Assembly (NCBI GenBank): GCA_958431155.1 | Contig: OY288106.1 | Span: 141,161 to 205,160 of the forward strand | Source: an uncultured candidatus Porisulfidus sp. | GTDB lineage: Bacteria; Pseudomonadota; Gammaproteobacteria; Poriferisulfidales; Poriferisulfidaceae | Reading direction: 5' to 3' | Length of the DNA: 64,000 bases | Shown here: piece after piece, positions 1 to 64,000 of the stretch | How the letters are laid out: the number at the start of each line of letters is the position of its first letter | Numbering within the stretch: position 1 is the first letter of the stretch | The notes under the pieces: model-generated | Seen by the model: only the letters and a program-made list of their open reading frames with translations | What the model was told of the DNA's origin: nothing | Database searches by the model: none | Translations under genes and position numbers: made by a program

Positions 1-9243: not shown

Positions 9244-10748
9244 CAGATCGCCACCTCGATCGGGGTGATGACGATCATCAGTTCCCGGTTGGTCCGCTCC
9301 AGGGTGGAGGCCGCAAAAGCCCGGCACAGGAAGTGATCGCAGTTCAGTTGGTGGGCGGCCTGGAGCGACCGGCTCTGGATCAGTCCGCCGAGCAGGATGG
9401 GCTTGCCGCTGCGGGTGATGGCCAGCGTGGCCATTTCCTGGATGGCGATGTTGGGCCGCACCACGGTGGAGACGCCGGTCTCGAACTCGCTGTGCGAGCG
9501 GATCGACGACAGCACCGGGACGACTTCCACCAGGATAGAGCCGTCATGGCGCATGCGCGGGGTGACGGCGATACGGAAGCCGACCCGAACATGTTCGAAC
9601 TGGGTTGACAGGATCGGTTCGATGCGACCCTCGCCGAGCACCAGGTCGGTGCTGGCGATGAAGCTGACCTCTTCCCCGTCGCCGAGGAACGTCGTCATGC
9701 CGTTGATAACGGTGAACACCGGGTCGCTGCGCACCGTGACCTGACCGTGCCGCGACAACTGCTGCACCATTGCGTTTAGGCTCCAGCGCCCGAATTCCAA
9801 TGCCGCATCGACCTCCCAGGCTCCGCTGGCGCGCACGAAGGACAGTCCGCCGGGGGCGGTGCGGGAGATCGCGATGCGCCGGTCCACCGAATCGTAGAGC
9901 ACGCCCAGATCCAGCCCGCCGCCCGCTCCTTCCTCGCGGGAAACATCGAGGATGGCGACAGCCATCAGGATCTGTCGCGCCCCCCGCCGGGTCTGCTCGG
10001 TCAGCCAGGCGTCGAGTTCCTGGATGCGTGCAACCGGGCCCCGTGCGCGCAGCAGGCCCAAGCGCTGGTCCGCGACCAGCCAGGTCTGGAGGGGTGCGCC
10101 TTGCACCGATGCCGTCCCGGTCCCGGACAAGCCCAGGATCGAACGTGCGTTGGCGAGCAGGTCGTCCCACGGGGAGTCCGTGTGGTCATAGGTCACCGTG
10201 GAGGATCCTTCTTCGGACTCCTCGTCGCCTTCGCCTTCTCTGCCGACGGCGGAGGATGACAGCGAGACGGCCTGGCCGACCTTGAGTTTCGCCTGGCCGT
10301 GGCTGGCGAAGGTGCTGACGTCCCAGGATCGTGTCAGGTAGGACGAGACGTGCACGATCGGGTGCTCGGTATCCAGTTCCAGCGCGTAGCCAGTCATCCC
10401 CTCCAGGATTTCAAGGTACTGTTGCAGGCTGAGGTTGTTGACGCGGACGCTGTAGCGTCGGTCCAGGTCGATTTCCGGGGTGGTGGGGACGACGTTCAGG
10501 GCCGGGTCGGCCCGCGTCAGGCACTCGCTCAGTGTGGCGTCCCTGAGGTTGAGGGTGACGGACAGCCCGGAATTCTCCGCGTGTGGTCGCCTGACACGGA
10601 CGAATGGCCGGGGCGGCGCCGGCGAAGCCGGGGTCGCAGCCGGGACGTCCAGCGGCTGCGGCGAATGGACCGCGTCGGGCGAGATCTGCGGTCCGGCGCA
10701 GGCGCAGAGCATGAGCGCGAGCGTGGGCGGTGCGGCGCGCGAAGTCAT
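9243..10748 (-). CDS. secretin, outer-membrane lipoprotein (BfpB/TcpC/PilN-R64 class)
   Basis: Lipobox LALMLCACAG; N0/STN-like modules; C-terminal secretin domain (VRPNIAIQEMATLAI..GKPILLGGLI..RELMIVITP); ATGA overlap with upstream gene; the 766-aa ORF N-extension is an R/P-rich artefact. Confidence 0.88.
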   Translation of the reverse strand: MTSRAAPPTLALMLCACAGPQISPDAVHSPQPLDVPAATPASPAPPRPFVRVRRPHAENSGLSVTLNLRDATLSECLTRADPALNVVPTTPEIDLDRRYSVRVNNLSLQQYLEILEGMTGYALELDTEHPIVHVSSYLTRSWDVSTFASHGQAKLKVGQAVSLSSSAVGREGEGDEESEEGSSTVTYDHTDSPWDDLLANARSILGLSGTGTASVQGAPLQTWLVADQRLGLLRARGPVARIQELDAWLTEQTRRGARQILMAVAILDVSREEGAGGGLDLGVLYDSVDRRIAISRTAPGGLSFVRASGAWEVDAALEFGRWSLNAMVQQLSRHGQVTVRSDPVFTVINGMTTFLGDGEEVSFIASTDLVLGEGRIEPILSTQFEHVRVGFRIAVTPRMRHDGSILVEVVPVLSSIRSHSEFETGVSTVVRPNIAIQEMATLAITRSGKPILLGGLIQSRSLQAAHQLNCDHFLCRAFAASTLERTNRELMIVITPIEVAI

Positions 10749-11515
10749 AGCTGTTCCAGCACGACCAGCTTCTGGTCTTCGAAGACATGCAGGACAAGTT
10801 CGTCCTGGGTCTGGTTTCCGAGTTTCCGGGTCAGTTCGGTCAGGGCGTCCCACCAAGTGGTTGAAGAAATCAGCGAGATGTGGGTTTGCAGCAGGGCGGG
10901 CGGGACTTCCGGACGCAGTTTCCAGCCGACAGGAACGATCAAGTCCAGCGCCTCCTGCAGGGTCATGTCCTCGACGAAGATCTCGGCAGGGTCGTGCAGG
11001 CTGGTCGGCAGGGACAGATCGACCGTTGCCGCGTCCGGACCCGGATCGCCCGTGGCCAGACTTTGCGCGTCTTCGATTTCGAGGGGAGGGGCCTGCCGCT
11101 CCAGCTGCGCCTCCCACTCCTCGGCCGGGTAGATGATCACTGTGCGATACAACGGGTTGACTTTCAGGCGCCAGGCGCTGCCGGCCAGGACGGCCAAGGC
11201 TTCCGACAGGTGGATGGGTCCGAGATCGCGATGGATTTCGGGCAGGGGCTGAGGCATCAGGATGGCGTTCGCCCAATGGCTGCGTCGTTCGTCTAGGCGG
11301 TAGCCCGAACGTGTCAGCAGATGGTTCACGGCCTCGCCGACGGTGGCGATTTCCTGCGGAAACCGGACTTGGGTCAGGGTGACCTGAAGCGGGTGCCGCT
11401 GCGCGTGGCTGCTGCCGGGCATCAGGTAGGCGTAACGGGCGATGGCGACGGGGTCTCCGGCAGCCAGTCCCACGCCGGGGAGGACAAGGCAGAAGGCGAG
11501 AAGAGATCCACGCAT
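10745..11515 (-). CDS. periplasmic protein with two tandem STN/secretin-N-like modules (TcpQ/BfpG position; putative secretin partner)
   Basis: Signal peptide MRGSLLAFCLVLPGVGLAAG; repeats LQVTLTQVRFPQEIATVGEAVNHLL and MTLQEALDLIVPVGWKL; first gene of operon, GGAG RBS. Confidence 0.55.
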   Translation of the reverse strand: MRGSLLAFCLVLPGVGLAAGDPVAIARYAYLMPGSSHAQRHPLQVTLTQVRFPQEIATVGEAVNHLLTRSGYRLDERRSHWANAILMPQPLPEIHRDLGPIHLSEALAVLAGSAWRLKVNPLYRTVIIYPAEEWEAQLERQAPPLEIEDAQSLATGDPGPDAATVDLSLPTSLHDPAEIFVEDMTLQEALDLIVPVGWKLRPEVPPALLQTHISLISSTTWWDALTELTRKLGNQTQDELVLHVFEDQKLVVLEQL

Positions 11516-11561
11516 GGGCAGGCTCCGGGTTCGGGCCTGCCACATTAGATCAACGGAAAGG

Positions 11562-11624
11562 CGAAATCAAGGAAAAATGGTCAAAATTTTTTAACCATTT
11601 TTATTTCAAAGAAATCAATAAGTT
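11562..11624. repeat. AT-rich near-palindromic element, copy A (core GGTCAAAATTTTTTAACC) in promoter region of pilus operon
   Basis: ~85% identical over ~60 bp to copy B at 12608-12668; only two such elements in window; low-GC island in high-GC DNA. Confidence 0.7.
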
Positions 11625-11648
11625 ATGCAGAAGAAACGCGTAGAGGGC

Positions 11649-12524
11649 CTAATTCCGGAAAACCTTCGCCAGTCTCAGTGAAAAATACCAAAGCCCCAAG
11701 ACGAGAATGCCCAGCCAAGCGACGCCGGCCCAGTTGCCCGATGCGTCGCTGCCGAGCAAGGCGGGCCCGAAGGGGCCGGGATAGGTAAAGAACTGGAAGG
11801 ATTTGAGGCTGAACACCATGGCGGCGTGCGCGCCGATGCAGAATGCCAGACAGCCGGTCCGCAGGCGCAGCATCCCGAGGCCGAGGCCGATCAGGATCAA
11901 TAGGCAGAGGCGCGGCATCTGCTCAAGCCATTGGTCAGGCATTTCGAGCGTGGCGTTGGCCAGCAGCATCCACCCCCCGGCCCAGTGGTCTGCCAAGGCC
12001 GGGTCGGGGGTCGGGTTGAGGAAGTGGATCCCGGTGTAGAGCAGGGCCGAGGCTGTCAACGGCATCCAGTAACCGGACACCCGCGACAGCAGCAGGCCGC
12101 GGAAATACAATTCCTCCACCGTGGCGATGGCCAGCGCCGCCGCCAGGTATCCGGCGAGCGTGTAGGTCAGTTCGAGGCTCCACATCCAGGGGTCCAGAAA
12201 GCGCGCGTTCATCTCAAGCAAGAAGAGCCACAGGGGGATCAGCAGGACGACCATGAGTGAGAAGGCGAGCAGTCCCTGCACGAGGAGGGATTCAATGCCA
12301 CCCCGAAGGCCGAGGGTGTCGCGGCTGACCCGCCGTCGCGCCCACAGCACGAGGATCACGACGGCGACCAGCAGTGCGCCGTACTTGACGAGTTTGTGGT
12401 GCGGGACCGGCAATGGCCACAACGCATAGACCAGACCCCACAGAAAGGCACCGCCCGCCAGCGCGGCGAGCAGCAGGAGGGCGTAGGTCCAAAAACTGCG
12501 CATGGGGACAGTCGCAATTATCAC
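11649..12524 (-). CDS. CPBP family intramembrane glutamic endopeptidase (CAAX protease / Abi family)
   Basis: 291 aa polytopic; motifs VEELYFRGLLL (EExxxR), TGIHFLN (FxxxH), HAAMVFS. Confidence 0.85.
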   Translation of the reverse strand: MIIATVPMRSFWTYALLLLAALAGGAFLWGLVYALWPLPVPHHKLVKYGALLVAVVILVLWARRRVSRDTLGLRGGIESLLVQGLLAFSLMVVLLIPLWLFLLEMNARFLDPWMWSLELTYTLAGYLAAALAIATVEELYFRGLLLSRVSGYWMPLTASALLYTGIHFLNPTPDPALADHWAGGWMLLANATLEMPDQWLEQMPRLCLLILIGLGLGMLRLRTGCLAFCIGAHAAMVFSLKSFQFFTYPGPFGPALLGSDASGNWAGVAWLGILVLGLWYFSLRLAKVFRN

Positions 12525-12607
12525 ATGATTTTCAGCGACTTAGCATGATCGGTTATGCCCGGGCGGATTTTGGGCGAAACCTATCAGAATGGCTCAGACA
12601 GGAGCGT

Positions 12608-12668
12608 CAAGTCAAGGAAAAACGGTCAAAATTTTTAGACCATTTTTTCTTCAAAACAATCAACATGT
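12608..12668. repeat. AT-rich near-palindromic element, copy B (core GGTCAAAATTTTTAGACC = GGTC-N10-GACC) in divergent CPBP/XRE promoter region
   Basis: Perfect 4-10-4 inverted repeat with flanking GGAAAAA/TTTTTTC arms; overlaps XRE start codon region. Confidence 0.7.
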
Positions 12669-12979
12669 TAGAGCATAATCCGGCCTTCTGGCGAAGAGAT
12701 TTCAAATGGCGCTTCGCAATTAAGTGTGGAAATCGGGGGGCGAAGTCCCGGAACGAGGAGTCTTTTCCGATTGACGTGGCCGACCACCTGCTGGTGGGCA
12801 AGAATGCCGTCGAGGTGTACCGGACCTATCGCGGCCTGACCCAGAAGCAACTGGCCGAAGCCGCCGGAATCAACGCGGCTTATTTCTCGCAGATTGAAGG
12901 AGGACGGCGTACCGAATCCGTCCGGATCTTGACAGCCATTGCCGAGGCTCTGGACATCAACGTCGGCTCGTTGATCTGA
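12665..12979 (+). CDS. XRE-family helix-turn-helix transcriptional regulator
   Basis: 104 aa; HTH LTQKQLAEAAGINAAYFSQIEGGRR; internal Met start chosen (long ORF N-extension is R/P-rich artefact). Confidence 0.7.
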   Translation: MLEHNPAFWRRDFKWRFAIKCGNRGAKSRNEESFPIDVADHLLVGKNAVEVYRTYRGLTQKQLAEAAGINAAYFSQIEGGRRTESVRILTAIAEALDINVGSLI

Positions 12980-13068
12980 GCCGCTGCCTTTCCTCGATTT
13001 TGGCCATTCGAAGGGAGGGGAAAATTCCGGACATCCGGTTTTCTCTATACTATTAAGTCTGCGACAGG

Positions 13069-13154
<86 letters not shown>

Positions 13155-13177
13155 CGCCCTCCTGCACAACAAGAATC

Positions 13178-14482
13178 ATGGAAACCTCTCTTGAAGTTTT
13201 AGGGTCGACGGCGCGCGCCTTACGGGTCACCGTACCGCAGCAGCAGTTCGTCGAGCAGGTCGAGAACCGTCTCCGCCAGCTTTCCCGCACCCTGCGCATC
13301 AAGGGCTTCCGTCCGGGCAAGGTGCCGGTGCAGGTGGTCCGACAGCGCCACCTTCCGCAGGTCTACGGCGAAGTGGTGGAAAAATTGGCCAACGATTCCC
13401 TGCGCGAGGCGCTGGCTGCGGAGAAGGTGCAGCCGGTGGTCGACCCGCGGGTTACGGTGGAAGAGTACGGTGAAGACCGCCCGATGAAATACCAGGCCCG
13501 GTTCGACGTGTACCCGGAGCTCGCGGAATCGAAGATCGCGGGAGTCGAGCTGACCGACCCTGAGGTCGCGGTGGAAGACGCGGAGGTGGAGGAAGGGATG
13601 GAGCGGCTGCGCCGCCAGGATGTCGACTGGAAAGTGACGGAGAGGACAGCGGCGGCCGGCGACCAGGTGGCGTTTCTCTACACGACCTGCGGGATGGACG
13701 AGACGCTCGCGGCGATCGCCGAGGACAGCCCGGACCTGGCCCTGATACTTGAGCCGGGGGCGATGCTCGAGGAGTTGCATGAACACCTCCGGGGCATGGG
13801 CGCGGGGGACGAGAAGTCGGTCCAGGTGGCTTTTGCGGAGAGGGCCGACGGCCATCCCCTGTCCGGGCAGACCCGACAGTTCCGGATCCGAGTGCGGGAA
13901 GTGCGCGAGGCCGTGCTGCCGGATTGGGAGGACGCGGCGTGGCTTGCGAAGTGCGGCGGCGCGGGCGCGACGCACGAGACGATCCGGGATTCCGTGCGTG
14001 CGCACCTGGATTATCGGCGGGTGGAGATGCGGCGCGAATACCTGGCCGAGCAGATCACGCAGGGCCTGGCGGCAGCCAAGGAGCCGGCGTTGCCGGTGCC
14101 CGAGTCCCTTCGGGAGTGGTGTCTGTCGGTGCGCCTGAAGGAAATGGGGGTTCCGCCGGAGCAGGAGGAGTTGGGCGAGGACCACCCGGCGCGCCGAGTG
14201 GCGCTGATGGACGCGCAGCGAATCACGGTGTTCCAGGCATTGCGCGCGTTGAGCAGGGTGGAACCGACCGAAGAGGACCACAAGCAGATCGAGGACGCCT
14301 ATGCCGGGCAATTCAAGGACTCGGCGGCAGCCCGGCGCAATGCGCGCCAGAATCCGGACGTGCGCGGGCACCTGCAGCGCGAGGCGAGCTGGGACGCGCT
14401 CATCCGATGGACGCTGGATCGTGCTAGAGTGAATAAGGAGCGCATGACGCTGGAACAACTGGGTGCGCGAACCGGCCGATGA
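13178..14482 (+). CDS. tig: trigger factor
   Basis: 434 aa; N-term ribosome-binding motif region (GFRPGKVP), PPIase and C-terminal arm domains; followed by clpP-clpX-lon. Confidence 0.93.
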
Positions 14483-15105
14483 AGGACATTCGATCCCAAT
14501 ACATCCCCATGGTGGTGGAGCAGAGCGCGCGCGGCGAGCGCGCGTACGACATTTATTCGCGCCTGCTCAAGGAGCGGGTGGTCTTCATCGTCGGCGCCAT
14601 CGACGACCATGTGGCCAACCTGGTGGTGGCGCAGATCCTGTTCCTGGAGTCGGAGAACCCGGACAAGGACATTTCCCTGTACATCAACTCCCCGGGCGGT
14701 TCGGTCAGCGCCGGGCTCGCGGTGCACGACACGATGCAGTTCTGCCGCTCGGACGTCAGCACCCTGTGCATCGGGCAGGCCGCCAGCATGGGTGCGCTGC
14801 TGCTTGCGGCCGGGGCGCCCGGCAAGCGCTACGCGCTGCCGCATTCGCGCATCATGATCCACCAGCCGCTCGGCGGCTTCGAGGGGCAGGCCACCGACGT
14901 GGACATCCACGCCAAGGAGATCCTGCGGGCGCGAGAGCAGGTCAACCAGGTGCTGGCGCGGCATACCGGCAAGAAAGTTGATAAAATCCGGCAGGATACG
15001 GAGCGCGACCACTTCATGAGCAGCGAGGACGCGCGGAAGTACGGCATCGTCGACCAGGTGCTGACCACCCGGACGGAACTGCTCAACAATACGGATTCCG
15101 GTTGA
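14479..15105 (+). CDS. clpP: ATP-dependent Clp protease proteolytic subunit
   Basis: 208 aa; catalytic Ser in [14 protein letters not shown], His in IMIHQP; ATGA overlap with tig. Confidence 0.96.
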
Positions 15106-15130
15106 CCGGCGTGCGGGGCACAGGCAGGGC

Positions 15131-16396
15131 ATGAGCATGGAGAAAGGGAAGGAGACCAAGGCGCCGTTGCGCTGTTCGTTCTGCAGGAAGAACCAGCACG
15201 AGGTGCGCAAGCTGATTGCCGGGCCGAAGGTCTACATCTGCGACGAGTGCGTGGCCCTGTGCAACGAGATCATCCGCGACGAACTGAAGGTGGAGACCGA
15301 GCAGCGGCCGGATTCGCTGCCCGGCCCCGAGGACATCTACGCTTCGCTCGAAGAGCACGTGGTGGGTCAGGAGCAGGCCAAGAAGGCGTTGGCAGTGGCC
15401 GTTTACAACCACTACAAGCGGGTGAGTTCGCGGGCCGACGAGGACGATGACGTCGAGTTGGCCAAAAGCAACATCCTATTGATCGGCCCGACCGGTTCGG
15501 GCAAGACCCTGCTCGCGGAGACGCTGGCGAACCGCCTGAACGTCCCGTTCACGATCGCGGACGCGACCACGCTGACCGAGGCTGGCTACGTGGGCGAGGA
15601 TGTGGAGAACATCATCCAGAAGCTGCTGCAGAAGTGCGACTACGATGTGCAGCGCGCGCAGAACGGGATCGTGTACATCGACGAGATCGACAAGATTTCG
15701 CGCAAGTCCGACAACCCTTCGATCACGCGTGACGTCTCCGGGGAGGGAGTGCAGCAGGCGCTGCTCAAGCTGATCGAGGGCACCGTCGCCTCGGTGCCGC
15801 CGCAGGGTGGCCGCAAGCATCCGCAGCAGGAGTTCCTGCAGGTCAACACCAGCGACATTCTGTTCATCTGCGGCGGCGCGTTCGCGGGCCTGGACAAGGT
15901 GATCCGCGCCCGGACCGAGAAGAGCGGTATCGGCTTCGGTGCCGAGATCTACAGCCGGGAGATACGCGATTCGCACGACATCCTGCAGCAGGTCCAGCCG
16001 GAGGACCTGATCCACTACGGGCTGATTCCGGAGTTCGTGGGCCGGTTGCCGATGGTGGCGGTGCTGGAGGAGTTGGACGAAGGCATGCTGGTGCGGGTGC
16101 TGGTGGAGCCGAAGAACGCGATTACCCGGCAGTACAAGAAGCTGTTCTCGATGGAAGGCGTAACGCTGGAGTTCCGAGAAAACGCCTTGGAAGCGGTGGC
16201 GCGGCAGGCAAAGGAGCGCAAGACCGGCGCACGCGGCCTGCGCACCATCCTGGAGACCGTGCTGCTCGACACCATGTACGAACTGCCCTCGTTCGAGGGC
16301 GTGGTCCGGGTGGTTATCGACGAGGCCGTGGTCCTCGGCGAGAAGTCGCCGTACCTCATTTACGAGGACCCGGCCGTCGAAGAACGCCTGGCCTGA
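15131..16396 (+). CDS. clpX: ATP-dependent Clp protease ATP-binding subunit ClpX
   Basis: 421 aa; zinc-binding CSFC..CDEC, Walker A GPTGSGKT. Confidence 0.96.
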
Positions 16397-16444
16397 AAAT
16401 CCGGTACGAGACCAGGATTTCGGCAGGATCCGGACGGAAAGAAG

Positions 16445-16471
16445 TTGAAAACCGAGGTTTTCGCCCTTATG
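16445..16471 (+). promoter_or_regulatory. sigma-32-type heat-shock promoter candidate for lon (TTGAAA-N13-CCCTTATG), -10 overlapping inverted repeat CCCTTAT-g-ATAAGGG
   Basis: Match to sigma-32 consensus CTTGAAA / CCCCATNT upstream of lon start. Confidence 0.5.
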
Positions 16472-16518
16472 ATAAGGGGTAGGACGCGCTACAACCGACA
16501 CATTCGAACAGGAGCCTC

Positions 16519-18972
16519 ATGAGCAGAAAACCTGCGCCGAAAGGAACGGAACCCGAATCCGGGGAGCCCGACGGCAACCTGTTGCTCCCGGTCTTGCCGC
16601 TGCGCGACGTGGTGGTGTACCCGGGCATGGTGATTCCGCTGTTCGTGGGCCGCCGGAAGTCCATCCGGGCGGTGGAGGCGGCGATGGCGGCCAGCAAGCA
16701 GATCCTGCTGCTGACCCAGAAGAAGGCCGAGACCGACGATCCGGATCCGGGCCACATCTATTCGGTTGGCACAGTCAGTTCCATCCTGCAGTTGCTGGAA
16801 CTCCCGGACGGTACGGTCAAGGTGCTGGTGGAAGGCTCGCATCGGGCGCGCGTGGGACGCTACGAGCACACCGACGACTACTTCAGTGCGCAGACCGAGA
16901 CGCTGGCCGAGACCCCGGGGGCGGAATCGGCCGAGATCGAGGGGCTGGTGCGCTCGCTGCACAAGGGCTTCGAGCAGTACGTCAAGGTCAACAAGAAGAT
17001 CCCGCCGGAGGCCCTGGCGTCCCTGTCCGGGATCGACAACGCCTCGCGCCTGACCGACACGATTTCGGCGCACATGACCCTGAAGTTGGACGAGAAGCAG
17101 AGGATCCTGGAAATCCTGTCGGTGCGGGAGCGCATCGAGGCGCTGCTCAAGCTGATCGAGTCGGAGTTGGACATCCTGAGCCTGGAGAAGCAGATCCGTG
17201 GCCGGGTCAAGCAGCAGATGGAGAAGAGCCAGCGCGAGTACTACCTGAACGAGCAGATGAAGGCGATCCAGCAGGAGCTCTCCGACAATGACGAGGGCGC
17301 GAGCGAGGCCGACGAGCTGGCCGAGAAGATCGAGGAGGCCGGCATGTCGGCGGAGGCCGAGAAGAAGGCCACGCACGAACTGGGCAAGCTGCGGATGATG
17401 TCGCCGATGTCGGCGGAGGCGACGGTGGTCCGCAACTACATCGACTGGCTGGTCAATGTGCCTTGGAAGAAGCGTTCCCGGGTGTGCCGCGACCTCAAGA
17501 AGGCCGAGCGGGTGCTGGAGAAGGACCATTACGGCCTGGACAAGGTCAAGGAGCGCATCCTGGAATACCTGGCGGTGCAGAACCGCGTGAAGAAGATCAA
17601 GGGTCCGATCCTGTGCCTGGTTGGCCCGCCGGGGGTCGGCAAGACCAGCCTGGGGCAGTCGATTGCCCGCGCCACCGGGCGCGAATTCACCCGCATGTCC
17701 CTGGGCGGGGTGCGCGACGAGGCCGAGATTCGCGGGCACCGCCGTACTTACATCGGTTCCCTGCCCGGGAAGATCATCCAGAACATGTCGCGGGTCGGGG
17801 TCCGCAACCCGCTGTTCCTGCTCGACGAGATCGACAAGATGGCGATGGATTTCCGTGGCGACCCGGCATCGGCGTTGCTGGAGGTGCTCGATCCCGAGCA
17901 GAACCACATGTTCAACGATCACTACCTGGAGGTGGACTTCGACCTGTCGGACGTGATGTTCGTGTGCACGGCCAACACGCTGAAGATCCCTCCGGCCCTG
18001 CTGGACCGGGTGGAAGTCATCCGCATCTCGGGCTATACCGAGGACGAGAAGATGAACATCGCCCGGCGCTACCTGATTCCGAAGCAGATGAAGAACAATG
18101 GGCTGAAGAAGTCGGAGTTGATGATTCCCGACCGTGCGGTGCAGAGCTTGATCCGCTACTACACGCGCGAGGCGGGGGTGCGCAACCTGGAGCGCGAGCT
18201 GTCCAAGATCTGCCGAAAAACCGTCAAGCAGCTGCTGCTGAAGCCGCGCAAGGAGCAGATCCGGATCACCGCGCCGCAGCTTCGGAAACTGCTCGGCGTG
18301 CACCGTTTCCGCTACGGGCTGGCCGACGAGAACAACCAGGTCGGCCAGGTCAACGGCCTGGCCTGGACCGAGGTCGGCGGGGAGCTGCTGCGGGTGGAGG
18401 CCGCGATCGTCACCGGTTCGGGGAAACTGATTTACACTGGGCAACTTGGCGACATCATGCAGGAGTCAATCAAGGCGGCGCAGACGGTGGTACGCAGTCG
18501 CGCCAAGACGCTGGGCATCCAGCAGGACTTCCATGAGAAGAAGGACATTCACATACATGTCCCGGAAGGGGCGACCCCCAAGGATGGACCGAGCGCGGGC
18601 ATCACCATGACGGTGGCAATCGTGTCTGCGCTCACCAACATCCCAGCCAAGGCCGAAGTCGCGATGACCGGGGAGATCACGCTGCGCGGCGAGATCCTTC
18701 CGATCGGCGGGCTGAAGGAGAAGTTGCTGGCCGCCATGCGCGGGGGCATCCAGACGGTGGTCATTCCGAAGGAGAACGAGAAGGACCTGGAGGAGTTGCC
18801 GCGCAACATCCGGCAGGCCCTGAACATCGTCCCTTGCCAGTGGGTTGACGAAACCATGGAACTCGCCTTGGAGTGGATGCCGCAACCGGAATTGGAGGAA
18901 GAAGGCCAGCCGGCAGGCGACAAGCCGCTGCCGGAGAAAGAGACCCAGCCGGACCTGGCCATTCATCACTGA
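16519..18972 (+). CDS. lon: ATP-dependent Lon protease
   Basis: 817 aa; Walker [10 protein letters not shown], catalytic PKDGPSAG and K dyad. Confidence 0.97.
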
Positions 18973-19019
18973 GCAGCGGGTCTGCCAGACTCCCCTTCCG
19001 CCTTTGGCTTCGCCCCGGA

Positions 19020-19046
19020 TTGCCCGGCAGCGGTTTTGGTTATAAT
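19020..19046 (+). promoter_or_regulatory. sigma-70-type promoter candidate for hupB (TTGCCC-N15-TATAAT)
   Basis: Perfect -10 hexamer 58 nt upstream of hupB ATG. Confidence 0.35.
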
Positions 19047-19103
19047 GACAGCACTTTAGCCCGACCTGGCGATTACCTCACTGAATTTCGGAGAACCAAA
19101 ACG

Positions 19104-19376
19104 ATGAATAAAAACGATCTCGCATCGGCGATGGCCGAAGATACTGGCATTACCAAATCTTCGGCAAATAAGGCACTGGACGCCATGACGAATGCTATCA
19201 AGTCTGCGCTTCGCGCGGGCGACAAAGTCAGCATCCCTGGATTCGGGACTTTCCAAGCCAAACATCGCTCCGCCCGAATGGGTCGGAATCCGGCGACGGG
19301 AGAGTCCATACAGATTGCAGCCTCCAACAGTCCCTCGTTCAAGGCGGGCAAGGCTTTTAAAGACGCATTAAATTAA
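19104..19376 (+). CDS. hupB: DNA-binding protein HU-beta
   Basis: 90 aa; MNKNDL..GFGTF..R.GRNP.TGE signature. Confidence 0.95.
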   Translation: MNKNDLASAMAEDTGITKSSANKALDAMTNAIKSALRAGDKVSIPGFGTFQAKHRSARMGRNPATGESIQIAASNSPSFKAGKAFKDALN

Positions 19377-19388
19377 TCTTGGCCTTTA

Positions 19389-19464
19389 GGGTGCTTAGCT
19401 CAGTTGGTAGAGCGTCGCCCTTACAAGGCGGATGTCGGGGGTTCAAGTCCCTCAGCACCCACCA
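19389..19464 (+). tRNA. tRNA-Val (anticodon TAC)
   Basis: Acceptor gggtgct/agcaccc, anticodon loop ccTTACaa, encoded CCA. Confidence 0.92.
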
Positions 19465-19493
19465 TGCCGGGAATGGTGTCCGCTTTCCCATGC

Positions 19494-19570
19494 GGAGTGG
19501 TAGTTCAGTTGGTTAGAATACCGGCCTGTCACGCCGGTGGTCGCGGGTTCGAGTCCCGTCCACTCCGCCA
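19494..19570 (+). tRNA. tRNA-Asp (anticodon GTC)
   Basis: Near-identical to canonical tRNA-Asp (ggagtgg...cctGTCacg...ccactcc-g-cca). Confidence 0.92.
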
Positions 19571-19626
19571 GCCGCCGGAGACCAACGAGCCCCACACCCC
19601 GGCTTCAGCCTGATTCGGATCCGAAT

Positions 19627-21489
19627 ATGCTGCATGTGATTCGCGAGCGGGCCACCGGATGGGTGGCCTACCTGATCATCCTGATCATCAGCATCCCGTT
19701 CGCGCTGTGGGGCATCAGCGAGTACCTGGGTTTCGGTGGCGCTGCCGAAGTGGCGGAAGTCAATGGCCAGCCGATCCCCGTCGAACGCTACAACCAGATC
19801 TATCAGACCAACCGATCCGAGAACGCTCCCCCGCCCGGCGTGGATTCCGGACAGTGGGAGCGCGGCCTGAAAGTGCGAGTGCTGGACGGGCTGATCGACA
19901 AGGTGCTTCTGTTCCAGTATCTCGACCGCGAGCGGCTGGATGTCACCGACGCGGAGGTGGCGCAAAGCATCCAGGCCATGGATCTGTTCCAGGTCGACGG
20001 CCGCTTCGACGAGAAGCGTTACCGCCAGATCCTGCAGGTCAACCGCACCACGCCGGCCCAGTTCGAGGCGGACCAACGCGAAGAGATGCGAAGGTGGATC
20101 GTCGCGCAGATGCTGTCGGATTCGGCTTTGGTGACGGATGCCGAAGCGCGGGAATACCGGGCCCTGAAAGACCAGACCCGGGACGTCCGGTACTTTGAAG
20201 TCCCGGGGAGGTACTTCTTAGACCCCGAGGCGGTGACCGAGGAGGAAATCGAGGCCGACTACCAGCAATCCCTGGACCGATACGTGGCACCGGAGCGCGT
20301 CCGGGTGTCGTACCTGGAACTGCGTCTCGACGGCATGGACGACGGAGCGCCCTTGAGCGAGGAGGCGATTGCGGCGTACTACGAGGCGCACGCCCTTGAC
20401 TTCGTGACGCCGGAACTGCGCAAGTTGCGGCAGATCTTCCTGAAGGCAGAGGAATCGGACGAATTGGTGCAGGCGCTTTACCGGCGCCTTCAGGAGGGAG
20501 AGGATTTCGCCGACCTGGCCCGGGAGCATTCGCAGGATGAACTCAGCCGCGAACGGGGCGGGGAAGTCGGCTGGGTGGCGGTGGAAGACCTTCCGGAAGA
20601 CCTGGGGGTTCTCGTGTTCAGCCTGGAGCCCGGGAAGGTGGGCGAGCCGATCAAGACGGAACGGGGGATATACCTGCTGGACGTGCAGGAACTTGAGCCG
20701 TCCCGGCTTCGGTCTCTCGAGGAAGTGCGCGACCAGGTCATCGAACGGGCCCGGCGGGCTGACCTGGAGAGCCGCTATGCGGCGGCAGCCGAGGAACTCG
20801 GCCTGCTTGCCTACGAGAACCCGGAGAGCCTTGCGGTAGCAGGGGAGCATCTGGGCATGGACGTGCAGGGCACGGACTTGGTCTCTCTGTCAGCCTTGCC
20901 GGAGGGGGTGCTGAGCCAGCCCGCGGTCCTTGAGGCCTTGCGCCGGGACGAGGTTTTGCGCGAAGGGATGAACAGCGACCGGATCGACCTGGAGGCCGAC
21001 TGGTCGGTGGTGGTGCGCGTCGACGAGCACGAGGAAGCCCAGACCCTCCCGCTTGAGGCCGTGGCCGACCGGATCCGCAGCGATTTGGCGCGGCAGGCGG
21101 CATGGACTGCGCTGCTCTCGCATGCGGCGGAACTCACGGAACGGTTGCGGGAGGAACCCGATATCGCAGCCTTGGCCGAGCACGACGGTGCCGAACTGGT
21201 CGCCCGTTCCGGGCTGGCCCGGGATGCCGAGGATGTACCGCGACAGGTGCGGGAGAAAGCTTTCTCCCTGCCGCGGCCGACAGATTCCCCGTCCTTCGGC
21301 ATGGCGGTTTTATACGACGGCGTGGCGCTGGTTTCCGTGGAGGCCATCCACGAAGCGGCTTCGGAGGAAGTGCGGGAAGGGGATCGCGAGAACCTGCGCC
21401 AACAGATGCAGTTCAGCGAAACGTTAGCCTTCCAGGACGCACTTCTTGCGCAGGCGGAGATCGCCCGTTACCTTGACCGGCTGGAGTGA
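19627..21489 (+). CDS. ppiD: periplasmic chaperone / peptidyl-prolyl isomerase PpiD
   Basis: 620 aa; N-terminal TM anchor, SurA-like and parvulin-like regions; conserved position after lon-hupB. Confidence 0.88.
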   Translation: MLHVIRERATGWVAYLIILIISIPFALWGISEYLGFGGAAEVAEVNGQPIPVERYNQIYQTNRSENAPPPGVDSGQWERGLKVRVLDGLIDKVLLFQYLDRERLDVTDAEVAQSIQAMDLFQVDGRFDEKRYRQILQVNRTTPAQFEADQREEMRRWIVAQMLSDSALVTDAEAREYRALKDQTRDVRYFEVPGRYFLDPEAVTEEEIEADYQQSLDRYVAPERVRVSYLELRLDGMDDGAPLSEEAIAAYYEAHALDFVTPELRKLRQIFLKAEESDELVQALYRRLQEGEDFADLAREHSQDELSRERGGEVGWVAVEDLPEDLGVLVFSLEPGKVGEPIKTERGIYLLDVQELEPSRLRSLEEVRDQVIERARRADLESRYAAAAEELGLLAYENPESLAVAGEHLGMDVQGTDLVSLSALPEGVLSQPAVLEALRRDEVLREGMNSDRIDLEADWSVVVRVDEHEEAQTLPLEAVADRIRSDLARQAAWTALLSHAAELTERLREEPDIAALAEHDGAELVARSGLARDAEDVPRQVREKAFSLPRPTDSPSFGMAVLYDGVALVSVEAIHEAASEEVREGDRENLRQQMQFSETLAFQDALLAQAEIARYLDRLE

Positions 21490-21535
21490 ATCTCTGTCTT
21501 TAATAACCCATCAAAACAAAGAAAGAGGTTCCATC

Positions 21536-22795
21536 ATGCGCTTAGCAGTCCACTGGCAAATCCTGATCGCGCTGGGCCTGGCCGTTCTGGCCGGGCTGGT
21601 GCTGGACGCGGACGGTGCCGTGGGCGGGGCGGTCGTCCCCGTTCTGGACTTCGTCGGGAAGATGTTCCTGAATGCCTTGAAGATGATCATCGTGCCGCTG
21701 ATCGTCGCGTCGATCATCATCGGCATCGGCAATCTGGGGGCCGGCGCACTGGGCGCGCTGGGCGGCAAGACGCTCTTGTACTACCTGACGACCAGCACGC
21801 TGGCAATCACCGCGGGGCTGTTCCTGGTCAACCTGGTGCAGCCGGGCCTGACCGGCGACGGAATTCCGGCAAAAGAGATTCTAGGCCTGCACGAGGACAC
21901 GGGACAGATCACCGAAAGGGTGGCCGGACGCAGCGGTGCCGACGTGGTGGGCGTGTTCCTGCGCATGATTCCCACCAACATCGTGGCGGCCGCGGCGGAA
22001 GGACAGATGCTCGGCCTGATCTTCTTCAGCCTTCTGTTCGGCTACTTCATGGAGCGCGTGTTCAAGGGCGGGCGCGACACCCTGCACACGTTCTGGCAGG
22101 GCGTGCAGGAAGTCATGATGAAGATCACGAACCTGATCATGCTGTTCGCCCCGATCGGGGTGTTCGCCCTGGTGGGCAAGGTGGTCATCACCTCGGGACT
22201 CGAGGTGTTCATCCCGCTGGCCTCGTTCTTCTTTACCGTACTGGGCGCCCTGGCGCTGCACATGTTCGTGATCCTGCCGCTCCTGATGCGTGCGTTCGGG
22301 ATCTCGCCGCTGCGACATTTCCGCGCCATGCTGGCCGCCCTGCTGACCGCGTTCTCCACCAGTTCGTCTTCGGCGACGCTGCCGGTGACGCTGGACTGCG
22401 TCAAGAACCGGGCGGGCGTCTCCAACCGCGTGGGCAGTTTCGTGCTGCCGCTCGGCGCCACCGTCAACATGGACGGCACCGCCCTGTACGAATGCGTGGC
22501 GGTGTTGTTCCTGGCGCAGGCTTACGGCCTTGACCTGAGTGCTGCGCAACAGGCGACAGTGGTGATTCTGGCACTTCTCACTTCCATTGGCGTGGCCGGG
22601 ATTCCGGCGGCAAGCTTGGTCGCGATCGTGCTGATCCTGGGCGTGGTGGGCCTGCCGGCGGAGGCGGTCGGCCTGATCCTGGCCGTCGACCGGCTGCTGG
22701 ATATGTGCCGTACCAGCGTCAACGTGTTCGGCGACTCGAGCGGTGCGGTGGTGATCGCCCGAAGCGAAGGGGAGGAGACGGCAGTCCGGGTCTAG
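21536..22795 (+). CDS. dicarboxylate/amino acid:cation symporter (DAACS family, GltP/DctA-like)
   Basis: 419 aa polytopic; hairpin/TM8 motifs typical of SDF family ([27 protein letters not shown]). Confidence 0.88.
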
Positions 22796-23009
22796 TCTGG
22801 TCCTTTAGGGTGATACCGGGTCGGTTAAACTCGAACTGTTGCCGAACCGGAGTTTCAAGTGCTGGGCAGGAATGGATTCGCACCATTACCGTGCCGTACA
22901 TCCGGTCATGCTGGAAGTCTTCGGACAGGATGGTTGTGATGGCGTGGGCTTCGGCACAAAACCAAGGTAGGCCGCGTGCAATATTCCAAGCGGCAAACGC
23001 CGCAAAGTC

Positions 23010-24092
23010 TCATGGGCACACCGGCGGTGCTGTGTAGTCCAGATTCAGCAGTCGGAAATAGTTCTGCCCCAGAGCGATATTTCGGAAGGCCACGTCGTTC
23101 AGGCGACGAAGAATTCTGCTGGTGACCTGCAGTTCCGTGCGGTAGACATCGAAGTCCTTGTCCACCGAGGCCAGGAAGTCCGTTCCCGGGAGAATGCGCT
23201 CCGAGTAGTCATCCAGAAACGATACATAACGTACCCGGTGCTCCGGAACGGAAAAGTAGGCATCGTCGATCACTCGCCAAGAAATGTCCATCATCAGCTT
23301 CGGGTAGCGGTCCAACAGCGAACTCATGATTTGGATATGCTGGGCAACGTCCATCTTCACCAGTTCCCGTGACAGCCCCATGTGCATCCAGATGATCACG
23401 TTGTCTGGATACAGGCGCAGCACTTCCTCCAGCAGGGGCAAATATTTGGTCGGCTCCTCGTCGTTGCCTAGGTCGGCGTGAAGCGCGAGCGGGATATCCT
23501 GTTCCCGCAGAACCGTCATGAAAGCGGCCCATTCGGCTAGCGTGGCCATGGGAACCGGCTTCCGTCCATTGGCAAACAAGGCCTGTTTCACCAGGTTGAC
23601 CTCGCCCATCCAGGTGAATGCGCCGGGGTATTCTTCCTCCAGTAGTTGCATCCCCGGCAGAATCGTTTCTGGATGCGACAAGTCCGGGAAACTCATCGAG
23701 AGCGTCAGATGGACCGCAGAGGGCTTGAGCATGAGCGCATTGGCGGCATTGATGAAGTCGTTCTTCAGCGTCGGCATCACCGGTGTGCCAGGACAGTCTA
23801 GGTAATAGGTGCAGGAGGATGTCACGGGCAACATCTGGCCAATGCCATAGACGTTGGCGAACAGGACGCCAGTCTCCTCGAGATACGAGACCACTTCCTT
23901 GAACGGGATCGCAGGACCGCCAAACGGCCGGAAGTGGATGTGGCTGTCCACCACGGCAGTTTGGGCCTGGACGGACCGGTCGTAACACGGCTGGTCGCCG
24001 GATCGAAACATTTCCAACGTGGGCTTCGGGACGCAACCCGAGATTCCCGTTGCGATCAACGTCAACAGCAGGAGTGACGAAGTCCGGCGCAT
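23010..24092 (-). CDS. lipoprotein, amidohydrolase-2-like TIM-barrel metal-dependent hydrolase
   Basis: Lipobox LIATGISGC; HIHF (HxH), HADLG, WMHMG, PGTDF metal-ligand-like motifs. Confidence 0.6.
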   Translation of the reverse strand: MRRTSSLLLLTLIATGISGCVPKPTLEMFRSGDQPCYDRSVQAQTAVVDSHIHFRPFGGPAIPFKEVVSYLEETGVLFANVYGIGQMLPVTSSCTYYLDCPGTPVMPTLKNDFINAANALMLKPSAVHLTLSMSFPDLSHPETILPGMQLLEEEYPGAFTWMGEVNLVKQALFANGRKPVPMATLAEWAAFMTVLREQDIPLALHADLGNDEEPTKYLPLLEEVLRLYPDNVIIWMHMGLSRELVKMDVAQHIQIMSSLLDRYPKLMMDISWRVIDDAYFSVPEHRVRYVSFLDDYSERILPGTDFLASVDKDFDVYRTELQVTSRILRRLNDVAFRNIALGQNYFRLLNLDYTAPPVCP

Positions 24093-24451
24093 GCTTCCCT
24101 GGGTTTCTGATTCCAGCCGTCTCGATGGCCGATGGTGATGGACCCGGAACAGGATACACCACATCCACCGCCTATCGATGCCCTGTACAGATATTTATGC
24201 CAAACCTGGCCCAGGGCAAGCAGATGCGCCGAGGCAACTAAGTCTCAGAGACATGATGGAGATTGGGCCCATGGGGCTGGCGATTTGGGGTTGTCGGCCA
24301 AGAGCCCGGACGGTTTCGAACTGGTAAAGCCTTTGCCGGAACAGGCTACCAGAGGGTGGGAGAGTAGAGAGAACAGGGTGTCTCCCCAATGCAACAAGCC
24401 TTGGCGATCTACCGGAAGCTTGTCGCTTGTGCTTTTACGTGTCGCCTGATC

Positions 24452-25240
24452 TTATGCGTCGAAGTCGGTCATGCCGACAGTGCTGTAGCCGGCATCGACG
24501 TAGGTGATTTCGCCAGTGATGCCACCGGCCAGGTCCGAGCATAGGAACGCGGCCGCATGGCCGACGTCCCGCGGTGTGACGTTTCGGCGCAACGGCGCGT
24601 TTTTCTCCACGTGGTCCAGCATCATTCGGAAATTCCCGATGCCGGCGGCGGCCAGGGTCCTGATCGGTCCGGCGGAAACCCCGTTGACCCGGATCTGATC
24701 CGGACCCAGGGAGTAGGCAAGATAACGCACGTTCGCCTCGAGGCTGGCCTTGGCGAGCCCCATCACGTTGTAGTTCGGCATGCTGCGCAGCGCACCGAGG
24801 TAGGTCAGCGCCAGCACGGCGGACGGGTGTCCGCGCATCATCGGCCGTGCCGCCCGGGCCAGGGCGGTCAGGCTGTAGCTGCTGATGTCGTGCGCCACGG
24901 CGAAGGCTTCGCGCGACGTGTTCTCGCAGAAGTCCCCGTCCAGGGCCTCGCGCGGCGCGTAGGCGATGCAGTGCACCAGGATGTCGAATTCGGACCAGTG
25001 TTCTCCCAGCCGCGCGAAAGCCGCGTCCACCTGGGCCTCTTCGGCCATGTCGCAGGGCAGGGTCAGTGCGCCGCCGCAGGCTTCGGCCAATTGGTCGATC
25101 CGGGACTTCAGTTTTTCGTTCTGGTAGGTGAGGGCAATCTCGGCCCCCTGTTCGTGCATGCATTCGGCGATGCCCCACGCGATGGAGCGGTTGCTGGCGA
25201 CGCCCGTGATGAGCGCTTTCTTGCCGTCGAGGAATCCCAT
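24452..25240 (-). CDS. fabI: enoyl-[acyl-carrier-protein] reductase (NADH) FabI
   Basis: 262 aa [16 protein letters not shown] nucleotide-binding, Y-x6-K catalytic. Confidence 0.93.
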
Positions 25241-25277
25241 GGGTTTGAGTGACTGCCGAATCGGCGGGTAGATTAAA

Positions 25278-27470
25278 ATGGACTCAAACCATTTTATAAC
25301 GAACCTGATTCCCGTGCGCTTCCTCTGCCGCTGCGGCCTGCCCTGTCGATGGGGGAGCATGATCGCGCTTGTTTTTCTGGCAGGCTGCGATGATTCGTGG
25401 AACAACCCGCACGGAGAGGACCTGGGATCGGGGGCGGTACTGTATGCCTCGTTCAGCGACCGGCCCCAGTTCATGGATCCCGCACGGTCCTATACCTCGA
25501 CCGCGTACGGCTTCATCCAGCAAATCTACGAGCCGCCGCTGGCCTACCACTACCTGAAGCGTCCCTATGAGTTGATTCCCCTGTCCACGGCCCGCATGCC
25601 GGAGGTCCGCTTCCTGGACGAGTGGGGCGACGAGTTGCCGCCTGGGGTCCCGGTGGAGGCGGTGGCGTACACCGAATACCTGATCGACATCAAGCCTGGC
25701 ATCCTCTACCAGCCGCATCCGGCGCTGGCGCGGCGCGAGGACGGAGGCTACCGTTATCATGACCTGACCGAAGCGGATCTCGAGTCGGTCAATGTTCTCT
25801 TGGATTTCCCACACACCGGGAGCCGCGAATTGGTGGCGGAGGATTTCGTCTACCAGATCAAGCGACTGGCGGATCCCCGCCGGCACTGCCCCATCGCCGG
25901 CATCGTCGCCGAATACATCGAAGGCTTCGCCGAATTCCAGGCGCATGTCCAAAACACGGAAAATGTCCCGATGGACCTGCGCGGCCTGTCGATGTCCGGC
26001 GTGGAGTCCCTGTCGCGCTACCGCTACCGCGTCCGGTTGAAAGGAACCTATCCTCAGTTCATTTACTGGCTGGCCATGCCGTTCTTTGCGCCGATGCCGT
26101 GGGAGGCGGACGTGTTCCACGAGCAGCCGGGCATGGCGCAGCGCAACCTGACGCTGCACTGGTACCCGATCGGCACCGGCCCCTTCATGCTGACCGAGAA
26201 CAACCCAAACCTGCGGATGGTGCTGGAGCGCAACCCGAATTTCCGCGGCGAACCGTACCCGAGCGAAGGGGAACCGGGAGATGCCGAGGAGGGATTCCTG
26301 GACGATCAGAGGCGCACCATGCCGTTCGTCGACCGGGCGGTCTTCAGCCTGGAGAAGGAGAACATCCCGCGCTGGAGCAAGTTCCTGCAGGGCTATTACG
26401 ACCTGTCCGGGATCGGTTCGGACAGCTTCGACCAGGCTATCGAATACGGGGGCGGCGGAGAAGTGGGGTTGACCGACGAGATGGAGGAGAAGGGGATCGC
26501 GCTGCGCACGGCGGTCGACCTGACTGTGTTCTACATGGGCTTCAACATGCTGGATCCGGTCGTCGGCGGGTACGGTGAGCGCAGCCGGCTGCTGCGCCGC
26601 GCGATCTCCATCGCGGTGGACTACGAGGAGCACGTCTCGATCTTCAGCAACGGGCGCGGGATTCCGGGCCAGGGGCCGCTGCCGCCGCAGATCTTCGGCG
26701 TCCGCGAGGGAGAAGCGGGGATCAACCCGTACGTGTACCGCTGGGAGGGGGGCAGGGCGGTCCGGCGCGGCATCGAGGAGGCGCGCGAGCTGATGCGCCG
26801 GGCGGGCTACCAGAACGGCATCGACCAGGAGACGGGCAAGCCGCTGGTGCTTTATTTCGAGGCGGTCGGCGCCGGGCCGGACGCCAAGGCCTCGCTGAAC
26901 TGGCTGCGCAAGCAGTTCGCCAAGCTCGACATCCAACTGGTGATCCGGGCCACGGACTACAACCGTTTCCGGGCGAAGATGCGCAAGGGCACCGGGCAGA
27001 TCTTCCAGTGGGGCTGGCACGCGGACTACCCGGACCCGGAAAACTTCCTGTTCCTGCTGTACGGCCCCAACGCCCAGGTGGACACCAACGGTCCGAATTC
27101 CGCCAACTACAAGAACCCCGAGTACGACGCGCTGTTCTCTCAGATGAAGAACATCCCGAATGGGGAGCGGCGCCAGCAGATCATCGATGAAATGCTGGAC
27201 ATCCTGCGCCGCGACGCCCCTTGGGCTTGGGGCTTCCACCCGGTCAACTACATCCTGTCGCACCAGTGGGTGCATAACGACAAGCCGACCACCATGTCCT
27301 ACAACACGCTCAAGTACCGGCGCATCGACACCGAGTCGCGGGCCGCGAAAATCCGGGAATGGAACCGGCCAACGGTCTGGCCGGTCTGGGCAGGCCTGGG
27401 GGCGTTGGCGCTGCTGATCCTGCCGGCGCTGGTCGGGTTCCTCCGCCGTGAGCGGGAGCGTGGGCGATGA
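25278..27470 (+). CDS. ABC transporter periplasmic substrate-binding protein, family 5 (oligopeptide/YejA-like); start may be 25359 (lipobox FLAGC)
   Basis: SBP_bac_5-type sequence; followed by two permeases and double-NBD ATPase (YejABEF architecture). Confidence 0.8.
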
Positions 27471-28444
27471 TCGCGTACATCATCCGCCGGGCGCTGTACG
27501 CGATCCCGATCTTGATCGGGGTCAACCTGTTGACGTTCATGCTGTTCTTCGTGGTCAACTCACCGGAGGAAGTGGCGCGGCTGCACCTGGGCGACAAGTA
27601 CACCACGCAGGAGCAGGTGGAGGCGTGGAAGCAGGAGCACGGCTACGACAAGCCGCTTCTCTACAACCCTGAGGCGGGCGGGCTGGAACAACTGACCGAC
27701 ACGATCTTCTACACGAAATCGGTGCGCCTGTTCGTGTTCGACTTCGGTAATTCCGACAGCGGCCGCAATATCGGCCACGACATCCGGCAGCGCATGTGGC
27801 CGAGCCTTGCGATCGCGGTGCCGAGCCTGCTGCTCGGGCTGCTGCTGAACGCCACGCTGGCGCTGATGCTGGCGTTCTTCCGCGCGACCTACCTGGACGT
27901 GGGCGGCGTCGTGCTGTGCGTGGTCCTGATGTCGATTTCCAGCCTGTTCTACATCATCGGCGGGCAGTACCTGGTCGGCAAGCTGCTGCAACTGGTCCCC
28001 ATCTCCGGCTACGACACCGGGTTCGAGGCCGTGAAGTTCCTGATCCTTCCGGTCATCATCGGCGTCATCTACGGCATCGGCTCCGGCACCCGCTGGTACC
28101 GCACCCTGTTCCTGGAAGAAATCTCCAAGGACTACGTGCGCACCGCGCGCGCCAAGGGGCTGTCGGAGCAGTGGGTCCTGTTCCGGCACGTGCTGCGCAA
28201 TGCCCTGATCCCGATTCTGACCGGTGTGGTCGTGATCCTGCCGTTGCTGTTCATGGGCAGCCTCATCACGGAGTCCTTCTTCGGAATCCCGGGGCTCGGC
28301 AGCTACACCATCGACGCGATCCAGCGCCAGGACTTCTCGATCGTGCGGGCCATGGTGTTCCTCGGCACGGTGCTGTATATCCTGGGCCTGCTGCTGACCG
28401 ACATTTCCTATACGCTCGCGGACCCCCGGATCCGGCTGCGCTGA
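27467..28444 (+). CDS. ABC transporter permease (YejB/OppB-like)
   Basis: 325 aa, 6 TM; ATGA overlap with SBP gene. Confidence 0.85.
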   Translation: MIAYIIRRALYAIPILIGVNLLTFMLFFVVNSPEEVARLHLGDKYTTQEQVEAWKQEHGYDKPLLYNPEAGGLEQLTDTIFYTKSVRLFVFDFGNSDSGRNIGHDIRQRMWPSLAIAVPSLLLGLLLNATLALMLAFFRATYLDVGGVVLCVVLMSISSLFYIIGGQYLVGKLLQLVPISGYDTGFEAVKFLILPVIIGVIYGIGSGTRWYRTLFLEEISKDYVRTARAKGLSEQWVLFRHVLRNALIPILTGVVVILPLLFMGSLITESFFGIPGLGSYTIDAIQRQDFSIVRAMVFLGTVLYILGLLLTDISYTLADPRIRLR

Positions 28445-28446
28445 CC

Positions 28447-29817
28447 ATGTGGGTCGTCCTGCTGACCGACTTCTTCCTCTACCTGCTTCTGGCAGGCGTG
28501 GGGCTGTACGTGGGCTTCGTGCTGCGCACGCCGCACCTGCGGCATGCCTGGCGATCGGTGATGACCCGGCGCGGCGGCGCGGTGTCGGTGGTGGCGCTGG
28601 GCTTCTTCGCGGCCATCGCGATCCTGGACTCGGTGCACTTCCACCCGCGCCTGGAGCAGCCGGGCGCCCAAGTGGAGTATTCCAACGAGATCCTGAGCGT
28701 GTTCGACGTGCTGGTCGGGCCGTTGCGCACCCAGATCGAACGGACCTATTCCGCGCCGTTCGCCTATCACGCGCACAGCAAGGAGACCCGGGAGACGCCG
28801 CAAGGGCGCGTGAGGGTCTACCCCCGGCTGGAGTATGGGGGCGCCCATCTTGAGAATCCGGAGCAGGAGCGCGGCTGGGACATCGCGGTCCGGGTCCTGC
28901 GCGGGGCTCTTCTCGGGGCAGGGGTGTGGGGTCTCCTGTGGTTGAGCGCCTGGCAGATCCGCCGACTGCGGGGCGGCAAGCCCCGGCCTTCCGGAGAGGC
29001 CGCGATCCCGTGGTGGTCCGTGGGGGTCACCGCGCTGCTGATCCTGATGCTGATCGGGAGCGCCACGCAACTGGCCGGGGCCTACCACGTGTTCGGCACC
29101 GACAAGGTCGGCGAGGACGTGCTTTACCAGACCCTGAAGAGCATTCGCACCGGCGTGCTGATCGGCACCCTGACGACCCTGATCATGCTGCCGTTCGCGA
29201 TCGCGCTCGGCATCACGGCAGGCTATTACCGGGGCTGGGTGGATGATGTCATCCAGTACATCTACATCACGCTGAACTCGATTCCCGGCGTGCTGCTGAT
29301 CGCCGCCTCGATCCTGTCCCTGCATGTCTACCTGAATGCTCACGCCGAAGAGTACACGAGCTTGGCGGAGCGCGCGGACCTGCGGTTGCTGTTCCTGTGC
29401 ATGATCCTGGGCCTGACCAGCTGGACCGGTTTGTGCCGGCTGCTGCGCGGCGAGTCGCTCAAGCTGCGGGAACACGAGTACATCCAGGCCGCGGTGGCGT
29501 TCGGGGTGTCGGGACCGCGCATCCTGCTGCGGCACATCCTTCCGAACGTCATGCACATCGTGCTGATCACGGTGGTGCTGGATTTCAGCGGCCTGGTGCT
29601 GGCCGAGGCGGTGCTGTCGTACGTCGACATCGGGGTCGATCCGTCCATGAACAGCTGGGGCAACATGATCAACAGCGCGCGCCTCGAGATGTCGCGCGAG
29701 CCTCCGGTGTGGTGGTCGCTGACGGCCTCGTTCGTGTTCATGTTTGGCCTGGTGCTGTTCGCGAACCTGTTGTCGGACGCAGTGCGCGACGCATTCGACC
29801 CGAGGGTGAAGCGATGA
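28447..29817 (+). CDS. ABC transporter permease (YejE/OppC-like, extended periplasmic loop)
   Basis: 456 aa; EAA-loop region; internal Met start 3 nt after upstream stop. Confidence 0.82.
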   Translation: MWVVLLTDFFLYLLLAGVGLYVGFVLRTPHLRHAWRSVMTRRGGAVSVVALGFFAAIAILDSVHFHPRLEQPGAQVEYSNEILSVFDVLVGPLRTQIERTYSAPFAYHAHSKETRETPQGRVRVYPRLEYGGAHLENPEQERGWDIAVRVLRGALLGAGVWGLLWLSAWQIRRLRGGKPRPSGEAAIPWWSVGVTALLILMLIGSATQLAGAYHVFGTDKVGEDVLYQTLKSIRTGVLIGTLTTLIMLPFAIALGITAGYYRGWVDDVIQYIYITLNSIPGVLLIAASILSLHVYLNAHAEEYTSLAERADLRLLFLCMILGLTSWTGLCRLLRGESLKLREHEYIQAAVAFGVSGPRILLRHILPNVMHIVLITVVLDFSGLVLAEAVLSYVDIGVDPSMNSWGNMINSARLEMSREPPVWWSLTASFVFMFGLVLFANLLSDAVRDAFDPRVKR

Positions 29818-31463
29818 GCGCCCTGCTTGAGGTCAAGCATCTGCGGGTCGCGTTTGGCACCGGCCCGGACCGGGAGGTTGCCGTCGAAGACATCAGTTTC
29901 TCCATTCCAAAGCAGGGCACCTTCGCGCTGCTCGGAGAGTCCGGCAGCGGCAAGTCGGTGACGGCGCTGAGCGTAATGCGGCTGCTTCCGGAGGCGGCCC
30001 GTATTGAATCCGGCGAAATCCGGCTGAATGGGCAGGACCTGCTGGAGCTACCGGAAGTGCAGATGCGGGGGATTCGCGGCGCCACGATCGGCATGATCTT
30101 CCAGGAGCCGATGATGTCGCTGAACCCGGTGATGACGGTCGGCCAGCAGATATGCGAGCCGTTACGGCGGCACCGGAGGCTGTCGCGGAGGGCCAGCATG
30201 GCCCGGGCACTGGAGTTGCTCGACGCGGTGCGGGTTCCCGATCCCCGGCGGCGCCTGTACGAGTATCCGCACCAGCTGTCGGGAGGAATGAAGCAGCGCG
30301 TGATGATCGCGGGGGCGCTGGCGGCGGAACCCGAACTGCTGATCGCGGACGAGCCGACCACCGCGCTGGACGTCACGATCCAGGCGCAGGTGCTGGAACT
30401 TCTGCGCGAACTGCAGCGCGACCTGGGCATGGCCATGCTGTTCATCACGCACGACCTGGCGGTGGCGAAAAGCATGGCGGATGCGGTCGCCATCATGCAG
30501 CATGGGAGAATCGTAGAGGCGGATTCTGCGGAGGAGTTCTTCGAAAATCCCCGACATGAATACAGCCGCAACCTGTTCGCGGCGCTGCCGGATATCTCCA
30601 AGCGGGGACTGCGGCTGCACGGCAACGGACTCGACTCTGACGATCAAACGGCCAAGCCCGGCCCGGATGTGGAATTAAAACCCCTGCTGGAGGTCGAGAA
30701 CCTGCATGTCCACTTCCCGATCCGCCGGGGCGTATTCCGCCGCGTCGTGGGCAATGTCCGGGCGGTGGACGGCCTGTCCTTCACGCTGCACGAGGGCGAG
30801 ACATTCGCCTTGGTGGGGGAATCTGGCTGCGGCAAGACGACGACCGGCAAGGGCCTGATTCGCCTATTGCCCGTCACGCAGGGGAAGATCCGCTACCGGG
30901 GGCATGACCTGGGCCATTGCTCGGCCCACGAGATGGCCCCGTTCCGGTCGGAGTTGCAGATCGTCTTCCAGGACCCGTTCTCGTCCCTCAATCCCCGCAT
31001 GGTGATTGGCGACATCATCGCCGAGGGGATGCAGGTCTTGGGCTCGGCGCAGGAGGGGGCCGAACGGCGCGAGCGGATCGAGGAATTGCTTCGGCAGGTC
31101 GGGCTGAAGCCCAAGCATCAGAGTCGTTATCCGCATGAATTCTCGGGCGGGCAGCGCCAGCGCATCGCGATCGCCCGGGCCCTGGCGGTCAATCCCCGAC
31201 TGATCGTCTGCGACGAGCCGACCAGCGCGCTGGACGTCACCATCCAGGCCCAGATCCTGAACCTGCTGCAGGACCTGCAGGATCGGCACGGCCTGACTTA
31301 CCTGTTCATCACGCACAACATCGCGGTGGTGTCTTGGATGGCGCACCGCATGGCGGTCATGCACGAGGGACGGATCGTGGAGCAGGGCGACACGGTCGAA
31401 ATCCTGCAGAACCCGCAGCACGAATACACGCGCACGCTGCTGTCGGCAGTGCCCCGGTTGTAG
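29814..31463 (+). CDS. ABC transporter ATP-binding protein with duplicated NBDs (YejF-like)
   Basis: 549 aa; two Walker A (GESGSGKS, GESGCGKT) and two LSGG(M/Q)(K/R)QR signatures. Confidence 0.92.
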   Translation: MSALLEVKHLRVAFGTGPDREVAVEDISFSIPKQGTFALLGESGSGKSVTALSVMRLLPEAARIESGEIRLNGQDLLELPEVQMRGIRGATIGMIFQEPMMSLNPVMTVGQQICEPLRRHRRLSRRASMARALELLDAVRVPDPRRRLYEYPHQLSGGMKQRVMIAGALAAEPELLIADEPTTALDVTIQAQVLELLRELQRDLGMAMLFITHDLAVAKSMADAVAIMQHGRIVEADSAEEFFENPRHEYSRNLFAALPDISKRGLRLHGNGLDSDDQTAKPGPDVELKPLLEVENLHVHFPIRRGVFRRVVGNVRAVDGLSFTLHEGETFALVGESGCGKTTTGKGLIRLLPVTQGKIRYRGHDLGHCSAHEMAPFRSELQIVFQDPFSSLNPRMVIGDIIAEGMQVLGSAQEGAERRERIEELLRQVGLKPKHQSRYPHEFSGGQRQRIAIARALAVNPRLIVCDEPTSALDVTIQAQILNLLQDLQDRHGLTYLFITHNIAVVSWMAHRMAVMHEGRIVEQGDTVEILQNPQHEYTRTLLSAVPRL

Positions 31464-31530
31464 TCGCCATGGCGGCGATGTCTTGCCCGTCTATGCTCGC
31501 CGACGGGAGGCGCATACAGGAGAAAAAACG

Positions 31531-31689
31531 CTACCGACGCAGCATCGCCGCGATTCCCACGGCCAGCCCTGCCAGCAGCAGGAGATAGCCGATCCCATGG
31601 TCATGAACGGCTCCGGTGTCGTGCCCGGAGGCGGGCAGGGCGAAGAACAGCATGGGCAGGACGGTCGCGATTCGGCGTGAGAGTTTCAT
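31531..31689 (-). CDS. 52-aa UreJ/HupE-like micro-protein (signal peptide + His-rich motif HDTGAVHDHG + one TM)
   Basis: GGAG RBS 6 nt upstream of Met; located immediately downstream of ureG where ureJ/hupE commonly sits; much shorter than canonical ~190-aa HupE/UreJ. Confidence 0.4.
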   Translation of the reverse strand: MKLSRRIATVLPMLFFALPASGHDTGAVHDHGIGYLLLLAGLAVGIAAMLRR

Positions 31690-31717
31690 GGAGTTTCTCC
31701 AATTCAAAGTGTTTTTC

Positions 31718-32358
<641 letters not shown>

Positions 32359-32362
<4 letters not shown>

Positions 32363-33069
32363 GAACGGAACAGGCGGGTGTACTGGGTTTCGTGGCGGGC
32401 AGAGGCCCAGTCCACCATCAGGGCGGCCTGTCCGATGTCCTCCCGGTCCCGTTCCAGGGCTTGTGCAGTCGCATCGAGGATCACCGGCTCCAGGTCGGCC
32501 AGCGCCTGCTGGCCGTCGCTCTGTCCCAAGGGGATGACCCGGATGCCGGCGGAGACCAGGTTGGCTGCCAGCGCATGGAGGTAGGCGGCCAGCGCGGGCT
32601 TGAGCGGGATATCCTGTGCGGCCGTGACGGCCCCGACTGCCACGGGGTAGACCATCGGGCGCTGTTGTGCCTCAGCCTGTTCGCAGGCCCAGTCGAGTCC
32701 GGCCGCCGGCCACGGGCGGGCGATTGCGGCAAGAAATGCCTGGCCTTGGTTTTCTGTTTCCTCGCCGAGCTCCCGGGTTGCCCGCATGGTGTCGCCGCGC
32801 TCCAGCGCCCAGATGAACAAGGTCTCGTCGCGGTTTCGGACCGCTTCGTGAGCGGCGCGATACAGGTCCGCATCCACCCGCCCGGTTCCGCTTTCGATGA
32901 CTTCGGCGATCCAGTCGCGCAGCGTACTCCGGTCGTGGATCAGGCCGGTTTCCACGGCATACTCGATGCCGTGCGAGTAGCTGTAGGCACCGACCGGAAA
33001 CGATGGCGACAACCAGTTCATCAGGCGAACCAGTTGCGCATCACCGACAGAGACGCCGTTAGTGCTCAT
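32359..33069 (-). CDS. ureF: urease accessory protein UreF
   Basis: UreF fold motif [17 protein letters not shown]; internal Met start; overlaps ureE end. Confidence 0.85.
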
Positions 33070-33540
33070 GCGCGTGGGTATGGTCGTGGTGTCCGTCGCC
33101 GCGCGAGGCGTAGGCGCCGGGTTCGGGGGAGAAAGGGGCTTGGTGCCGATGAACCTGTGCTCCCAGTTGCCGGGCCATCTCGACGATGACATGGTCGTCC
33201 CGGATTCGCAGGGCGCCATCCGCCAGCACTTGGATGGGAATGTGCCGGTTGCCGATGTGCCAGGCGATCCGGGCAGTTTCGGAGGGCCCGTGGCAGCTCA
33301 GGTCCGCAACCGGCTCTTCGGCCGCCACGACGCGCACATAACCGCCGTCCTCCAGCACCAGGCCGTCGCCTTCGCCCAGGCGTACCGCTTGGGGCAGGTC
33401 CAGGAGAAACGCTTTCCCTTCGTCGGTGGTGAGCCGGATCCGGCGCCGGTGGCGGCCGTCGTAGTCCAGAGTGACCGTGGCGCACTGCCGCTCAATGGGC
33501 CACTCGTTGGCCGAAGCGACGGTGGTTGCGCGCGCCAGCA

Positions 33541-33541
<1 letters not shown>
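33059..33541 (-). CDS. ureE: urease accessory protein UreE (His-rich C-terminus)
   Basis: 160 aa ending [13 protein letters not shown]. Confidence 0.88.
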
Positions 33542-35250
<1,709 letters not shown>

Positions 35251-35253
35251 GGC

Positions 35254-35565
35254 TCAGTCCCCCAGGGGTCCGTTGATGGCGCCGTTGAATCCGTATACCT
35301 GGCCTGCACCGGCGTAGCGCACCAGGGTTACTTCACGGCTCTGCCCCGGCTCGAAGCGCACGGCCGTGCCGGCCGGGATGTCGAGACGGTACCCGCGTGC
35401 GGCTTGGCGGTCGAAATCGAGGGCCGCGTTGACTTCGAAGAAGTGGTAGTGGGAGCCGACCTGCACCGGGCGGTCGCCGGTGTTGGACACGGTCAAGGTC
35501 ACGGTCTCGCGGTCCGCGTTGAGGAGCAGGTCGCCTTTGGCCGGGAGGATTTCGCCGGGAATCAT
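35254..35565 (-). CDS. ureB: urease subunit beta
   Basis: 103 aa; MIPGE start, HYHFFE motif. Confidence 0.95.
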
Positions 35566-35568
35566 GGT

Positions 35569-35871
35569 TCAGCGAATCGGGTTGTGGACGGTGACCAGCT
35601 TGGTCCCGTCGGGAAAGGTCGCTTCGACCTGGATGTCGTGGATCATGTCCGCCACGCCGTCCATGACCTCGTCGCGGCCGAGCACCGTGGCGCCGTCGCG
35701 CATCAGTTCGGCGACGCTGCGCCCGTCGCGCGCGCCCTCGACCACGAAGTCGCTGATCAGGGCGATCGCTTCCGGGTGGTTGAGCTTGACGCCCCGCGCG
35801 CGCCTGCGGCGCGCGACCTCGGCGGCCATGGCGATGAGCAGCTTGTCTTTCTCGCGCGGTGTCAGGTTCAT
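35569..35871 (-). CDS. ureA: urease subunit gamma
   Basis: 100 aa; [13 protein letters not shown] start. Confidence 0.95.
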
Positions 35872-35884
35872 GGCGTCCCCCCTG

Positions 35885-36721
35885 TCAAGCCTGCCACAAC
35901 CTCGGCATTATAGGCGGATAGCCGGCCAGGTGATGGCGGAACGCCGCCCAGAACCGGCCGTAGGCATCGCGCAACTGCAGGCTGTCCCGCCCGAGCCAGC
36001 GGATTACGAGAACGTTTCCCACACAACTCGCGGCCACGCGCAAGGATCCCTCCACCGATTCGTCGATCAGGCTCCGGGCTGGCTCGAGATGCCGGGCGGC
36101 ATCGTCGCCGACGTAAAGGATGCTCGCGCAGGCGCGTGCGCCGTCCAGGCCGGCCGCCGCGTCGCTCACCCGTTCGAATCCGGAATTCAGGTGCAGGGCG
36201 TCCGACCAGACCAGGCGGTCGTCCCAATAGACGTCCCAAGCCTCATGCAGCAAGCCCTGGCGCATGCGCTCGCCCATGGCGGTGCGCCCGAGCACCACCA
36301 TTTCCCCGCACAGCAGACGCGCGCCGGGGACGGCCCGGATCTCGGTCGAGCGCCGCAGCCGCGAGGAGTCGAACAGGATGGTTTCCTGCGGCAGCCACTC
36401 CAGCCAGGAATCCGCTTCTGCCCGCAACTCGATCCCGATGCGGGAATCCGCGCCGGTGGAGCGATAGATTTTTTCCGCCGCCTGGGCCAGAACCCGTCCG
36501 GCCGCACCTTTGCGGCTTGAGATGCGGACCTCCAACTGGTCGCCGCCGACCAGCCCGCCCGACGTGGTGACCAGGACGCCGGTGAGCGGCTCGCCCGTCA
36601 CGTGACGAGGGAACAGCATGCGCAGCGGATTGTGCTGGTACAGCTCGCCGATCACCGTGTTGCCGCGATCTGCCCTGAAGCTCAGGGCGGCGGCGCCATC
36701 CGTGACGGGAGATGCGCTCAT
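35885..36721 (-). CDS. ureD: urease accessory protein UreD
   Basis: 278 aa from internal Met directly after urtE stop; UreD/UreH-like; long 450-aa ORF extension is spurious. Confidence 0.8.
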
Positions 36722-37413
36722 ACGGTGAGGTGCCGGCGGATGTCGGCCTCCTCGAAGTCGCCGATCGGGCCTGAAAGCAGGATGCGTCCGCGGTCCATGA
36801 CCGCGACGTCGTCGGCCAGGTCGCAGGCCAGTTCGTAGTACTGCTCGACCAGCAGCACGGCCATGTCGCCGCGCTTGCCGAGCAACCGGATGACTTTTTC
36901 GATGTCCTTGATGATCGAGGGCTGGATGCCTTCGGTGGGTTCGTCCAGCAGCAGCAGGCTGGGACGGGTGACCAGTGCGCGGCCGATCGCGAGCTGCTGC
37001 TGCTGCCCGCCCGACAGGTCGCCGCCGCGCCGGCTCAACATGTCGCCCAGCACCGGGAACAGTTCGAACACCTCCGGCGGGATGCGCGCGTCGCTGCGCG
37101 GCAGGCAGTTGAAGCCGGTCATCAGGTTCTCCTCCACCGTCAGGCGGGGGAAGATGTCCCGACCCTGCGGCACGTAGGCAATGCCGCGGTGGGCACGGCT
37201 GTGCGCGGGCAGGTGGGTGATGTCCTCGTCGTCCCACAGGACCTGCCCGCTGCGCACCGGGACCTGTCCGGTCAGGCCGCGCAGGAAACTGGTCTTGCCG
37301 ACGCCGTTGCGTCCCAGCAGGCAGGTGATGCGCCCGCGCTCGGCGGTGATGTGGGCGTCGCGCAGGATGTGGCTCGCGCCGTAATACAGGTTGATTTCGG
37401 TGGCGGTCAACAT
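36718..37413 (-). CDS. urtE: urea ABC transporter ATP-binding protein UrtE
   Basis: 231 aa; Walker A GRNGVGKTS, LSGGQQQQL signature (branched-chain/urea family). Confidence 0.88.
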   Translation of the reverse strand: MLTATEINLYYGASHILRDAHITAERGRITCLLGRNGVGKTSFLRGLTGQVPVRSGQVLWDDEDITHLPAHSRAHRGIAYVPQGRDIFPRLTVEENLMTGFNCLPRSDARIPPEVFELFPVLGDMLSRRGGDLSGGQQQQLAIGRALVTRPSLLLLDEPTEGIQPSIIKDIEKVIRLLGKRGDMAVLLVEQYYELACDLADDVAVMDRGRILLSGPIGDFEEADIRRHLTV

Positions 37414-37414
37414 C

Positions 37415-38209
37415 TTATCGTCCCAGGTAGACTTCGATGACGCGGGGGTCCGACTGGATGGCGTCCATCGGGCCTTCGGCGATGACCTGGCCCTCGTCGA
37501 GCACTGTGACCCGGCAGTCCAGGTCGCGCACGAAGTTCATGTCGTGCTCCACCACGACCAGCGAGTGCGTGTTCGAGATTTCGTGCAGCAGCTCCACGGT
37601 CTGTTCGGTCTCGGCATCGGTCATGCCGGCGACCGGTTCGTCGAGCAGCATCAGATCGGGCTCCTGCACCAGCAGCATGCCGATCTCCAACCACTGCTTC
37701 TGTCCGTGCGACAGGGCGCCGGCCGCGCGGTCGCGCTGCGCGGTCAGCCGGATGGTCTCGAGGGCCTGCTCGATGCGCCCGGTCTGCTCGGGGCTGATGC
37801 CGGAGAACAGGGTAAACAGGATGCGGCGGTCGGCCCTCAGGGCGAGCGACAGGTTCTCGAACACGGTCAGGTTCTCGAATACGGTCGGCTTCTGGAACTT
37901 CCGGCCGATGCCAAGGTTGGCGATTTCCGTCTCGTTGAGCGCGGTCAGGTCGATGCGGTCGGCGAACAGCACCTCGCCCTGGTCGGGGCGGGTGCGGCCG
38001 GTGACCACGTCCATCATGGTGGTCTTGCCGGCCCCGTTGGGGCCGATGATGGCGCGCATCTCGCCGCGGTCGATGATCAGGCTCAGGGAGTTGAGCGCGC
38101 GGAAGCCGTCGAAGCTGACCGAGACGCCGTCCAGGTAGAGCAAGGTCTCCGGCGCGATGTGATGGGGCTCGGGCAAGTCGGGCGCGACGGTGGTGTCAGG
38201 CGGATGCAT
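37415..38209 (-). CDS. urtD: urea ABC transporter ATP-binding protein UrtD
   Basis: 264 aa; Walker A GPNGAGKTT, LSHGQKQWLEIG signature. Confidence 0.88.
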   Translation of the reverse strand: MHPPDTTVAPDLPEPHHIAPETLLYLDGVSVSFDGFRALNSLSLIIDRGEMRAIIGPNGAGKTTMMDVVTGRTRPDQGEVLFADRIDLTALNETEIANLGIGRKFQKPTVFENLTVFENLSLALRADRRILFTLFSGISPEQTGRIEQALETIRLTAQRDRAAGALSHGQKQWLEIGMLLVQEPDLMLLDEPVAGMTDAETEQTVELLHEISNTHSLVVVEHDMNFVRDLDCRVTVLDEGQVIAEGPMDAIQSDPRVIEVYLGR

Positions 38210-39338
38210 GGGAATCCGAGCGGGAAGTTTTGGCGATGGCGCGGCGTTCGTGCCACTGCCGGACCACGCCGACCAGGCCGCGCGGCATCAGCAGGGTGAC
38301 CAGGATGAACAGGGCGCCGAGGAAGAACAGCCAGATCTCCGGTGCGATGCCGGTCAGCAGGCTTTTCGCGCCGTTGACCGCGACCGCGCCCGCAGCCGCA
38401 CCGAACAGCGTGCCGCGACCGCCGACCGCGACCCAGATCGCGATCTCGATAGATTTAGCCGGGGTGAATTCTCCGGGGTTGATGATGCCGACCTGCGGCA
38501 CGTACAGCGCGCCGGCGATGCCGGCCAGCATGGCCGACAGCGTGAACACGAACAGCTTGGCCCGGGTCACCGAGTAGCCCAGGAAACGCACGCGGCTCTC
38601 GGCGTCGCGTACCGCGATCAGCACCCGGCCGAGCTTCGACGTGACCACGTAGCGGCACAACAGGTAGACGAGCCCGAGCATCAGTGCGGAGGCGAGGTAC
38701 AGCCCGACCTTGGTGGTGGAAGCCGACAGGTCGAAGCCGAGCAGGTCCTTGAAGTCGGTCAGCCCGTTGTTGCCGCCGAAGCCCATCTCGTTGCGGAAGA
38801 ACGCCAGCATCATGGCGAACACCATGGCCTGGCTGATGATGGAGAAGTACACGCCGGTGATTCGCGAGCGGAAGGCCAGCCAGCCGAACACGAACGCGAG
38901 GCTGCCCGGCACCAGCATGGCCATCAGCACGGCGAAGGCGAAACTGTCGAACCCGAACCAGTACCAGGGCAATTCCTTCCAGTTCAGGAACACCATGAAG
39001 TCGGGCAACTCCGGATGCCCGTACACGCCGCGCTCGCCGATCTGGCGCATCAGGTACATGCCCATGGCGTAGCCGCCGAGGCCGAAGAATGCGCCGTGGC
39101 CGAGGCTCAGGATCCCCGCGTAGCCCCAGATCAGGTCTAGCGCCAGCGCCAGCATCGCGAAGCACAGGAACTTGCCGAGCGTCGTGACCCAGAAGGTCGA
39201 CACGTGCAGCCAGGCGTCCTGCGGCACGACCAGGTTCAACACCGGCACGACCAGCATCAACACGGCGGCGAGGCCCATGAATACGGTCCAGCCGCGGCGA
39301 GACTCCAGGGCGAACAGGCGCGAGGAGAGCGGTCCCAT
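38196..39338 (-). CDS. urtC: urea ABC transporter permease UrtC
   Basis: 380 aa LivM-type permease. Confidence 0.85.
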   Translation of the reverse strand: MGPLSSRLFALESRRGWTVFMGLAAVLMLVVPVLNLVVPQDAWLHVSTFWVTTLGKFLCFAMLALALDLIWGYAGILSLGHGAFFGLGGYAMGMYLMRQIGERGVYGHPELPDFMVFLNWKELPWYWFGFDSFAFAVLMAMLVPGSLAFVFGWLAFRSRITGVYFSIISQAMVFAMMLAFFRNEMGFGGNNGLTDFKDLLGFDLSASTTKVGLYLASALMLGLVYLLCRYVVTSKLGRVLIAVRDAESRVRFLGYSVTRAKLFVFTLSAMLAGIAGALYVPQVGIINPGEFTPAKSIEIAIWVAVGGRGTLFGAAAGAVAVNGAKSLLTGIAPEIWLFFLGALFILVTLLMPRGLVGVVRQWHERRAIAKTSRSDSHASA

Positions 39339-39341
39339 GGC

Positions 39342-41000
39342 CTAGTCGCCGGCGGCGCGGCCCTTCAGCGCGAACAGGCCGCGCGGGCGCATCTGGATGA
39401 ACAGGATGATGAAGATCAGCACCACGATCTTGCCGAGGATGGCGCCGGAGACGGGCTCCAGGAACTTGTTGACGATGCCGAGGCTGAAGGCGCCGACGAT
39501 GGTGCCCCACAGGCTGCCTACGCCGCCGAATACCACCACCATGAAGCTGTCGACGATGAAGTTCTGGCCGAGGTTCGGGCTGACGTTGGAGATCTGGCTC
39601 AGCGCCATGCCGGCGACCCCGGCAATGCCGGACCCCAGTGCGAAGGTCAGGGCGTCGACCTGTCCGGTGCGGATGCCCATGGAGGCGGCCATCGAGCGGT
39701 TCTGGGTGACCGCGCGCATATTCAGGCCGAAGCGCGAATAGCGGATGAACGCGGCCAGCGCGGCGACCACCGCCAGGCAGAACAGGATGATGCACAGGCG
39801 GTTGAGCGTGACCGTCACGCCGCCGGCGATCTCGACGGCGCCGGAGATCCATTCGGGATTGGCAACCTCGCGGTTGTTGGCGCCGAACAGCGAGCGCACC
39901 AGCTGCTGCAGGATCAGGCTGATGCCCCAGGTGGCCAGCAGGGTCTCGAGCGGCCGCCCGTACAGGAAGCGGATGACCCCGCGCTCGATCAGCACGCCCA
40001 TGGCGGCGGACATCAGGAAGGCGACGGGCAGGGCGGCGAGCAGGTAGAACCCGAACAGTTCGGGCGGGATCACGCTGCGGAAGATCTCCTGCACCATGAA
40101 GGTGGAGTAGGCGCCCAGCATGATCATTTCGCCATGCGCCATGTTGATGACGCCCATCACGCCGAAGGTGATCGCCAATCCGATCGCGGCCAGCAGCAGC
40201 ACCGAGCCGAGGCTGATCCCGAACAGCAGGTTCTCGGCGATGCCGAACAGCCACAGCTTCCGGTCGATGGTTTCGACCGCGCTATGCAGGGCGTCTCGGA
40301 CTGCGGGGTCCGGTTCGATATCCGGTTGCAGGCGACGCTTCAGCAGCGAGTGGATGTCCGGATCGGAGATCTCGGCCAAGGTGGTGGCGGCTGCCAGGCG
40401 CAGGGCTGGATCGTCCGCTTCCAACTCCAGCACGGCGATGCCGATTTCCAGCTTGGCCCGGACCGCGTCATCGGTCTCCCGGTCCCGCGCTTGGCGAAAC
40501 AGGGGCAGGGCCTGGGGCTTGGGGTTCTTGATCAGGTTGTCCGCGGCTTCGAGCCGTTGACCGGGGTCGTCGCTGAACAGCGCCAACCGGCCGGCAACGC
40601 CGCGAATCAATCGGCGCAGTCGGTTGTTGACCTTGATTTTCTTTAATTCTTTTTTCCCGGCCTTGGGTTCGGACCGTCCGCTCGCCGCATCCTGTATGGT
40701 GTACTGTTTTCCAGCGCGTTCCGCGATGACGATCCGGCCGTCTTCGCGTACGTACAGCCGGCCCTTGGCGAGCGCCCCCAGCACTTCGAGGACGCGAGGC
40801 CCGCCGAGAGCTCCCAGGTGTTCGATAGCCTGGGCCTTCTGCTTGAATTTCTTGGTGTCGAGAGCCTGCAGCGCGGCGTGGAGGTCAGCCTCGGACGGTT
40901 CGGCTGCAGCAGGTGCCGCGGCGAACAGCAGGGCTGCGCCCAGTGCGGCGGTTCCGAGGATTTTTCCTCCGGACCGGCCTTTGCGTGTCAGGTGGACCAT
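39342..41000 (-). CDS. urtB: urea ABC transporter permease UrtB (long N-terminal periplasmic extension)
   Basis: 552 aa; signal peptide + ~240-aa repeat-containing N-domain + LivH-type permease. Confidence 0.85.
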   Translation of the reverse strand: MVHLTRKGRSGGKILGTAALGAALLFAAAPAAAEPSEADLHAALQALDTKKFKQKAQAIEHLGALGGPRVLEVLGALAKGRLYVREDGRIVIAERAGKQYTIQDAASGRSEPKAGKKELKKIKVNNRLRRLIRGVAGRLALFSDDPGQRLEAADNLIKNPKPQALPLFRQARDRETDDAVRAKLEIGIAVLELEADDPALRLAAATTLAEISDPDIHSLLKRRLQPDIEPDPAVRDALHSAVETIDRKLWLFGIAENLLFGISLGSVLLLAAIGLAITFGVMGVINMAHGEMIMLGAYSTFMVQEIFRSVIPPELFGFYLLAALPVAFLMSAAMGVLIERGVIRFLYGRPLETLLATWGISLILQQLVRSLFGANNREVANPEWISGAVEIAGGVTVTLNRLCIILFCLAVVAALAAFIRYSRFGLNMRAVTQNRSMAASMGIRTGQVDALTFALGSGIAGVAGMALSQISNVSPNLGQNFIVDSFMVVVFGGVGSLWGTIVGAFSLGIVNKFLEPVSGAILGKIVVLIFIILFIQMRPRGLFALKGRAAGD

Positions 41001-41086
41001 GGCGTTGTACCCGGCCTATTATTATCCGCTACGGGCGGATCCTAAGGCCAGGCCGGCGGCGGGGCCGCCGGCCTGTGCCAGAGAGG

Positions 41087-42361
41087 TTACGAGCTGGGCT
41101 TCTCGCAGTTGCCGCAAGAGAACGGCTCGGTCCAGTCGGACATCAGCTTGGCGCTTTCCGGGATGAAGTCGGACCAGGCGTCGCCGGGGACCACGCCGTC
41201 GGTCTCCCAGACCACTTCAAACTGCCCGTCGTCCTGGATCTCGCCGATCAGCACCGGCTTCGACAGGTGATGGTTGACGTTCATGACTGCCGTGCCGCCG
41301 GTCAGGTTCGGGGCGGTCTGGCCGTACATGGCGGCGCGCACCGCGTCGATGTCGGTGGTGCCGGCCTTCTCGACCGCCTGCACCCACATCTGGAAGCCGA
41401 TGTAGTGGGCTTCCATCGGGTCGTTGAACACACGGGTGTCCTTGCCGATGAACTCGTGCCACTTGGCGATGACGGCGGAGTTGTGGTCGTCCTCGACGCT
41501 CATGAAGTAGTTCCAGGCGGCCAGGTGCCCGACCAACGGGCCGGTGTCGATGCCGGCGAGCTCTTCCTCGCCGACCGAGAAGGCCACGACCGGAATGTCT
41601 TCCGCCGCGATGCCCTGGTTGCCCAGTTCCTTGTAGAACGGTACGTTGGCGTCGCCGTTGATGGTCGACACCACGGCGGTCTTCTTGCCGGCCGAAGCGA
41701 ACTTCTTGATGTCCGATACGATCGTCTGCCAGTCGGAATGCCCGAACGGCGTGTAGTTGATCATGATGTCTTCTTCCGCCACGCCCTTGGCCTTGAGGAA
41801 TGCCTCGAGGATCTTGTTGGTGGTACGCGGATAGACGTAGTCGGTGCCGGCCAGGACCCAGCGTTCCACGGAACCGCCGTCCTCGCTCATCAGGTACTCC
41901 ACAGCGGGAATCGCCTGCTGGTTCGGCGCGGCGCCGGTGTAGAAGATGTTGCGGGAGGATTCCTCGCCCTCATACTGGACCGGATAGAACAGCATGCCGT
42001 TGAGTTCCTCGAACACCGGAAGCACGGATTTGCGAGAGACCGAAGTCCAGCAGCCGAACACGACGTCGACCTCGTGCTGCTCGATCAGTTCGCGAGCCTT
42101 CTCCGCGAACAGCGGCCAGTCCGAGGCGGGGTCGACGACCACCGCTTCCAGTTTCCGGCCGAGCACGCCGCCCTTGGCGTTCTGCTCGCTGATTAGGAAC
42201 TCCATCACGTCCTTCAGCGCGGTTTCGCTGATGGCCATGGTTCCGGACAAGGAGTGAAGGACGCCGACCTTGATCGGTTCGTCAGCTCGCACTCCCTCTG
42301 AAGCCGCGAGTGAGCCTGCAAACAGACACACCGCAGCCATAAGCTTGCTAACAGTTTTCAT
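41087..42361 (-). CDS. urtA: urea ABC transporter substrate-binding protein UrtA
   Basis: 424 aa; signal peptide; Leu/Ile/Val-BP-like fold sequence typical of UrtA; adjacent to urtBCDE and urease. Confidence 0.88.
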   Translation of the reverse strand: MKTVSKLMAAVCLFAGSLAASEGVRADEPIKVGVLHSLSGTMAISETALKDVMEFLISEQNAKGGVLGRKLEAVVVDPASDWPLFAEKARELIEQHEVDVVFGCWTSVSRKSVLPVFEELNGMLFYPVQYEGEESSRNIFYTGAAPNQQAIPAVEYLMSEDGGSVERWVLAGTDYVYPRTTNKILEAFLKAKGVAEEDIMINYTPFGHSDWQTIVSDIKKFASAGKKTAVVSTINGDANVPFYKELGNQGIAAEDIPVVAFSVGEEELAGIDTGPLVGHLAAWNYFMSVEDDHNSAVIAKWHEFIGKDTRVFNDPMEAHYIGFQMWVQAVEKAGTTDIDAVRAAMYGQTAPNLTGGTAVMNVNHHLSKPVLIGEIQDDGQFEVVWETDGVVPGDAWSDFIPESAKLMSDWTEPFSCGNCEKPSS

Positions 42362-42521
42362 AATTTCCCCTGTTTTGCTTGTTAAAAAAGCAAGAGAACC
42401 ACTCCGGATCCGGGAGCCCTCCCGGCCGGGATCGCTGATTCAAGATCAGATTGCCCTCTCGCGGGCTATTTTAGCATGACCCCAAAGAGAGTGTGGAGAT
42501 GCGCCGGACGGAGGTGGCGGA

Positions 42522-42866
42522 TCAGCGTTCCGCGACCGGTGTCAGCACCTCGCGGAAGAAGGGCAGCCAGGACAGCAGCAGCCACAGTACGAAGACGACT
42601 TCCGCCGCCAACACCCGCCGCCAGCGTGCACGAGCCTCGGGCAGGGCGTCGGCGAGGCGGACCGACGACATGAGAATGTCGAACAGCAGCACGAAGAATA
42701 CCAGCGGGGCCGCCGCCGGCAGGACGAGGGTGCGGATCAGGGCGAGGCCCTGCAGGCTCAGCGGCACGCCCGGGTCGGTCGCAGACAGTGCGAGGATGCC
42801 GGTCAGCGCCAGCAGTGCCATGCGCAGGACGCCCAGTTCGGCGGCGAACGCGCGGGCCGAGATCAT
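42522..42866 (-). CDS. small hydrophobic membrane protein (4 predicted TM), translationally coupled to sat
   Basis: 114 aa; ATGA overlap with sat stop; no recognisable motif. Confidence 0.45.
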   Translation of the reverse strand: MISARAFAAELGVLRMALLALTGILALSATDPGVPLSLQGLALIRTLVLPAAAPLVFFVLLFDILMSSVRLADALPEARARWRRVLAAEVVFVLWLLLSWLPFFREVLTPVAER

Positions 42867-44047
42867 AGCGACTGGTAGTAGTCCATCAGGATCCGGGCGA
42901 TCTCCGGGCGGGCGAATTCCAACGGCAGGTCCTCGCCATTGGACAACATCTCCCGCACCCGGGTGCCGGACAGCAGGACAAAGTCCTCTGGCTGGTGGTC
43001 CGGTGCGTCGCGCATCATGACCACCTTGTCGAGCTTCTTGGAGTATGCAGTGTGGTCGGCACGGAAGATCTCGATATCCAGCGCGTCCTGCGAGGCCTGA
43101 TCATCGAAGATCGTCTGCGCATCGAATGCTCCATAGTAGTCGCCGACTCCGGCATGGTCGCGCCCGACGATCAGGTGCGTGCAGCCGGCGTTCTGGCGGA
43201 AGATGGCGTGCAGCACCGCTTCGCGCGGGCCGGCATAAAGCATGTCGAAGCCGTAGCCGGTGATCATCACCGTGTTGGGTGGGAAGTAGAGTTCGACCAT
43301 CTTGCGGATGGCGGCGTCGCGGACGTGGGCCGGGATGTCGCCGGGTTTCAGGCGTCCGAGCAGCATGTGGATGAGCACGCCGTCGGCACCGACCGTCTCC
43401 TGGGCGATCTTGCACAGTTCCTCATGGGCGCGGTGCATCGGGTTGCGGGTCTGGAAGGCCACCACGCGGTTCCAGCCACGCTCGCCGATCTCGTCGCGGA
43501 TCTGCACTGCGGTGCGGAACGTGCCGGCGAATTCCTCCGGGAAGTAGCTGTAGTCCAGCACCTCGATCGGTCCGGAAACCAGGATGCGGCCGTTCTCCAA
43601 AAAGGTCTTGACGCCGGGGTGCTCGGGGTCGGCGGTTCGGAAGACCTGCTCGGCCAGGCGCTCGAGGTCGGCCTCGGACAGGGTCTCGACGGCCTCGACC
43701 TGCTGGATGGCCAGCACCGGGTGGCCGTCCCGGTTGCAATCGCGCAGGGCGATGCGCGACGCGCCCTCAATGGCGGAGGCGTCCCGCGTCTGGTTGAGGA
43801 TCGGCACCGGCCAGAACAGGCCGGATTCGGTGCGCATCTCGCGCCCGACGCGCAGGGCGTCTGCGGCGTTCATGTATCCGGTGAGCGGGGTGAAGTACCC
43901 GCCGGCCATCATGACGGCATTGGCGACGGCGGCAGAGTTGAGCAGAAGAGAAGGCAAGGATTCGGCCTCGTCCCGAAGCGCGGCCGCGCGCCCGGCGTCT
44001 TCCACGGCGAGCGGGGTCAGTTGCTCGCTGGCGTAGGGGTTGATCAT
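42863..44047 (-). CDS. sat: sulfate adenylyltransferase (ATP sulfurylase, single-chain Sat type)
   Basis: 394 aa; QTRN, GRDHAG, HxxH-like motifs of ATP sulfurylase; internal Met start. Confidence 0.88.
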   Translation of the reverse strand: MINPYASEQLTPLAVEDAGRAAALRDEAESLPSLLLNSAAVANAVMMAGGYFTPLTGYMNAADALRVGREMRTESGLFWPVPILNQTRDASAIEGASRIALRDCNRDGHPVLAIQQVEAVETLSEADLERLAEQVFRTADPEHPGVKTFLENGRILVSGPIEVLDYSYFPEEFAGTFRTAVQIRDEIGERGWNRVVAFQTRNPMHRAHEELCKIAQETVGADGVLIHMLLGRLKPGDIPAHVRDAAIRKMVELYFPPNTVMITGYGFDMLYAGPREAVLHAIFRQNAGCTHLIVGRDHAGVGDYYGAFDAQTIFDDQASQDALDIEIFRADHTAYSKKLDKVVMMRDAPDHQPEDFVLLSGTRVREMLSNGEDLPLEFARPEIARILMDYYQSL

Positions 44048-44102
44048 CGGTCTGTCCGGTGAAAAAAGGAAACCATTGTACTGGTTGCCTGGCCAGCGCG
44101 CG

Positions 44103-45566
44103 TCACTGGTCCGGGGAGTCCGGCCCCGAACGCCCGTAGGCATCCTCGAAGCGGGTGATGTCGTCCTCGCCGAGGTAGTCGCCCGACTGCACTTCGATCA
44201 GTTCCAGCGGGGTTTCCGCCGGATTTTCCAGCCGATGCTTCGTGCCGGCCGGGATGTAGGTGGATTCGTTCTCCGAGAGCAGGAAGGTTTCTTCTCCCCG
44301 CGTCACCCGCGCGGTACCGCGCACCACCACCCAGTGCTCCGCCCGGTGCCGGTGCGATTGAAGCGAGAGCTGCTGGCCCGGGTCGACGATGATGTGCTTG
44401 ACCTGGAACCGGTTGCCGCTGTGTACCGAGTCGTAGTGCCCCCAGGGGCGGTAGACCTTGCGGTGGTACCGGCACTCATCGCGGTCGTCCTGCTTGAGTC
44501 GCTCGACCAGTTTCTTGGTGTCTTGGGTCGCGTGCTTGCCGGCGACGAGCAGGGCGTCGGGCGTGTCGATGATAACGAGATCCTCCACACCAAGCGCCGT
44601 CACCAGCCGGGTCTCGCCGCGCGCGTAGGTGTTTCGGGCATCCTGCAGGATCACGTCGCCCTGGGCCACGTTGCCGCATTCGTCCTTATCGGCATGATCG
44701 GACAAATCCGCGAGCGCAGTCCAGGACCCGACGTCGGACCAATCGCTTCCAAGCGGCACCACGACCGCCTCCGAGGTGTGCTCCATGACGGCGTAGTCCA
44801 CCGAAATGGCGGGGGACCGTGCGAAGGATTCCGCATTCAGACGCAGGAATCCGAGATCCGGGGTTGCGTTGCCGTGAGCTTCCCGGATGGACTCAAGGAC
44901 CGGGGCTGCGTGCTGCTGCAGTTCCCCAAGGTAGCGGGTGGCCCCGAAGACGAACATGCCGCTGTTCCAGTAGCAGTCGCCGGCCTCGATCAGCGCGGCG
45001 GCATTCCCGGCATCCGGCTTTTCCACGAAGCGCTCCACGACCCGGCCGCCCTCGCTTGCACCGGTGGGGGAGCCCGCCTTGATGTAGCCGTAGCCGGTTT
45101 CCGGATAGGTGGGGGTTGCGCCAAACGTCACGAGGTGGCCTGTGGCGGCCTCCTGGGTTGCTTCTCCGACCGCCTGCACGAATTTCTCGGTATTCCGGAT
45201 GATGTGGTCCGTGGGTGTGACCAGGAGAATCGGATCGTCGCCGTCGTCGCACCGGGCCAAGGCCTCCAACGCCGCAGAGGCGATGGCCGGTGCCGTGTTG
45301 CGGGCCGTCGGCTCCAGGAGAATGGCCGTCGGCGTCACCCCGATTGCCTGAAATTGTTCCACCACCATGAACCGATGTTTCTTGTTGCAGACCACGATGG
45401 GAGGACGCAGGTCGTCGATGGCTTCCAGCCTGAGGACGGTGGCCTGCAGCAGGGTGTGCTTGTCCACTAGGGCAATGAGCTGCTTCGGGTAGGCTTCCCG
45501 GGACAGCGGCCAGAGCCGGCTGCCGGCACCGCCGGAAAGGATGACAGGAAATAAGGGACCGCTCAT
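44103..45566 (-). CDS. manC: mannose-1-phosphate guanylyltransferase / mannose-6-phosphate isomerase (bifunctional, type II PMI)
   Basis: 487 aa; N-term nucleotidyltransferase GGAGSRLWPLS, C-term cupin (QSHRHRAEHWVVVRGTA). Confidence 0.9.
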   Translation of the reverse strand: MSGPLFPVILSGGAGSRLWPLSREAYPKQLIALVDKHTLLQATVLRLEAIDDLRPPIVVCNKKHRFMVVEQFQAIGVTPTAILLEPTARNTAPAIASAALEALARCDDGDDPILLVTPTDHIIRNTEKFVQAVGEATQEAATGHLVTFGATPTYPETGYGYIKAGSPTGASEGGRVVERFVEKPDAGNAAALIEAGDCYWNSGMFVFGATRYLGELQQHAAPVLESIREAHGNATPDLGFLRLNAESFARSPAISVDYAVMEHTSEAVVVPLGSDWSDVGSWTALADLSDHADKDECGNVAQGDVILQDARNTYARGETRLVTALGVEDLVIIDTPDALLVAGKHATQDTKKLVERLKQDDRDECRYHRKVYRPWGHYDSVHSGNRFQVKHIIVDPGQQLSLQSHRHRAEHWVVVRGTARVTRGEETFLLSENESTYIPAGTKHRLENPAETPLELIEVQSGDYLGEDDITRFEDAYGRSGPDSPDQ

Positions 45567-45705
45567 CGCACGACGGGTTGTCTTGGGAAAGGGGACAGTC
45601 TAGCAGAGGCTCATTGGGCTCGGTGGCCTTGCGCAACCTTCATCCCATTTGAACCCACGCATGCGTATACTGTGCATCGATTGCGTAGTCTTATTCTGAG
45701 AATTA

Positions 45706-47490
45706 ATGGTTCCAAACTCCGGCAAACACATAGCCCAAAGTTTAATTAAAAGAGCCGACCCGTACCGGGTTCTTCTGCTCGGCGTCTTCGCGGTCGCCGC
45801 CTATTTTTGCCTCGTCAATCTCGATTATGCGGCCTTGTGGTACGACGAGGCACCGGCCGCGATCATCGCCAACAACTTGCTGGAGCAGGGGGACATCATC
45901 GGCTGGGACGGACGCAACTTGGTCGGTGGCACCAACGGGAGCACGCTGAACGAGGACCTTCGAGACGTTCTGCCGCCGCTGATGTACCTGTTCAATGCCG
46001 CCGGGATTTCCGCATTCGGTTTCAACGAAGTCGGTGCGCGCATCGTTCCGGCGCTGATCGGAATCTTTGCGCTGGGGTTGCTCTTTCTGCTCGTGCGGCA
46101 GCAATTGGCAGGGTATCCGCGCCTGGTCTTTTTCGTTTTTCTATTCGCGGCCTGGTCGCCGCAACTCCTTCTGTATTTCCGCCAGTCGCGCTACTTTGCC
46201 TTCATGGCGTTCGCCTTGGTGGCCGTCTTCTATCTGTACGAGCGCTACTGGCAGACTAAAAATGTGGTGTGGCTTGTCGGCCTGACGCTCGTCGCAGCCC
46301 TCTCGTTTTTCAACCATTATGTCGGCGGAGCGGCGACCATGCTGTCGCTGGTTGCGTGGCACCTGATTTTCCATGCCCGGGAAACCACCCGGCGGGAATG
46401 GCTGGCATTTTTCCTTTGCGGGCTCCTGGTGGTGGGGCTGGGCACGGCCTATCTCGCCTTCATAGGACTGATCGGCGGGGAGCGCAGCGAATTTACCCAA
46501 ATTACCGGAATCGCGGGGCTCGAATACCAGGGGAGCGAGCCTATATTTCTGTGGAGAATGTGGGTCTATATGCGCGACATGTTCACTGCGGACTGGATCT
46601 CGTGGCCGGTATTCCTGTGGTTCGCTGGGATGCTTCTGCTCATCTGGCGCTGGCGCAGAGACCAGGTCTGGCAGGCCCGAGCTTCGAGGCAGGTCAAACG
46701 ACAGGCGCAGCGTCGGGGTACTGGCAGCCCCAAATCCGAAGTCAAGGAGCCGGCGGCCGGCTTACCGGTGTTCGCGGCTAGCCGGATCGTGCTGATGGGC
46801 GTATTGTTCGCACTGTTTTCAGCCGCGTTGTCCGTGCAGCCGATCTGGAATTATCCGGTCGCCGATCTGCGTTACTACATGGGTGCATTGCCGCTACTGC
46901 TGGCCATGAAGGGGTTGTTTGCCGAGTGGGTATGGAGAAAATCGAGAGTTGCGGGAGCAGCGACCATCGGGGCGTTGCTGTTCACCAGCGTTGGGGCTGC
47001 GCCGTTCAACATGATCGGGGTGTTCACCGGCGAGCGTACACTGGGTGCGCATTTCTTCCAGTTCATCCGCGAGATTCATCGTCCGTACCGGGACTCCGTA
47101 CAGGTCGTGTCCGACTACCTTCTGGAGCATGCCGACAAGGACGACTTGGTGTATGTGCCAAGCTTCAATAGCCGTGAGGCATTGACCTTCAGGGTCGGCC
47201 ACCATGTCCGGTTATGTTGCGTCCTTCACAAGAACACGCATTTACCGCATGCCGCGGTCGAGGCGCTGGATGCCCCCTTGTATATCGAGGAACACACACC
47301 CGAATGGATCGTCCTGTTCGACCACAGGTTGGAAGAATTAAGGAAAGGGATTGAATCGCACTATGTGGTGGTCGAGAAACTGGATGTGCACTGGTACCAG
47401 ACGCAGCGCCCGGAGTTGAACTTCCGGGCCTTCGAGCCTTTGCCTGCCCGGCATGGTGTCCTCGTCCTGCGTCAGAAAGACGAGCCGTAG
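45706..47490 (+). CDS. GT-C membrane glycosyltransferase, PMT_2 / ArnT-like (GT39/GT83 family)
   Basis: 594 aa, ~12 TM; first-loop WYDEA (DE) motif; large C-terminal soluble domain. Confidence 0.7.
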   Translation: MVPNSGKHIAQSLIKRADPYRVLLLGVFAVAAYFCLVNLDYAALWYDEAPAAIIANNLLEQGDIIGWDGRNLVGGTNGSTLNEDLRDVLPPLMYLFNAAGISAFGFNEVGARIVPALIGIFALGLLFLLVRQQLAGYPRLVFFVFLFAAWSPQLLLYFRQSRYFAFMAFALVAVFYLYERYWQTKNVVWLVGLTLVAALSFFNHYVGGAATMLSLVAWHLIFHARETTRREWLAFFLCGLLVVGLGTAYLAFIGLIGGERSEFTQITGIAGLEYQGSEPIFLWRMWVYMRDMFTADWISWPVFLWFAGMLLLIWRWRRDQVWQARASRQVKRQAQRRGTGSPKSEVKEPAAGLPVFAASRIVLMGVLFALFSAALSVQPIWNYPVADLRYYMGALPLLLAMKGLFAEWVWRKSRVAGAATIGALLFTSVGAAPFNMIGVFTGERTLGAHFFQFIREIHRPYRDSVQVVSDYLLEHADKDDLVYVPSFNSREALTFRVGHHVRLCCVLHKNTHLPHAAVEALDAPLYIEEHTPEWIVLFDHRLEELRKGIESHYVVVEKLDVHWYQTQRPELNFRAFEPLPARHGVLVLRQKDEP

Positions 47491-47529
47491 AACTGACCTG
47501 TCTCCGCGAGGCCCTGGAAGGAGGGTTGG

Positions 47530-49206
47530 TTAGTCCGCGTAGCGGATTCCGAAATCGGCAGGAGGAAGCAGGCTGTTGGGTTTGATTTTCTTCATGGTGA
47601 CATACCAGCCAGCGGTGACGTTTGGCGCGTAGTCTCGCCACCGTCGAACTTCCGGATCTCTTGCCTCGCGGCGCCAGATGCGAACCGGGCCGAACTCCCG
47701 CTCGATCCGATGGCCGGGAATGACCAAATCCGGATTTTCGGACAGGATGTGGCTGGCGGACCGGGCTAAGTTGTGTGTGGTCGTCTCGCCGATGATCTGG
47801 AGTGTTCTCCTGTCGTAGAACGGTATTTTCCGGTGGAGGTAGTAGTAACCGGGTAGTTCGTGATAGTACCGGTCGCCATGCACCACTCCCGTGACGCCAG
47901 GTGCCTGCGCGAGATAGCGATAGGCTTCGAATAGCGGATTCCGCTCGCGGAAGAAATTGATGGTTCCATGATAGTTTGAATAGCCGTGATAGACCCGGTG
48001 CTGTTCGGGCAGCGCGTTCAGGATTCCCGCCACCGAGACTAGTGCGAATACGGAAGCTATGGCTGTAGCCGGCCAGGGTGGGTGGGGCCAGCGCGCAGCG
48101 AGCCGAGCCGTCAAGTCCGAGCCGATCAGAAGCCAGAGGGGAATCGCCGCGAAAATAAATCGGTACTCCTTGTGTGCCGACAGGGAATGGATCAACAGGA
48201 TTATGGTGGCCATGACGAGCAGGAATCCGTAGCGCCGGGGATTGAATAGGGCTGCCAGAACGCAGAGTGCCCCCAATCCGGTACTCGCAAGCCCAAGCCA
48301 CAGGAGGAACTGATAGGGCGGGCTTTCGCCGGTGCGCATCGGGTCGAGAACGAGGTTGGCCTGGATATTTGTGAAGTAGGAATGGAACAATCCGGCGTCC
48401 CACGTGATTCCATCGAACAGGCCGATGGCGAGAAAAGCCGTGATGGCCGCCAGCGTCAGCTGCATCCGGTGACGGGTGTAGAGAAAAGCCACTCCCAGGG
48501 GGAGCAATGCGAGCGGCGCGTACTGCAGGCGTGTGGCTGCCACGAGAACCGAAAGAAAGGCGGTCAGCCAAATCGTTCGGGTCCGATCCAAGGGCGTGCG
48601 CATGCACAGCGCGAGCAGCACGCAGAGCAGGGCTGTCGCCACGAATTCCGTCATCGGCTTGTGGGCGAAACCGACCAGTTCGTACCAGAAGGCTCCCGCT
48701 ACAAGCGCAATTCTTGCTGCCGTCTCGCTGAAATGCCGGCGGGCGAAAAAGTACATCCCCGCCGGAATCAGCAGGGAGACCGCGCAGAACAGGAGTTTGA
48801 TTGCATCGATGTACCAGTGCGGCTGGCCGAGGCCGAGCAGGTCGAACAATGCCAGCGCCGCCGCGACCAGCCCGGGCACCAGCCAGGAGCGCCCGCCGTA
48901 GAAGAACTCCCAGTGGATGATGCCGCTGCCGAACACCAGACGATGTGCCGGCTCCAGGTACTGCATGATCTCGTCCGGGTGCAGAGCAAAGTCTCCCGCC
49001 AGGGCCACTGCCGCGCGTGCCGCGAAAGCCAGAATCAGTATCCACGGCAGGAGTTTCCAGTAAGGTTCGCCAGGTGTCTGCGGATGGAGCAGGGCGTCGG
49101 GAATCGCCCGCATGCGTTGCCGGAGCGGAACCGCCTGCGGCTCCGGGGGACGACTGGTGAGAGCCCGCCGCTGCGCCTGCCTCCTTTTTCTTTCCGCTTT
49201 GCCCAT
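47530..49206 (-). CDS. GT-C membrane mannosyltransferase, GT22 (PIG-B/Alg9-like) family; start may be 49113
   Basis: 558 aa polytopic; N-terminal HPDEIMQYLEPAHR matches GT22 HxDE..Q signature. Confidence 0.6.
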   Translation of the reverse strand: MGKAERKRRQAQRRALTSRPPEPQAVPLRQRMRAIPDALLHPQTPGEPYWKLLPWILILAFAARAAVALAGDFALHPDEIMQYLEPAHRLVFGSGIIHWEFFYGGRSWLVPGLVAAALALFDLLGLGQPHWYIDAIKLLFCAVSLLIPAGMYFFARRHFSETAARIALVAGAFWYELVGFAHKPMTEFVATALLCVLLALCMRTPLDRTRTIWLTAFLSVLVAATRLQYAPLALLPLGVAFLYTRHRMQLTLAAITAFLAIGLFDGITWDAGLFHSYFTNIQANLVLDPMRTGESPPYQFLLWLGLASTGLGALCVLAALFNPRRYGFLLVMATIILLIHSLSAHKEYRFIFAAIPLWLLIGSDLTARLAARWPHPPWPATAIASVFALVSVAGILNALPEQHRVYHGYSNYHGTINFFRERNPLFEAYRYLAQAPGVTGVVHGDRYYHELPGYYYLHRKIPFYDRRTLQIIGETTTHNLARSASHILSENPDLVIPGHRIEREFGPVRIWRREARDPEVRRWRDYAPNVTAGWYVTMKKIKPNSLLPPADFGIRYAD

Positions 49207-49441
49207 TTGAGAGTTCCGAAACCGGGAGGGTGTTTTTTGAGAGTCCGGCTGGCCTGCATTCGCTCGGCTGCCCTAAATTCAGCATTTCCCAGCGTTTTTC
49301 TATTGATCACTATATTCTAATGGATAGGGGCAATCCTTGGCACCATTCGGTCTAGGGGATAGAGGATGGCCATGTCCTACAATAGCGTCGAGCCCTTAAG
49401 CACTGCTCAGTGTTTAATATCGAACTCCTAGACCCGAGATT

Positions 49442-50641
49442 TCAGGCATGACGCCTTTGCTTGCCCCGGATGATTCCAGACCTGCTCTGAATCAGGAGGT
49501 CTCTATCGTGGTGCCGACCTTCCGCGAGGCGGACAACCTCCCGGTCTTGGCCAGGCGCATCGACGCCGCGCTGTCCGGGAGCGGAATCGAGTGGGAACTG
49601 ATTCTGGTCGATGACGATTCGGGCGACGGTAGCGAAGAAGCAGCCGAAAAACTGGCACAGCACTTGCCGGTGCGCATGGAAGTGCGCCGTGAGCCACCCC
49701 GGGACCTGTCCCTGTCGGTACTCCATGGAATCCGCATCGGCCGGTTCGACCGGATCGTGGTTATGGATGCCGACCTGTCGCATCCGCCGGAGCGCATCCC
49801 CGACCTGATCTGCGCACTGGACGGCGAGTGCGACATGGCCGTGGGCAGCCGCTATGTGTCCGGCGGCCGCATCGATCAGGGCTGGAGCCTGTGGCGCCTT
49901 CTGAACTCGTACGGAGCCACCCTGCTGGCACGTCCGCTGGCGGACTGCTCCGACCCGATGTCGGGATTCTTCGCGCTCGACCGCCGCATGCTCCCGGATC
50001 TGGAACAACTGCGGCCGGTCGGCTACAAGATCGGTCTTGAACTCATGGTGCGAGGACGATTGCGGGTGGTGGAAGTCCCGATTGATTTTGCCGATCGGGA
50101 TCGTGGCGCAAGCAAGATGAACCTGCGCCAGCAACTCAACTACCTTCGCCACCTCAAACGTCTGTACCTGTACCGTTTCGGCGGTTTAGCGCGTGTGTTG
50201 AGCTTCGGCATGGTGGGGGTCAGCGGCTTCGTCATCGATCTCGTTTTCTACTTGGGCCTGCAGGCCTTGGGCCTTGAGCACCGTCTGGCGCGCTTTGTGT
50301 CTTTTTGGCCTGCGGTCAGCTGGAACTGGTGGTTAAACCGGCGCGTCACTTTCGATGATCGCCCGCGGCAGGCCCCGACTCGCCAATGGGCCCGATTCGT
50401 GATCGCGAGTCTGGTCGGACTGGGCGTCAACGTCGGCAGTTACCTGGCCCTGACAAGCTACGTGGCGGTGTTCGCCCGCTATCCGCTATTCGCATTCTTT
50501 CTCGGAATCGCCCTTGGCGGGGGGATCAATTTTCTGGTCTCGACCCTGTATGTCTACCGATGGCATTCGGCTTCGAAAGGGGGTTCCAACCGGGAGACAT
50601 CCGCCTGCTCCGACGCCGTGCCGCCGCGCGAGGAGCGCTGA
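49442..50641 (+). CDS. polyprenol-phosphate mannose synthase-like GT2 fused to GtrA-like 4-TM domain
   Basis: 397 aa; VVPTFREADNL, VDDDSGDGS (DxD) GT2 motifs; C-terminal GtrA-like TM bundle. Confidence 0.78.
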   Translation, partial: SGMTPLLAPDDSRPALNQEVSIVVPTFREADNLPVLARRIDAALSGSGIEWELILVDDDSGDGSEEAAEKLAQHLPVRMEVRREPPRDLSLSVLHGIRIGRFDRIVVMDADLSHPPERIPDLICALDGECDMAVGSRYVSGGRIDQGWSLWRLLNSYGATLLARPLADCSDPMSGFFALDRRMLPDLEQLRPVGYKIGLELMVRGRLRVVEVPIDFADRDRGASKMNLRQQLNYLRHLKRLYLYRFGGLARVLSFGMVGVSGFVIDLVFYLGLQALGLEHRLARFVSFWPAVSWNWWLNRRVTFDDRPRQAPTRQWARFVIASLVGLGVNVGSYLALTSYVAVFARYPLFAFFLGIALGGGINFLVSTLYVYRWHSASKGGSNRETSACSDAVPPREER

Positions 50642-50648
50642 GGATTCG

Positions 50649-53192
50649 ATGGGCAAGGCCAGCCGGAGCAAGGCGGAACGGAGGCGCCTGAGGGAGGCCG
50701 AAGCGCAATCCGTCGCGGGGGGAGAGCCCGTAACGACGAGTCGCACGCCGCAGGGGCTGGCTTCGTTTTTCACGGCGCCCGGTCCGCCCAGCGATTTTCC
50801 GTACCATGCCGGGCTCGGCGTCCTATTGCTCGCCTTGCTGGTGGTGGCCAGTTACTACCCGGTGCTTCTGGCCGGATTCATCTGGGATGACGTCGCCTTC
50901 ACCGACGCACAGCCGGTTAGGGAATGGTCTGGAATCTGGGACATTTGGTTTCATCCGGAGTCGCTCGCGAAGGAAGGGCACTACTGGCCGGTCGTGTATA
51001 CGAGTTTCTGGCTGGAACATAAATTGTGGGGATTTGCGGCGGCTGGCTACCACGCGGTCAATATTCTGCTGCAACTGGTCAACACTCTGCTGGTGTGGCG
51101 GCTGATGCTGCGTCTGGCGGTGCCCGGCGCTTGGCTCATTGCTGCCGTGTTCGCCGTGCATCCGCTGCATGTCGAGTCGGTGGCCTGGATTATCGAGCGC
51201 AAAGATTTGCTTTCGGGCCTGTTTTACCTTTCGGCCGTTCTGGTCTGGTTGCGCTTCATGGACGAGCCGCGCCGGGGGCACTATTTCCTGGCGATGGGAC
51301 TGTTCGTGGCGAGTCTCCTCAGCAAGACCGTCACGGTGACTTTGCCTGCGGCGCTGCTGGTGTTGTACTGGTGGAAACGGGAGCGCGTGGCCATGGCGGA
51401 CGTGTTGCCGCTATTGCCGTTTTTTGTAGTGGGGTTCGCCATCACTCTGGGTGACATGTCGTACTACACCTCCCGGGAGATTTTGGATCTGGATTATTCA
51501 TTCATCGAGCGAGCGCATATTGCGGCGCAGGCCCTGTGGTTCTATGTGGGCAAGTTGCTGTGGCCGACCAACCTGATAGTCGTTTACCCGTTCTGGGAAG
51601 TCGGAGCCGCGAATCCAATTGGCTGGATGTATCTTGCTGCTGCCATTGCCTTGGTGGCAGTACTGTGGCTTGTGCGGGAGAGGATCGGTCGAGGACCGCT
51701 GGCCGCGACGCTGTTCTTCGGGGTGACGCTGTCGCCGGTGCTCGGCTTCGTGGACTACGGCTACATGCAGTTCTCCTTCGTCGCCGACCGTTTCCAGTAC
51801 CTGGCCGGCATCGGCGCGATGGCGGCGCTCATCGGAGCCGCGGTTCATGCGGCCGGGAGGCTGCCGGAAGCGGCAAGGAAAAGTGCTTTGGGCGCTGCCC
51901 TGCTCGGAATCGCCCTGTTGGCGGCGCTGTCTTGGAAGCAATCCCACATCTATCGGGATGAGATCGTCTTCTTCGAATACATCATCGCGCACAACCCGCA
52001 GGCACGGGATGCCCACCACAATCTCGGCAAGGCGCTGTATGAAGTCGGACGCATGGATGAGGCTCTTGTGGCCACCCGCGTTGCCGTGGAGCAGCGCCCG
52101 GATTTTGCGGGTGCCCACAACAACCTGGGTCTAGCGCTCAAGCATCATGGCGAACTGATCGGGGCGGAAAAAGCCTTCCGGCGCGGTCACAAGGCCGACC
52201 CGCGCGACAAGAAGATCCTTCAGAATCTAGGCGAGGTGATTCGATGGCAGGGCCGGCACGAGGAATCGCTGGATTGGTACGACGCCATCCTCAAACGCGA
52301 CCGGAACAACTCGCGAGCTTACGCGGGCAAGGGCAATGCCCTGTTCTCCCTGAAGCGGTACGACGAGGCCATCGTAAACCTGAAGAAGGCACTGTCCTTG
52401 GAGCCAGACATGCCGCAGGCGCCACTGCTCCATACCCTCATCGGCGATGCAGCACAGGAATTGGGTCAGTTCGAGGAAGCACGGCGACACTATGAGCATG
52501 CCCTGCAGATCGAACCGGGATTGGGCCAGGCGCATGCGAATCTGATCGGCATGCTGCTCGACCTGCAACGTCCCGCAGAGGTGGAGCGGCGTCTGCAGGT
52601 CGTCCGCGACCTGAGCGCGGACGATCCGGTCAACCTGCAGGGCGTGGCTGAACTATTCAGGAAACGGGAGCAGTACGAGCGGGCGCTTGAATGGTACGAC
52701 GCGGTATTTCGGATCGATCCCGACTACACTCAGGCTTATGCGGGCAAGGGCGAGGCCTTGTTCCGCCTGAATCGGCACGAGGAAGCGATCAAATCCTTGG
52801 GGCAGGCCGTCGCCCTGGAACCCGACATGCCGACCGTACCGACACTGCGCGTGCTTATGGGCGAGTCGGCTCAGGCTCTGGGCCGGATGGAAGAGGCGTC
52901 GGAACAGTACGATCGGGTCTTGGAGGCCGACCCGGACCACACGGGCGCGATTGACCGGCTCGCCATGGTGCGTTACGAGCAGGGACGCCTTGAGGAGGCG
53001 CTTGAACTCTACCGGCGGCACATCGGCATCGAACCCGGCAGCGCGAACGCCCATGCCAACCTCGGCGTCGTGCTGTACAGGATGGGGCGCTCCGAAGAGG
53101 CGCGCGAGGTCTTGGAACATGCGCTTTCCCTGGATCCAGCAACGGTCATGGCGCAGACCGTACTGGAACTGATTCGCAAGGAATCGAAATAG
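50649..53192 (+). CDS. TMTC-like protein: N-terminal DUF1736-type GT-C membrane domain fused to long TPR array
   Basis: 847 aa; FIWDD (first-loop DD), VHPLHVESVAWIIERKDLL motif characteristic of TMTC/DUF1736; >=9 TPR units in C-terminal 450 aa. Confidence 0.75.
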   Translation: MGKASRSKAERRRLREAEAQSVAGGEPVTTSRTPQGLASFFTAPGPPSDFPYHAGLGVLLLALLVVASYYPVLLAGFIWDDVAFTDAQPVREWSGIWDIWFHPESLAKEGHYWPVVYTSFWLEHKLWGFAAAGYHAVNILLQLVNTLLVWRLMLRLAVPGAWLIAAVFAVHPLHVESVAWIIERKDLLSGLFYLSAVLVWLRFMDEPRRGHYFLAMGLFVASLLSKTVTVTLPAALLVLYWWKRERVAMADVLPLLPFFVVGFAITLGDMSYYTSREILDLDYSFIERAHIAAQALWFYVGKLLWPTNLIVVYPFWEVGAANPIGWMYLAAAIALVAVLWLVRERIGRGPLAATLFFGVTLSPVLGFVDYGYMQFSFVADRFQYLAGIGAMAALIGAAVHAAGRLPEAARKSALGAALLGIALLAALSWKQSHIYRDEIVFFEYIIAHNPQARDAHHNLGKALYEVGRMDEALVATRVAVEQRPDFAGAHNNLGLALKHHGELIGAEKAFRRGHKADPRDKKILQNLGEVIRWQGRHEESLDWYDAILKRDRNNSRAYAGKGNALFSLKRYDEAIVNLKKALSLEPDMPQAPLLHTLIGDAAQELGQFEEARRHYEHALQIEPGLGQAHANLIGMLLDLQRPAEVERRLQVVRDLSADDPVNLQGVAELFRKREQYERALEWYDAVFRIDPDYTQAYAGKGEALFRLNRHEEAIKSLGQAVALEPDMPTVPTLRVLMGESAQALGRMEEASEQYDRVLEADPDHTGAIDRLAMVRYEQGRLEEALELYRRHIGIEPGSANAHANLGVVLYRMGRSEEAREVLEHALSLDPATVMAQTVLELIRKESK

Positions 53193-53221
53193 CGTAGAGG
53201 GGTGCGCCGGGGCGTGTCCCT

Positions 53222-53249
53222 TTGAAATTGACCGCTCGAACCCCCAATT
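53222..53249 (+). promoter_or_regulatory. sigma-32-type heat-shock promoter candidate for clpB (TTGAAA-N14-CCCCAATT), -10 embedded in inverted repeat CGAACCCC-N11-GGGGTTCG
   Basis: Close match to sigma-32 consensus 30 nt upstream of clpB ATG. Confidence 0.55.
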
Positions 53250-53279
53250 TAACAAGGGGTTCGACGAACGATTGACGAC

Positions 53280-55839
<2,560 letters not shown>

Positions 55840-55853
<14 letters not shown>

Positions 55854-57558
55854 TCCGTTCGCCCAAAAACTCGGCTAATCCGTTGATCGGTACTTCTTCC
55901 GACTCATCGCGACCGCGGCGATGCCGGTATTCAAGTTTCTCCTGTTCGAGCGTGCGCGGGCTGATTACCACCCGGTGTGGGATGCCGAGGAGGTCGGCTT
56001 CGGCGAACATGACGCCCGGGCGAAGGCCGCGGTCGTCGAGCAGGGTCTCGATGCCGAGTTCCCGGCATTGCCGGTACAGGATTTCGGCGACGTCGCGGAC
56101 CGCCGCGTCGCGGTCGGCGCCGATCGGGCACAGCAGGACGGAGAACGGCGCCATCGCGTCCGGCCAGATGATGCCGTGTTCATCATGGTTCTGCTCGATG
56201 GCGGCGGCCACGATACGGGTGATGCCGATGCCGTAGCAGCCCATCGTCACGATCCGTTGCTTGCCGTCGGGGTCCAGCACCGTGCAGTCCATGGCCTGGC
56301 TGTACTTGTCGCCGAGCTGGAAGATGTGCCCGACCTCGATGCCCCGCGCACTGCGCACGGGGCCGCTGCCGTCCGGGCTCGGCTCCCCGTCTTCCAGGTT
56401 TCGGATGTCGCAGACCTGGTCCGGGTTCGCGTCACGCCCCCAGTTGACCCCGGTGCAGTGCACGCCCTCCCGGTTGGCGCCGCATACGAAGTCCGAGAGT
56501 ACGGCGGCGCTGGCGTCGACGTAGAGGGGCAGGTCAAGATCGACGGGCCCCAGCGAGCCGACCGGACAACCGAGCTTCTCGCGGACTTCCGCCTCGTCGG
56601 CAAAGTACAACGGGCTTCGGATGCCGTCGAGTTTGGCGGCCTTGGCCGCATTCAGGCGATGGTCGCCTCGCAGGATCAGCGCGACCAGCGACGAATCCTC
56701 CTCGCCCCGGACGATCAGGGTCTTGACCGATTGTTCGGGCGGCGTGCCGAGGAACCGCGAGACCTCTTCGATGGTGTGCTGGCCGGGGGTATCCACCTCT
56801 ATAATCTCCTGGGTCGGCGCGGGACGCGGGGATTGCGGCGCCGGGGCGGGCGCCTGCTCCACGTTGGCCGCGTAGTCCGACTGCTCCGAGTACACGATCT
56901 CGTCCTCGCCCGAATCCGCCAGCACATGGAACTCGTGCGACAGGGCGCCGCCGATCGCGCCGGAGTCGGCCCGCACGTAGCGGTAGTCGAGCCCCAGGCG
57001 GTCGAAGATCCGGCAATAGGCGAGGCGCATGGCCTCGTAGGTCTCGTCCAGGCTGGCCGAGTCGAGGTGGAAGGAGTAGGCGTCCTTCATCACGAATTCG
57101 CGGGCCCGCATCACCCCGAAGCGGGGGCGGATCTCGTCCCGGAACTTGGTCTGGATCTGGTAGTAGTTCACCGGCAGCTGGCGGTAGCTCTTGAGCTCGC
57201 GCCGGGCGATGTCGGTGATCACCTCTTCGTGGGTCGGGCCGAAGCAGAATTCCCGCTGGTGGCGATCGGCGAGGCGCAGCAGTTCCGGTCCGTACTGCTC
57301 CCAACGCCCGGATTCGCGCCACAATTCGGCCGGCTGCACGGCCGGCATCAGCAGCTCCACGGCACCGCTGCGGTCCATCTCCTCGCGCACGATGGTCTCG
57401 ACCTTGCGCACGACCTTCAGGCCGAGCGGCATCCAGTTGTACAGCCCGGCGGCCAGCATCCGGATGAGACCGGCACGCAGCATCAACTGGTGGCTCACGA
57501 CCTCGGCGTCGGCCGGAGTTTCCTTGAGCGTGGTCAGGGGCAGTCGGGACAGGCGCAT
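55840..57558 (-). CDS. proS: proline--tRNA ligase
   Basis: 572 aa; class II aaRS motifs and INS editing domain; internal Met start MRLSRLPL. Confidence 0.93.
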
Positions 57559-57677
57559 GATCGGATAGGCCGGGCGCGCCCATCTTACAAAAATCCGATT
57601 CTCCGGCCCTCGGCACGACACGCCCGAGCAATGTTCGCGGTGTATACTTGCACAAGTTCCATGAGCGCGCATCCGCG

Positions 57678-58589
57678 ATGTCCGACCGGCGCCTGAAAGC
57701 CTTCTACACGGTGGCCCGGCTGCTGAGTTTCACCAAGGCGGCCAAAGTCCTGCACCTGACCCAGCCGGCGGTGACGTTCCAGATCCGGCAGCTGGAAAAT
57801 TACTACAAGACGCGCCTGTTCGATCGGACGCACAACCGCATCACGCTGACCGAATCCGGCGCCAAGGTATACGAATACGCGCGCCAGATCTTCGATCTGT
57901 ACAACGAGCTGGAGACCGAGATGAGCCGCATCGCCGGCGACTTCACCGGCCCGGTCACGGTCGGTGCCAGCAACACCATCGCGGTGTACATGCTGCCGCG
58001 CATGCTGCGCGAGTTCCGAGCGCAACACCCGGAGATGGTGCTGCGCCTGAAGGTCTCCAACACCGAAGGGGTGGTGGCGATGGTGGAGGGCGGCAGGGCC
58101 GACCTCGGCATCGTGGAGGGGCCGGTGAACAGCAAGACCCTGCAGGTGGAGATGTGCAAGATGGACGAACTGGTGGCGATCGCCCCGCCCAAGCACCCGC
58201 TCCTGCATAGCGCGCCGGTACGCATCAGCCAGGTACTGCAGCACCCGTTCATCATGCGCGAGGAAGGCTCCGGGACCCGCGAGGTCATCATGAACTACCT
58301 GCAGAACCAGCGCATCGGGGCCGACCGCATCGACATTGTGATGGAGCTCGGCGGCCTCGAAGCGATAAAGGCCGCGGTCGAGTCCGGCATGGGCGTGTCG
58401 GTCCTCTCGCGCGAGACCATCCACAAGGAGTTGCAACTGCATACCTTGGGCTGCGCCTCCCTGACTCCGGCACTGACCCGCAAGCTGTCGCTGGTCACCC
58501 TGCGCCAGACGCATCGTCCCCCGACGGTGGAGGCGCTGCGCGACTTCGCCATGGACTTCTCCGCCGCCGCGCCGGAGGAGGCCGCATGA
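57678..58589 (+). CDS. LysR-family transcriptional regulator
   Basis: 303 aa; N-terminal [26 protein letters not shown]; divergent from proS. Confidence 0.88.
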
Positions 58590-59641
58590 TCGAGTTTCTC
58601 CGGGAGTGGTACGGGCGGCATTTCACGGACCCGCAGCAAATCATCCTGCTGCTGCTGATTGCGCTGGGGCTGGTGCTGGCCGTGTTCGCTGGCGACATCC
58701 TGGCGCCGCTTGTGGTCAGCATATTACTGGCCTACATCCTGGAGGGGCTGATCCGCGGGTTGGAGGGGGCGCGAGTTCCGCGGTTGTTCGCGTTCTTGCT
58801 GGTCTACGTCCTGTTCGTGACCGGCCTGCTGCTGGCGCTGCTGCGCCTGGTGCCGGTGCTGTCGGAACAGGTGGTCGATCTGGCGGCGCGGTTGCCGAGC
58901 ATGCTGGCGGCCGGGCAGCGCTGGGTGGAGGCGCTTCCGGAACTCTACCCGGAACTGGTCAACCCGACCCAGGTGGAACAGATCCTGGCGGCAGTGCGCA
59001 CGGAGGTGCTGGCATTCGGCGAGGAAGTCATCCGCTTTTCGCTGGACACGGTGGTGGACGTGCTGTCGGTGGTGGTGTACGCGGTCGTCGTGCCGATCCT
59101 GGTGTTTTTCCTGCTCAAGGACAAGCGGCGCATCCTGGACTGGGCGAAGACCTACCTGCCGGCCCCCCAGTCGCTCAGTTCCCAGGTGTGGAATGAAATG
59201 GACCTGAAGGTGTCCCAGTACCTTCGCGGCAAGCTGATCGAGATCGGGGTGGTCTGGGTCGTGACGTTCTTCGCGTTTGCGCTGTTCGGCCTACAGTACG
59301 CGTTGCTGCTGTCGTTTTTGGTCGGGTTGTCGGTAATCATCCCGTACGTCGGCGCGGTGGTGGTGACGGTGCCAGTCCTGCTAGTCGGCGCCTTTCAGTG
59401 GGGCCTGAGCCCGGAGTTCGCCTACCTGATGCTGACCTACCTGGTGATTCAGTTCCTGGACGGAAACCTGCTGGTGCCGCTGCTGTTCTCGGAGGCGGTG
59501 GACCTCCACCCGGCCGCCATCCTGACCGCAATCCTGGTGTTCGGAGGACTCTGGGGGGTATGGGGCGTGCTGTTCGCCATTCCCTTGGCGTCGCTGATCG
59601 ACGTGGTGCTGCGCAGTTGGCCGCGTTCCTCGCCGGGCTAG
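58586..59641 (+). CDS. AI-2E family transporter (PerM/YhhT-like, UPF0118)
   Basis: 351 aa, 8 TM; ATGA overlap with LysR gene. Confidence 0.8.
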   Translation: MIEFLREWYGRHFTDPQQIILLLLIALGLVLAVFAGDILAPLVVSILLAYILEGLIRGLEGARVPRLFAFLLVYVLFVTGLLLALLRLVPVLSEQVVDLAARLPSMLAAGQRWVEALPELYPELVNPTQVEQILAAVRTEVLAFGEEVIRFSLDTVVDVLSVVVYAVVVPILVFFLLKDKRRILDWAKTYLPAPQSLSSQVWNEMDLKVSQYLRGKLIEIGVVWVVTFFAFALFGLQYALLLSFLVGLSVIIPYVGAVVVTVPVLLVGAFQWGLSPEFAYLMLTYLVIQFLDGNLLVPLLFSEAVDLHPAAILTAILVFGGLWGVWGVLFAIPLASLIDVVLRSWPRSSPG

Positions 59642-59647
59642 GGGGGA

Positions 59648-60130
59648 TCAGCTTTTCCCGAGGGCGGCGACCGCCGCCAGGACCTCCGCCGCATGCTCGG
59701 GCACCCGGACCTTGCGCCAGACACGGCGCACGACGCCTTCCGGATCGATCAGGAACGTGCTGCGCTCGATGCCGCGGACCTTGCGTCCGTACATGTTCTT
59801 CATCTTGATGACGCCGTAGCGCTTGCAGGCGACCTCGTCGGGGTCGGAGAGGAGTTGGAACGGGAACTTGTGCTTGGCCTTGAAGTTCTCGTGCACCTTG
59901 AGCGTGTCGCGGGAGATGCCGAGGATGACGGCCCGGCGCCAGCGGAAGCGCGGGTACAGATCGCGGAAGTCCTGACCCTCGGCGGTGCAGCCGGGCGTGT
60001 TGTCCTTGGGGTAGAAATAGACCACCACGGGGCGGCCTTGGAGTTCGGATAGACGCAGGGGCTTGCCACCTGTCGCCGTCAGATCAAAGTCTGGCGCCTT
60101 GCTCCCTTCCGCGATCGGCTTCCGCGCCAT
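59648..60130 (-). CDS. bcp: thiol peroxidase Bcp (peroxiredoxin)
   Basis: 160 aa; FYPKDNTPGCTAE peroxidatic Cys motif. Confidence 0.92.
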   Translation of the reverse strand: MARKPIAEGSKAPDFDLTATGGKPLRLSELQGRPVVVYFYPKDNTPGCTAEGQDFRDLYPRFRWRRAVILGISRDTLKVHENFKAKHKFPFQLLSDPDEVACKRYGVIKMKNMYGRKVRGIERSTFLIDPEGVVRRVWRKVRVPEHAAEVLAAVAALGKS

Positions 60131-60267
60131 ATTCTGTGCATGACTCCAGAAAAGGGGCTTCAAGCATATCACATTCGGGCATGTGTCTTGGCCGGGGCCG
60201 GGGACGATGCGCGGCAGGTCCGAGCAGGGTTTGTTAAACTGGCACCGGCGTATCCACCGACTCTCGA

Positions 60268-61152
60268 ATGACCCGTTTTCAAGGCAGCATGGTTGCCATG
60301 GCGACTCCCATGAGCGTATCAGGGGAGGTGGACTATGCGGCGCTGTCCACGCTGGTGGACTTTCATCTGGAACAGGGCAGCGACGCGCTGGTCCCGGTCG
60401 GCACGACGGGGGAATCGGCCACCCTGAGCATCGCCGAGCACCATGAGGTGATCCGCCACGTGGTGGATCAGGTGAGAGGACGGGTTCCGGTCATCGCGGG
60501 CACCGGTGCCAACGCCACCACCGAGGCCATCGAACTGACCCGTTATGCGCAGGAGGCCGGAGCCGACGCCTGCCTGTTGGTGACCCCGTATTACAACAAG
60601 CCGACCCAAGAGGGCCTGTACCGGCATTACCGGGCCATTGCCAGGGCTGTGGCGATCCCGCAGATCCTGTACAACGTCCCGGGTCGGACGGCCTGCGACA
60701 TGCTGCCGGAGACGGTGGCGCGGTTGGTCGAACTGGAACCGATCATCGGCATCAAGGAGGCGACCGGCGACCTGGAACGGATTCGTCGCCTGCGCGAGTT
60801 ATGCGGCGATGCGTTCATAATCATCAGCGGAGACGACGAGACATCCATGGAAACCTTAATGAATGGAGGGCGGGGAGTCATCACGGTGACGGGCAACGTG
60901 GCCCCCAGGTTGATGCACGAGATGTGCCAGGCGGCGCTGGCCGGCGACGACCAGACGGCGCGGGCCTGCGACCAGAAGCTGGAGCTCCTCCACCGGGACC
61001 TGTTTGTCGAATCGAACCCGATCCCGGTGAAATGGTGTCTGCACCGGATGGGGCTGATCCCGGAAGGGATTCGCCTGCCGCTGACTCCGCTCTCGGAGGC
61101 GCACCACGAGACCCTGGATGCCGCCATGCGCGCGGCGGGGGTGCTGGCGTGA
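60268..61152 (+). CDS. dapA: 4-hydroxy-tetrahydrodipicolinate synthase
   Basis: 294 aa; GTTGES and catalytic Lys region (IIGIKEATGD). Confidence 0.95.
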   Translation: MTRFQGSMVAMATPMSVSGEVDYAALSTLVDFHLEQGSDALVPVGTTGESATLSIAEHHEVIRHVVDQVRGRVPVIAGTGANATTEAIELTRYAQEAGADACLLVTPYYNKPTQEGLYRHYRAIARAVAIPQILYNVPGRTACDMLPETVARLVELEPIIGIKEATGDLERIRRLRELCGDAFIIISGDDETSMETLMNGGRGVITVTGNVAPRLMHEMCQAALAGDDQTARACDQKLELLHRDLFVESNPIPVKWCLHRMGLIPEGIRLPLTPLSEAHHETLDAAMRAAGVLA

Positions 61153-62240
61153 GACGCTGGCTGTGGGCGGGCTGCCTGGCGGGCACGCTTGCGGGCTGCG
61201 GGGACGAGCCCCTGACCGTCGAGGAGTTGGTTGGCGAGGCGGCGGACGTATTCGAATCCGACTGGTTCGGGGACGAGGAAGAATACGGTGCCAGCCAGTC
61301 GACCGAGGCGCTCAGGGTGCCGCCGCAGTTGAGCCTGCCGGACACCAGTGGGCAACTGCTCATCCCGGAGTTTGGCGGAGTCAGTGCAAAGAAAACGAGC
61401 CGGGGCGCGGCCGCGGTGCTGCCGGGTTTTCTGGAGATGAAGGTACGCCGGGAAGGCAACGTGCGATGGCTCGAGGTGGGCGCGGACCCGGTCACCCTGT
61501 GGCCGCACTTGCGCGCGTTCTGGGAAGACCAGGGATTCGAACTGGTCCAGGAGGCGCCGCTGATCGGCATCCTGGAGACGCAGTGGCGCGAGAAGGCGGA
61601 CGATGTCCGGGGCATGCAATCGGAATCCGGGACTCCGTACTATGCGGCGTCGCGCGAAAAATTCCGGCTGCGCATGGAGCGTGAGCCGAACGCCTACGCC
61701 AACCTGTTCATCACGCGGCAGAAGCTGGAGGTGGCGGGCGTGGACGCCAACGACGCGGTGATCTGGAAGGCCGGGCGGCCGGATCCGGACCGCGAGGCCG
61801 AAATGCTGGTCCGCCTGATGGAGTATCTGGGTGCTTCGAGGATGGAAGGCGTCGCCACTCTGGAAGAAGAGGAGGTGGAAGCCACCGTCGGCCTCGACCT
61901 GCAGTACATCGGTGGCATTCCGGTGCTGATGGTGGAGGACGAATACAGCAGCGTGTGGCGCCAGGTCGGCGTCGCCCTGGAACGGACGGGACTGTACGTG
62001 GTCGATTCGGACCGCGACCAGGGGACCTACGTGTTCCGCTACGGGGAGCGGGCCGCCACTGGCGGAAAAGGCATCCTGCTGGAAGTGCACCTGCTGGCGC
62101 GCGAGGAGGACCTGACGTTGCTGACGGTGCACCGTCACAAATCGAAGCAACCCGCGGGCAAGGAGTTGACCCGCAACGTGCTGCGCGCGGTCCTGGCCGC
62201 ATACGCGCTGGTGCCCCGGGCCACGGCCCAGTCGGAATAG
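61149..62240 (+). CDS. bamC: outer membrane protein assembly factor BamC (lipoprotein), GTG start
   Basis: Lipobox LAGC; conserved dapA-bamC pairing; 4-nt overlap with dapA stop. Confidence 0.8.
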   Translation: MRRWLWAGCLAGTLAGCGDEPLTVEELVGEAADVFESDWFGDEEEYGASQSTEALRVPPQLSLPDTSGQLLIPEFGGVSAKKTSRGAAAVLPGFLEMKVRREGNVRWLEVGADPVTLWPHLRAFWEDQGFELVQEAPLIGILETQWREKADDVRGMQSESGTPYYAASREKFRLRMEREPNAYANLFITRQKLEVAGVDANDAVIWKAGRPDPDREAEMLVRLMEYLGASRMEGVATLEEEEVEATVGLDLQYIGGIPVLMVEDEYSSVWRQVGVALERTGLYVVDSDRDQGTYVFRYGERAATGGKGILLEVHLLAREEDLTLLTVHRHKSKQPAGKELTRNVLRAVLAAYALVPRATAQSE

Positions 62241-62277
62241 TCTAAAAGCGGTGTGAGGCCGCGGAGGCAGTCCGCGG

Positions 62278-63174
62278 TCAGTCGTCCTTGTCTTGCGGCG
62301 TGATGCCGGACTGCATCCGGGACATGGCGAGGTAGGTGATGTTGTCGCGCCGCGAGACGACGTCCCGGGACTTGTCCTTCTCGATGCAGGCGTAGGCCGA
62401 GTGGTTATGGATGGACTCGAAGTTCTCCGACTCCACCTTGTAGGCCCGGACCCGGTCGTCCTCGTTGAGCCGCATGGCGAGGTCGCGGACCATGTCTTCC
62501 ACGAACTTGGGGTTGTCGTAGGCACGCTCGGTGACGTACTTCTCGTCCGGACGCTTGAGCAGCCCGAACAGTTCACAGGACGCCTCGCCCTCGGCCATCT
62601 CGATCAGGTCCTCGATCCAGACCGGCCGGACCAGAGTCACGGTGAGCGTGATGCGGGAGCGCTGGTTGTGTGCGCCGTAGTCCGAGATGCTCTTGGAGCA
62701 GGGACACAGGCTGGTGACCGGGATCGCGATGGACGCGGTCAGGCGCATGTCGCCGCGGTTGAAGTGCCCGCGCAGGCGAATCTGGTAGTCCAGGTAGCTG
62801 CGCACGCCGGACACCGGGGCGGCCTTGTTCATGAAGAACGGGAAGGCCATGTCGATGAAGCCTTCCTCCGCGTCGAGCCGCGTCGCCATGCTGCGCAGCA
62901 AGCCCCCGAAGCTTTCCAACGAGATCGCTTTCTTGTGGTCCTGCAGGACATGCACGAAACGGGACATGTGCGTGCCCTTGACCTCCGGCGGCAGGTTGAC
63001 CGTCATGGTCAGGCGCGCGACCGTGGACTGCGGCGTGCCGCTGCGGTCGACGAACTCGATCGGGTGCAGGATGTCCTTGATGCCGACCTGGTTGATGGGG
63101 ATCGCCCGGGTGTCCGCCGAGCTTTGCTCGTCGTGCAGGTTCTCGCTGTGCTGGAGGGGGTCGGAGGAAGCCAT
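62278..63174 (-). CDS. folE2: GTP cyclohydrolase FolE2 (type IB)
   Basis: 298 aa; GTHMSRF, CPCS metal-site motifs of FolE2/MptA family. Confidence 0.9.
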
Positions 63175-63326
63175 CCGGATCTACGTTCCTTGTTTGCCAA
63201 GTCCGCCCATATTACTCTGGAACCGGCAGCGGGGCAAATAGCGCGGATTCCGCATCCCGAGGCTCCGCAGGGGAGACCCGGTGGGCGATAATAGGAGGGT
63301 TCCGGAATTAAACCCGCCCCGGCCCC

Positions 63327-64000
63327 ATGACCCTGCCGCGCCCCGAACAACAGGACGTCGACCCGCTGGAAACCCAGGAGTGGCTGGAAGCGCTGGACTC
63401 GGTCTTCAAGGAGGAGGGCCCGGCGCGCGCCCACTACCTGATCGAGCGCCTGCTGGACCGGGCGAGGCGCTCCGGCCTGACCATCCCCTACAGTGCGGCC
63501 ACGGCCTACCTAAACACGATTCCCGCCGCGCAGGAGGAAAGTTGTCCGGGGGACGCCGCCCTGGAGTGGCGGATCCGTTCGCTGATCCGCTGGAACGCCA
63601 TGGCGATGGTGGTGCGGGCCAACCTGGACCACCCCGGCCTCGGCGGGCACGTGGCCACGTTCGCATCGGTGGCCACCCTGTACGACGTGGGCTTCAACTA
63701 CTTCTGGCGTGCGCCGGACGAAGAACACGGTGGGGACCTGGTGTTCTTCCAGGGCCATTCGGCGCCCGGCGTCTACGCTCGCGCCTACCTGGAAGGGCGG
63801 CTCGACAAGGAGCACCTGCACCGCTTCCGCCGCGAGACCGAAGGCGGCGGCCTGTCCTCGTATCCCCATCCGTACCTGATGCCGGACTTCTGGCAGTTCC
63901 CGACCGTCTCCATGGGCCTGGGCCCGATCCAGGGGATCTACCAGGCGCGCTTCATGAAGTACCTGGACCACCGCGGTCTGCTGGGCACGGGTGACCGCAA
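63327..64000 (+). CDS. aceE: pyruvate dehydrogenase E1 component (N-terminal part, truncated by window edge)
   Basis: N-term DPLETQEWLEALDSV and YLNTIP motifs typical of homodimeric E1. Confidence 0.92.
   Translation, partial: MTLPRPEQQDVDPLETQEWLEALDSVFKEEGPARAHYLIERLLDRARRSGLTIPYSAATAYLNTIPAAQEESCPGDAALEWRIRSLIRWNAMAMVVRANLDHPGLGGHVATFASVATLYDVGFNYFWRAPDEEHGGDLVFFQGHSAPGVYARAYLEGRLDKEHLHRFRRETEGGGLSSYPHPYLMPDFWQFPTVSMGLGPIQGIYQARFMKYLDHRGLLGTGDR

Follow-up and report, generated by a model that had tools for sequence, protein, structure and literature searches.

A putative promoter-operator cassette upstream of pilus, conjugation, CPBP-protease, and DUF1640 genes in Candidatus Porisulfidus

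The window, a 64-kb stretch of DNA from a member of the Candidatus Porisulfidus clade of sponge symbionts (chromosomes of ~1.6-2.0 Mb), contained a type IVb pilus cluster on its minus strand (2414-11515). This cluster, which included prepilins, started with pilL2 (10745-11515, 256 amino acids), followed by genes for a secretin (9243-10748), a GspE/PilQ-type ATPase (5726-7429), a PilP-like protein (7426-8010), and a platform protein (4120-5265), all encoded on the minus strand. The pilL2 orthologue of relative L001 matched TIGR03748 (PilL2) with 92.5 bits, against a cutoff of 64. A long open reading frame at 9243-11543 (from 11516), which would encode a 757-amino-acid PilL-secretin fusion, was rejected as a frame artefact, since tblastn searches with proteins of relatives yielded two genes in different frames. 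A gene for a CPBP (Rce1-like) intramembrane protease was located at 11649-12503 on the minus strand (PF02517, E = 7e-12). Exact look-up of this protein did not return a record, and homologues, which spanned 100% of its length, were used instead. On the plus strand, an open reading frame for an XRE-family helix-turn-helix protein (12665-12979, 104 amino acids from its ATG; HTH_31, HTH_3) was followed by a tRNA-Leu(tag) gene (13069-13154), which forms the fixed right-hand boundary of a variable CPBP-tRNA interval. Only the C-terminal ~79 amino acids of the XRE protein were common to most of its homologues, which were mostly 122-123 amino acids long.

The CPBP gene was bracketed by two copies of an AT-rich, 62-nt element (repeat family D9). 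As indicated by the first-pass annotation of this DNA, copy A (11564-11625, minus strand) separated the CPBP stop (11649) from the first pilus gene, and copy B (12609-12670, minus strand) separated the CPBP start (12503) from the XRE reading frame. A repeat search showed 84% identity over 62 nt, in agreement with the ~85% reported earlier, and the alignment of the two copies fell away outside this block. Three sub-patterns of the element, each allowed up to 3 mismatches, matched only copies A and B in the 64 kb (0.00 expected from shuffles), and these copies were also the only matches in the window to an nhmmer profile made from 60 related cassettes. Based on the best nhmmer scores, both copies were functionally oriented along the minus strand, copy A towards pilL2 (E = 6e-12) and copy B towards CPBP (E = 1e-14, vs. 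7e-12 on the plus strand), with copy B also facing the XRE reading frame. The core of copy B, GGTCAAAATTTTTAGACC (12624-12641), was indeed the perfect GGTC-N10-GACC palindrome that had been described. In copy A, the corresponding core GGTCAAAATTTTTTAACC (11579-11596) read GGTC-N10-AACC, with extended arms AAAAATGGTC / AACCATTTTT (11573-11602), and was kept at the same position in L001, L002, L005, L006, L094, L096, and L099. A dyad of about 40 bp had been proposed; with 16 of the 22 first arm positions complementary in both copies, it measured ~42-44 bp and was imperfect.

At copy A, a predicted -35 element of the pilL2 promoter, TTGATT (11565-11570, minus strand), was read from the sequence 8 nt from the palindrome, and a predicted -10 element, TAATGT (11542-11547, minus strand), after a 17-nt spacer. 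TTGATT or TTGCTT occurred in the same register in all relatives, and the -10 element was kept in relatives as TAATGT or TAATCT. The pair TTGATT-17-TAATGT, which ended 26 nt before the ATG with a GGAG in between, had the layout of a sigma-70-type promoter; its score was below the threshold of the promoter scanner. Transcription of pilL2 would start near 11535. An inverted repeat, GGCAGGC-N11-GCCTGCC (11517-11541, minus strand), was located between the -10 element and the pilL2 ATG, included the GGAG ribosome-binding site, and was conserved in L001, L002, L005, and L006. Interpretation of a GAAATCAA repeat around copy A as a target-site duplication was rejected because this repeat belongs to the conserved cassette (TTGATT box and -35).

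At copy B, a predicted -35 element towards CPBP, TTGACT (12610-12615, minus strand), likewise lay 8 nt from the palindrome and was separated by 18 nt from a candidate -10 element, CATTCT (12586-12591, minus strand). L099 showed TTGACT-18-CATCAT in the same register, and a second, better -10-like candidate occurred nearer to the CPBP start. In the opposite direction, a promoter-like pair, TTCAAA-18-CATAAT (12650-12679, plus strand; 9/12 match), faced the XRE reading frame, with TTCAAA 8 nt from the palindrome. L094 and L099 shared this pair, with CATAAT kept and TTCCAA and TTGCCA, respectively, as -35. Copy B of most genomes showed a -35-like TTGCYT 8 nt from either side of the palindrome, facing CPBP and a DUF1640 gene. 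The ~42-bp dyad of copy B probably reflects two divergent promoters that share one operator, the outer CAAGG/CCTTG arms being their two -35 regions. Such back-to-back -35 regions explain the 40-bp extended arms better than additional operator contacts would. Copy B had also been described as overlapping the XRE start codon. The ATG at 12665 is indeed covered, but it represents only the start of the longest open reading frame and lies inside the spacer of TTCAAA-18-CATAAT. Since this ATG is not preceded by a Shine-Dalgarno sequence, the real XRE start is uncertain.

Comparison with related genomes, all of which were metagenome-assembled, showed a cassette with a fixed anatomy. In the direction of transcription, an IHF-consensus box YAANNNNTTGATW was followed, after 17 nt, by a 30-bp palindrome, AAAAATGGTC-N10-GACCATTTTT, and then by a promoter, with a -35-like TTGAYT exactly 8 nt after GACC and, after another 16-18 nt, a weak -10 (nAnnnT). 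Of 70 collected module-strand matches, 69 had a TTG 8 nt past GACC. The consensus sequence for IHF binding is WATCAANNNNTTR. Its only exact matches in the 64 kb, against 0.25 expected, were box A (AATCAATAAGTTA, 11613-11625, plus strand, 17 nt distal to the palindrome) and box B (AATCAACATGTTA, 12658-12670, plus strand, 16 nt distal to the palindrome and containing the ATG at 12665). Both boxes have an AT-rich 5' flank and are predicted IHF sites. In the window lineage, the copy B box falls inside the spacer of the XRE-facing promoter-like pair. Among 61 unique cassettes, the box was present in register as an exact match in 22 and with at most one mismatch in 30, which represented most of the unidirectional cassettes. 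Both cassette positions were kept in relatives whose CPBP protein was 71-90% identical to that of the window. The GGTC/GACC positions and the flanking A5/T5 tracts were nearly invariant, with variation at a few inner bases. The inner bases shifted together across unlinked copies within a lineage (e.g., TAAAAATTCC, AAAAAATTCT, ACAAAATTGT), as would be predicted for sites that follow a single trans-acting factor.

An exact-pattern scan of genome contigs yielded 3-5 copies per genome in ~10 Porisulfidus-type genomes (e.g., 4 in OZ243950.1, 5 in RHO3_bin_14, and 4 in TsSOB), numbers that are lower bounds due to the strict pattern used. Composition-based arithmetic indicated a chance expectation of ~3e-6 matches per 2-Mb genome. 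Relatives of the L003 type were without the cassette. Every copy in the clade was located upstream of a gene and pointed at it, with the start codon 33-117 nt downstream. The targets were the pilL2-secretin operon for a type IVb pilus (PFGI-1 ICE class), the gene for the CPBP protease, a mating-pair-formation (type IV secretion system, T4SS) operon of ICE type with a RAQPRD gene (TIGR01690) as its first gene, and several DUF1640 (PF07798) paralogues. These families (PilL2, TIGR03748; RAQPRD with TIGR03750, TIGR03746, TIGR03749, and TIGR03752; CPBP; PF07798) are mutually unrelated. Promoters of the DUF1640 paralogues showed TTGAYT or TTGCCT, 16-18 nt, and CAYCAT, with weak -10 elements. With two copies in 64 kb and the above exact copies per 1.8-2.0-Mb genome, all upstream of genes, the element is not a high-copy repeat of the REP or MITE type, an alternative that had been raised at the outset. 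Informal inspection of the aligned copies did not reveal consistent flanking direct repeats.

Three matches on viral contigs (34-43% GC), which were without cassette context, were taken as chance. Matches outside the clade, in ~35 Chryseobacterium species, Methylomicrobium, a deltaproteobacterium, L060, and L019, were dismissed as unrelated or as uninformative on the binding protein. The Methylomicrobium match appeared to be coding, that in the deltaproteobacterium was situated in an annotated-looking reading frame, and the L060 palindrome occurred at the 3' end of a gene.

In the initial interpretation, the palindrome served as operator for the XRE protein encoded next to it, and this protein would repress its own synthesis and control CPBP and the pilus operon. 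Consistent with such a role, the XRE protein carries a Cro/C1-type helix-turn-helix, the window, L094, and L099 each have an XRE-facing promoter-like pair that begins 8 nt from the palindrome, and in L096 copy B drives a DUF1640-XRE pair in which the XRE gene comes second. However, operator and XRE gene did not co-occur across related genomes. The XRE gene adjoined CPBP in only about four lineages, and 13 related CPBP-tRNA-Leu intervals from which it was absent kept both palindromes. In L005 and L150, whose DNA was 92-96% identical to that of XRE-bearing L096, a clean 244-bp deletion had removed the XRE gene, while the palindromes were the same as in L096. The complete chromosomes OZ243950.1 and OZ220480.1, which have the cassette without an XRE gene at this locus, were represented among the CPBP clusters but in none of the 46 clusters of XRE homologues. 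Moreover, the cassette also preceded genes far from any XRE gene, and the XRE protein of the window was without the N-terminal domain of the 123-amino-acid family, its ATG being without a ribosome-binding site. The neighbouring XRE is probably not the protein that binds the palindrome, and autoregulation combined with control of the pilus operon is a very unlikely explanation. The distant XRE homologue L100, with neither a toxin partner nor a DUF1640 neighbour, was uninformative. Open reading frames flanking the extra cassettes, inspected for DNA-binding proteins, comprised housekeeping neighbours and one Fur-like gene, without a convincing regulator candidate. Of the original proposal of a dimeric helix-turn-helix operator, the promoter position and the operator-like palindrome, with its conserved GGTC/GACC and A5/T5 positions, held up, but XRE as its binder did not. 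Similarly, sharing of the element by CPBP and the pilus operon makes their co-regulation plausible, but an XRE-CPBP-pilus unit was not retained, as the cassette also occurs at DUF1640 and ICE T4SS genes.

Two other explanations were considered. The palindrome might act at the RNA level, as a bidirectional terminator or attenuator, with copy A, for example, terminating CPBP transcription. Predicted folding energies of -8 to -21 kcal/mol (z-scores of -1.9 to -6.1), the A-tract/stem/T-tract layout, and the position of copy A, 24-70 nt past the CPBP stop, are compatible with this idea. However, the stems are rich in A-U and have only 4 G-C pairs in most genomes, the T-tract is paired in the stem rather than forming a tail, the arms are invariant instead of covarying, and numerous copies separate divergent genes or are remote from 3' ends. 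A terminator scan was silent at both copies and an Rfam search of 11000-13300 (E <= 1) identified only the tRNA-Leu. A role as RNA hairpin is hardly credible. Alternatively, the cassette could be a strong promoter that was propagated ("mobile") by duplication to new genes or kept alike by gene conversion, in which the AT-rich palindrome serves as UP-element or bent DNA, together with IHF. UP elements occupy positions -40 to -60. About 37 nt were identical among five unlinked copies in one genome, and asymmetric inner bases always had the same orientation relative to the -35. Copies A and B were alike over 62 nt in the window lineage as compared to ~40 nt in others, which suggests local replacement or conversion, and the DUF1640 paralogues probably took their promoter along upon duplication. 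Against such propagation, the symmetric GGTC/GACC and A5/T5 arms were the best conserved positions, a symmetry that a UP element does not need, neither terminal inverted repeats nor target-site duplications were observed around the cassette, and orthologous copies persisted at the same loci down to ~58-71% CPBP identity. Propagation without a regulator is, on balance, unlikely, though less so than either control by XRE or an RNA hairpin. A sigma-32-like reading of CCTTGA...CACCAT was rejected because its spacer was 3-4 nt too long for the sigma-32 consensus. The sites of FleQ (GTC-N8-GAC), Fis (15-bp G...C), CRP, and GntR/HutC (TGGTC..GACCA), as well as the LuxR-box, resemble the palindrome but would not fit its spacing.

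Together, these observations point to an ordinary promoter-operator arrangement. We consider it reasonably likely that the elements constitute a lineage-specific Porisulfidus promoter-operator cassette, whose palindrome would be bound by a dimeric regulator that is encoded elsewhere in the genome and co-regulates a small regulon. As judged from sequence, this regulator would bind the palindrome, centred near -52, and thereby co-regulate the ICE-derived type IVb pilus operon, the ICE mating-pair-formation (T4SS) operon, the CPBP protease, and several DUF1640 paralogues, with copy B acting as a single operator between two back-to-back promoters. A spacing to the -35 that is strictly fixed at 8 nt speaks for a direct interplay with RNA polymerase; binding of the regulator might result in either activation or repression. 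Several observations sit less well with this operator model. Neither class I nor class II activator sites are canonically centred at ~-52, and the -10 hexamers are weak. In addition, the ~37 nt that were near-identical among copies within a genome included non-symmetric positions, and this near-identity might be due instead to the spreading or homogenising of a promoter cassette that has no regulator of its own.

A promoter motif shared by several conjugation operons has been described for the ICEclc transfer-competence regulon, in which promoters of these operons depend on BisDC (PMC9286271, PMC12409273). Its 27-bp motif, e.g., CGGGCCGCCGTTTCCTGATATTTGCA, is located 59-274 bp from start codons (PMC9286271 S3 Fig). 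The Porisulfidus cassette similarly precedes several operons of the PFGI-1/ICEclc class, whose genes matched TIGR03748 (PilL2), TIGR01690 (RAQPRD), TIGR03750, TIGR03746, TIGR03749, and TIGR03752. However, the ICEclc motif (PMC9286271) shows no similarity to AAAAATGGTC-N10-GACCATTTTT, and the Porisulfidus palindrome abuts the -35. Also in contrast to ICEclc, the Porisulfidus genes are chromosomal and syntenic between species, and the putative regulon extends to CPBP and DUF1640. In IncP plasmids, many backbone promoters are accompanied by KorA and KorB operators at a fixed position. Their short palindromes, fixed distance to the -35, occurrence at several transfer and maintenance promoters, and sharing of one operator by divergent promoter pairs all resemble the present cassette, whereas its sequence and its host context, the chromosome of a genome-reduced symbiont, differ. 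Operators of Cro/CI- or antitoxin-type XRE proteins share the palindromic structure, with ~20 bp between half-site centres, and the location beside the promoter of a small helix-turn-helix gene; the cassette departs from autoregulatory XRE operators by its lack of co-occurrence with an XRE gene and by the presence of the same site at at least 3-5 unlinked promoters per genome. As in IHF-assisted promoters, most unidirectional cassettes carry a consensus box, preceded by AT-rich DNA, at a fixed distance of 17 nt before the palindrome; IHF may bind there. Putative mobile promoters are stretches of promoter DNA that recur almost unchanged in front of unrelated genes of a genome. The near-identical, promoter-proximal block of ~40 nt before non-homologous genes is reminiscent of these, but orthologous conservation across species, a symmetric operator-like core, and the lack of recognisable transposition hallmarks set the cassette apart. 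A literature search on Porisulfidus and DUF1640 yielded nothing on regulation.

For an uncultured clade of sponge symbionts, the cassette amounts to a cis-regulatory code that is compact and testable. It places the uncharacterised bacterial DUF1640 family in one putative regulon with a CPBP protease and with pilus and T4SS genes of ICE origin, and puts these DUF1640 genes into a functional context for the first time. It is also a worked example of how a neighbouring helix-turn-helix gene can mislead: the XRE gene, located in a variable slot beside a tRNA gene, comes and goes, while the operator persists. The cassette may serve as a marker for tracing the responsible regulator by phylogenetic profiling. 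A more far-reaching and doubtful interpretation, which we put forward only tentatively, is that the palindrome is the operator of a master regulator that holds a domesticated ICE apparatus (type IVb pilus and MPF-G T4SS), CPBP, and DUF1640 proteins, an expanded family of membrane-anchored coiled-coil proteins, under one switch. If this were true, operator and regulator would co-evolve in their specificity from one lineage to another (e.g., GGTCTA...CCGACC vs. GGTCAC...GTGACC, the variant of OZ220480.1), and these genome-reduced sponge symbionts would have turned a former mobile element into a programme for host interaction or DNA exchange.

A repeat search of the window recovered the two elements as a single repeat family (D9; 11564-11625 and 12609-12670; 62 nt, 84% identity). 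Together with sequence reading of 11300-13100 and alignment of both regions, this confirmed the two-copy repeat reported in the first-pass annotation, whose description of the anatomy of the element was also correct. The core of copy B, located between the CPBP protease gene and an XRE-family ORF, is a perfect GGTC-N10-GACC (12624-12641), and that of copy A, which faces pilL2, reads GGTC-N10-AACC (11579-11596). In each copy, 16 of the first 22 arm positions are complementary, yielding an imperfect dyad of approximately 42-44 bp in DNA of 61-66% G+C. Three sub-patterns of the element, each allowed up to three mismatches, matched at copies A and B only (0.00 matches expected from shuffles), and a profile HMM built from 60 related cassettes found these copies as its sole matches in 64 kb.

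The genes that the elements serve all lie on the minus strand. They comprise the CPBP/Rce1-like protease gene (11649-12503, PF02517) and, below copy A, pilL2 (10745-11515) and a secretin gene (9243-10748), both identified by tblastn with proteins of relatives and followed by genes for a PilP-family protein, a GspE/PilQ-type ATPase, a platform protein and prepilins. The orthologue of the first pilus gene in the related locus L001 matched TIGR03748, 'PFGI-1 class ICE element type IV pilus protein PilL2' (92.5 bits; cutoff 64). A 757-aa fusion read from the long minus-strand ORF 9243-11543 was rejected as a frame artefact. Beyond copy B, the plus strand carries the XRE-family ORF (12665-12979, HTH_31/HTH_3) and a tRNA-Leu gene (13069-13154), followed by tig-clpP-clpX-lon, tRNA-Val and tRNA-Asp (window 13106-18972). 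Since this housekeeping block lies on one side and pth and ychF flank the ICE-class pilus cluster on the other, the pilus genes are situated in conserved chromosomal synteny rather than in an obvious island. Elsewhere in the window, two diverged direct repeats (30264-30416/31128-31280, 153 nt, 73% identity; 52306-52415/52723-52832, 110 nt, 72% identity) probably represent paralogous coding sequence or coding sequence with internal repeats.

Alignment of 61 unique copies, oriented to the downstream gene, defined a cassette that starts with YAANNNNTTGATW and continues, after 17 nt, with the palindrome block AAAAAT GGTC (T/A)(A/G)AAAATT(C/T)(C/T) GACC ATTTTT. It ends in a putative promoter, cC TTGAYT, 16-18 nt and a -10-like nAnnnT, with exactly 8 nt between GACC and the TTG of the -35 in all copies. 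The distal box fits the IHF consensus, and its exact form WATCAANNNNTTR was found across the window only in copies A and B (0.25 expected); promoter and IHF site are predicted from consensus rather than mapped. At pilL2, the predicted promoter is TTGATT-17-TAATGT, with the ATG 26 nt past the -10. The interval between them contains a conserved GGCAGGC-N11-GCCTGCC (11517-11541) that includes the GGAG ribosome-binding site and is kept in the related loci L001, L002, L005, and L006. Possible roles of this repeat are a second operator at +1 and a hairpin in the leader that masks the ribosome-binding site.

CPBP homologues showed graded identities from 90% down to 41%, and every one originated from metagenome assemblies. 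Four of these loci (L001, L002, L005, L006; CPBP identity 71-90%) shared the gene order tig - tRNA-Leu - variable gene(s) - CPBP - pilL2 - secretin, as did the XRE-bearing loci L094, L096, and L099, which were reached through XRE homologues; all of them carried a GGT-N12-ACC palindrome at both positions. L007 (CPBP 58% identical) retained the palindrome on the pilus side only, and L003 (62% identical, without an adjacent pilus cluster) had it at neither position. In Ca. Porisulfidus sp. TsSOB (L049), cassettes at 1152 and 7821 place 6.7 kb, versus approximately 1 kb, between the CPBP and pilus sides. The pilus-side cassette has no IHF-like box, pointing to an insertion immediately 5' of that palindrome. 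The interval from CPBP to tRNA-Leu (window 12504-13068) is a variable slot across relatives: it holds XRE alone in the window, L094 and L099, DUF1640 (PF07798) plus XRE in L096, DUF1640 alone in most genomes, unrelated genes including one for a HemolysinCabind protein in L002, and nothing in L007.

A strict 24-nt pattern, AAYGGTYNNAAAATTNNGACCRTT, was used to scan 185,579 species genomes (one genome per species) and matched 86 stretches. Approximately 36 of these came from about 11 genomes of Porisulfidus type, most of which had 3-5 (OZ243950.1, 4; OZ241993.1, 3; RHO3_bin_14, 5; COS4_bin_16, 4; TsSOB, 4; CAZRSJ, 4; OZ220480.1, which has a variant palindrome, 1), against approximately 3e-6 per genome expected by chance from our own composition-based arithmetic. 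The scan thereby identified the clade as Candidatus Porisulfidus together with related Gammaproteobacteria associated with sponges, whose chromosomes measure approximately 1.6-2.0 Mb. Stretches outside it were mainly one orthologous Chryseobacterium site, the rest being scattered in AT-rich or unrelated genomes; those examined were coding or otherwise unrelated. The Chryseobacterium loci (L010, L014-L018 and approximately 30 further loci; approximately 35 species) had one match each and appear to share a single orthologous site, conserved among them and with no relation to the Porisulfidus cassette. Locus L060, from a gammaproteobacterial MAG of 46% GC, contained at 7859-7882, at a gene 3' end, a perfect palindrome of approximately 32 bp (GTACAATGGTCAGAATTTTCTGACCATTGTAC) that ends in TGGTC...GACCA like the cassette, in an unrelated context.

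Each additional copy within the clade was a full cassette, located 33-117 nt 5' of a start codon. The genes behind these copies included at least four classes of DUF1640/PF07798 paralogues, which contain repetitive MEKME-type coiled-coil segments and occur as scattered single genes in housekeeping surroundings, a cassette before each (L034, L038, L039, L051, L067, L075, L083, L023); none lies in the 64-kb window. In L008, L079, and L033, the cassette precedes a gene for an ICE RAQPRD-family lipoprotein followed by TIGR03750, TIGR03746, TIGR03749, and TIGR03752, the mating-pair-formation operon of PFGI-1/ICEclc-class ICEs. A scan of JGI metagenomes yielded further copies of the same classes, one of them (L143) near-identical to copy B. 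No regulator candidate was seen beside any copy, the neighbours of DUF1640 being housekeeping genes. Restriction of the element to a CPBP-pilus unit was thus not borne out, and neither copy number nor placement matched the REP-like or miniature mobile element that the first-pass annotation had offered as an alternative.

In most genomes, the divergent neighbour of CPBP is a DUF1640 gene, and a TTGCYT stands there on both sides of the palindrome at a distance of 8 nt. One TTGCYT leads to the CPBP-side sequence and the other, after 17 nt, to CACGAT/CAGGAT and the DUF1640 gene. The outer CAAGG...CCTTG arms seen in the first-pass annotation are therefore explained as -35 regions of two back-to-back promoters that share one central site, which accounts for the length of the dyad in copy B. 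On the XRE side, TTCAAA (window), TTCCAA (L094) or TTGCCA (L099) occupies the same register, each followed after 18 nt by CATAAT. The L099 counterpart of the window's ATG region is a non-coding leader (GTG, stop after 10 codons); its XRE gene, preceded by a proper ribosome-binding site, starts approximately 140 nt past the palindrome and encodes a 148-aa orthologue. The ATG at 12665 lacks a Shine-Dalgarno sequence and would lie upstream of the predicted start site. Most XRE homologues have 122-123 aa and align to no more of the window ORF than its C-terminal 76%; the ORF is without the N-terminal domain of approximately 45 aa of this family. The true start may lie elsewhere, or the gene may be a 5'-truncated remnant.

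An operator remains a reasonable reading of the palindrome, but its assignment to the neighbouring XRE protein was unsupported. An XRE homologue adjoins CPBP in the window, L094/L095, L096-L098 (as a DUF1640-XRE tandem) and L099, and tblastn did not find one in 13 other loci with the CPBP-tRNA-Leu interval (L001, L002, L005, L006, L007, L013, L026, L041, L046, L049, L066, L068, L091), so that the element and XRE did not co-occur as expected of an autoregulatory operator and its regulator. L005 and L150, whose DNA is 92-96% identical to that of XRE-bearing L096, lack a 244-bp block, a clean deletion that removes XRE codons 17-90, and their palindromes are identical to those of L096. These results indicated that the cassette is maintained without this XRE. 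Complete XRE-less chromosomes were present among the CPBP clusters and were the longest contig in none of 46 XRE homologue clusters, which, as far as the sensitivity of the search reaches, speaks against an orthologue that has moved elsewhere. XRE is therefore very unlikely to be the cognate binder.

The cassette would instead be bound by another dimeric, sequence-specific protein, centred near -52 and possibly assisted by IHF. Such a protein is favoured because AAAAATGGTC/GACCATTTTT are symmetric and near-invariant, the register to the -35 is fixed, the site is used at unrelated genes, and the inner bases change in concert, lineage-wide (TAAAAATTCC; AAAAAATTCT; TAAAAATTTT in the window; ACAAAATTGT in OZ220480.1). 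Identity over approximately 37 nt among the copies of one genome, asymmetric positions included, and their constant orientation are consistent with the main rival, a propagated strong-promoter cassette in which the AT-rich core would function as bent DNA or an UP-element; we consider this rival rather unlikely. An RNA hairpin or terminator is very unlikely: the stems consist largely of A-U pairs and include the T-tract, numerous copies lie between divergent genes, and a terminator scan and Rfam were both negative, so that the element does not qualify as an intrinsic terminator. ICE-derived conjugation-type machinery, CPBP and the DUF1640 genes would be under joint control of the palindrome-binding protein, through either activation or repression.

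Conceptual parallels to the cassette are the IncP KorA/KorB global operators and 'mobile promoters'. Functionally, the ICEclc transfer-competence regulon comes closest and has the same gene class as the cassette targets; most of its bimodally expressed transfer-competence promoters share a BisDC-associated motif (PMC9286271; PMC12409273). The sequences published for this motif (PMC9286271, S3 Fig) show no resemblance to the cassette, so that membership in the BisDC regulon is unsupported. The cassette is a clade-specific shared promoter-operator motif that defines a small putative regulon, of a familiar kind and modest novelty; what is new is that, in sponge symbionts with reduced genomes, it links the pilus and T4SS genes of a domesticated ICE with a CPBP protease and an expanded family of DUF1640 genes.

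Follow-up and report, generated by a model that had tools for sequence, protein, structure and literature searches.

A conserved four-gene module predicted to serve lipid-linked mannosylation in the periplasm, in phyla characteristic of sponge or coral microbiomes

Results

Gene content of the locus

The locus studied lies at positions 44103-53192 of the window, that is, of the whole 64,000-nt stretch of DNA that was analysed, and all coordinates are positions within it. Five genes are found there, as a preliminary description had stated, and domain searches reproduced every domain call made in it. The first gene, manC (44103-45566, minus strand), encodes a bifunctional mannose-6-phosphate isomerase/mannose-1-phosphate guanylyltransferase (TIGR01479, 657.6 bits, together with PF00483, PF22640 and PF01050). 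It is divergent from the gene of a PMT_2-type GT-C enzyme of 594 aa (45706-47490, plus strand), and a consensus scan for promoters in the 139-bp intergenic region between the two (45567-45705) gave nothing exceeding shuffles. A GT-C mannosyltransferase homologue of the GT22 family (ALG9/ALG12/PIG-B type, 558 aa) follows at 47530-49206 on the minus strand. A second divergent intergenic region, of 241 bp (49207-49447), in which the scan found one weak minus-strand site (49343-49314) not exceeding shuffle expectation, separates it from a plus-strand operon encoding a 397-aa GT2-GtrA synthase (49448-50641) and a GT-C/TPR protein (50649-53192). GC3 of the module is atypical within the window, the value for manC (0.82) being intermediate between module and flanks. 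In all three GT-Cs a basic N-terminus leads into the first transmembrane (TM) helix and then into an invariant acidic motif (WYDE, HPDE and WDD, respectively); the GT-C fold was confirmed for two of the three.

The PMT_2-type protein matches PF13231 at 29.0 bits, only narrowly passing the threshold, since the cut-off is 26.1 bits. Its first TM helix (residues 22-40) is directly followed, in the first periplasmic loop, by the expected WYDE motif (45-48), of which D47 and E48 are invariant across 47 homologues, and it carries a small C-terminal alpha/beta periplasmic domain. Homologues are labelled 'glycosyltransferase family 39 protein' by NCBI, and some of them bear a C-terminal TPR domain. 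For the AF2 model (pLDDT 68.7, pTM 0.70) the best Foldseek match was ArnT (5f15, E 2.5e-5), a weak one (TM ~0.5, 14% identity), followed by STT3, Pmt4 and DPY19; published HHpred searches with the TMTCs themselves likewise give ArnT as the nearest solved structure (PMC7801869). No domain search placed any of the GT-Cs in a lipid A or Ara4N family, and the NCBIfam search returned no ArnT or lipid A model for any of them.

The second GT-C is a PF03901 (Glyco_transf_22) protein (99.4 bits), and its proposed HPDE..Q signature was found again: HPDE (76-79) and HKEYRF (345-350) are invariant in 36 homologues, and Q82 is invariant within the family. The family profile matches ALG9 (9s6s, E 0.0012) through exactly the HPDE and HKEYRF motifs. 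A literature search found no characterised bacterial GT22 enzyme.

In the synthase, a cytoplasmic GT2 catalytic domain (PF00535, 85.9 bits) with a DAD motif at residues 107-109 is fused to a GtrA-like domain of four TM helices (PF04138, 71.4 bits), the domain pair that had been described. Dolichol-phosphate mannose synthase (DPMS) of the archaeon Pyrococcus furiosus (5mlz) matches it over its full length (residues 16-365 of 397, E 7.8e-62). Compared with solved sequences, the synthase scores 212.7 bits against DPMS, 64 against ArnC and 34 against GtrB, and NCBIfam gives weak matches to ArnC and PgfS. Some related modules carry a second GT2-GtrA lineage, 26-30% identical, which is also nearest to DPMS (149 versus 48 bits). 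The enzyme is thus closest to a polyprenyl-phosphate mannose synthase of the DPMS type, a putative assignment.

The reading frame of the GT-C/TPR protein opens at 50514, and we place the gene start at the ATG at 50649 (847 aa) because it is called there in an essentially identical public contig and is common to all homologues. Residues 1-437 (50649-51959) form the GT-C catalytic domain, with a basic cytoplasmic N-terminus and about 11 TM helices; it scores 25.7 bits against PMT_2, just below the cut-off, and 29 of 34 relatives match that model. Residues 438-847 (51960-53192) form a periplasmic superhelix of about 12 TPRs, within which a stretch of roughly 100 residues is duplicated; the TPR domain most resembles that of OGT, a protein glycosyltransferase. 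The likeness to TMTCs that had been proposed stands for the combination of GT-C and TPRs and for several catalytic motifs: WDD (79-81), FAVHPLH (168-174), RKD (184-186), K226...T231 and DRFQY (380-384). Motifs M1 and M3 match, M7 does so apart from a conservative replacement of E by D, and the matches to M2, M4 and M6 are partial; TMTC3 and TMTC1 show the same two spacings, FAVHP[IL]H-(10)-RxD and P-(17)-[DE]R. The likeness does not extend to the DUF1736 loop, the DW motif or the metal-binding Glu of M4, which are missing, PF08409 (TMTC_DUF1736), the model earlier named for this check, giving no match at E<=10 in the window protein and none in the 34 family members.

Conservation and distribution of the module

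Related loci were collected with the GT22 gene as the only anchor, giving a set of 79 genome loci in which neighbours were counted within 10 kb. The GT-C/TPR gene lies within that distance in 46 of the 79 (58%), the PMT_2-like gene in 22 (28%) and the synthase gene in 21 (27%), recurrences that put the clustering far beyond chance. These four genes are a conserved module, as the co-conservation expected by the preliminary description would have it, and are found in syntenic and in unrelated genomic contexts and in several gene orders; one other genome has the inverted arrangement of the window intact beside its ATP synthase operon. manC had been counted with the set. Its presence is clear, its conserved membership is not: it is an accessory neighbour, since it lies within 10 kb in only 7 of the 79 loci (9%, in at least four classes), and the syntenic relative L001 lacks it. 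It is, at the same time, the sole sugar-nucleotide gene that recurs beside the module.

Every one of the 79 loci comes from a MAG, and the MAGs belong to about ten phyla that typify the microbiomes of marine sponges or corals. Between phyla the identity still amounts to about 60%, which together with the atypical GC3 in the window points to horizontal spread of the module.

Other components also occur in the related loci, namely a stand-alone GtrA in 13 and TMEM260-like GT-Cs in nine, TMEM260 being another animal protein O-mannosyltransferase family. Paralogues form tandem arrays in two loci (four GT22 genes in L061, 3+3 in L056), and in another (L086) a Wzy_C gene and a GT2 gene adjoin one module copy. 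Wzx/Wzy, ABC-exporter and LPS-core genes do not recur in the neighbourhoods, and no acceptor gene is conserved close to the module. The nearby pilus, earlier proposed as a possible target, finds no support as one: its T2SSF, T2SSE and secretin genes lie at about 4.1-11.5 kb, more than 32 kb from the module, and are absent from every related locus examined. Giant Calx-beta, cadherin-like and T9SS surface proteins are encoded nearby at about one per 85 kb, not clearly over background.

Comparison with known systems

The preliminary description regarded actinobacterial Pmt plus Ppm1 as the one well-characterised bacterial case, a view that is out of date. In Pseudomonas aeruginosa, pilin is O-glycosylated by TfpW, a GT-C that has 11 TM helices and carries TPRs in the periplasm (bioRxiv 10.1101/2020.04.19.049825); the streptococcal Pgf enzymes glycosylate Ser/Thr-rich regions (PMC12041528), and three-component systems are common among Gram-negatives (PMC11127046). 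With actinobacterial Ppm1 and Pmt (GT39; Mycobacterium, Streptomyces; PMC5882110, PMC11727336) the module would share the succession from GDP-Man through polyprenyl-phosphate-mannose to a GT-C with an extracytoplasmic acidic loop motif. Unlike that pair, it has no PF02366 PMT domain, its synthase includes a GtrA-like domain and belongs to the archaeal/eukaryote-like membrane DPMS type, and it comprises three GT-C families (TMTC-like with TPRs, GT22 and PMT_2) in diderm hosts of many phyla. In mycobacteria, a further GT-C is reported to extend the O-mannose.

Compared by motifs and architecture, the GT-C/TPR protein resembles animal TMTC1-4 (CAZy GT105, cadherin O-mannosyltransferases; PMC7801869) in its cytoplasmic N-terminus, about 11 TM helices and C-terminal non-cytoplasmic TPRs, and in DD in EL1, FAVHP[IL]H-(10)-RxD, K....T in EL3 and, in EL5, [DE]RxxY 17 residues after a conserved Pro. 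It differs in lacking, besides DUF1736 (EL4) and DW, the Glu of KE(T/Q)xxT, and in having GHYWP in place of SHKSYRP. As published, TfpW is likewise an inner-membrane GT-C of a Gram-negative, with 11 TM helices, a DDx motif in one periplasmic loop and C-terminal TPRs in the periplasm, and its protein O-glycosylation from a polyprenyl-phosphate monosaccharide resembles the putative role of the GT-C/TPR protein. However, TfpW uses D-arabinofuranose and acts alone, and its gene directly follows pilA, which encodes its substrate, whereas the module has no adjacent substrate gene and partners this protein with GT22 and PMT_2-like enzymes.

Gtr systems (GtrA/GtrB/GtrC; PMC11127046) also combine a GT2 polyprenyl-phosphate-sugar synthase, a GtrA component (fused here, stand-alone in the 13 loci noted above) and periplasmic GT-Cs, but with a single serotype-specific GT-C acting on O-antigen; the module has up to three or more GT-C families, among them eukaryote-like GT22, TMTC-like and TMEM260-like enzymes, and no linkage to O-antigen genes. 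The ArnC/ArnT aminoarabinose pathway has the same pairing of GT2 synthase and GT-C, and among solved folds the PMT_2-like protein matches ArnT best; ArnC, however, reaches only 57-64 bits against the synthase, there is no ArnT family match, and arnA, arnB and arnD genes are absent. The GT22 protein resembles eukaryotic ALG9, ALG12, PIG-B and PIG-Z in its PF03901 match (99 bits) and in HPDE and HKE(E/Y)RF, aligned to ALG9. It differs in being a bacterial protein of 558 aa for which only the motif-level match is significant among solved sequences, and the eukaryotic-type Dol-PP-oligosaccharide or GPI cannot be its acceptor. The synthase shares with P. furiosus DPMS a full-length alignment, the DAD motif and the order of GT2 and GtrA-like TM domains, its bacterial lipid acceptor presumably being undecaprenyl phosphate rather than dolichol phosphate.

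Discussion

The module most likely makes undecaprenyl-phosphate-mannose and mannosylates periplasmic envelope targets. In the pathway that we infer, including donor sugar, flipping step, acceptor class and order of action, ManC would provide GDP-mannose, and the DPMS-type GT2-GtrA enzyme would transfer mannose to undecaprenyl phosphate at the cytoplasmic face of the inner membrane. The mannose-lipid would pass to the periplasmic face, perhaps aided by the synthase's own GtrA-like domain, and would be used by three different GT-Cs, all of which have an acidic catalytic motif of their own in periplasmic loop 1. Most likely, the TPR superhelix of the TMTC-like enzyme would select proteins on which that enzyme begins Ser/Thr O-mannosylation, the GT22 enzyme would add mannose onto mannose, like ALG9, ALG12 and PIG-B, and the PMT_2-like enzyme would carry out an additional or alternative transfer.

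In its logic, the earlier proposal of a pathway using lipid-linked mannose and GT-C transferases in the periplasm stands, and glycosylation in the periplasm from a lipid-linked sugar is very probable. That the sugar is mannose seems probable too, since the synthase matches DPMS over its full length, far above ArnC, and since the solved enzymes that the GT22 protein matches, ALG9 and ALG12, are both Dol-P-Man mannosyltransferases. Sequence does not reveal which sugar a DPMS-like enzyme uses, and another donor could be imagined, the GT2-GtrA enzyme making undecaprenyl-phosphate-glucose, -GlcNAc or other and manC being a mere neighbour. The scarcity of manC, the DAD/DXD motif common to GtrB, ArnC and DPMS, and the weak ArnC and PgfS matches would fit this. 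We nevertheless judge it improbable: both synthase lineages score threefold higher against DPMS than against ArnC/GtrB, at full length, no sugar-nucleotide gene except manC recurs, and to our knowledge all characterised GT22 members (ALG9, ALG12, PIG-B, PIG-Z) use Dol-P-Man. It is scarcely credible that the five genes are unrelated envelope glycosyltransferases adjacent by chance, as their mixed orientation and the loose attachment of manC might suggest, because the four families co-occur across 79 loci and about ten phyla, in several orders and contexts, with the window's inverted arrangement preserved elsewhere.

The acceptor is the less certain part. A protein acceptor, for which we see slightly less than an even chance, is favoured by the OGT-like TPR domain, the TfpW precedent and the TMEM260-like GT-Cs in related loci, and makes protein O-mannosylation by the module plausible. 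The chief rival is that the same machinery, on the model of the Gtr, Arn or mycobacterial LM/LAM systems, acts on LPS (lipid A, core or O-antigen), capsule or exopolysaccharide, a lipid-anchored mannan or another glycan or glycolipid, the TPRs being a scaffold or glycan binder; we regard this as rather unlikely. In its favour, GT22 enzymes work on glycans, not protein, the PMT_2-like model is nearest to ArnT and shares its C-terminal alpha/beta domain, the paralogue arrays recall the polymer-building mycobacterial Mpt and Aft sets, and Wzy_C and GT2 genes adjoin one module copy. TPR domains are known in polysaccharide export scaffolds too, and the known Gram-negative three-component systems decorate mostly glycans, classically O-antigens (PMC11127046). 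Against a glycan acceptor stand the non-recurrence of Wzx/Wzy, ABC-exporter and LPS-core genes, the lack of NCBIfam ArnT or lipid A matches, the protein target of TfpW, the sole characterised bacterial GT-C/TPR enzyme, and the characterised relatives of the TMTC-like and TMEM260-like GT-Cs, which are protein O-mannosyltransferases only. Mannosylation of periplasmic proteins is itself weakened by the missing conserved acceptor gene, by the 9% recurrence of manC, by the weak ArnT likeness of the PMT_2-like protein and by the features that the TMTC-like protein lacks.

As a whole, the locus may, with about even chances, be read as a horizontally mobile four-gene module for periplasmic mannosylation beside which manC has been recruited in this genome. 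Beyond the preliminary description, what is new here is the distribution of the module across phyla, in MAGs from sponge- or coral-microbiome lineages, with signs of horizontal transfer, together with the stand-alone GtrA and TMEM260-like GT-Cs that related loci add.

Gene content and flanks of the locus

All five genes that the preliminary description had placed at 44103-53192 are present, and their calls agree with those of an essentially identical public contig (L085). They comprise manC (44103-45566, minus strand), encoding a bifunctional PMI/GMP enzyme (TIGR01479 at 657.6 bits), a gene for a PMT_2-like GT-C protein of 594 aa (45706-47490, plus strand), a GT22 gene (558 aa; 47530-49206, minus strand), a GT2-GtrA synthase gene (397 aa; 49448-50641, plus strand) and a gene for an 847-aa GT-C/TPR protein, in which a polytopic N-domain is followed by about 12 TPRs. 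The last open reading frame opens at 50514, and the gene starts at the ATG at 50649, 7 bp past the synthase stop codon. The latter four genes are referred to here as the module, with manC as its neighbour.

The flanking genes are housekeeping genes, namely ATP sulfurylase, urea transporter and urease genes upstream and clpB and proS downstream. GC3 of the four module genes (45706-53192) is 0.73-0.76, as against 0.86-0.93 in these flanks. The region directly upstream (35885-44143) carries a urease accessory gene, a urtABCD-like urea ABC transporter and a sat-type ATP sulfurylase, in a synteny that also precedes the module in L085 and in L001, a related locus; these genes fit a symbiont that uses urea and oxidises sulfur, a way of life like that inferred for relatives of Ca. 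Porisulfidus. A promoter scan of the window was uninformative, and terminator-like matches outnumbered those in shuffled sequences, yet almost all of them fall within genes.

A type II secretion/type IV pilus-like set lies at 4120-11543 and includes a T2SSF-like protein, a T2SSE ATPase and a secretin; ORFs scattered among its genes, at 2772-3848, 7263-8150 and 8374-9327, have no Pfam match, and GC3 is also low (0.71-0.79) in the secretion/pilus genes at 5.7-11.5 kb. The suggestion that this nearby pilus might be served by the module had to be abandoned: the T2SSF, T2SSE and secretin genes, at about 4.1-11.5 kb, are more than 32 kb from the module and are missing from the related loci, and the set is unrelated to it.

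Co-conservation of the module

For gene-neighbourhood analysis, 79 distinct genome loci were fetched with the GT22 gene as sole anchor, and a gene within 10 kb was counted as a neighbour only if the match covered at least half of the query. The GT-C/TPR N-domain (residues 1-437) was found in 46 of the 79 loci, a PMT_2-like gene (at least 56% identity) in 22, a synthase of the window type (at least 62% identity) in 21 and manC in seven. In L001, a 75%-identical relative, the PMT_2-like, synthase, GT-C/TPR and GT22 genes all share one orientation, without manC, between sat and clpB flanks as in the window. In L002, a 63% relative, clpB adjoins a set made up of the synthase, GT22 and two GT-C/TPR paralogues, while the synthase, GT-C/TPR, GT22 and PMT_2-like genes form one operon in an unrelated context in L003 (52% relative), and L086 shows the inverted gene arrangement of the window beside an ATP synthase operon. 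The predicted conservation of the neighbourhood is thus borne out by the recurrence of the four-gene module in the contexts of L001, L003 and L086 and of GT-C/TPR in 46/79 loci.

All-against-all clustering of the ORFs in the 79 loci gave no further broadly recurrent family except two. One is a stand-alone GtrA of 135-140 aa (PF04138, 95 bits), whose gene immediately precedes GT22 in 13 loci (L021:9366-9785, plus strand; also L006, L013, L015, L018, L019, L024, L029, L030, L031, L033, L040 and L075). The other is a TMEM260-like GT-C (PF11028, 78.7 bits, plus PMT_2), which adjoins GT22 in nine loci (L049:7411-9966, plus strand; also L045, L056, L063, L065, L068, L070, L073 and L081) from Gamma- and Alphaproteobacteria, Nitrospirales and Acidobacteriota. 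In animals, TMEM260 represents the third family of protein O-mannosyltransferases. Paralogue arrays also occur, with four tandem GT22 genes in L061 and three GT22 plus three GT-C/TPR genes in L056. Adjacency persists while gene order varies among lineages, and as in Gtr-like three-component systems a GT2 synthase, a GtrA component (fused to the synthase in the window) and GT-Cs stand together. The whole behaves as a functional module in which a varying complement of GT-Cs accompanies a DPMS-type donor synthase and a GtrA component.

The synthase and the GT22 protein

The domain assignments foreseen for these two proteins were confirmed. The synthase matches both PF00535 (85.9 bits) and PF04138 (71.4 bits), and has the layout of dolichol-phosphate-mannose synthases (DPMS), a GT2 domain with a DXD motif (DAD, residues 107-109) followed by a four-TM GtrA/DPMS domain. 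In a full-length alignment, its residues 16-365 match the solved Pyrococcus DPMS (5mlz) with an E-value of 7.8e-62 and 212.7 bits, three times its score against ArnC or GtrB. A second GT2-GtrA lineage, 26-30% identical to the window synthase and present in about 10 further loci, is likewise closest to DPMS (149 bits vs 48 for ArnC), and its GtrA C-terminus is 58-68% identical to the stand-alone GtrA of the 13 loci. Its predicted reaction, which these similarities and the neighbouring manC (here and in seven of the 79 loci) support indirectly, is the formation of polyprenyl-phosphate-mannose from GDP-mannose. In L086, the synthase is reduced to a 111-aa fragment (L086:9364-9699), a sign of decay.

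The GT22 protein matches PF03901 over residues 55-402 with 99.4 bits (cut-off 23.8). It has the acidic HP(D/C)E-type motif in the first periplasmic loop and the HKE.RF motif of the family, as H76-P-D-E79 and H345-K-E-Y-R-F350; neither varies among 36 homologues, and both find their counterparts in an alignment with ALG9 (9s6s).

The polybasic cytoplasmic N-termini of the otherwise unrelated GT-C/TPR (50649-50720) and GT22 (49141-49206) proteins are near-alike, MGKASRSKAERRRLRE... and MGKAERKRRQAQRRAL..., and are preserved in both family consensuses; this common tail might be an interaction or sorting signal.

The PMT_2-like protein

The PMT_2 assignment (PF13231) had been expected for one GT-C protein of this locus, and it holds for the PMT_2-like protein, which only just passes with 29.0 bits against a cut-off of 26.1 and matches no other Pfam model. 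The GT-C/TPR protein stays slightly below that cut-off at 25.7 bits. Neither protein matches the PF02366 PMT or the MIR models at E<=0.01, and NCBI labels homologues of the former 'glycosyltransferase family 39 protein'. Its WYDE motif (residues 45-48) directly follows the first TM helix. The AlphaFold2 model is the weaker of those obtained (pLDDT 68.7) and still recognisably GT-C; Foldseek placed ArnT (5f15) at the top (E 2.5e-5, TM 0.46-0.50, 14% identity), followed by STT3, Pmt4, DPY19, AglB, AftA and PglB, and sequence and profile searches of the family against the PDB gave no match. An assignment to lipid A- or arabinose-modifying families, which would have spoken against the proposed function, did not emerge from the domain searches: no ArnT model in NCBIfam matched the protein, there are no arn genes in the window, and the fold match to 5f15 is weak. 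Profile-profile comparison of the TMTC-like and PMT_2-like families gave no match either, so that the two count as only distantly related GT-Cs.

Some close PMT_2-like homologues of about 740-815 aa (P0260-P0262, P0266, P0278, P0279 and others) carry a C-terminal TPR domain of their own and are 60-63% identical to the window protein over 97% of its length; TPR fusion has thus been gained or lost in another of the module's GT-C families.

The GT-C/TPR protein compared with TMTCs

AlphaFold2 modelled the GT-C/TPR protein with confidence (pLDDT 84.7): a basic N-terminus lies in the cytoplasm, the TM helices fall within residues 54-435, and 24 TPR helices begin at residue 438. This is the architecture of the animal TMTCs, with a GT-C domain of about 11 TM helices and C-terminal TPRs on the non-cytoplasmic side. 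The TMTC-specific domain that the preliminary description had anticipated (DUF1736, PF08409, the EL4 loop) is missing: the window protein gave no match at E<=10, and none of 34 relatives matches it, of which 29 match PMT_2.

Seven TMTC motifs have been described (Eisenhaber et al., PMC7801869, Table 4), and we compared their published positions, rather than aligned TMTC sequences, with GT-C/TPR residues that are invariant in 34-60 homologues. The DD of motif M1 corresponds to D80-D81 and the RxD of M3 to R184-K-D186, and the ERxxY of M7 has a conservative E-to-D match in D380-R-F-Q-Y384. Partial matches were found for M2 (SHKSYRP; G-H111-Y-W-P114), M4 (KE(T/Q)xxT; K226....T231, without the Glu) and M6 (PxxP; P363 only), whereas the DW of M5 is absent, no DW being conserved in residues 270-320 of the family. 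The FAVHPIH of TMTC3 resembles FAVHPLH (168-174) of the GT-C/TPR protein, with 10 residues from the second His to the Arg of RxD in both, and 17 residues separate the conserved Pro from [DE]R in both TMTC1 and the GT-C/TPR protein. Of the label 'TMTC-like', the architecture stands, as does probably a large part of the catalytic frame; the EL4 loop, which is different, does not. On paper, the protein would work in the manner of a TMTC, yet we do not count it among the TMTC family.

When the family was searched against the PDB by sequence and by profile, nothing matched. The N-domain family is bacterial and very large, with 65,294 representative clusters at 50% identity for E<=1e-3 and still 6,889 for E<=1e-30, forming a continuum of identities, and no functional study of it was found in the literature. 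Within the TPR part, a stretch of roughly 100 residues is duplicated (residues about 529-625 and 668-765; window about 52230-52530 and 52650-52950), ...YAGKGNALFSLKRYDEAIVNLKKALSLEPDMP... and ...YAGKGEALFRLNRHEEAIKSLGQAVALEPDMP..., and this duplication is kept across homologues. Two GT-C/TPR paralogues (L019:14040-15446 and L031:19545-20960) have in-frame stop codons, a sign of decay.

An invariant acidic motif after TM1 is common to all three GT-Cs (WDD 79-81 in GT-C/TPR, HPDE 76-79 in GT22 and WYDE 45-48 in the PMT_2-like protein). Together with the basic N-termini, this puts the GT-C active sites in the periplasm, as the odd number of TM helices in GT-C/TPR does for its TPR domain.

Distribution and horizontal transfer

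All 79 loci come from metagenome-assembled genomes (MAGs), which belong to Latescibacterota, Spirochaetia, Acidobacteriota (including Ca. Versatilivorator, acidobacterial by taxonomy), Thermodesulfobacteriota, Dadabacteria, Binatia, Nitrospirales, Gemmatimonadota, Rhodothermaceae, Alphaproteobacteria and Gammaproteobacteria including Ca. Porisulfidus. Isolate names such as APA_bin, IRC4_bin, SB0661, Langseth and Plut we take to denote sponge or coral metagenome bins. Literature searches under the accessions or for Versatilivorator documented no host of the MAGs, and Porisulfidus was not found in the taxonomy; it has been termed a known sponge symbiont (PMC12988363), and Latescibacteria, Dadabacteria and Binatia MAGs have been obtained from the sponge Petrosia (PMC12648040).

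The closest relatives of the window module are gammaproteobacterial MAGs, with 79-81% identity to the window synthase and GT-C/TPR N-domain in APA_bin_21 (L034) and 68-80% in two Porisulfidus MAGs (L035, L047). Mean identities between phyla or classes, set beside those within phyla, are 61% vs 70% for GT22, 60.5% vs 75% for the GT-C/TPR N-domain and 58% vs 69% for the PMT_2-like protein, and the nearest neighbour belongs to another phylum or class for 22/90, 14/62 and 8/25 sequences, respectively. The window GT22 is 62% identical to Acidobacteriota and 60-61% to its own class, and PMT_2-like proteins from chromosome-level MAGs of Nitrospirales (OY282373) and Gammaproteobacteria (OY282353) share 91% identity. 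Cross-phylum pairs at 92-95% on short contigs (L012, L036) were left out as possible mis-binning, so that the argument uses chromosome-level MAGs and the overall identity distribution. Taken together, the cross-phylum identities, the nearest neighbours and the deviating GC3 point to repeated horizontal transfer of the module within a host-associated community.

Discussion

What we say of the function of the module we infer throughout from sequence, predicted structure and gene context, and the best-supported reading is a pathway of the three-component type. ManC would supply GDP-mannose, from which the DPMS-type enzyme would form undecaprenyl-phosphate-mannose; the lipid-linked sugar would be flipped, perhaps via the GtrA-like domain, and the periplasmic GT-C enzymes would transfer the sugar to acceptors. 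That the module carries out lipid-linked periplasmic glycosylation is very probable. The donor sugar is probably mannose, because DPMS is the closest relative of each of two independent synthase lineages, because manC is the sole sugar-nucleotide gene recurring near the module, and because the members of the family of the GT22 partner, to our knowledge, all use Dol-P-Man.

Protein may well be the acceptor, with slightly more doubt than confidence on our part. Three observations argue for a protein: the TPR domain resembles that of OGT, two of the GT-C families have TMTC and TMEM260 as their sole characterised relatives, and the Gram-negative TfpW of P. aeruginosa, a GT-C with 11 TM helices and a periplasmic TPR domain, O-glycosylates pilin. 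TfpW is encoded immediately 3′ of the pilin gene; the neighbours of GT-C/TPR are the synthase gene and clpB. Against a protein speak that no conserved acceptor gene was found near the module, that the EL4 features of TMTCs are missing, that the PMT_2-like enzyme resembles ArnT and that the three-component systems known from Gram-negatives usually modify glycans (PMC11127046). In the main alternative, the acceptor is LPS, another glycan or a glycolipid; we regard it as possible but rather unlikely.

Several module copies have, within 10 kb, genes for very large surface proteins of the Calx-beta, cadherin-like, fn3, Ig-like or T9SS-tailed kind (L002:2943-7925, L086:1-2218, L035:16458-21638 and L062:15180-18818; also L009, L014, L016, L022 and L026). 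Such Calx-beta, cadherin-like, T9SS-tailed or autotransporter proteins were considered as evidence on the acceptor and set aside as a lead only, since about 20 of them in 1.7 Mb of locus sequence, or about one per 85 kb, is roughly what one would expect in any genome.

A bolder reading of a protein O-mannosylation pathway, which we consider improbable, is that symbionts of sponges and corals from many phyla share by horizontal transfer an animal-like toolkit that mannosylates their own beta-sandwich surface proteins and so gives them a host-like glycan coat. Its parts would be relatives of TMTC, TMEM260 and the ALG9/12-type GT22 enzymes plus a DPMS-type synthase, and its targets would be cadherin-like, fn3, Calx-beta and Ig-like proteins; beta-sandwich folds are the classes mannosylated by TMTC and TMEM260 in animals. 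If true, the coat would serve host recognition or escape from phagocytosis. A large survey of sponge MAGs reported enrichment of TPR proteins and of cadherin and fn3 attachment genes, as well as lateral transfer of the latter two, and does not mention glycosyltransferases or mannose (PMC8163846).

Each part of the module is of a known kind and three-component logic is established. Our literature searches found no description of this module, and its combination of a DPMS-type synthase, GT22, a TMTC-like/TPR and a PMT_2-like protein, conserved in diderm bacteria and joined by TMEM260-like GT-Cs at other loci, appears to be undescribed, as does its cross-phylum spread among MAGs of sponge-typical phyla. 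If protein is mannosylated, the module would give Gram-negative bacteria a general pathway of protein O-mannosylation, built of the nearest bacterial relatives of animal TMTC, TMEM260 and ALG9/12; it would then offer simple bacterial models for disease-linked human enzymes whose catalysis is poorly defined, and would bear on the origin of the eukaryotic lumenal mannosyltransferases. One characterised member of the GT-C/TPR family would annotate very many genes. Whatever the acceptor, an identity of about 60% over some ten phyla in the same animal hosts makes the module a strong candidate for a symbiosis trait, which could remodel the cell surface.

Follow-up and report, generated by a model that had tools for sequence, protein, structure and literature searches.

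[quoted passage not shown] A direct demonstration of TMTC activity was still lacking in 2021 (PMC7801869), and studies of protein O-mannosylation in bacteria have been confined to the actinobacterial GT39 Pmt (PMC11727336, PMC5882110). A further point of comparison is the three-component periplasmic glycosylation systems of the GtrA/GtrB/Gtr* and ArnC/ArnT type, where a GT2 polyprenyl-phosphate sugar synthase and a small GtrA-type membrane module serve an extracytoplasmic GT-C; all the classical bacterial systems modify glycans or lipids (PMC11127046), their known targets being O-antigen, lipid A and teichoic acids but not proteins. Finally, OGT and SPINDLY share with the present protein just the TPR repeat scaffold, their catalytic domain being an unrelated cytosolic GT-B that uses a nucleotide-sugar donor. 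The TPR superhelix of OGT binds protein substrates.

The bacterial protein has the same overall layout as the TMTCs, but it is predicted to lie in the inner membrane, facing the periplasm, rather than in the ER, and its gene is operon-linked to a donor synthase and two further GT-Cs. In contrast to PMT/POMT and actinobacterial Pmt it has no MIR or other beta-trefoil domain and carries TPRs instead. It follows the three-component logic, with the differences that synthase and GtrA-like module form one polypeptide, as they do in archaeal DPMS, that the GT-C has a long TPR array, and that there are up to three GT-Cs per synthase. Our reading, held at a probability of about one half, is that the protein is an inner-membrane TMTC-type GT-C that moves mannose from polyprenyl phosphate to an acceptor, most likely Ser/Thr of proteins.

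The gene occupies positions 50649 to 53192, stop codon included, of the window, that is, the whole 64-kb stretch of DNA analysed (features are on the forward strand unless stated). Translation is open throughout and gives the 847-aa product of the preliminary description; the opposite strand is riddled with stops. The ATG at 50649 follows the TGA of the preceding gene by 7 nt, has an AGGA Shine-Dalgarno sequence, and is favoured over a longer ORF starting with TTG at 50514 because the orthologues are 843-848 aa long with the same start. That the gene is real is shown by its 6,637 homologues among 8,000 candidates scored; with just the N-domain, there are 62,939 cluster representatives. The source databases label the protein 'tetratricopeptide repeat protein' and nothing more, and a literature search found no characterised bacterial TMTC-like enzyme, so that the view of the family as widespread but experimentally uncharacterised holds.

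After a cytoplasmic N-terminal tail (aa 1-53, 50649..50807), which is basic (8 K/R), little conserved and contains an amphipathic helix at aa 4-22, comes the GT-C membrane domain (aa 54-436, 50808..51956), where the AF2 model (pLDDT 86.4) places 11 membrane helices, in keeping with the polytopic domain reported earlier. It combines a multi-span arrangement and a conserved GT-C helical core with an acidic pair, D80-D81, in the first extracytoplasmic loop. Topology prediction, with 14 K+R in the cytoplasmic loops against 7 in the periplasmic loops, puts both this pair and the TPRs in the periplasm, as had been anticipated; an N-terminal 11-TM domain preceding a C-terminal non-cytoplasmic TPR array is the architecture of the TMTCs.

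Full-protein Pfam and NCBIfam scans return TPR families only and thereby mask the N-domain, which was therefore re-scanned alone; the fold search with the full-length model was likewise flooded by TPR proteins, and a second model was made of the N-domain only. A TMTC HMM matches the membrane domain with 84.9 bits (E 3e-28), and hhalign with TMTC gives 99.7 % over aa 55-431. In the reverse direction the family profile matches 12 of 12 TMTCs and none of ArnT, GT22 and GT-C594. The protein is thus a GT-C enzyme whose homology to the animal TMTCs is specific and reciprocal. ArnT-like lipid A modification was considered and ruled out, a sequence relationship to ArnT (GT83) being absent from the family profile search. 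Searches of PDB sequences with the N-domain and with the family profile gave no match, and the PDB copies searched (Foldseek entries with release dates to April 2026) hold no TMTC-type structure.

The assignment of a DUF1736 domain in the preliminary description is not supported, as PF08409 has no match to the protein at E<=10; a score below the DUF1736 threshold, which that description had named as grounds for refutation, is formally what was found. None of 42 diverse relatives matches PF08409 at E<=1. Human TMTC3, run as positive control against the same library, reaches 109 bits (E 1e-31), and the human TMTCs have all been reported at E<1e-30 bar the canonical TMTC1 entry Q8IUR5, at 3e-19 (PMC7801869). 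Pfam PMT_2 (PF13231) reaches 25.8 bits (E 1.4e-5, aa 114-266), under its gathering threshold of 26.1 bits, and matches 24 of the 42 relatives at E<=1 (best 5e-10); in sequence the protein is much closer to TMTC than to PMT_2.

How closely are the TMTC motifs M1-M7 kept? Conservation was scored over 76 orthologues and the 42 diverse relatives, whose N-domains are 38-79 % identical to that of the window. Both motif blocks of the earlier account are present, FIWDD at aa 77-81 and VHPLHVESVAWIIERKDLL at aa 170-188. D80-D81 (50886..50891), a pair of putative catalytic acids in periplasmic loop 1, aligns with the TMTC DD of M1 and is invariant in 76/76 orthologues and 42/42 relatives. From M2 (SHKSYRP, EL1) just Y112-x-P114 is kept, invariantly; the H89/K90 positions fall opposite E109/G110 or a gap in the alignments, and H111 falls at the position of S91. 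M3 corresponds to HPLHVESVAWIIERKD (aa 171-186, 51159..51206) in periplasmic loop 2, which aligns with TMTC HP(I/V)HTEAV..GRAD and in which H171, P172, H174, E176 and K185 are invariant in all 42 relatives; its RxD is present as R184-K185-D186 after H171-P-L-H-V-E176, the D being replaced by N in 26/42 wider-family sequences. The segment K226-T231 (KTVTVT, 51324..51341) is the equivalent of M4, KE(T/Q)xxT in EL3, retaining the Lys and the final Thr, with T227 at the position of the Glu and S/T there family-wide. Periplasmic loop 4 (aa 277-322, 51477..51614) occupies the position that the DUF1736 loop has in TMTC and is some 9 aa shorter; aligned with TMTC, it has neither the DNP nor the DW signature; R288 and Y313-P314-x-W316 are conserved, and where M5 (DW, EL4) is expected there is an alignment gap, the family having Y313-P314-x-W316-(E/D). 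At M6 (PxxP, TM9) stands T360-x-x-P363, of which the second Pro alone is conserved, invariantly, and M7 (ERxxY, EL5) is represented by D380-R381-F-Q-Y384 (51786..51800), a predicted phosphate contact with a conservative E-to-D exchange and R replaced by H in 26/42 wider relatives.

Shared with TMTC are thus DD, the Y-x-P core of M2, HPxHxE with RxD, the M4 Lys and Thr, the second M6 Pro and (D/E)RxxY. In TMTC models the M4 Lys contacts phosphate, and the metal ligands proposed are the Glu of M4 and the Asp of DW (PMC7801869); as these last two are missing here, the active-site chemistry may differ from that of TMTC. The loss of two predicted ligands, together with the bare TPR annotation in the databases, would also fit a catalytically dead membrane domain that merely anchors a TPR scaffold. 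This we hold to be very improbable, since the DD pair, HPxHxE, K226, P363 and Y384 are invariant across the 42 sequences despite their divergence, the pattern expected of a maintained active site, and the gene is probably coupled to that of a likely donor synthase.

The AF2 model shows a predicted periplasmic TPR superhelix (aa 455-846, 52011..53186) in which 11 helix pairs (aa 455-828) are followed by a capping helix, so the earlier estimate of at least nine TPRs was right though low. The near-duplicate units noticed before are likewise real: aa 524-623 (52218..52517, containing RYDEAI) and aa 663-762 (52635..52934, containing RHEEAI) are 47 % identical, with an alignment score of 258 against 31 +/- 6 for shuffles. 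The best structural match of the superhelix in Foldseek is the OGT TPR domain 1W3B (E 1e-16). Against the NCBIfam models BcsC, PgaA and PrsT the TPR region scores 33-135 bits, the cut-offs being 312-858, and the protein has no porin or barrel domain. A polysaccharide-export TPR scaffold was ruled out by scores so far under cut-off and by the GT-C domain at the N-terminus.

The gene 7 bp upstream (49448..50641) encodes a polyprenyl-phosphate mannose synthase homologue, the likely donor synthase, in which a GT2 domain (PF00535, 86 bits) is fused to a GtrA/DPMS-type 4-TM domain (PF04138, 71 bits). Its description as a Ppm synthase is borne out by a full-length match to the P. furiosus Dol-P-Man synthase 5MLZ (E 7.8e-62; aa 16-365 aligned, DAD motif kept), compared with only about 1e-16 for ArnC. 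The TMTC-like gene is probably translationally coupled to it. Further upstream lie a GT22 (Alg9-like) GT-C gene (47530..49206, reverse strand; Pfam PF03901, 99 bits), a putative polyprenyl-P-Man-dependent mannosyltransferase; the gene for a third, 594-aa GT-C protein with a weak PMT_2 match (45706..47490); and manC (44103..45566, reverse strand; TIGR01479, 658 bits), whose product, GDP-mannose pyrophosphorylase / phosphomannose isomerase, would supply GDP-mannose. Of the 23 closest orthologues, 8 have a DPMS-like gene as neighbour; in the loci inspected for this, it lies immediately upstream in the same orientation. The GT22 gene is a conserved module partner at 11 of the 23 closest loci, its orientation here being inverted relative to L001; the 594-aa GT-C gene is a partner in some relatives, and manC is linked also in L009, L020 and L024. 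A promoter scan gave promoter-like matches at chance level, and of 15 terminator-like sites none lies between module genes. A set of three GT-Cs and a single donor synthase is also compatible with assembly of a mannan or lipoglycan in place of protein glycosylation.

That mannose is the sugar is moderately strongly indicated by this context, and in TMTC fashion polyprenyl-P-mannose would be the donor here too. Another lipid-linked sugar, such as glucose or a diphosphate-linked oligosaccharide, with a coincidental mannose context, is improbable: four independent pointers to mannose fall within one 9-kb stretch (the PfDPMS homologue, GT22, ManC and the TMTC homology), the synthase resembles PfDPMS over its full length and ArnC far less, and to our knowledge all characterised GT22 enzymes use Dol-P-Man. 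What speaks for it is that sequence is no reliable guide to the sugar used by a GT2 polyprenyl-phosphate glycosyltransferase, that in the upstream synthase a Ser replaces the metal-binding Gln of PfDPMS (DADLQ), and that the linked DPMS-like gene is missing in most distant family members.

In the mechanism that we propose, GDP-mannose would be made by ManC, and the adjacent DPMS-like enzyme would load polyprenyl phosphate, presumably undecaprenyl-P, with mannose at the cytoplasmic face. The lipid-linked mannose would then reach the periplasmic face, possibly aided by the synthase's own GtrA-like TM domain, and be bound in the putative periplasm-facing pocket (D80/D81, the HPxHxE/RKD loop, K226 and DRxxY), from which the sugar would pass, by inverting transfer, to an acceptor that the TPR superhelix would hold in the periplasm. 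By analogy with TMTC the acceptor would most likely be Ser/Thr in folded proteins of the periplasm or outer membrane; the two linked GT-Cs, GT22 and the 594-aa protein, probably serve glycan extension or other acceptors. An O-mannosyltransferase role is thus what we infer from homology and gene context, the case for protein as acceptor, built on analogy, being weaker than that for mannose.

The same enzyme class and donor could act instead on a glycan or lipid, the three GT-Cs building or decorating a mannan, lipoglycan or LPS-type polymer in the periplasm and the TPR array serving as scaffold for partners there or in the outer membrane, much as mycobacterial PimE, MptA and MptB carry out mannan/lipoglycan-type work using Ppm1. 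A conserved module of three GT-Cs and one synthase favours such an acceptor, as do the glycan and lipid targets of the classical three-component systems (PMC11127046) and the TPR arrays of polysaccharide-export scaffolds, of which PgaA, BcsC and PrsT give weak, sub-threshold matches. We nevertheless consider it rather unlikely, given that TMTC1-4, the closest homologues with functional data, act on proteins, that ArnT goes undetected by the family profile, that the export-scaffold scores are far under their cut-offs, and that the 64-kb window holds no O-antigen, EPS or capsule locus. Against a protein acceptor, in turn, counts that no gene for a candidate acceptor is linked to the module.

With protein acceptors as the preferred reading, we put forward, tentatively and at somewhat less than even odds, that a widespread, so far unrecognised pathway of TMTC-type protein O-mannosylation operates in the periplasm of diderm bacteria, with the enzyme and its partners (the DPMS-like protein, GT22 and the further GT-C) at its core. 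In it the TPRs would select folded acceptor proteins and expansions of tandem paralogues would diversify the acceptor range; the animal TMTC cadherin pathway would be its descendant. Such a pathway would be the first tractable system for TMTC biochemistry and structure, with synthase and transferase in one operon. E. coli could serve as expression host for a bacterial TMTC homologue encoded beside its donor synthase, which would open donor, acceptor, mechanism and structure to direct study. If proteins are the acceptors, this would be a new and very widespread envelope modification, across many phyla (about 63,000 cluster representatives); if a glycan or lipid is, the module would represent a new route to mannan or lipoglycan in Gram-negative bacteria.

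Among tandem paralogue arrays, TPR diversification is no more than hinted at, being clear in L023 alone and not in L043, L033 or L058, for which the domain boundaries used were crude. Among the closest relatives, many are encoded in MAGs of what we take to be sponge-associated lineages.

The reading frame at 50649-53192 on the forward strand runs for 847 codons without a stop, and the opposite strand over this interval is closed by stops. Its ATG, with AGGA in front of it, lies 7 nt past the stop codon (TGA) of the preceding gene; an alternative longer frame has a TTG start at 50514, and position 50649 is the start common to orthologues of 843-848 aa. Of the two motifs quoted in the preliminary description, FIWDD occupies aa 77-81 and VHPLHVESVAWIIERKDLL aa 170-188. 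The product, in which an N-terminal GT-C membrane domain (the N-domain) is joined to a TPR array, is a clear homologue of the animal TMTCs that belongs to a separate clade, without the DUF1736 signature and two proposed metal ligands.

The homology is evident from profiles in both directions. An HMM built solely from 12 animal TMTC1-4 N-domains, reconstructed from the alignment of Eisenhaber et al. 2021 (PMC7801869, supplementary file), matches the protein over aa 58-237 (84.9 bits, E 3.3e-28) together with 121 of 123 test sequences, and does not match either neighbouring GT-C protein. With HH-suite in local mode, the bacterial family aligns to the TMTCs with 99.7 % probability (E 4e-26), such that aa 55-431 are paired with TMTC1 positions 5-429, the entire membrane domain. 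Conversely, a profile built from the N-domains of 42 bacterial proteins of many phyla matches all 12 TMTCs (77-118 bits), often end to end, with zero matches among ArnT, the Alg9-like GT22, the 594-aa GT-C (GT-C594) and the GT2 protein. PDB searches with the N-domain and the family profile retrieved no related solved structure, so that no TMTC-type structure is present in the PDB copies searched.

What, then, of the TMTC/DUF1736 label that the protein had been given? The first half stands on these profiles, but the second does not. PF08409, the DUF1736 family, gives no match to the isolated N-domain at E<=10, to any of the 42 diverse relatives at E<=1, or in the precomputed annotation of the best 120 homologues, whereas human TMTC3, as a positive control against the same library, scores 109 bits (E 1e-31). 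The sole Pfam match of the isolated N-domain is to PMT_2, at 25.8 bits slightly below the 26.1-bit cut-off, and this family matches 24 of the 42 relatives. The preliminary description had named HMM scores below threshold for DUF1736 as a refutation; on that count the DUF1736 label is formally refuted, with the TMTC homology untouched.

The divergence is also seen in the individual TMTC motifs (defined in PMC7801869, Table 4). The acidic pair of M1 is invariant as D80-D81, the RxD of M3 is found as R184-K185-D186 after an invariant HPxHxE block, and the ERxxY of M7 occurs as D380-R381-x-x-Y384 with a conservative E-to-D swap. Two motifs are partly retained: only the core of M2 (SHKSYRP) remains, as Y112-x-P114 with the H/K pair unaligned, and only the second proline of M6 (PxxP), as T360 ... 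P363. In M4, KE(T/Q)xxT, K226 and T231 are kept and the glutamate is replaced by Thr/Ser, while the DW of M5 falls in an alignment gap, the family carrying Y313-P314-x-W316-(E/D) instead. Two residues proposed as metal ligands in the TMTC models are therefore missing. The HPxHxE block (51159-51176; HPLHVE, aa 171-176), which is outside the published set M1-M7, is shared without exception by the 42 bacterial relatives and the 12 animal TMTCs. Confidence in the modelled membrane domain is lowest in this region (pLDDT <50 at aa 175-179), and the block might act as a mobile loop in metal binding or catalysis.

The AlphaFold2 model, calculated from 76 homologues (mean pLDDT 86.4, pTM 0.70), opens with a basic tail, followed by 11 membrane helices at aa 54-436 and then by 11 TPR helix pairs at aa 455-828 with a capping helix. 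The near-duplicate repeat units noted earlier form part of a genuine internal duplication, aa 524-623 being 47 % identical to aa 663-762 (alignment score 258 vs 31 +/- 6 in shuffled sequence); a search of the window for a second N-domain copy found none. When the 11 model helices are taken as the transmembrane set and the TPR domain is excluded, the cytoplasm-assigned loops contain 14 K+R and 8 D+E and the periplasm-assigned loops 7 K+R and 17 D+E. From this distribution and the start of the tail, MGKASRSKAERRRLRE, the N-terminus is predicted to be inside, and the periplasmic side to carry the loops with DD and HPxHxE, K226, loop 4, DRxxY and the TPR array. The preliminary description had proposed such a periplasmic placement of DD motif and TPRs as a check, and the predicted layout is the same as that derived for the TMTCs. 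The closest likeness of the TPR superhelix is the substrate-binding TPR domain of OGT.

The gene is linked to others of glycosyl transfer. Immediately upstream (49448-50641, forward), the gene described earlier as a Ppm synthase does encode a GT2 domain with a GtrA/DPMS transmembrane domain, and matches the dolichyl-phosphate mannose synthase of Pyrococcus furiosus (5MLZ; E 7.8e-62) over aa 16-365, a span that takes in the transmembrane domain and the DAD metal site; its matches to ArnC and GtrB are at ~1e-16 and 1e-7. Further upstream are the GT22 (47530-49206, reverse), GT-C594 (45706-47490, forward; weak PMT_2 match) and ManC (44103-45566, reverse; TIGR01479, 658 bits). The locus of a 75 % identical orthologue, L001, has GT-C594, DPMS-like, TMTC-like, GT22 and clpB on a single strand; that of a 52 % orthologue, L003, has DPMS-like, TMTC-like, GT22 and GT-C; and in that of a 51 % orthologue, L002, GT22 overlaps the start of the TMTC-like gene. 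Across 82 loci, the DPMS-like, GT22 and GT-C594 genes adjoin 8, 11 and 4 of the 23 closest orthologues, respectively, and one each of the 59 more distant ones.

The window and L001 differ by a local rearrangement of the module. In the window GT22 is inverted and relocated upstream of the DPMS-like gene, and in L001 (10558-12234) it follows the TMTC-like gene in the same orientation; ManC is present in the window and absent from the L001 locus. Upstream of GT22 in L002 there is just a 46-aa DPMS-like fragment (L002:5999-6140, 57 % identity), which may be a decayed donor-synthase gene. The clpB adjacency is kept in L001 and lost in L003, and the interval upstream of clpB (53193-53279) contains TTTGAAA-N13-CCCCCAATTT, which we take to resemble the sigma-32 heat-shock promoter consensus; clpB thus probably has its own transcription, outside the glycosylation module.

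The best-supported reading of the TMTC-like enzyme is as a periplasmic polyprenyl-P-mannose-dependent mannosyltransferase. ManC would supply GDP-mannose, which the DPMS-like enzyme would convert to polyprenyl-P-mannose; after flipping of this lipid across the membrane, the TMTC-like GT-C would transfer the mannose, with inversion, at a periplasm-facing site to an acceptor presented by the TPR superhelix. The glycan may be lengthened by GT22 and the third GT-C. The analysis itself shows the fold, the homology, the conserved residues, the gene linkage and, as a prediction, the topology. That the sugar is mannose is inferred from four independent pointers, and by analogy with the TMTCs Ser/Thr of proteins is the most likely acceptor, a weaker argument than that for the sugar. 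The main rival, and a plausible one, has the three GT-Cs assembling or modifying a mannan or lipoglycan. The 64-kb window has neither a locus for O-antigen, EPS or capsule nor an obvious gene for an acceptor, and its other genes are of the ordinary chromosomal kind (secretin, Lon, a PpiD-like protein, ABC transporters, ProS). The manC and ATP-sulfurylase (42863-44143) frames, both reverse, overlap as listed by 41 nt at 44103-44143, and one start codon may be mis-set. Two long frames without a Pfam match at E<=1e-5, 33526-35913 (forward, 795 aa) and 60627-62576 (reverse, 649 aa), are each overlapped by long opposite-strand frames and so may be spurious in GC-rich DNA, or may be genes without a known family.

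Prokaryotic TMTC homologues have been mentioned in passing in the literature, and full-text searches turned up no bacterial member that has been characterised, in line with their earlier description as widespread and experimentally uncharacterised. The protein itself is not unusual within its clade, which is very large and uncharacterised; what is new is that the clade departs from the TMTC definition and that it has a conserved module including a DPMS-type donor synthase and GT22. Among 8,000 candidates scored, 6,637 are homologues of the full-length protein, named in source databases only as "tetratricopeptide repeat protein", and searching with the N-domain alone gives 62,939 matches at E<=1e-3 (35,631 at 1e-10; 6,088 at 1e-30), each the representative of a 50 %-identity cluster. 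Genome matches include Gammaproteobacteria, Alphaproteobacteria, Binatia, Latescibacterota, Chloroflexota, Acidobacteriota, Planctomycetota, Verrucomicrobiota, Elusimicrobiota, Spirochaetia and Nitrospina. Many of the closest (L022, L023, L026, L027, L010, L035 and others) are MAGs of sponge-associated lineages, namely Poriferihabitaceae, Entotheonella and the 'SB06xx' bins, or belong to Latescibacterota and Binatia. The source of the window is itself probably a gammaproteobacterium that is uncultured and either marine or host-associated. At least two tandem copies occur in 23 of the 82 loci, with 4-6 N-domain matches in each of L043, L033, L058, L066 and L073. The largest array, from a Ca. 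Poriferihabitaceae MAG (L023:1-18397), has 8 N-domain matches in 18.4 kb; in its seven complete copies the N-domains are 82-90 % identical, while the TPR domains vary in length between 181 and 429 aa and are 36-74 % identical, which suggests recent amplification with TPR diversification.
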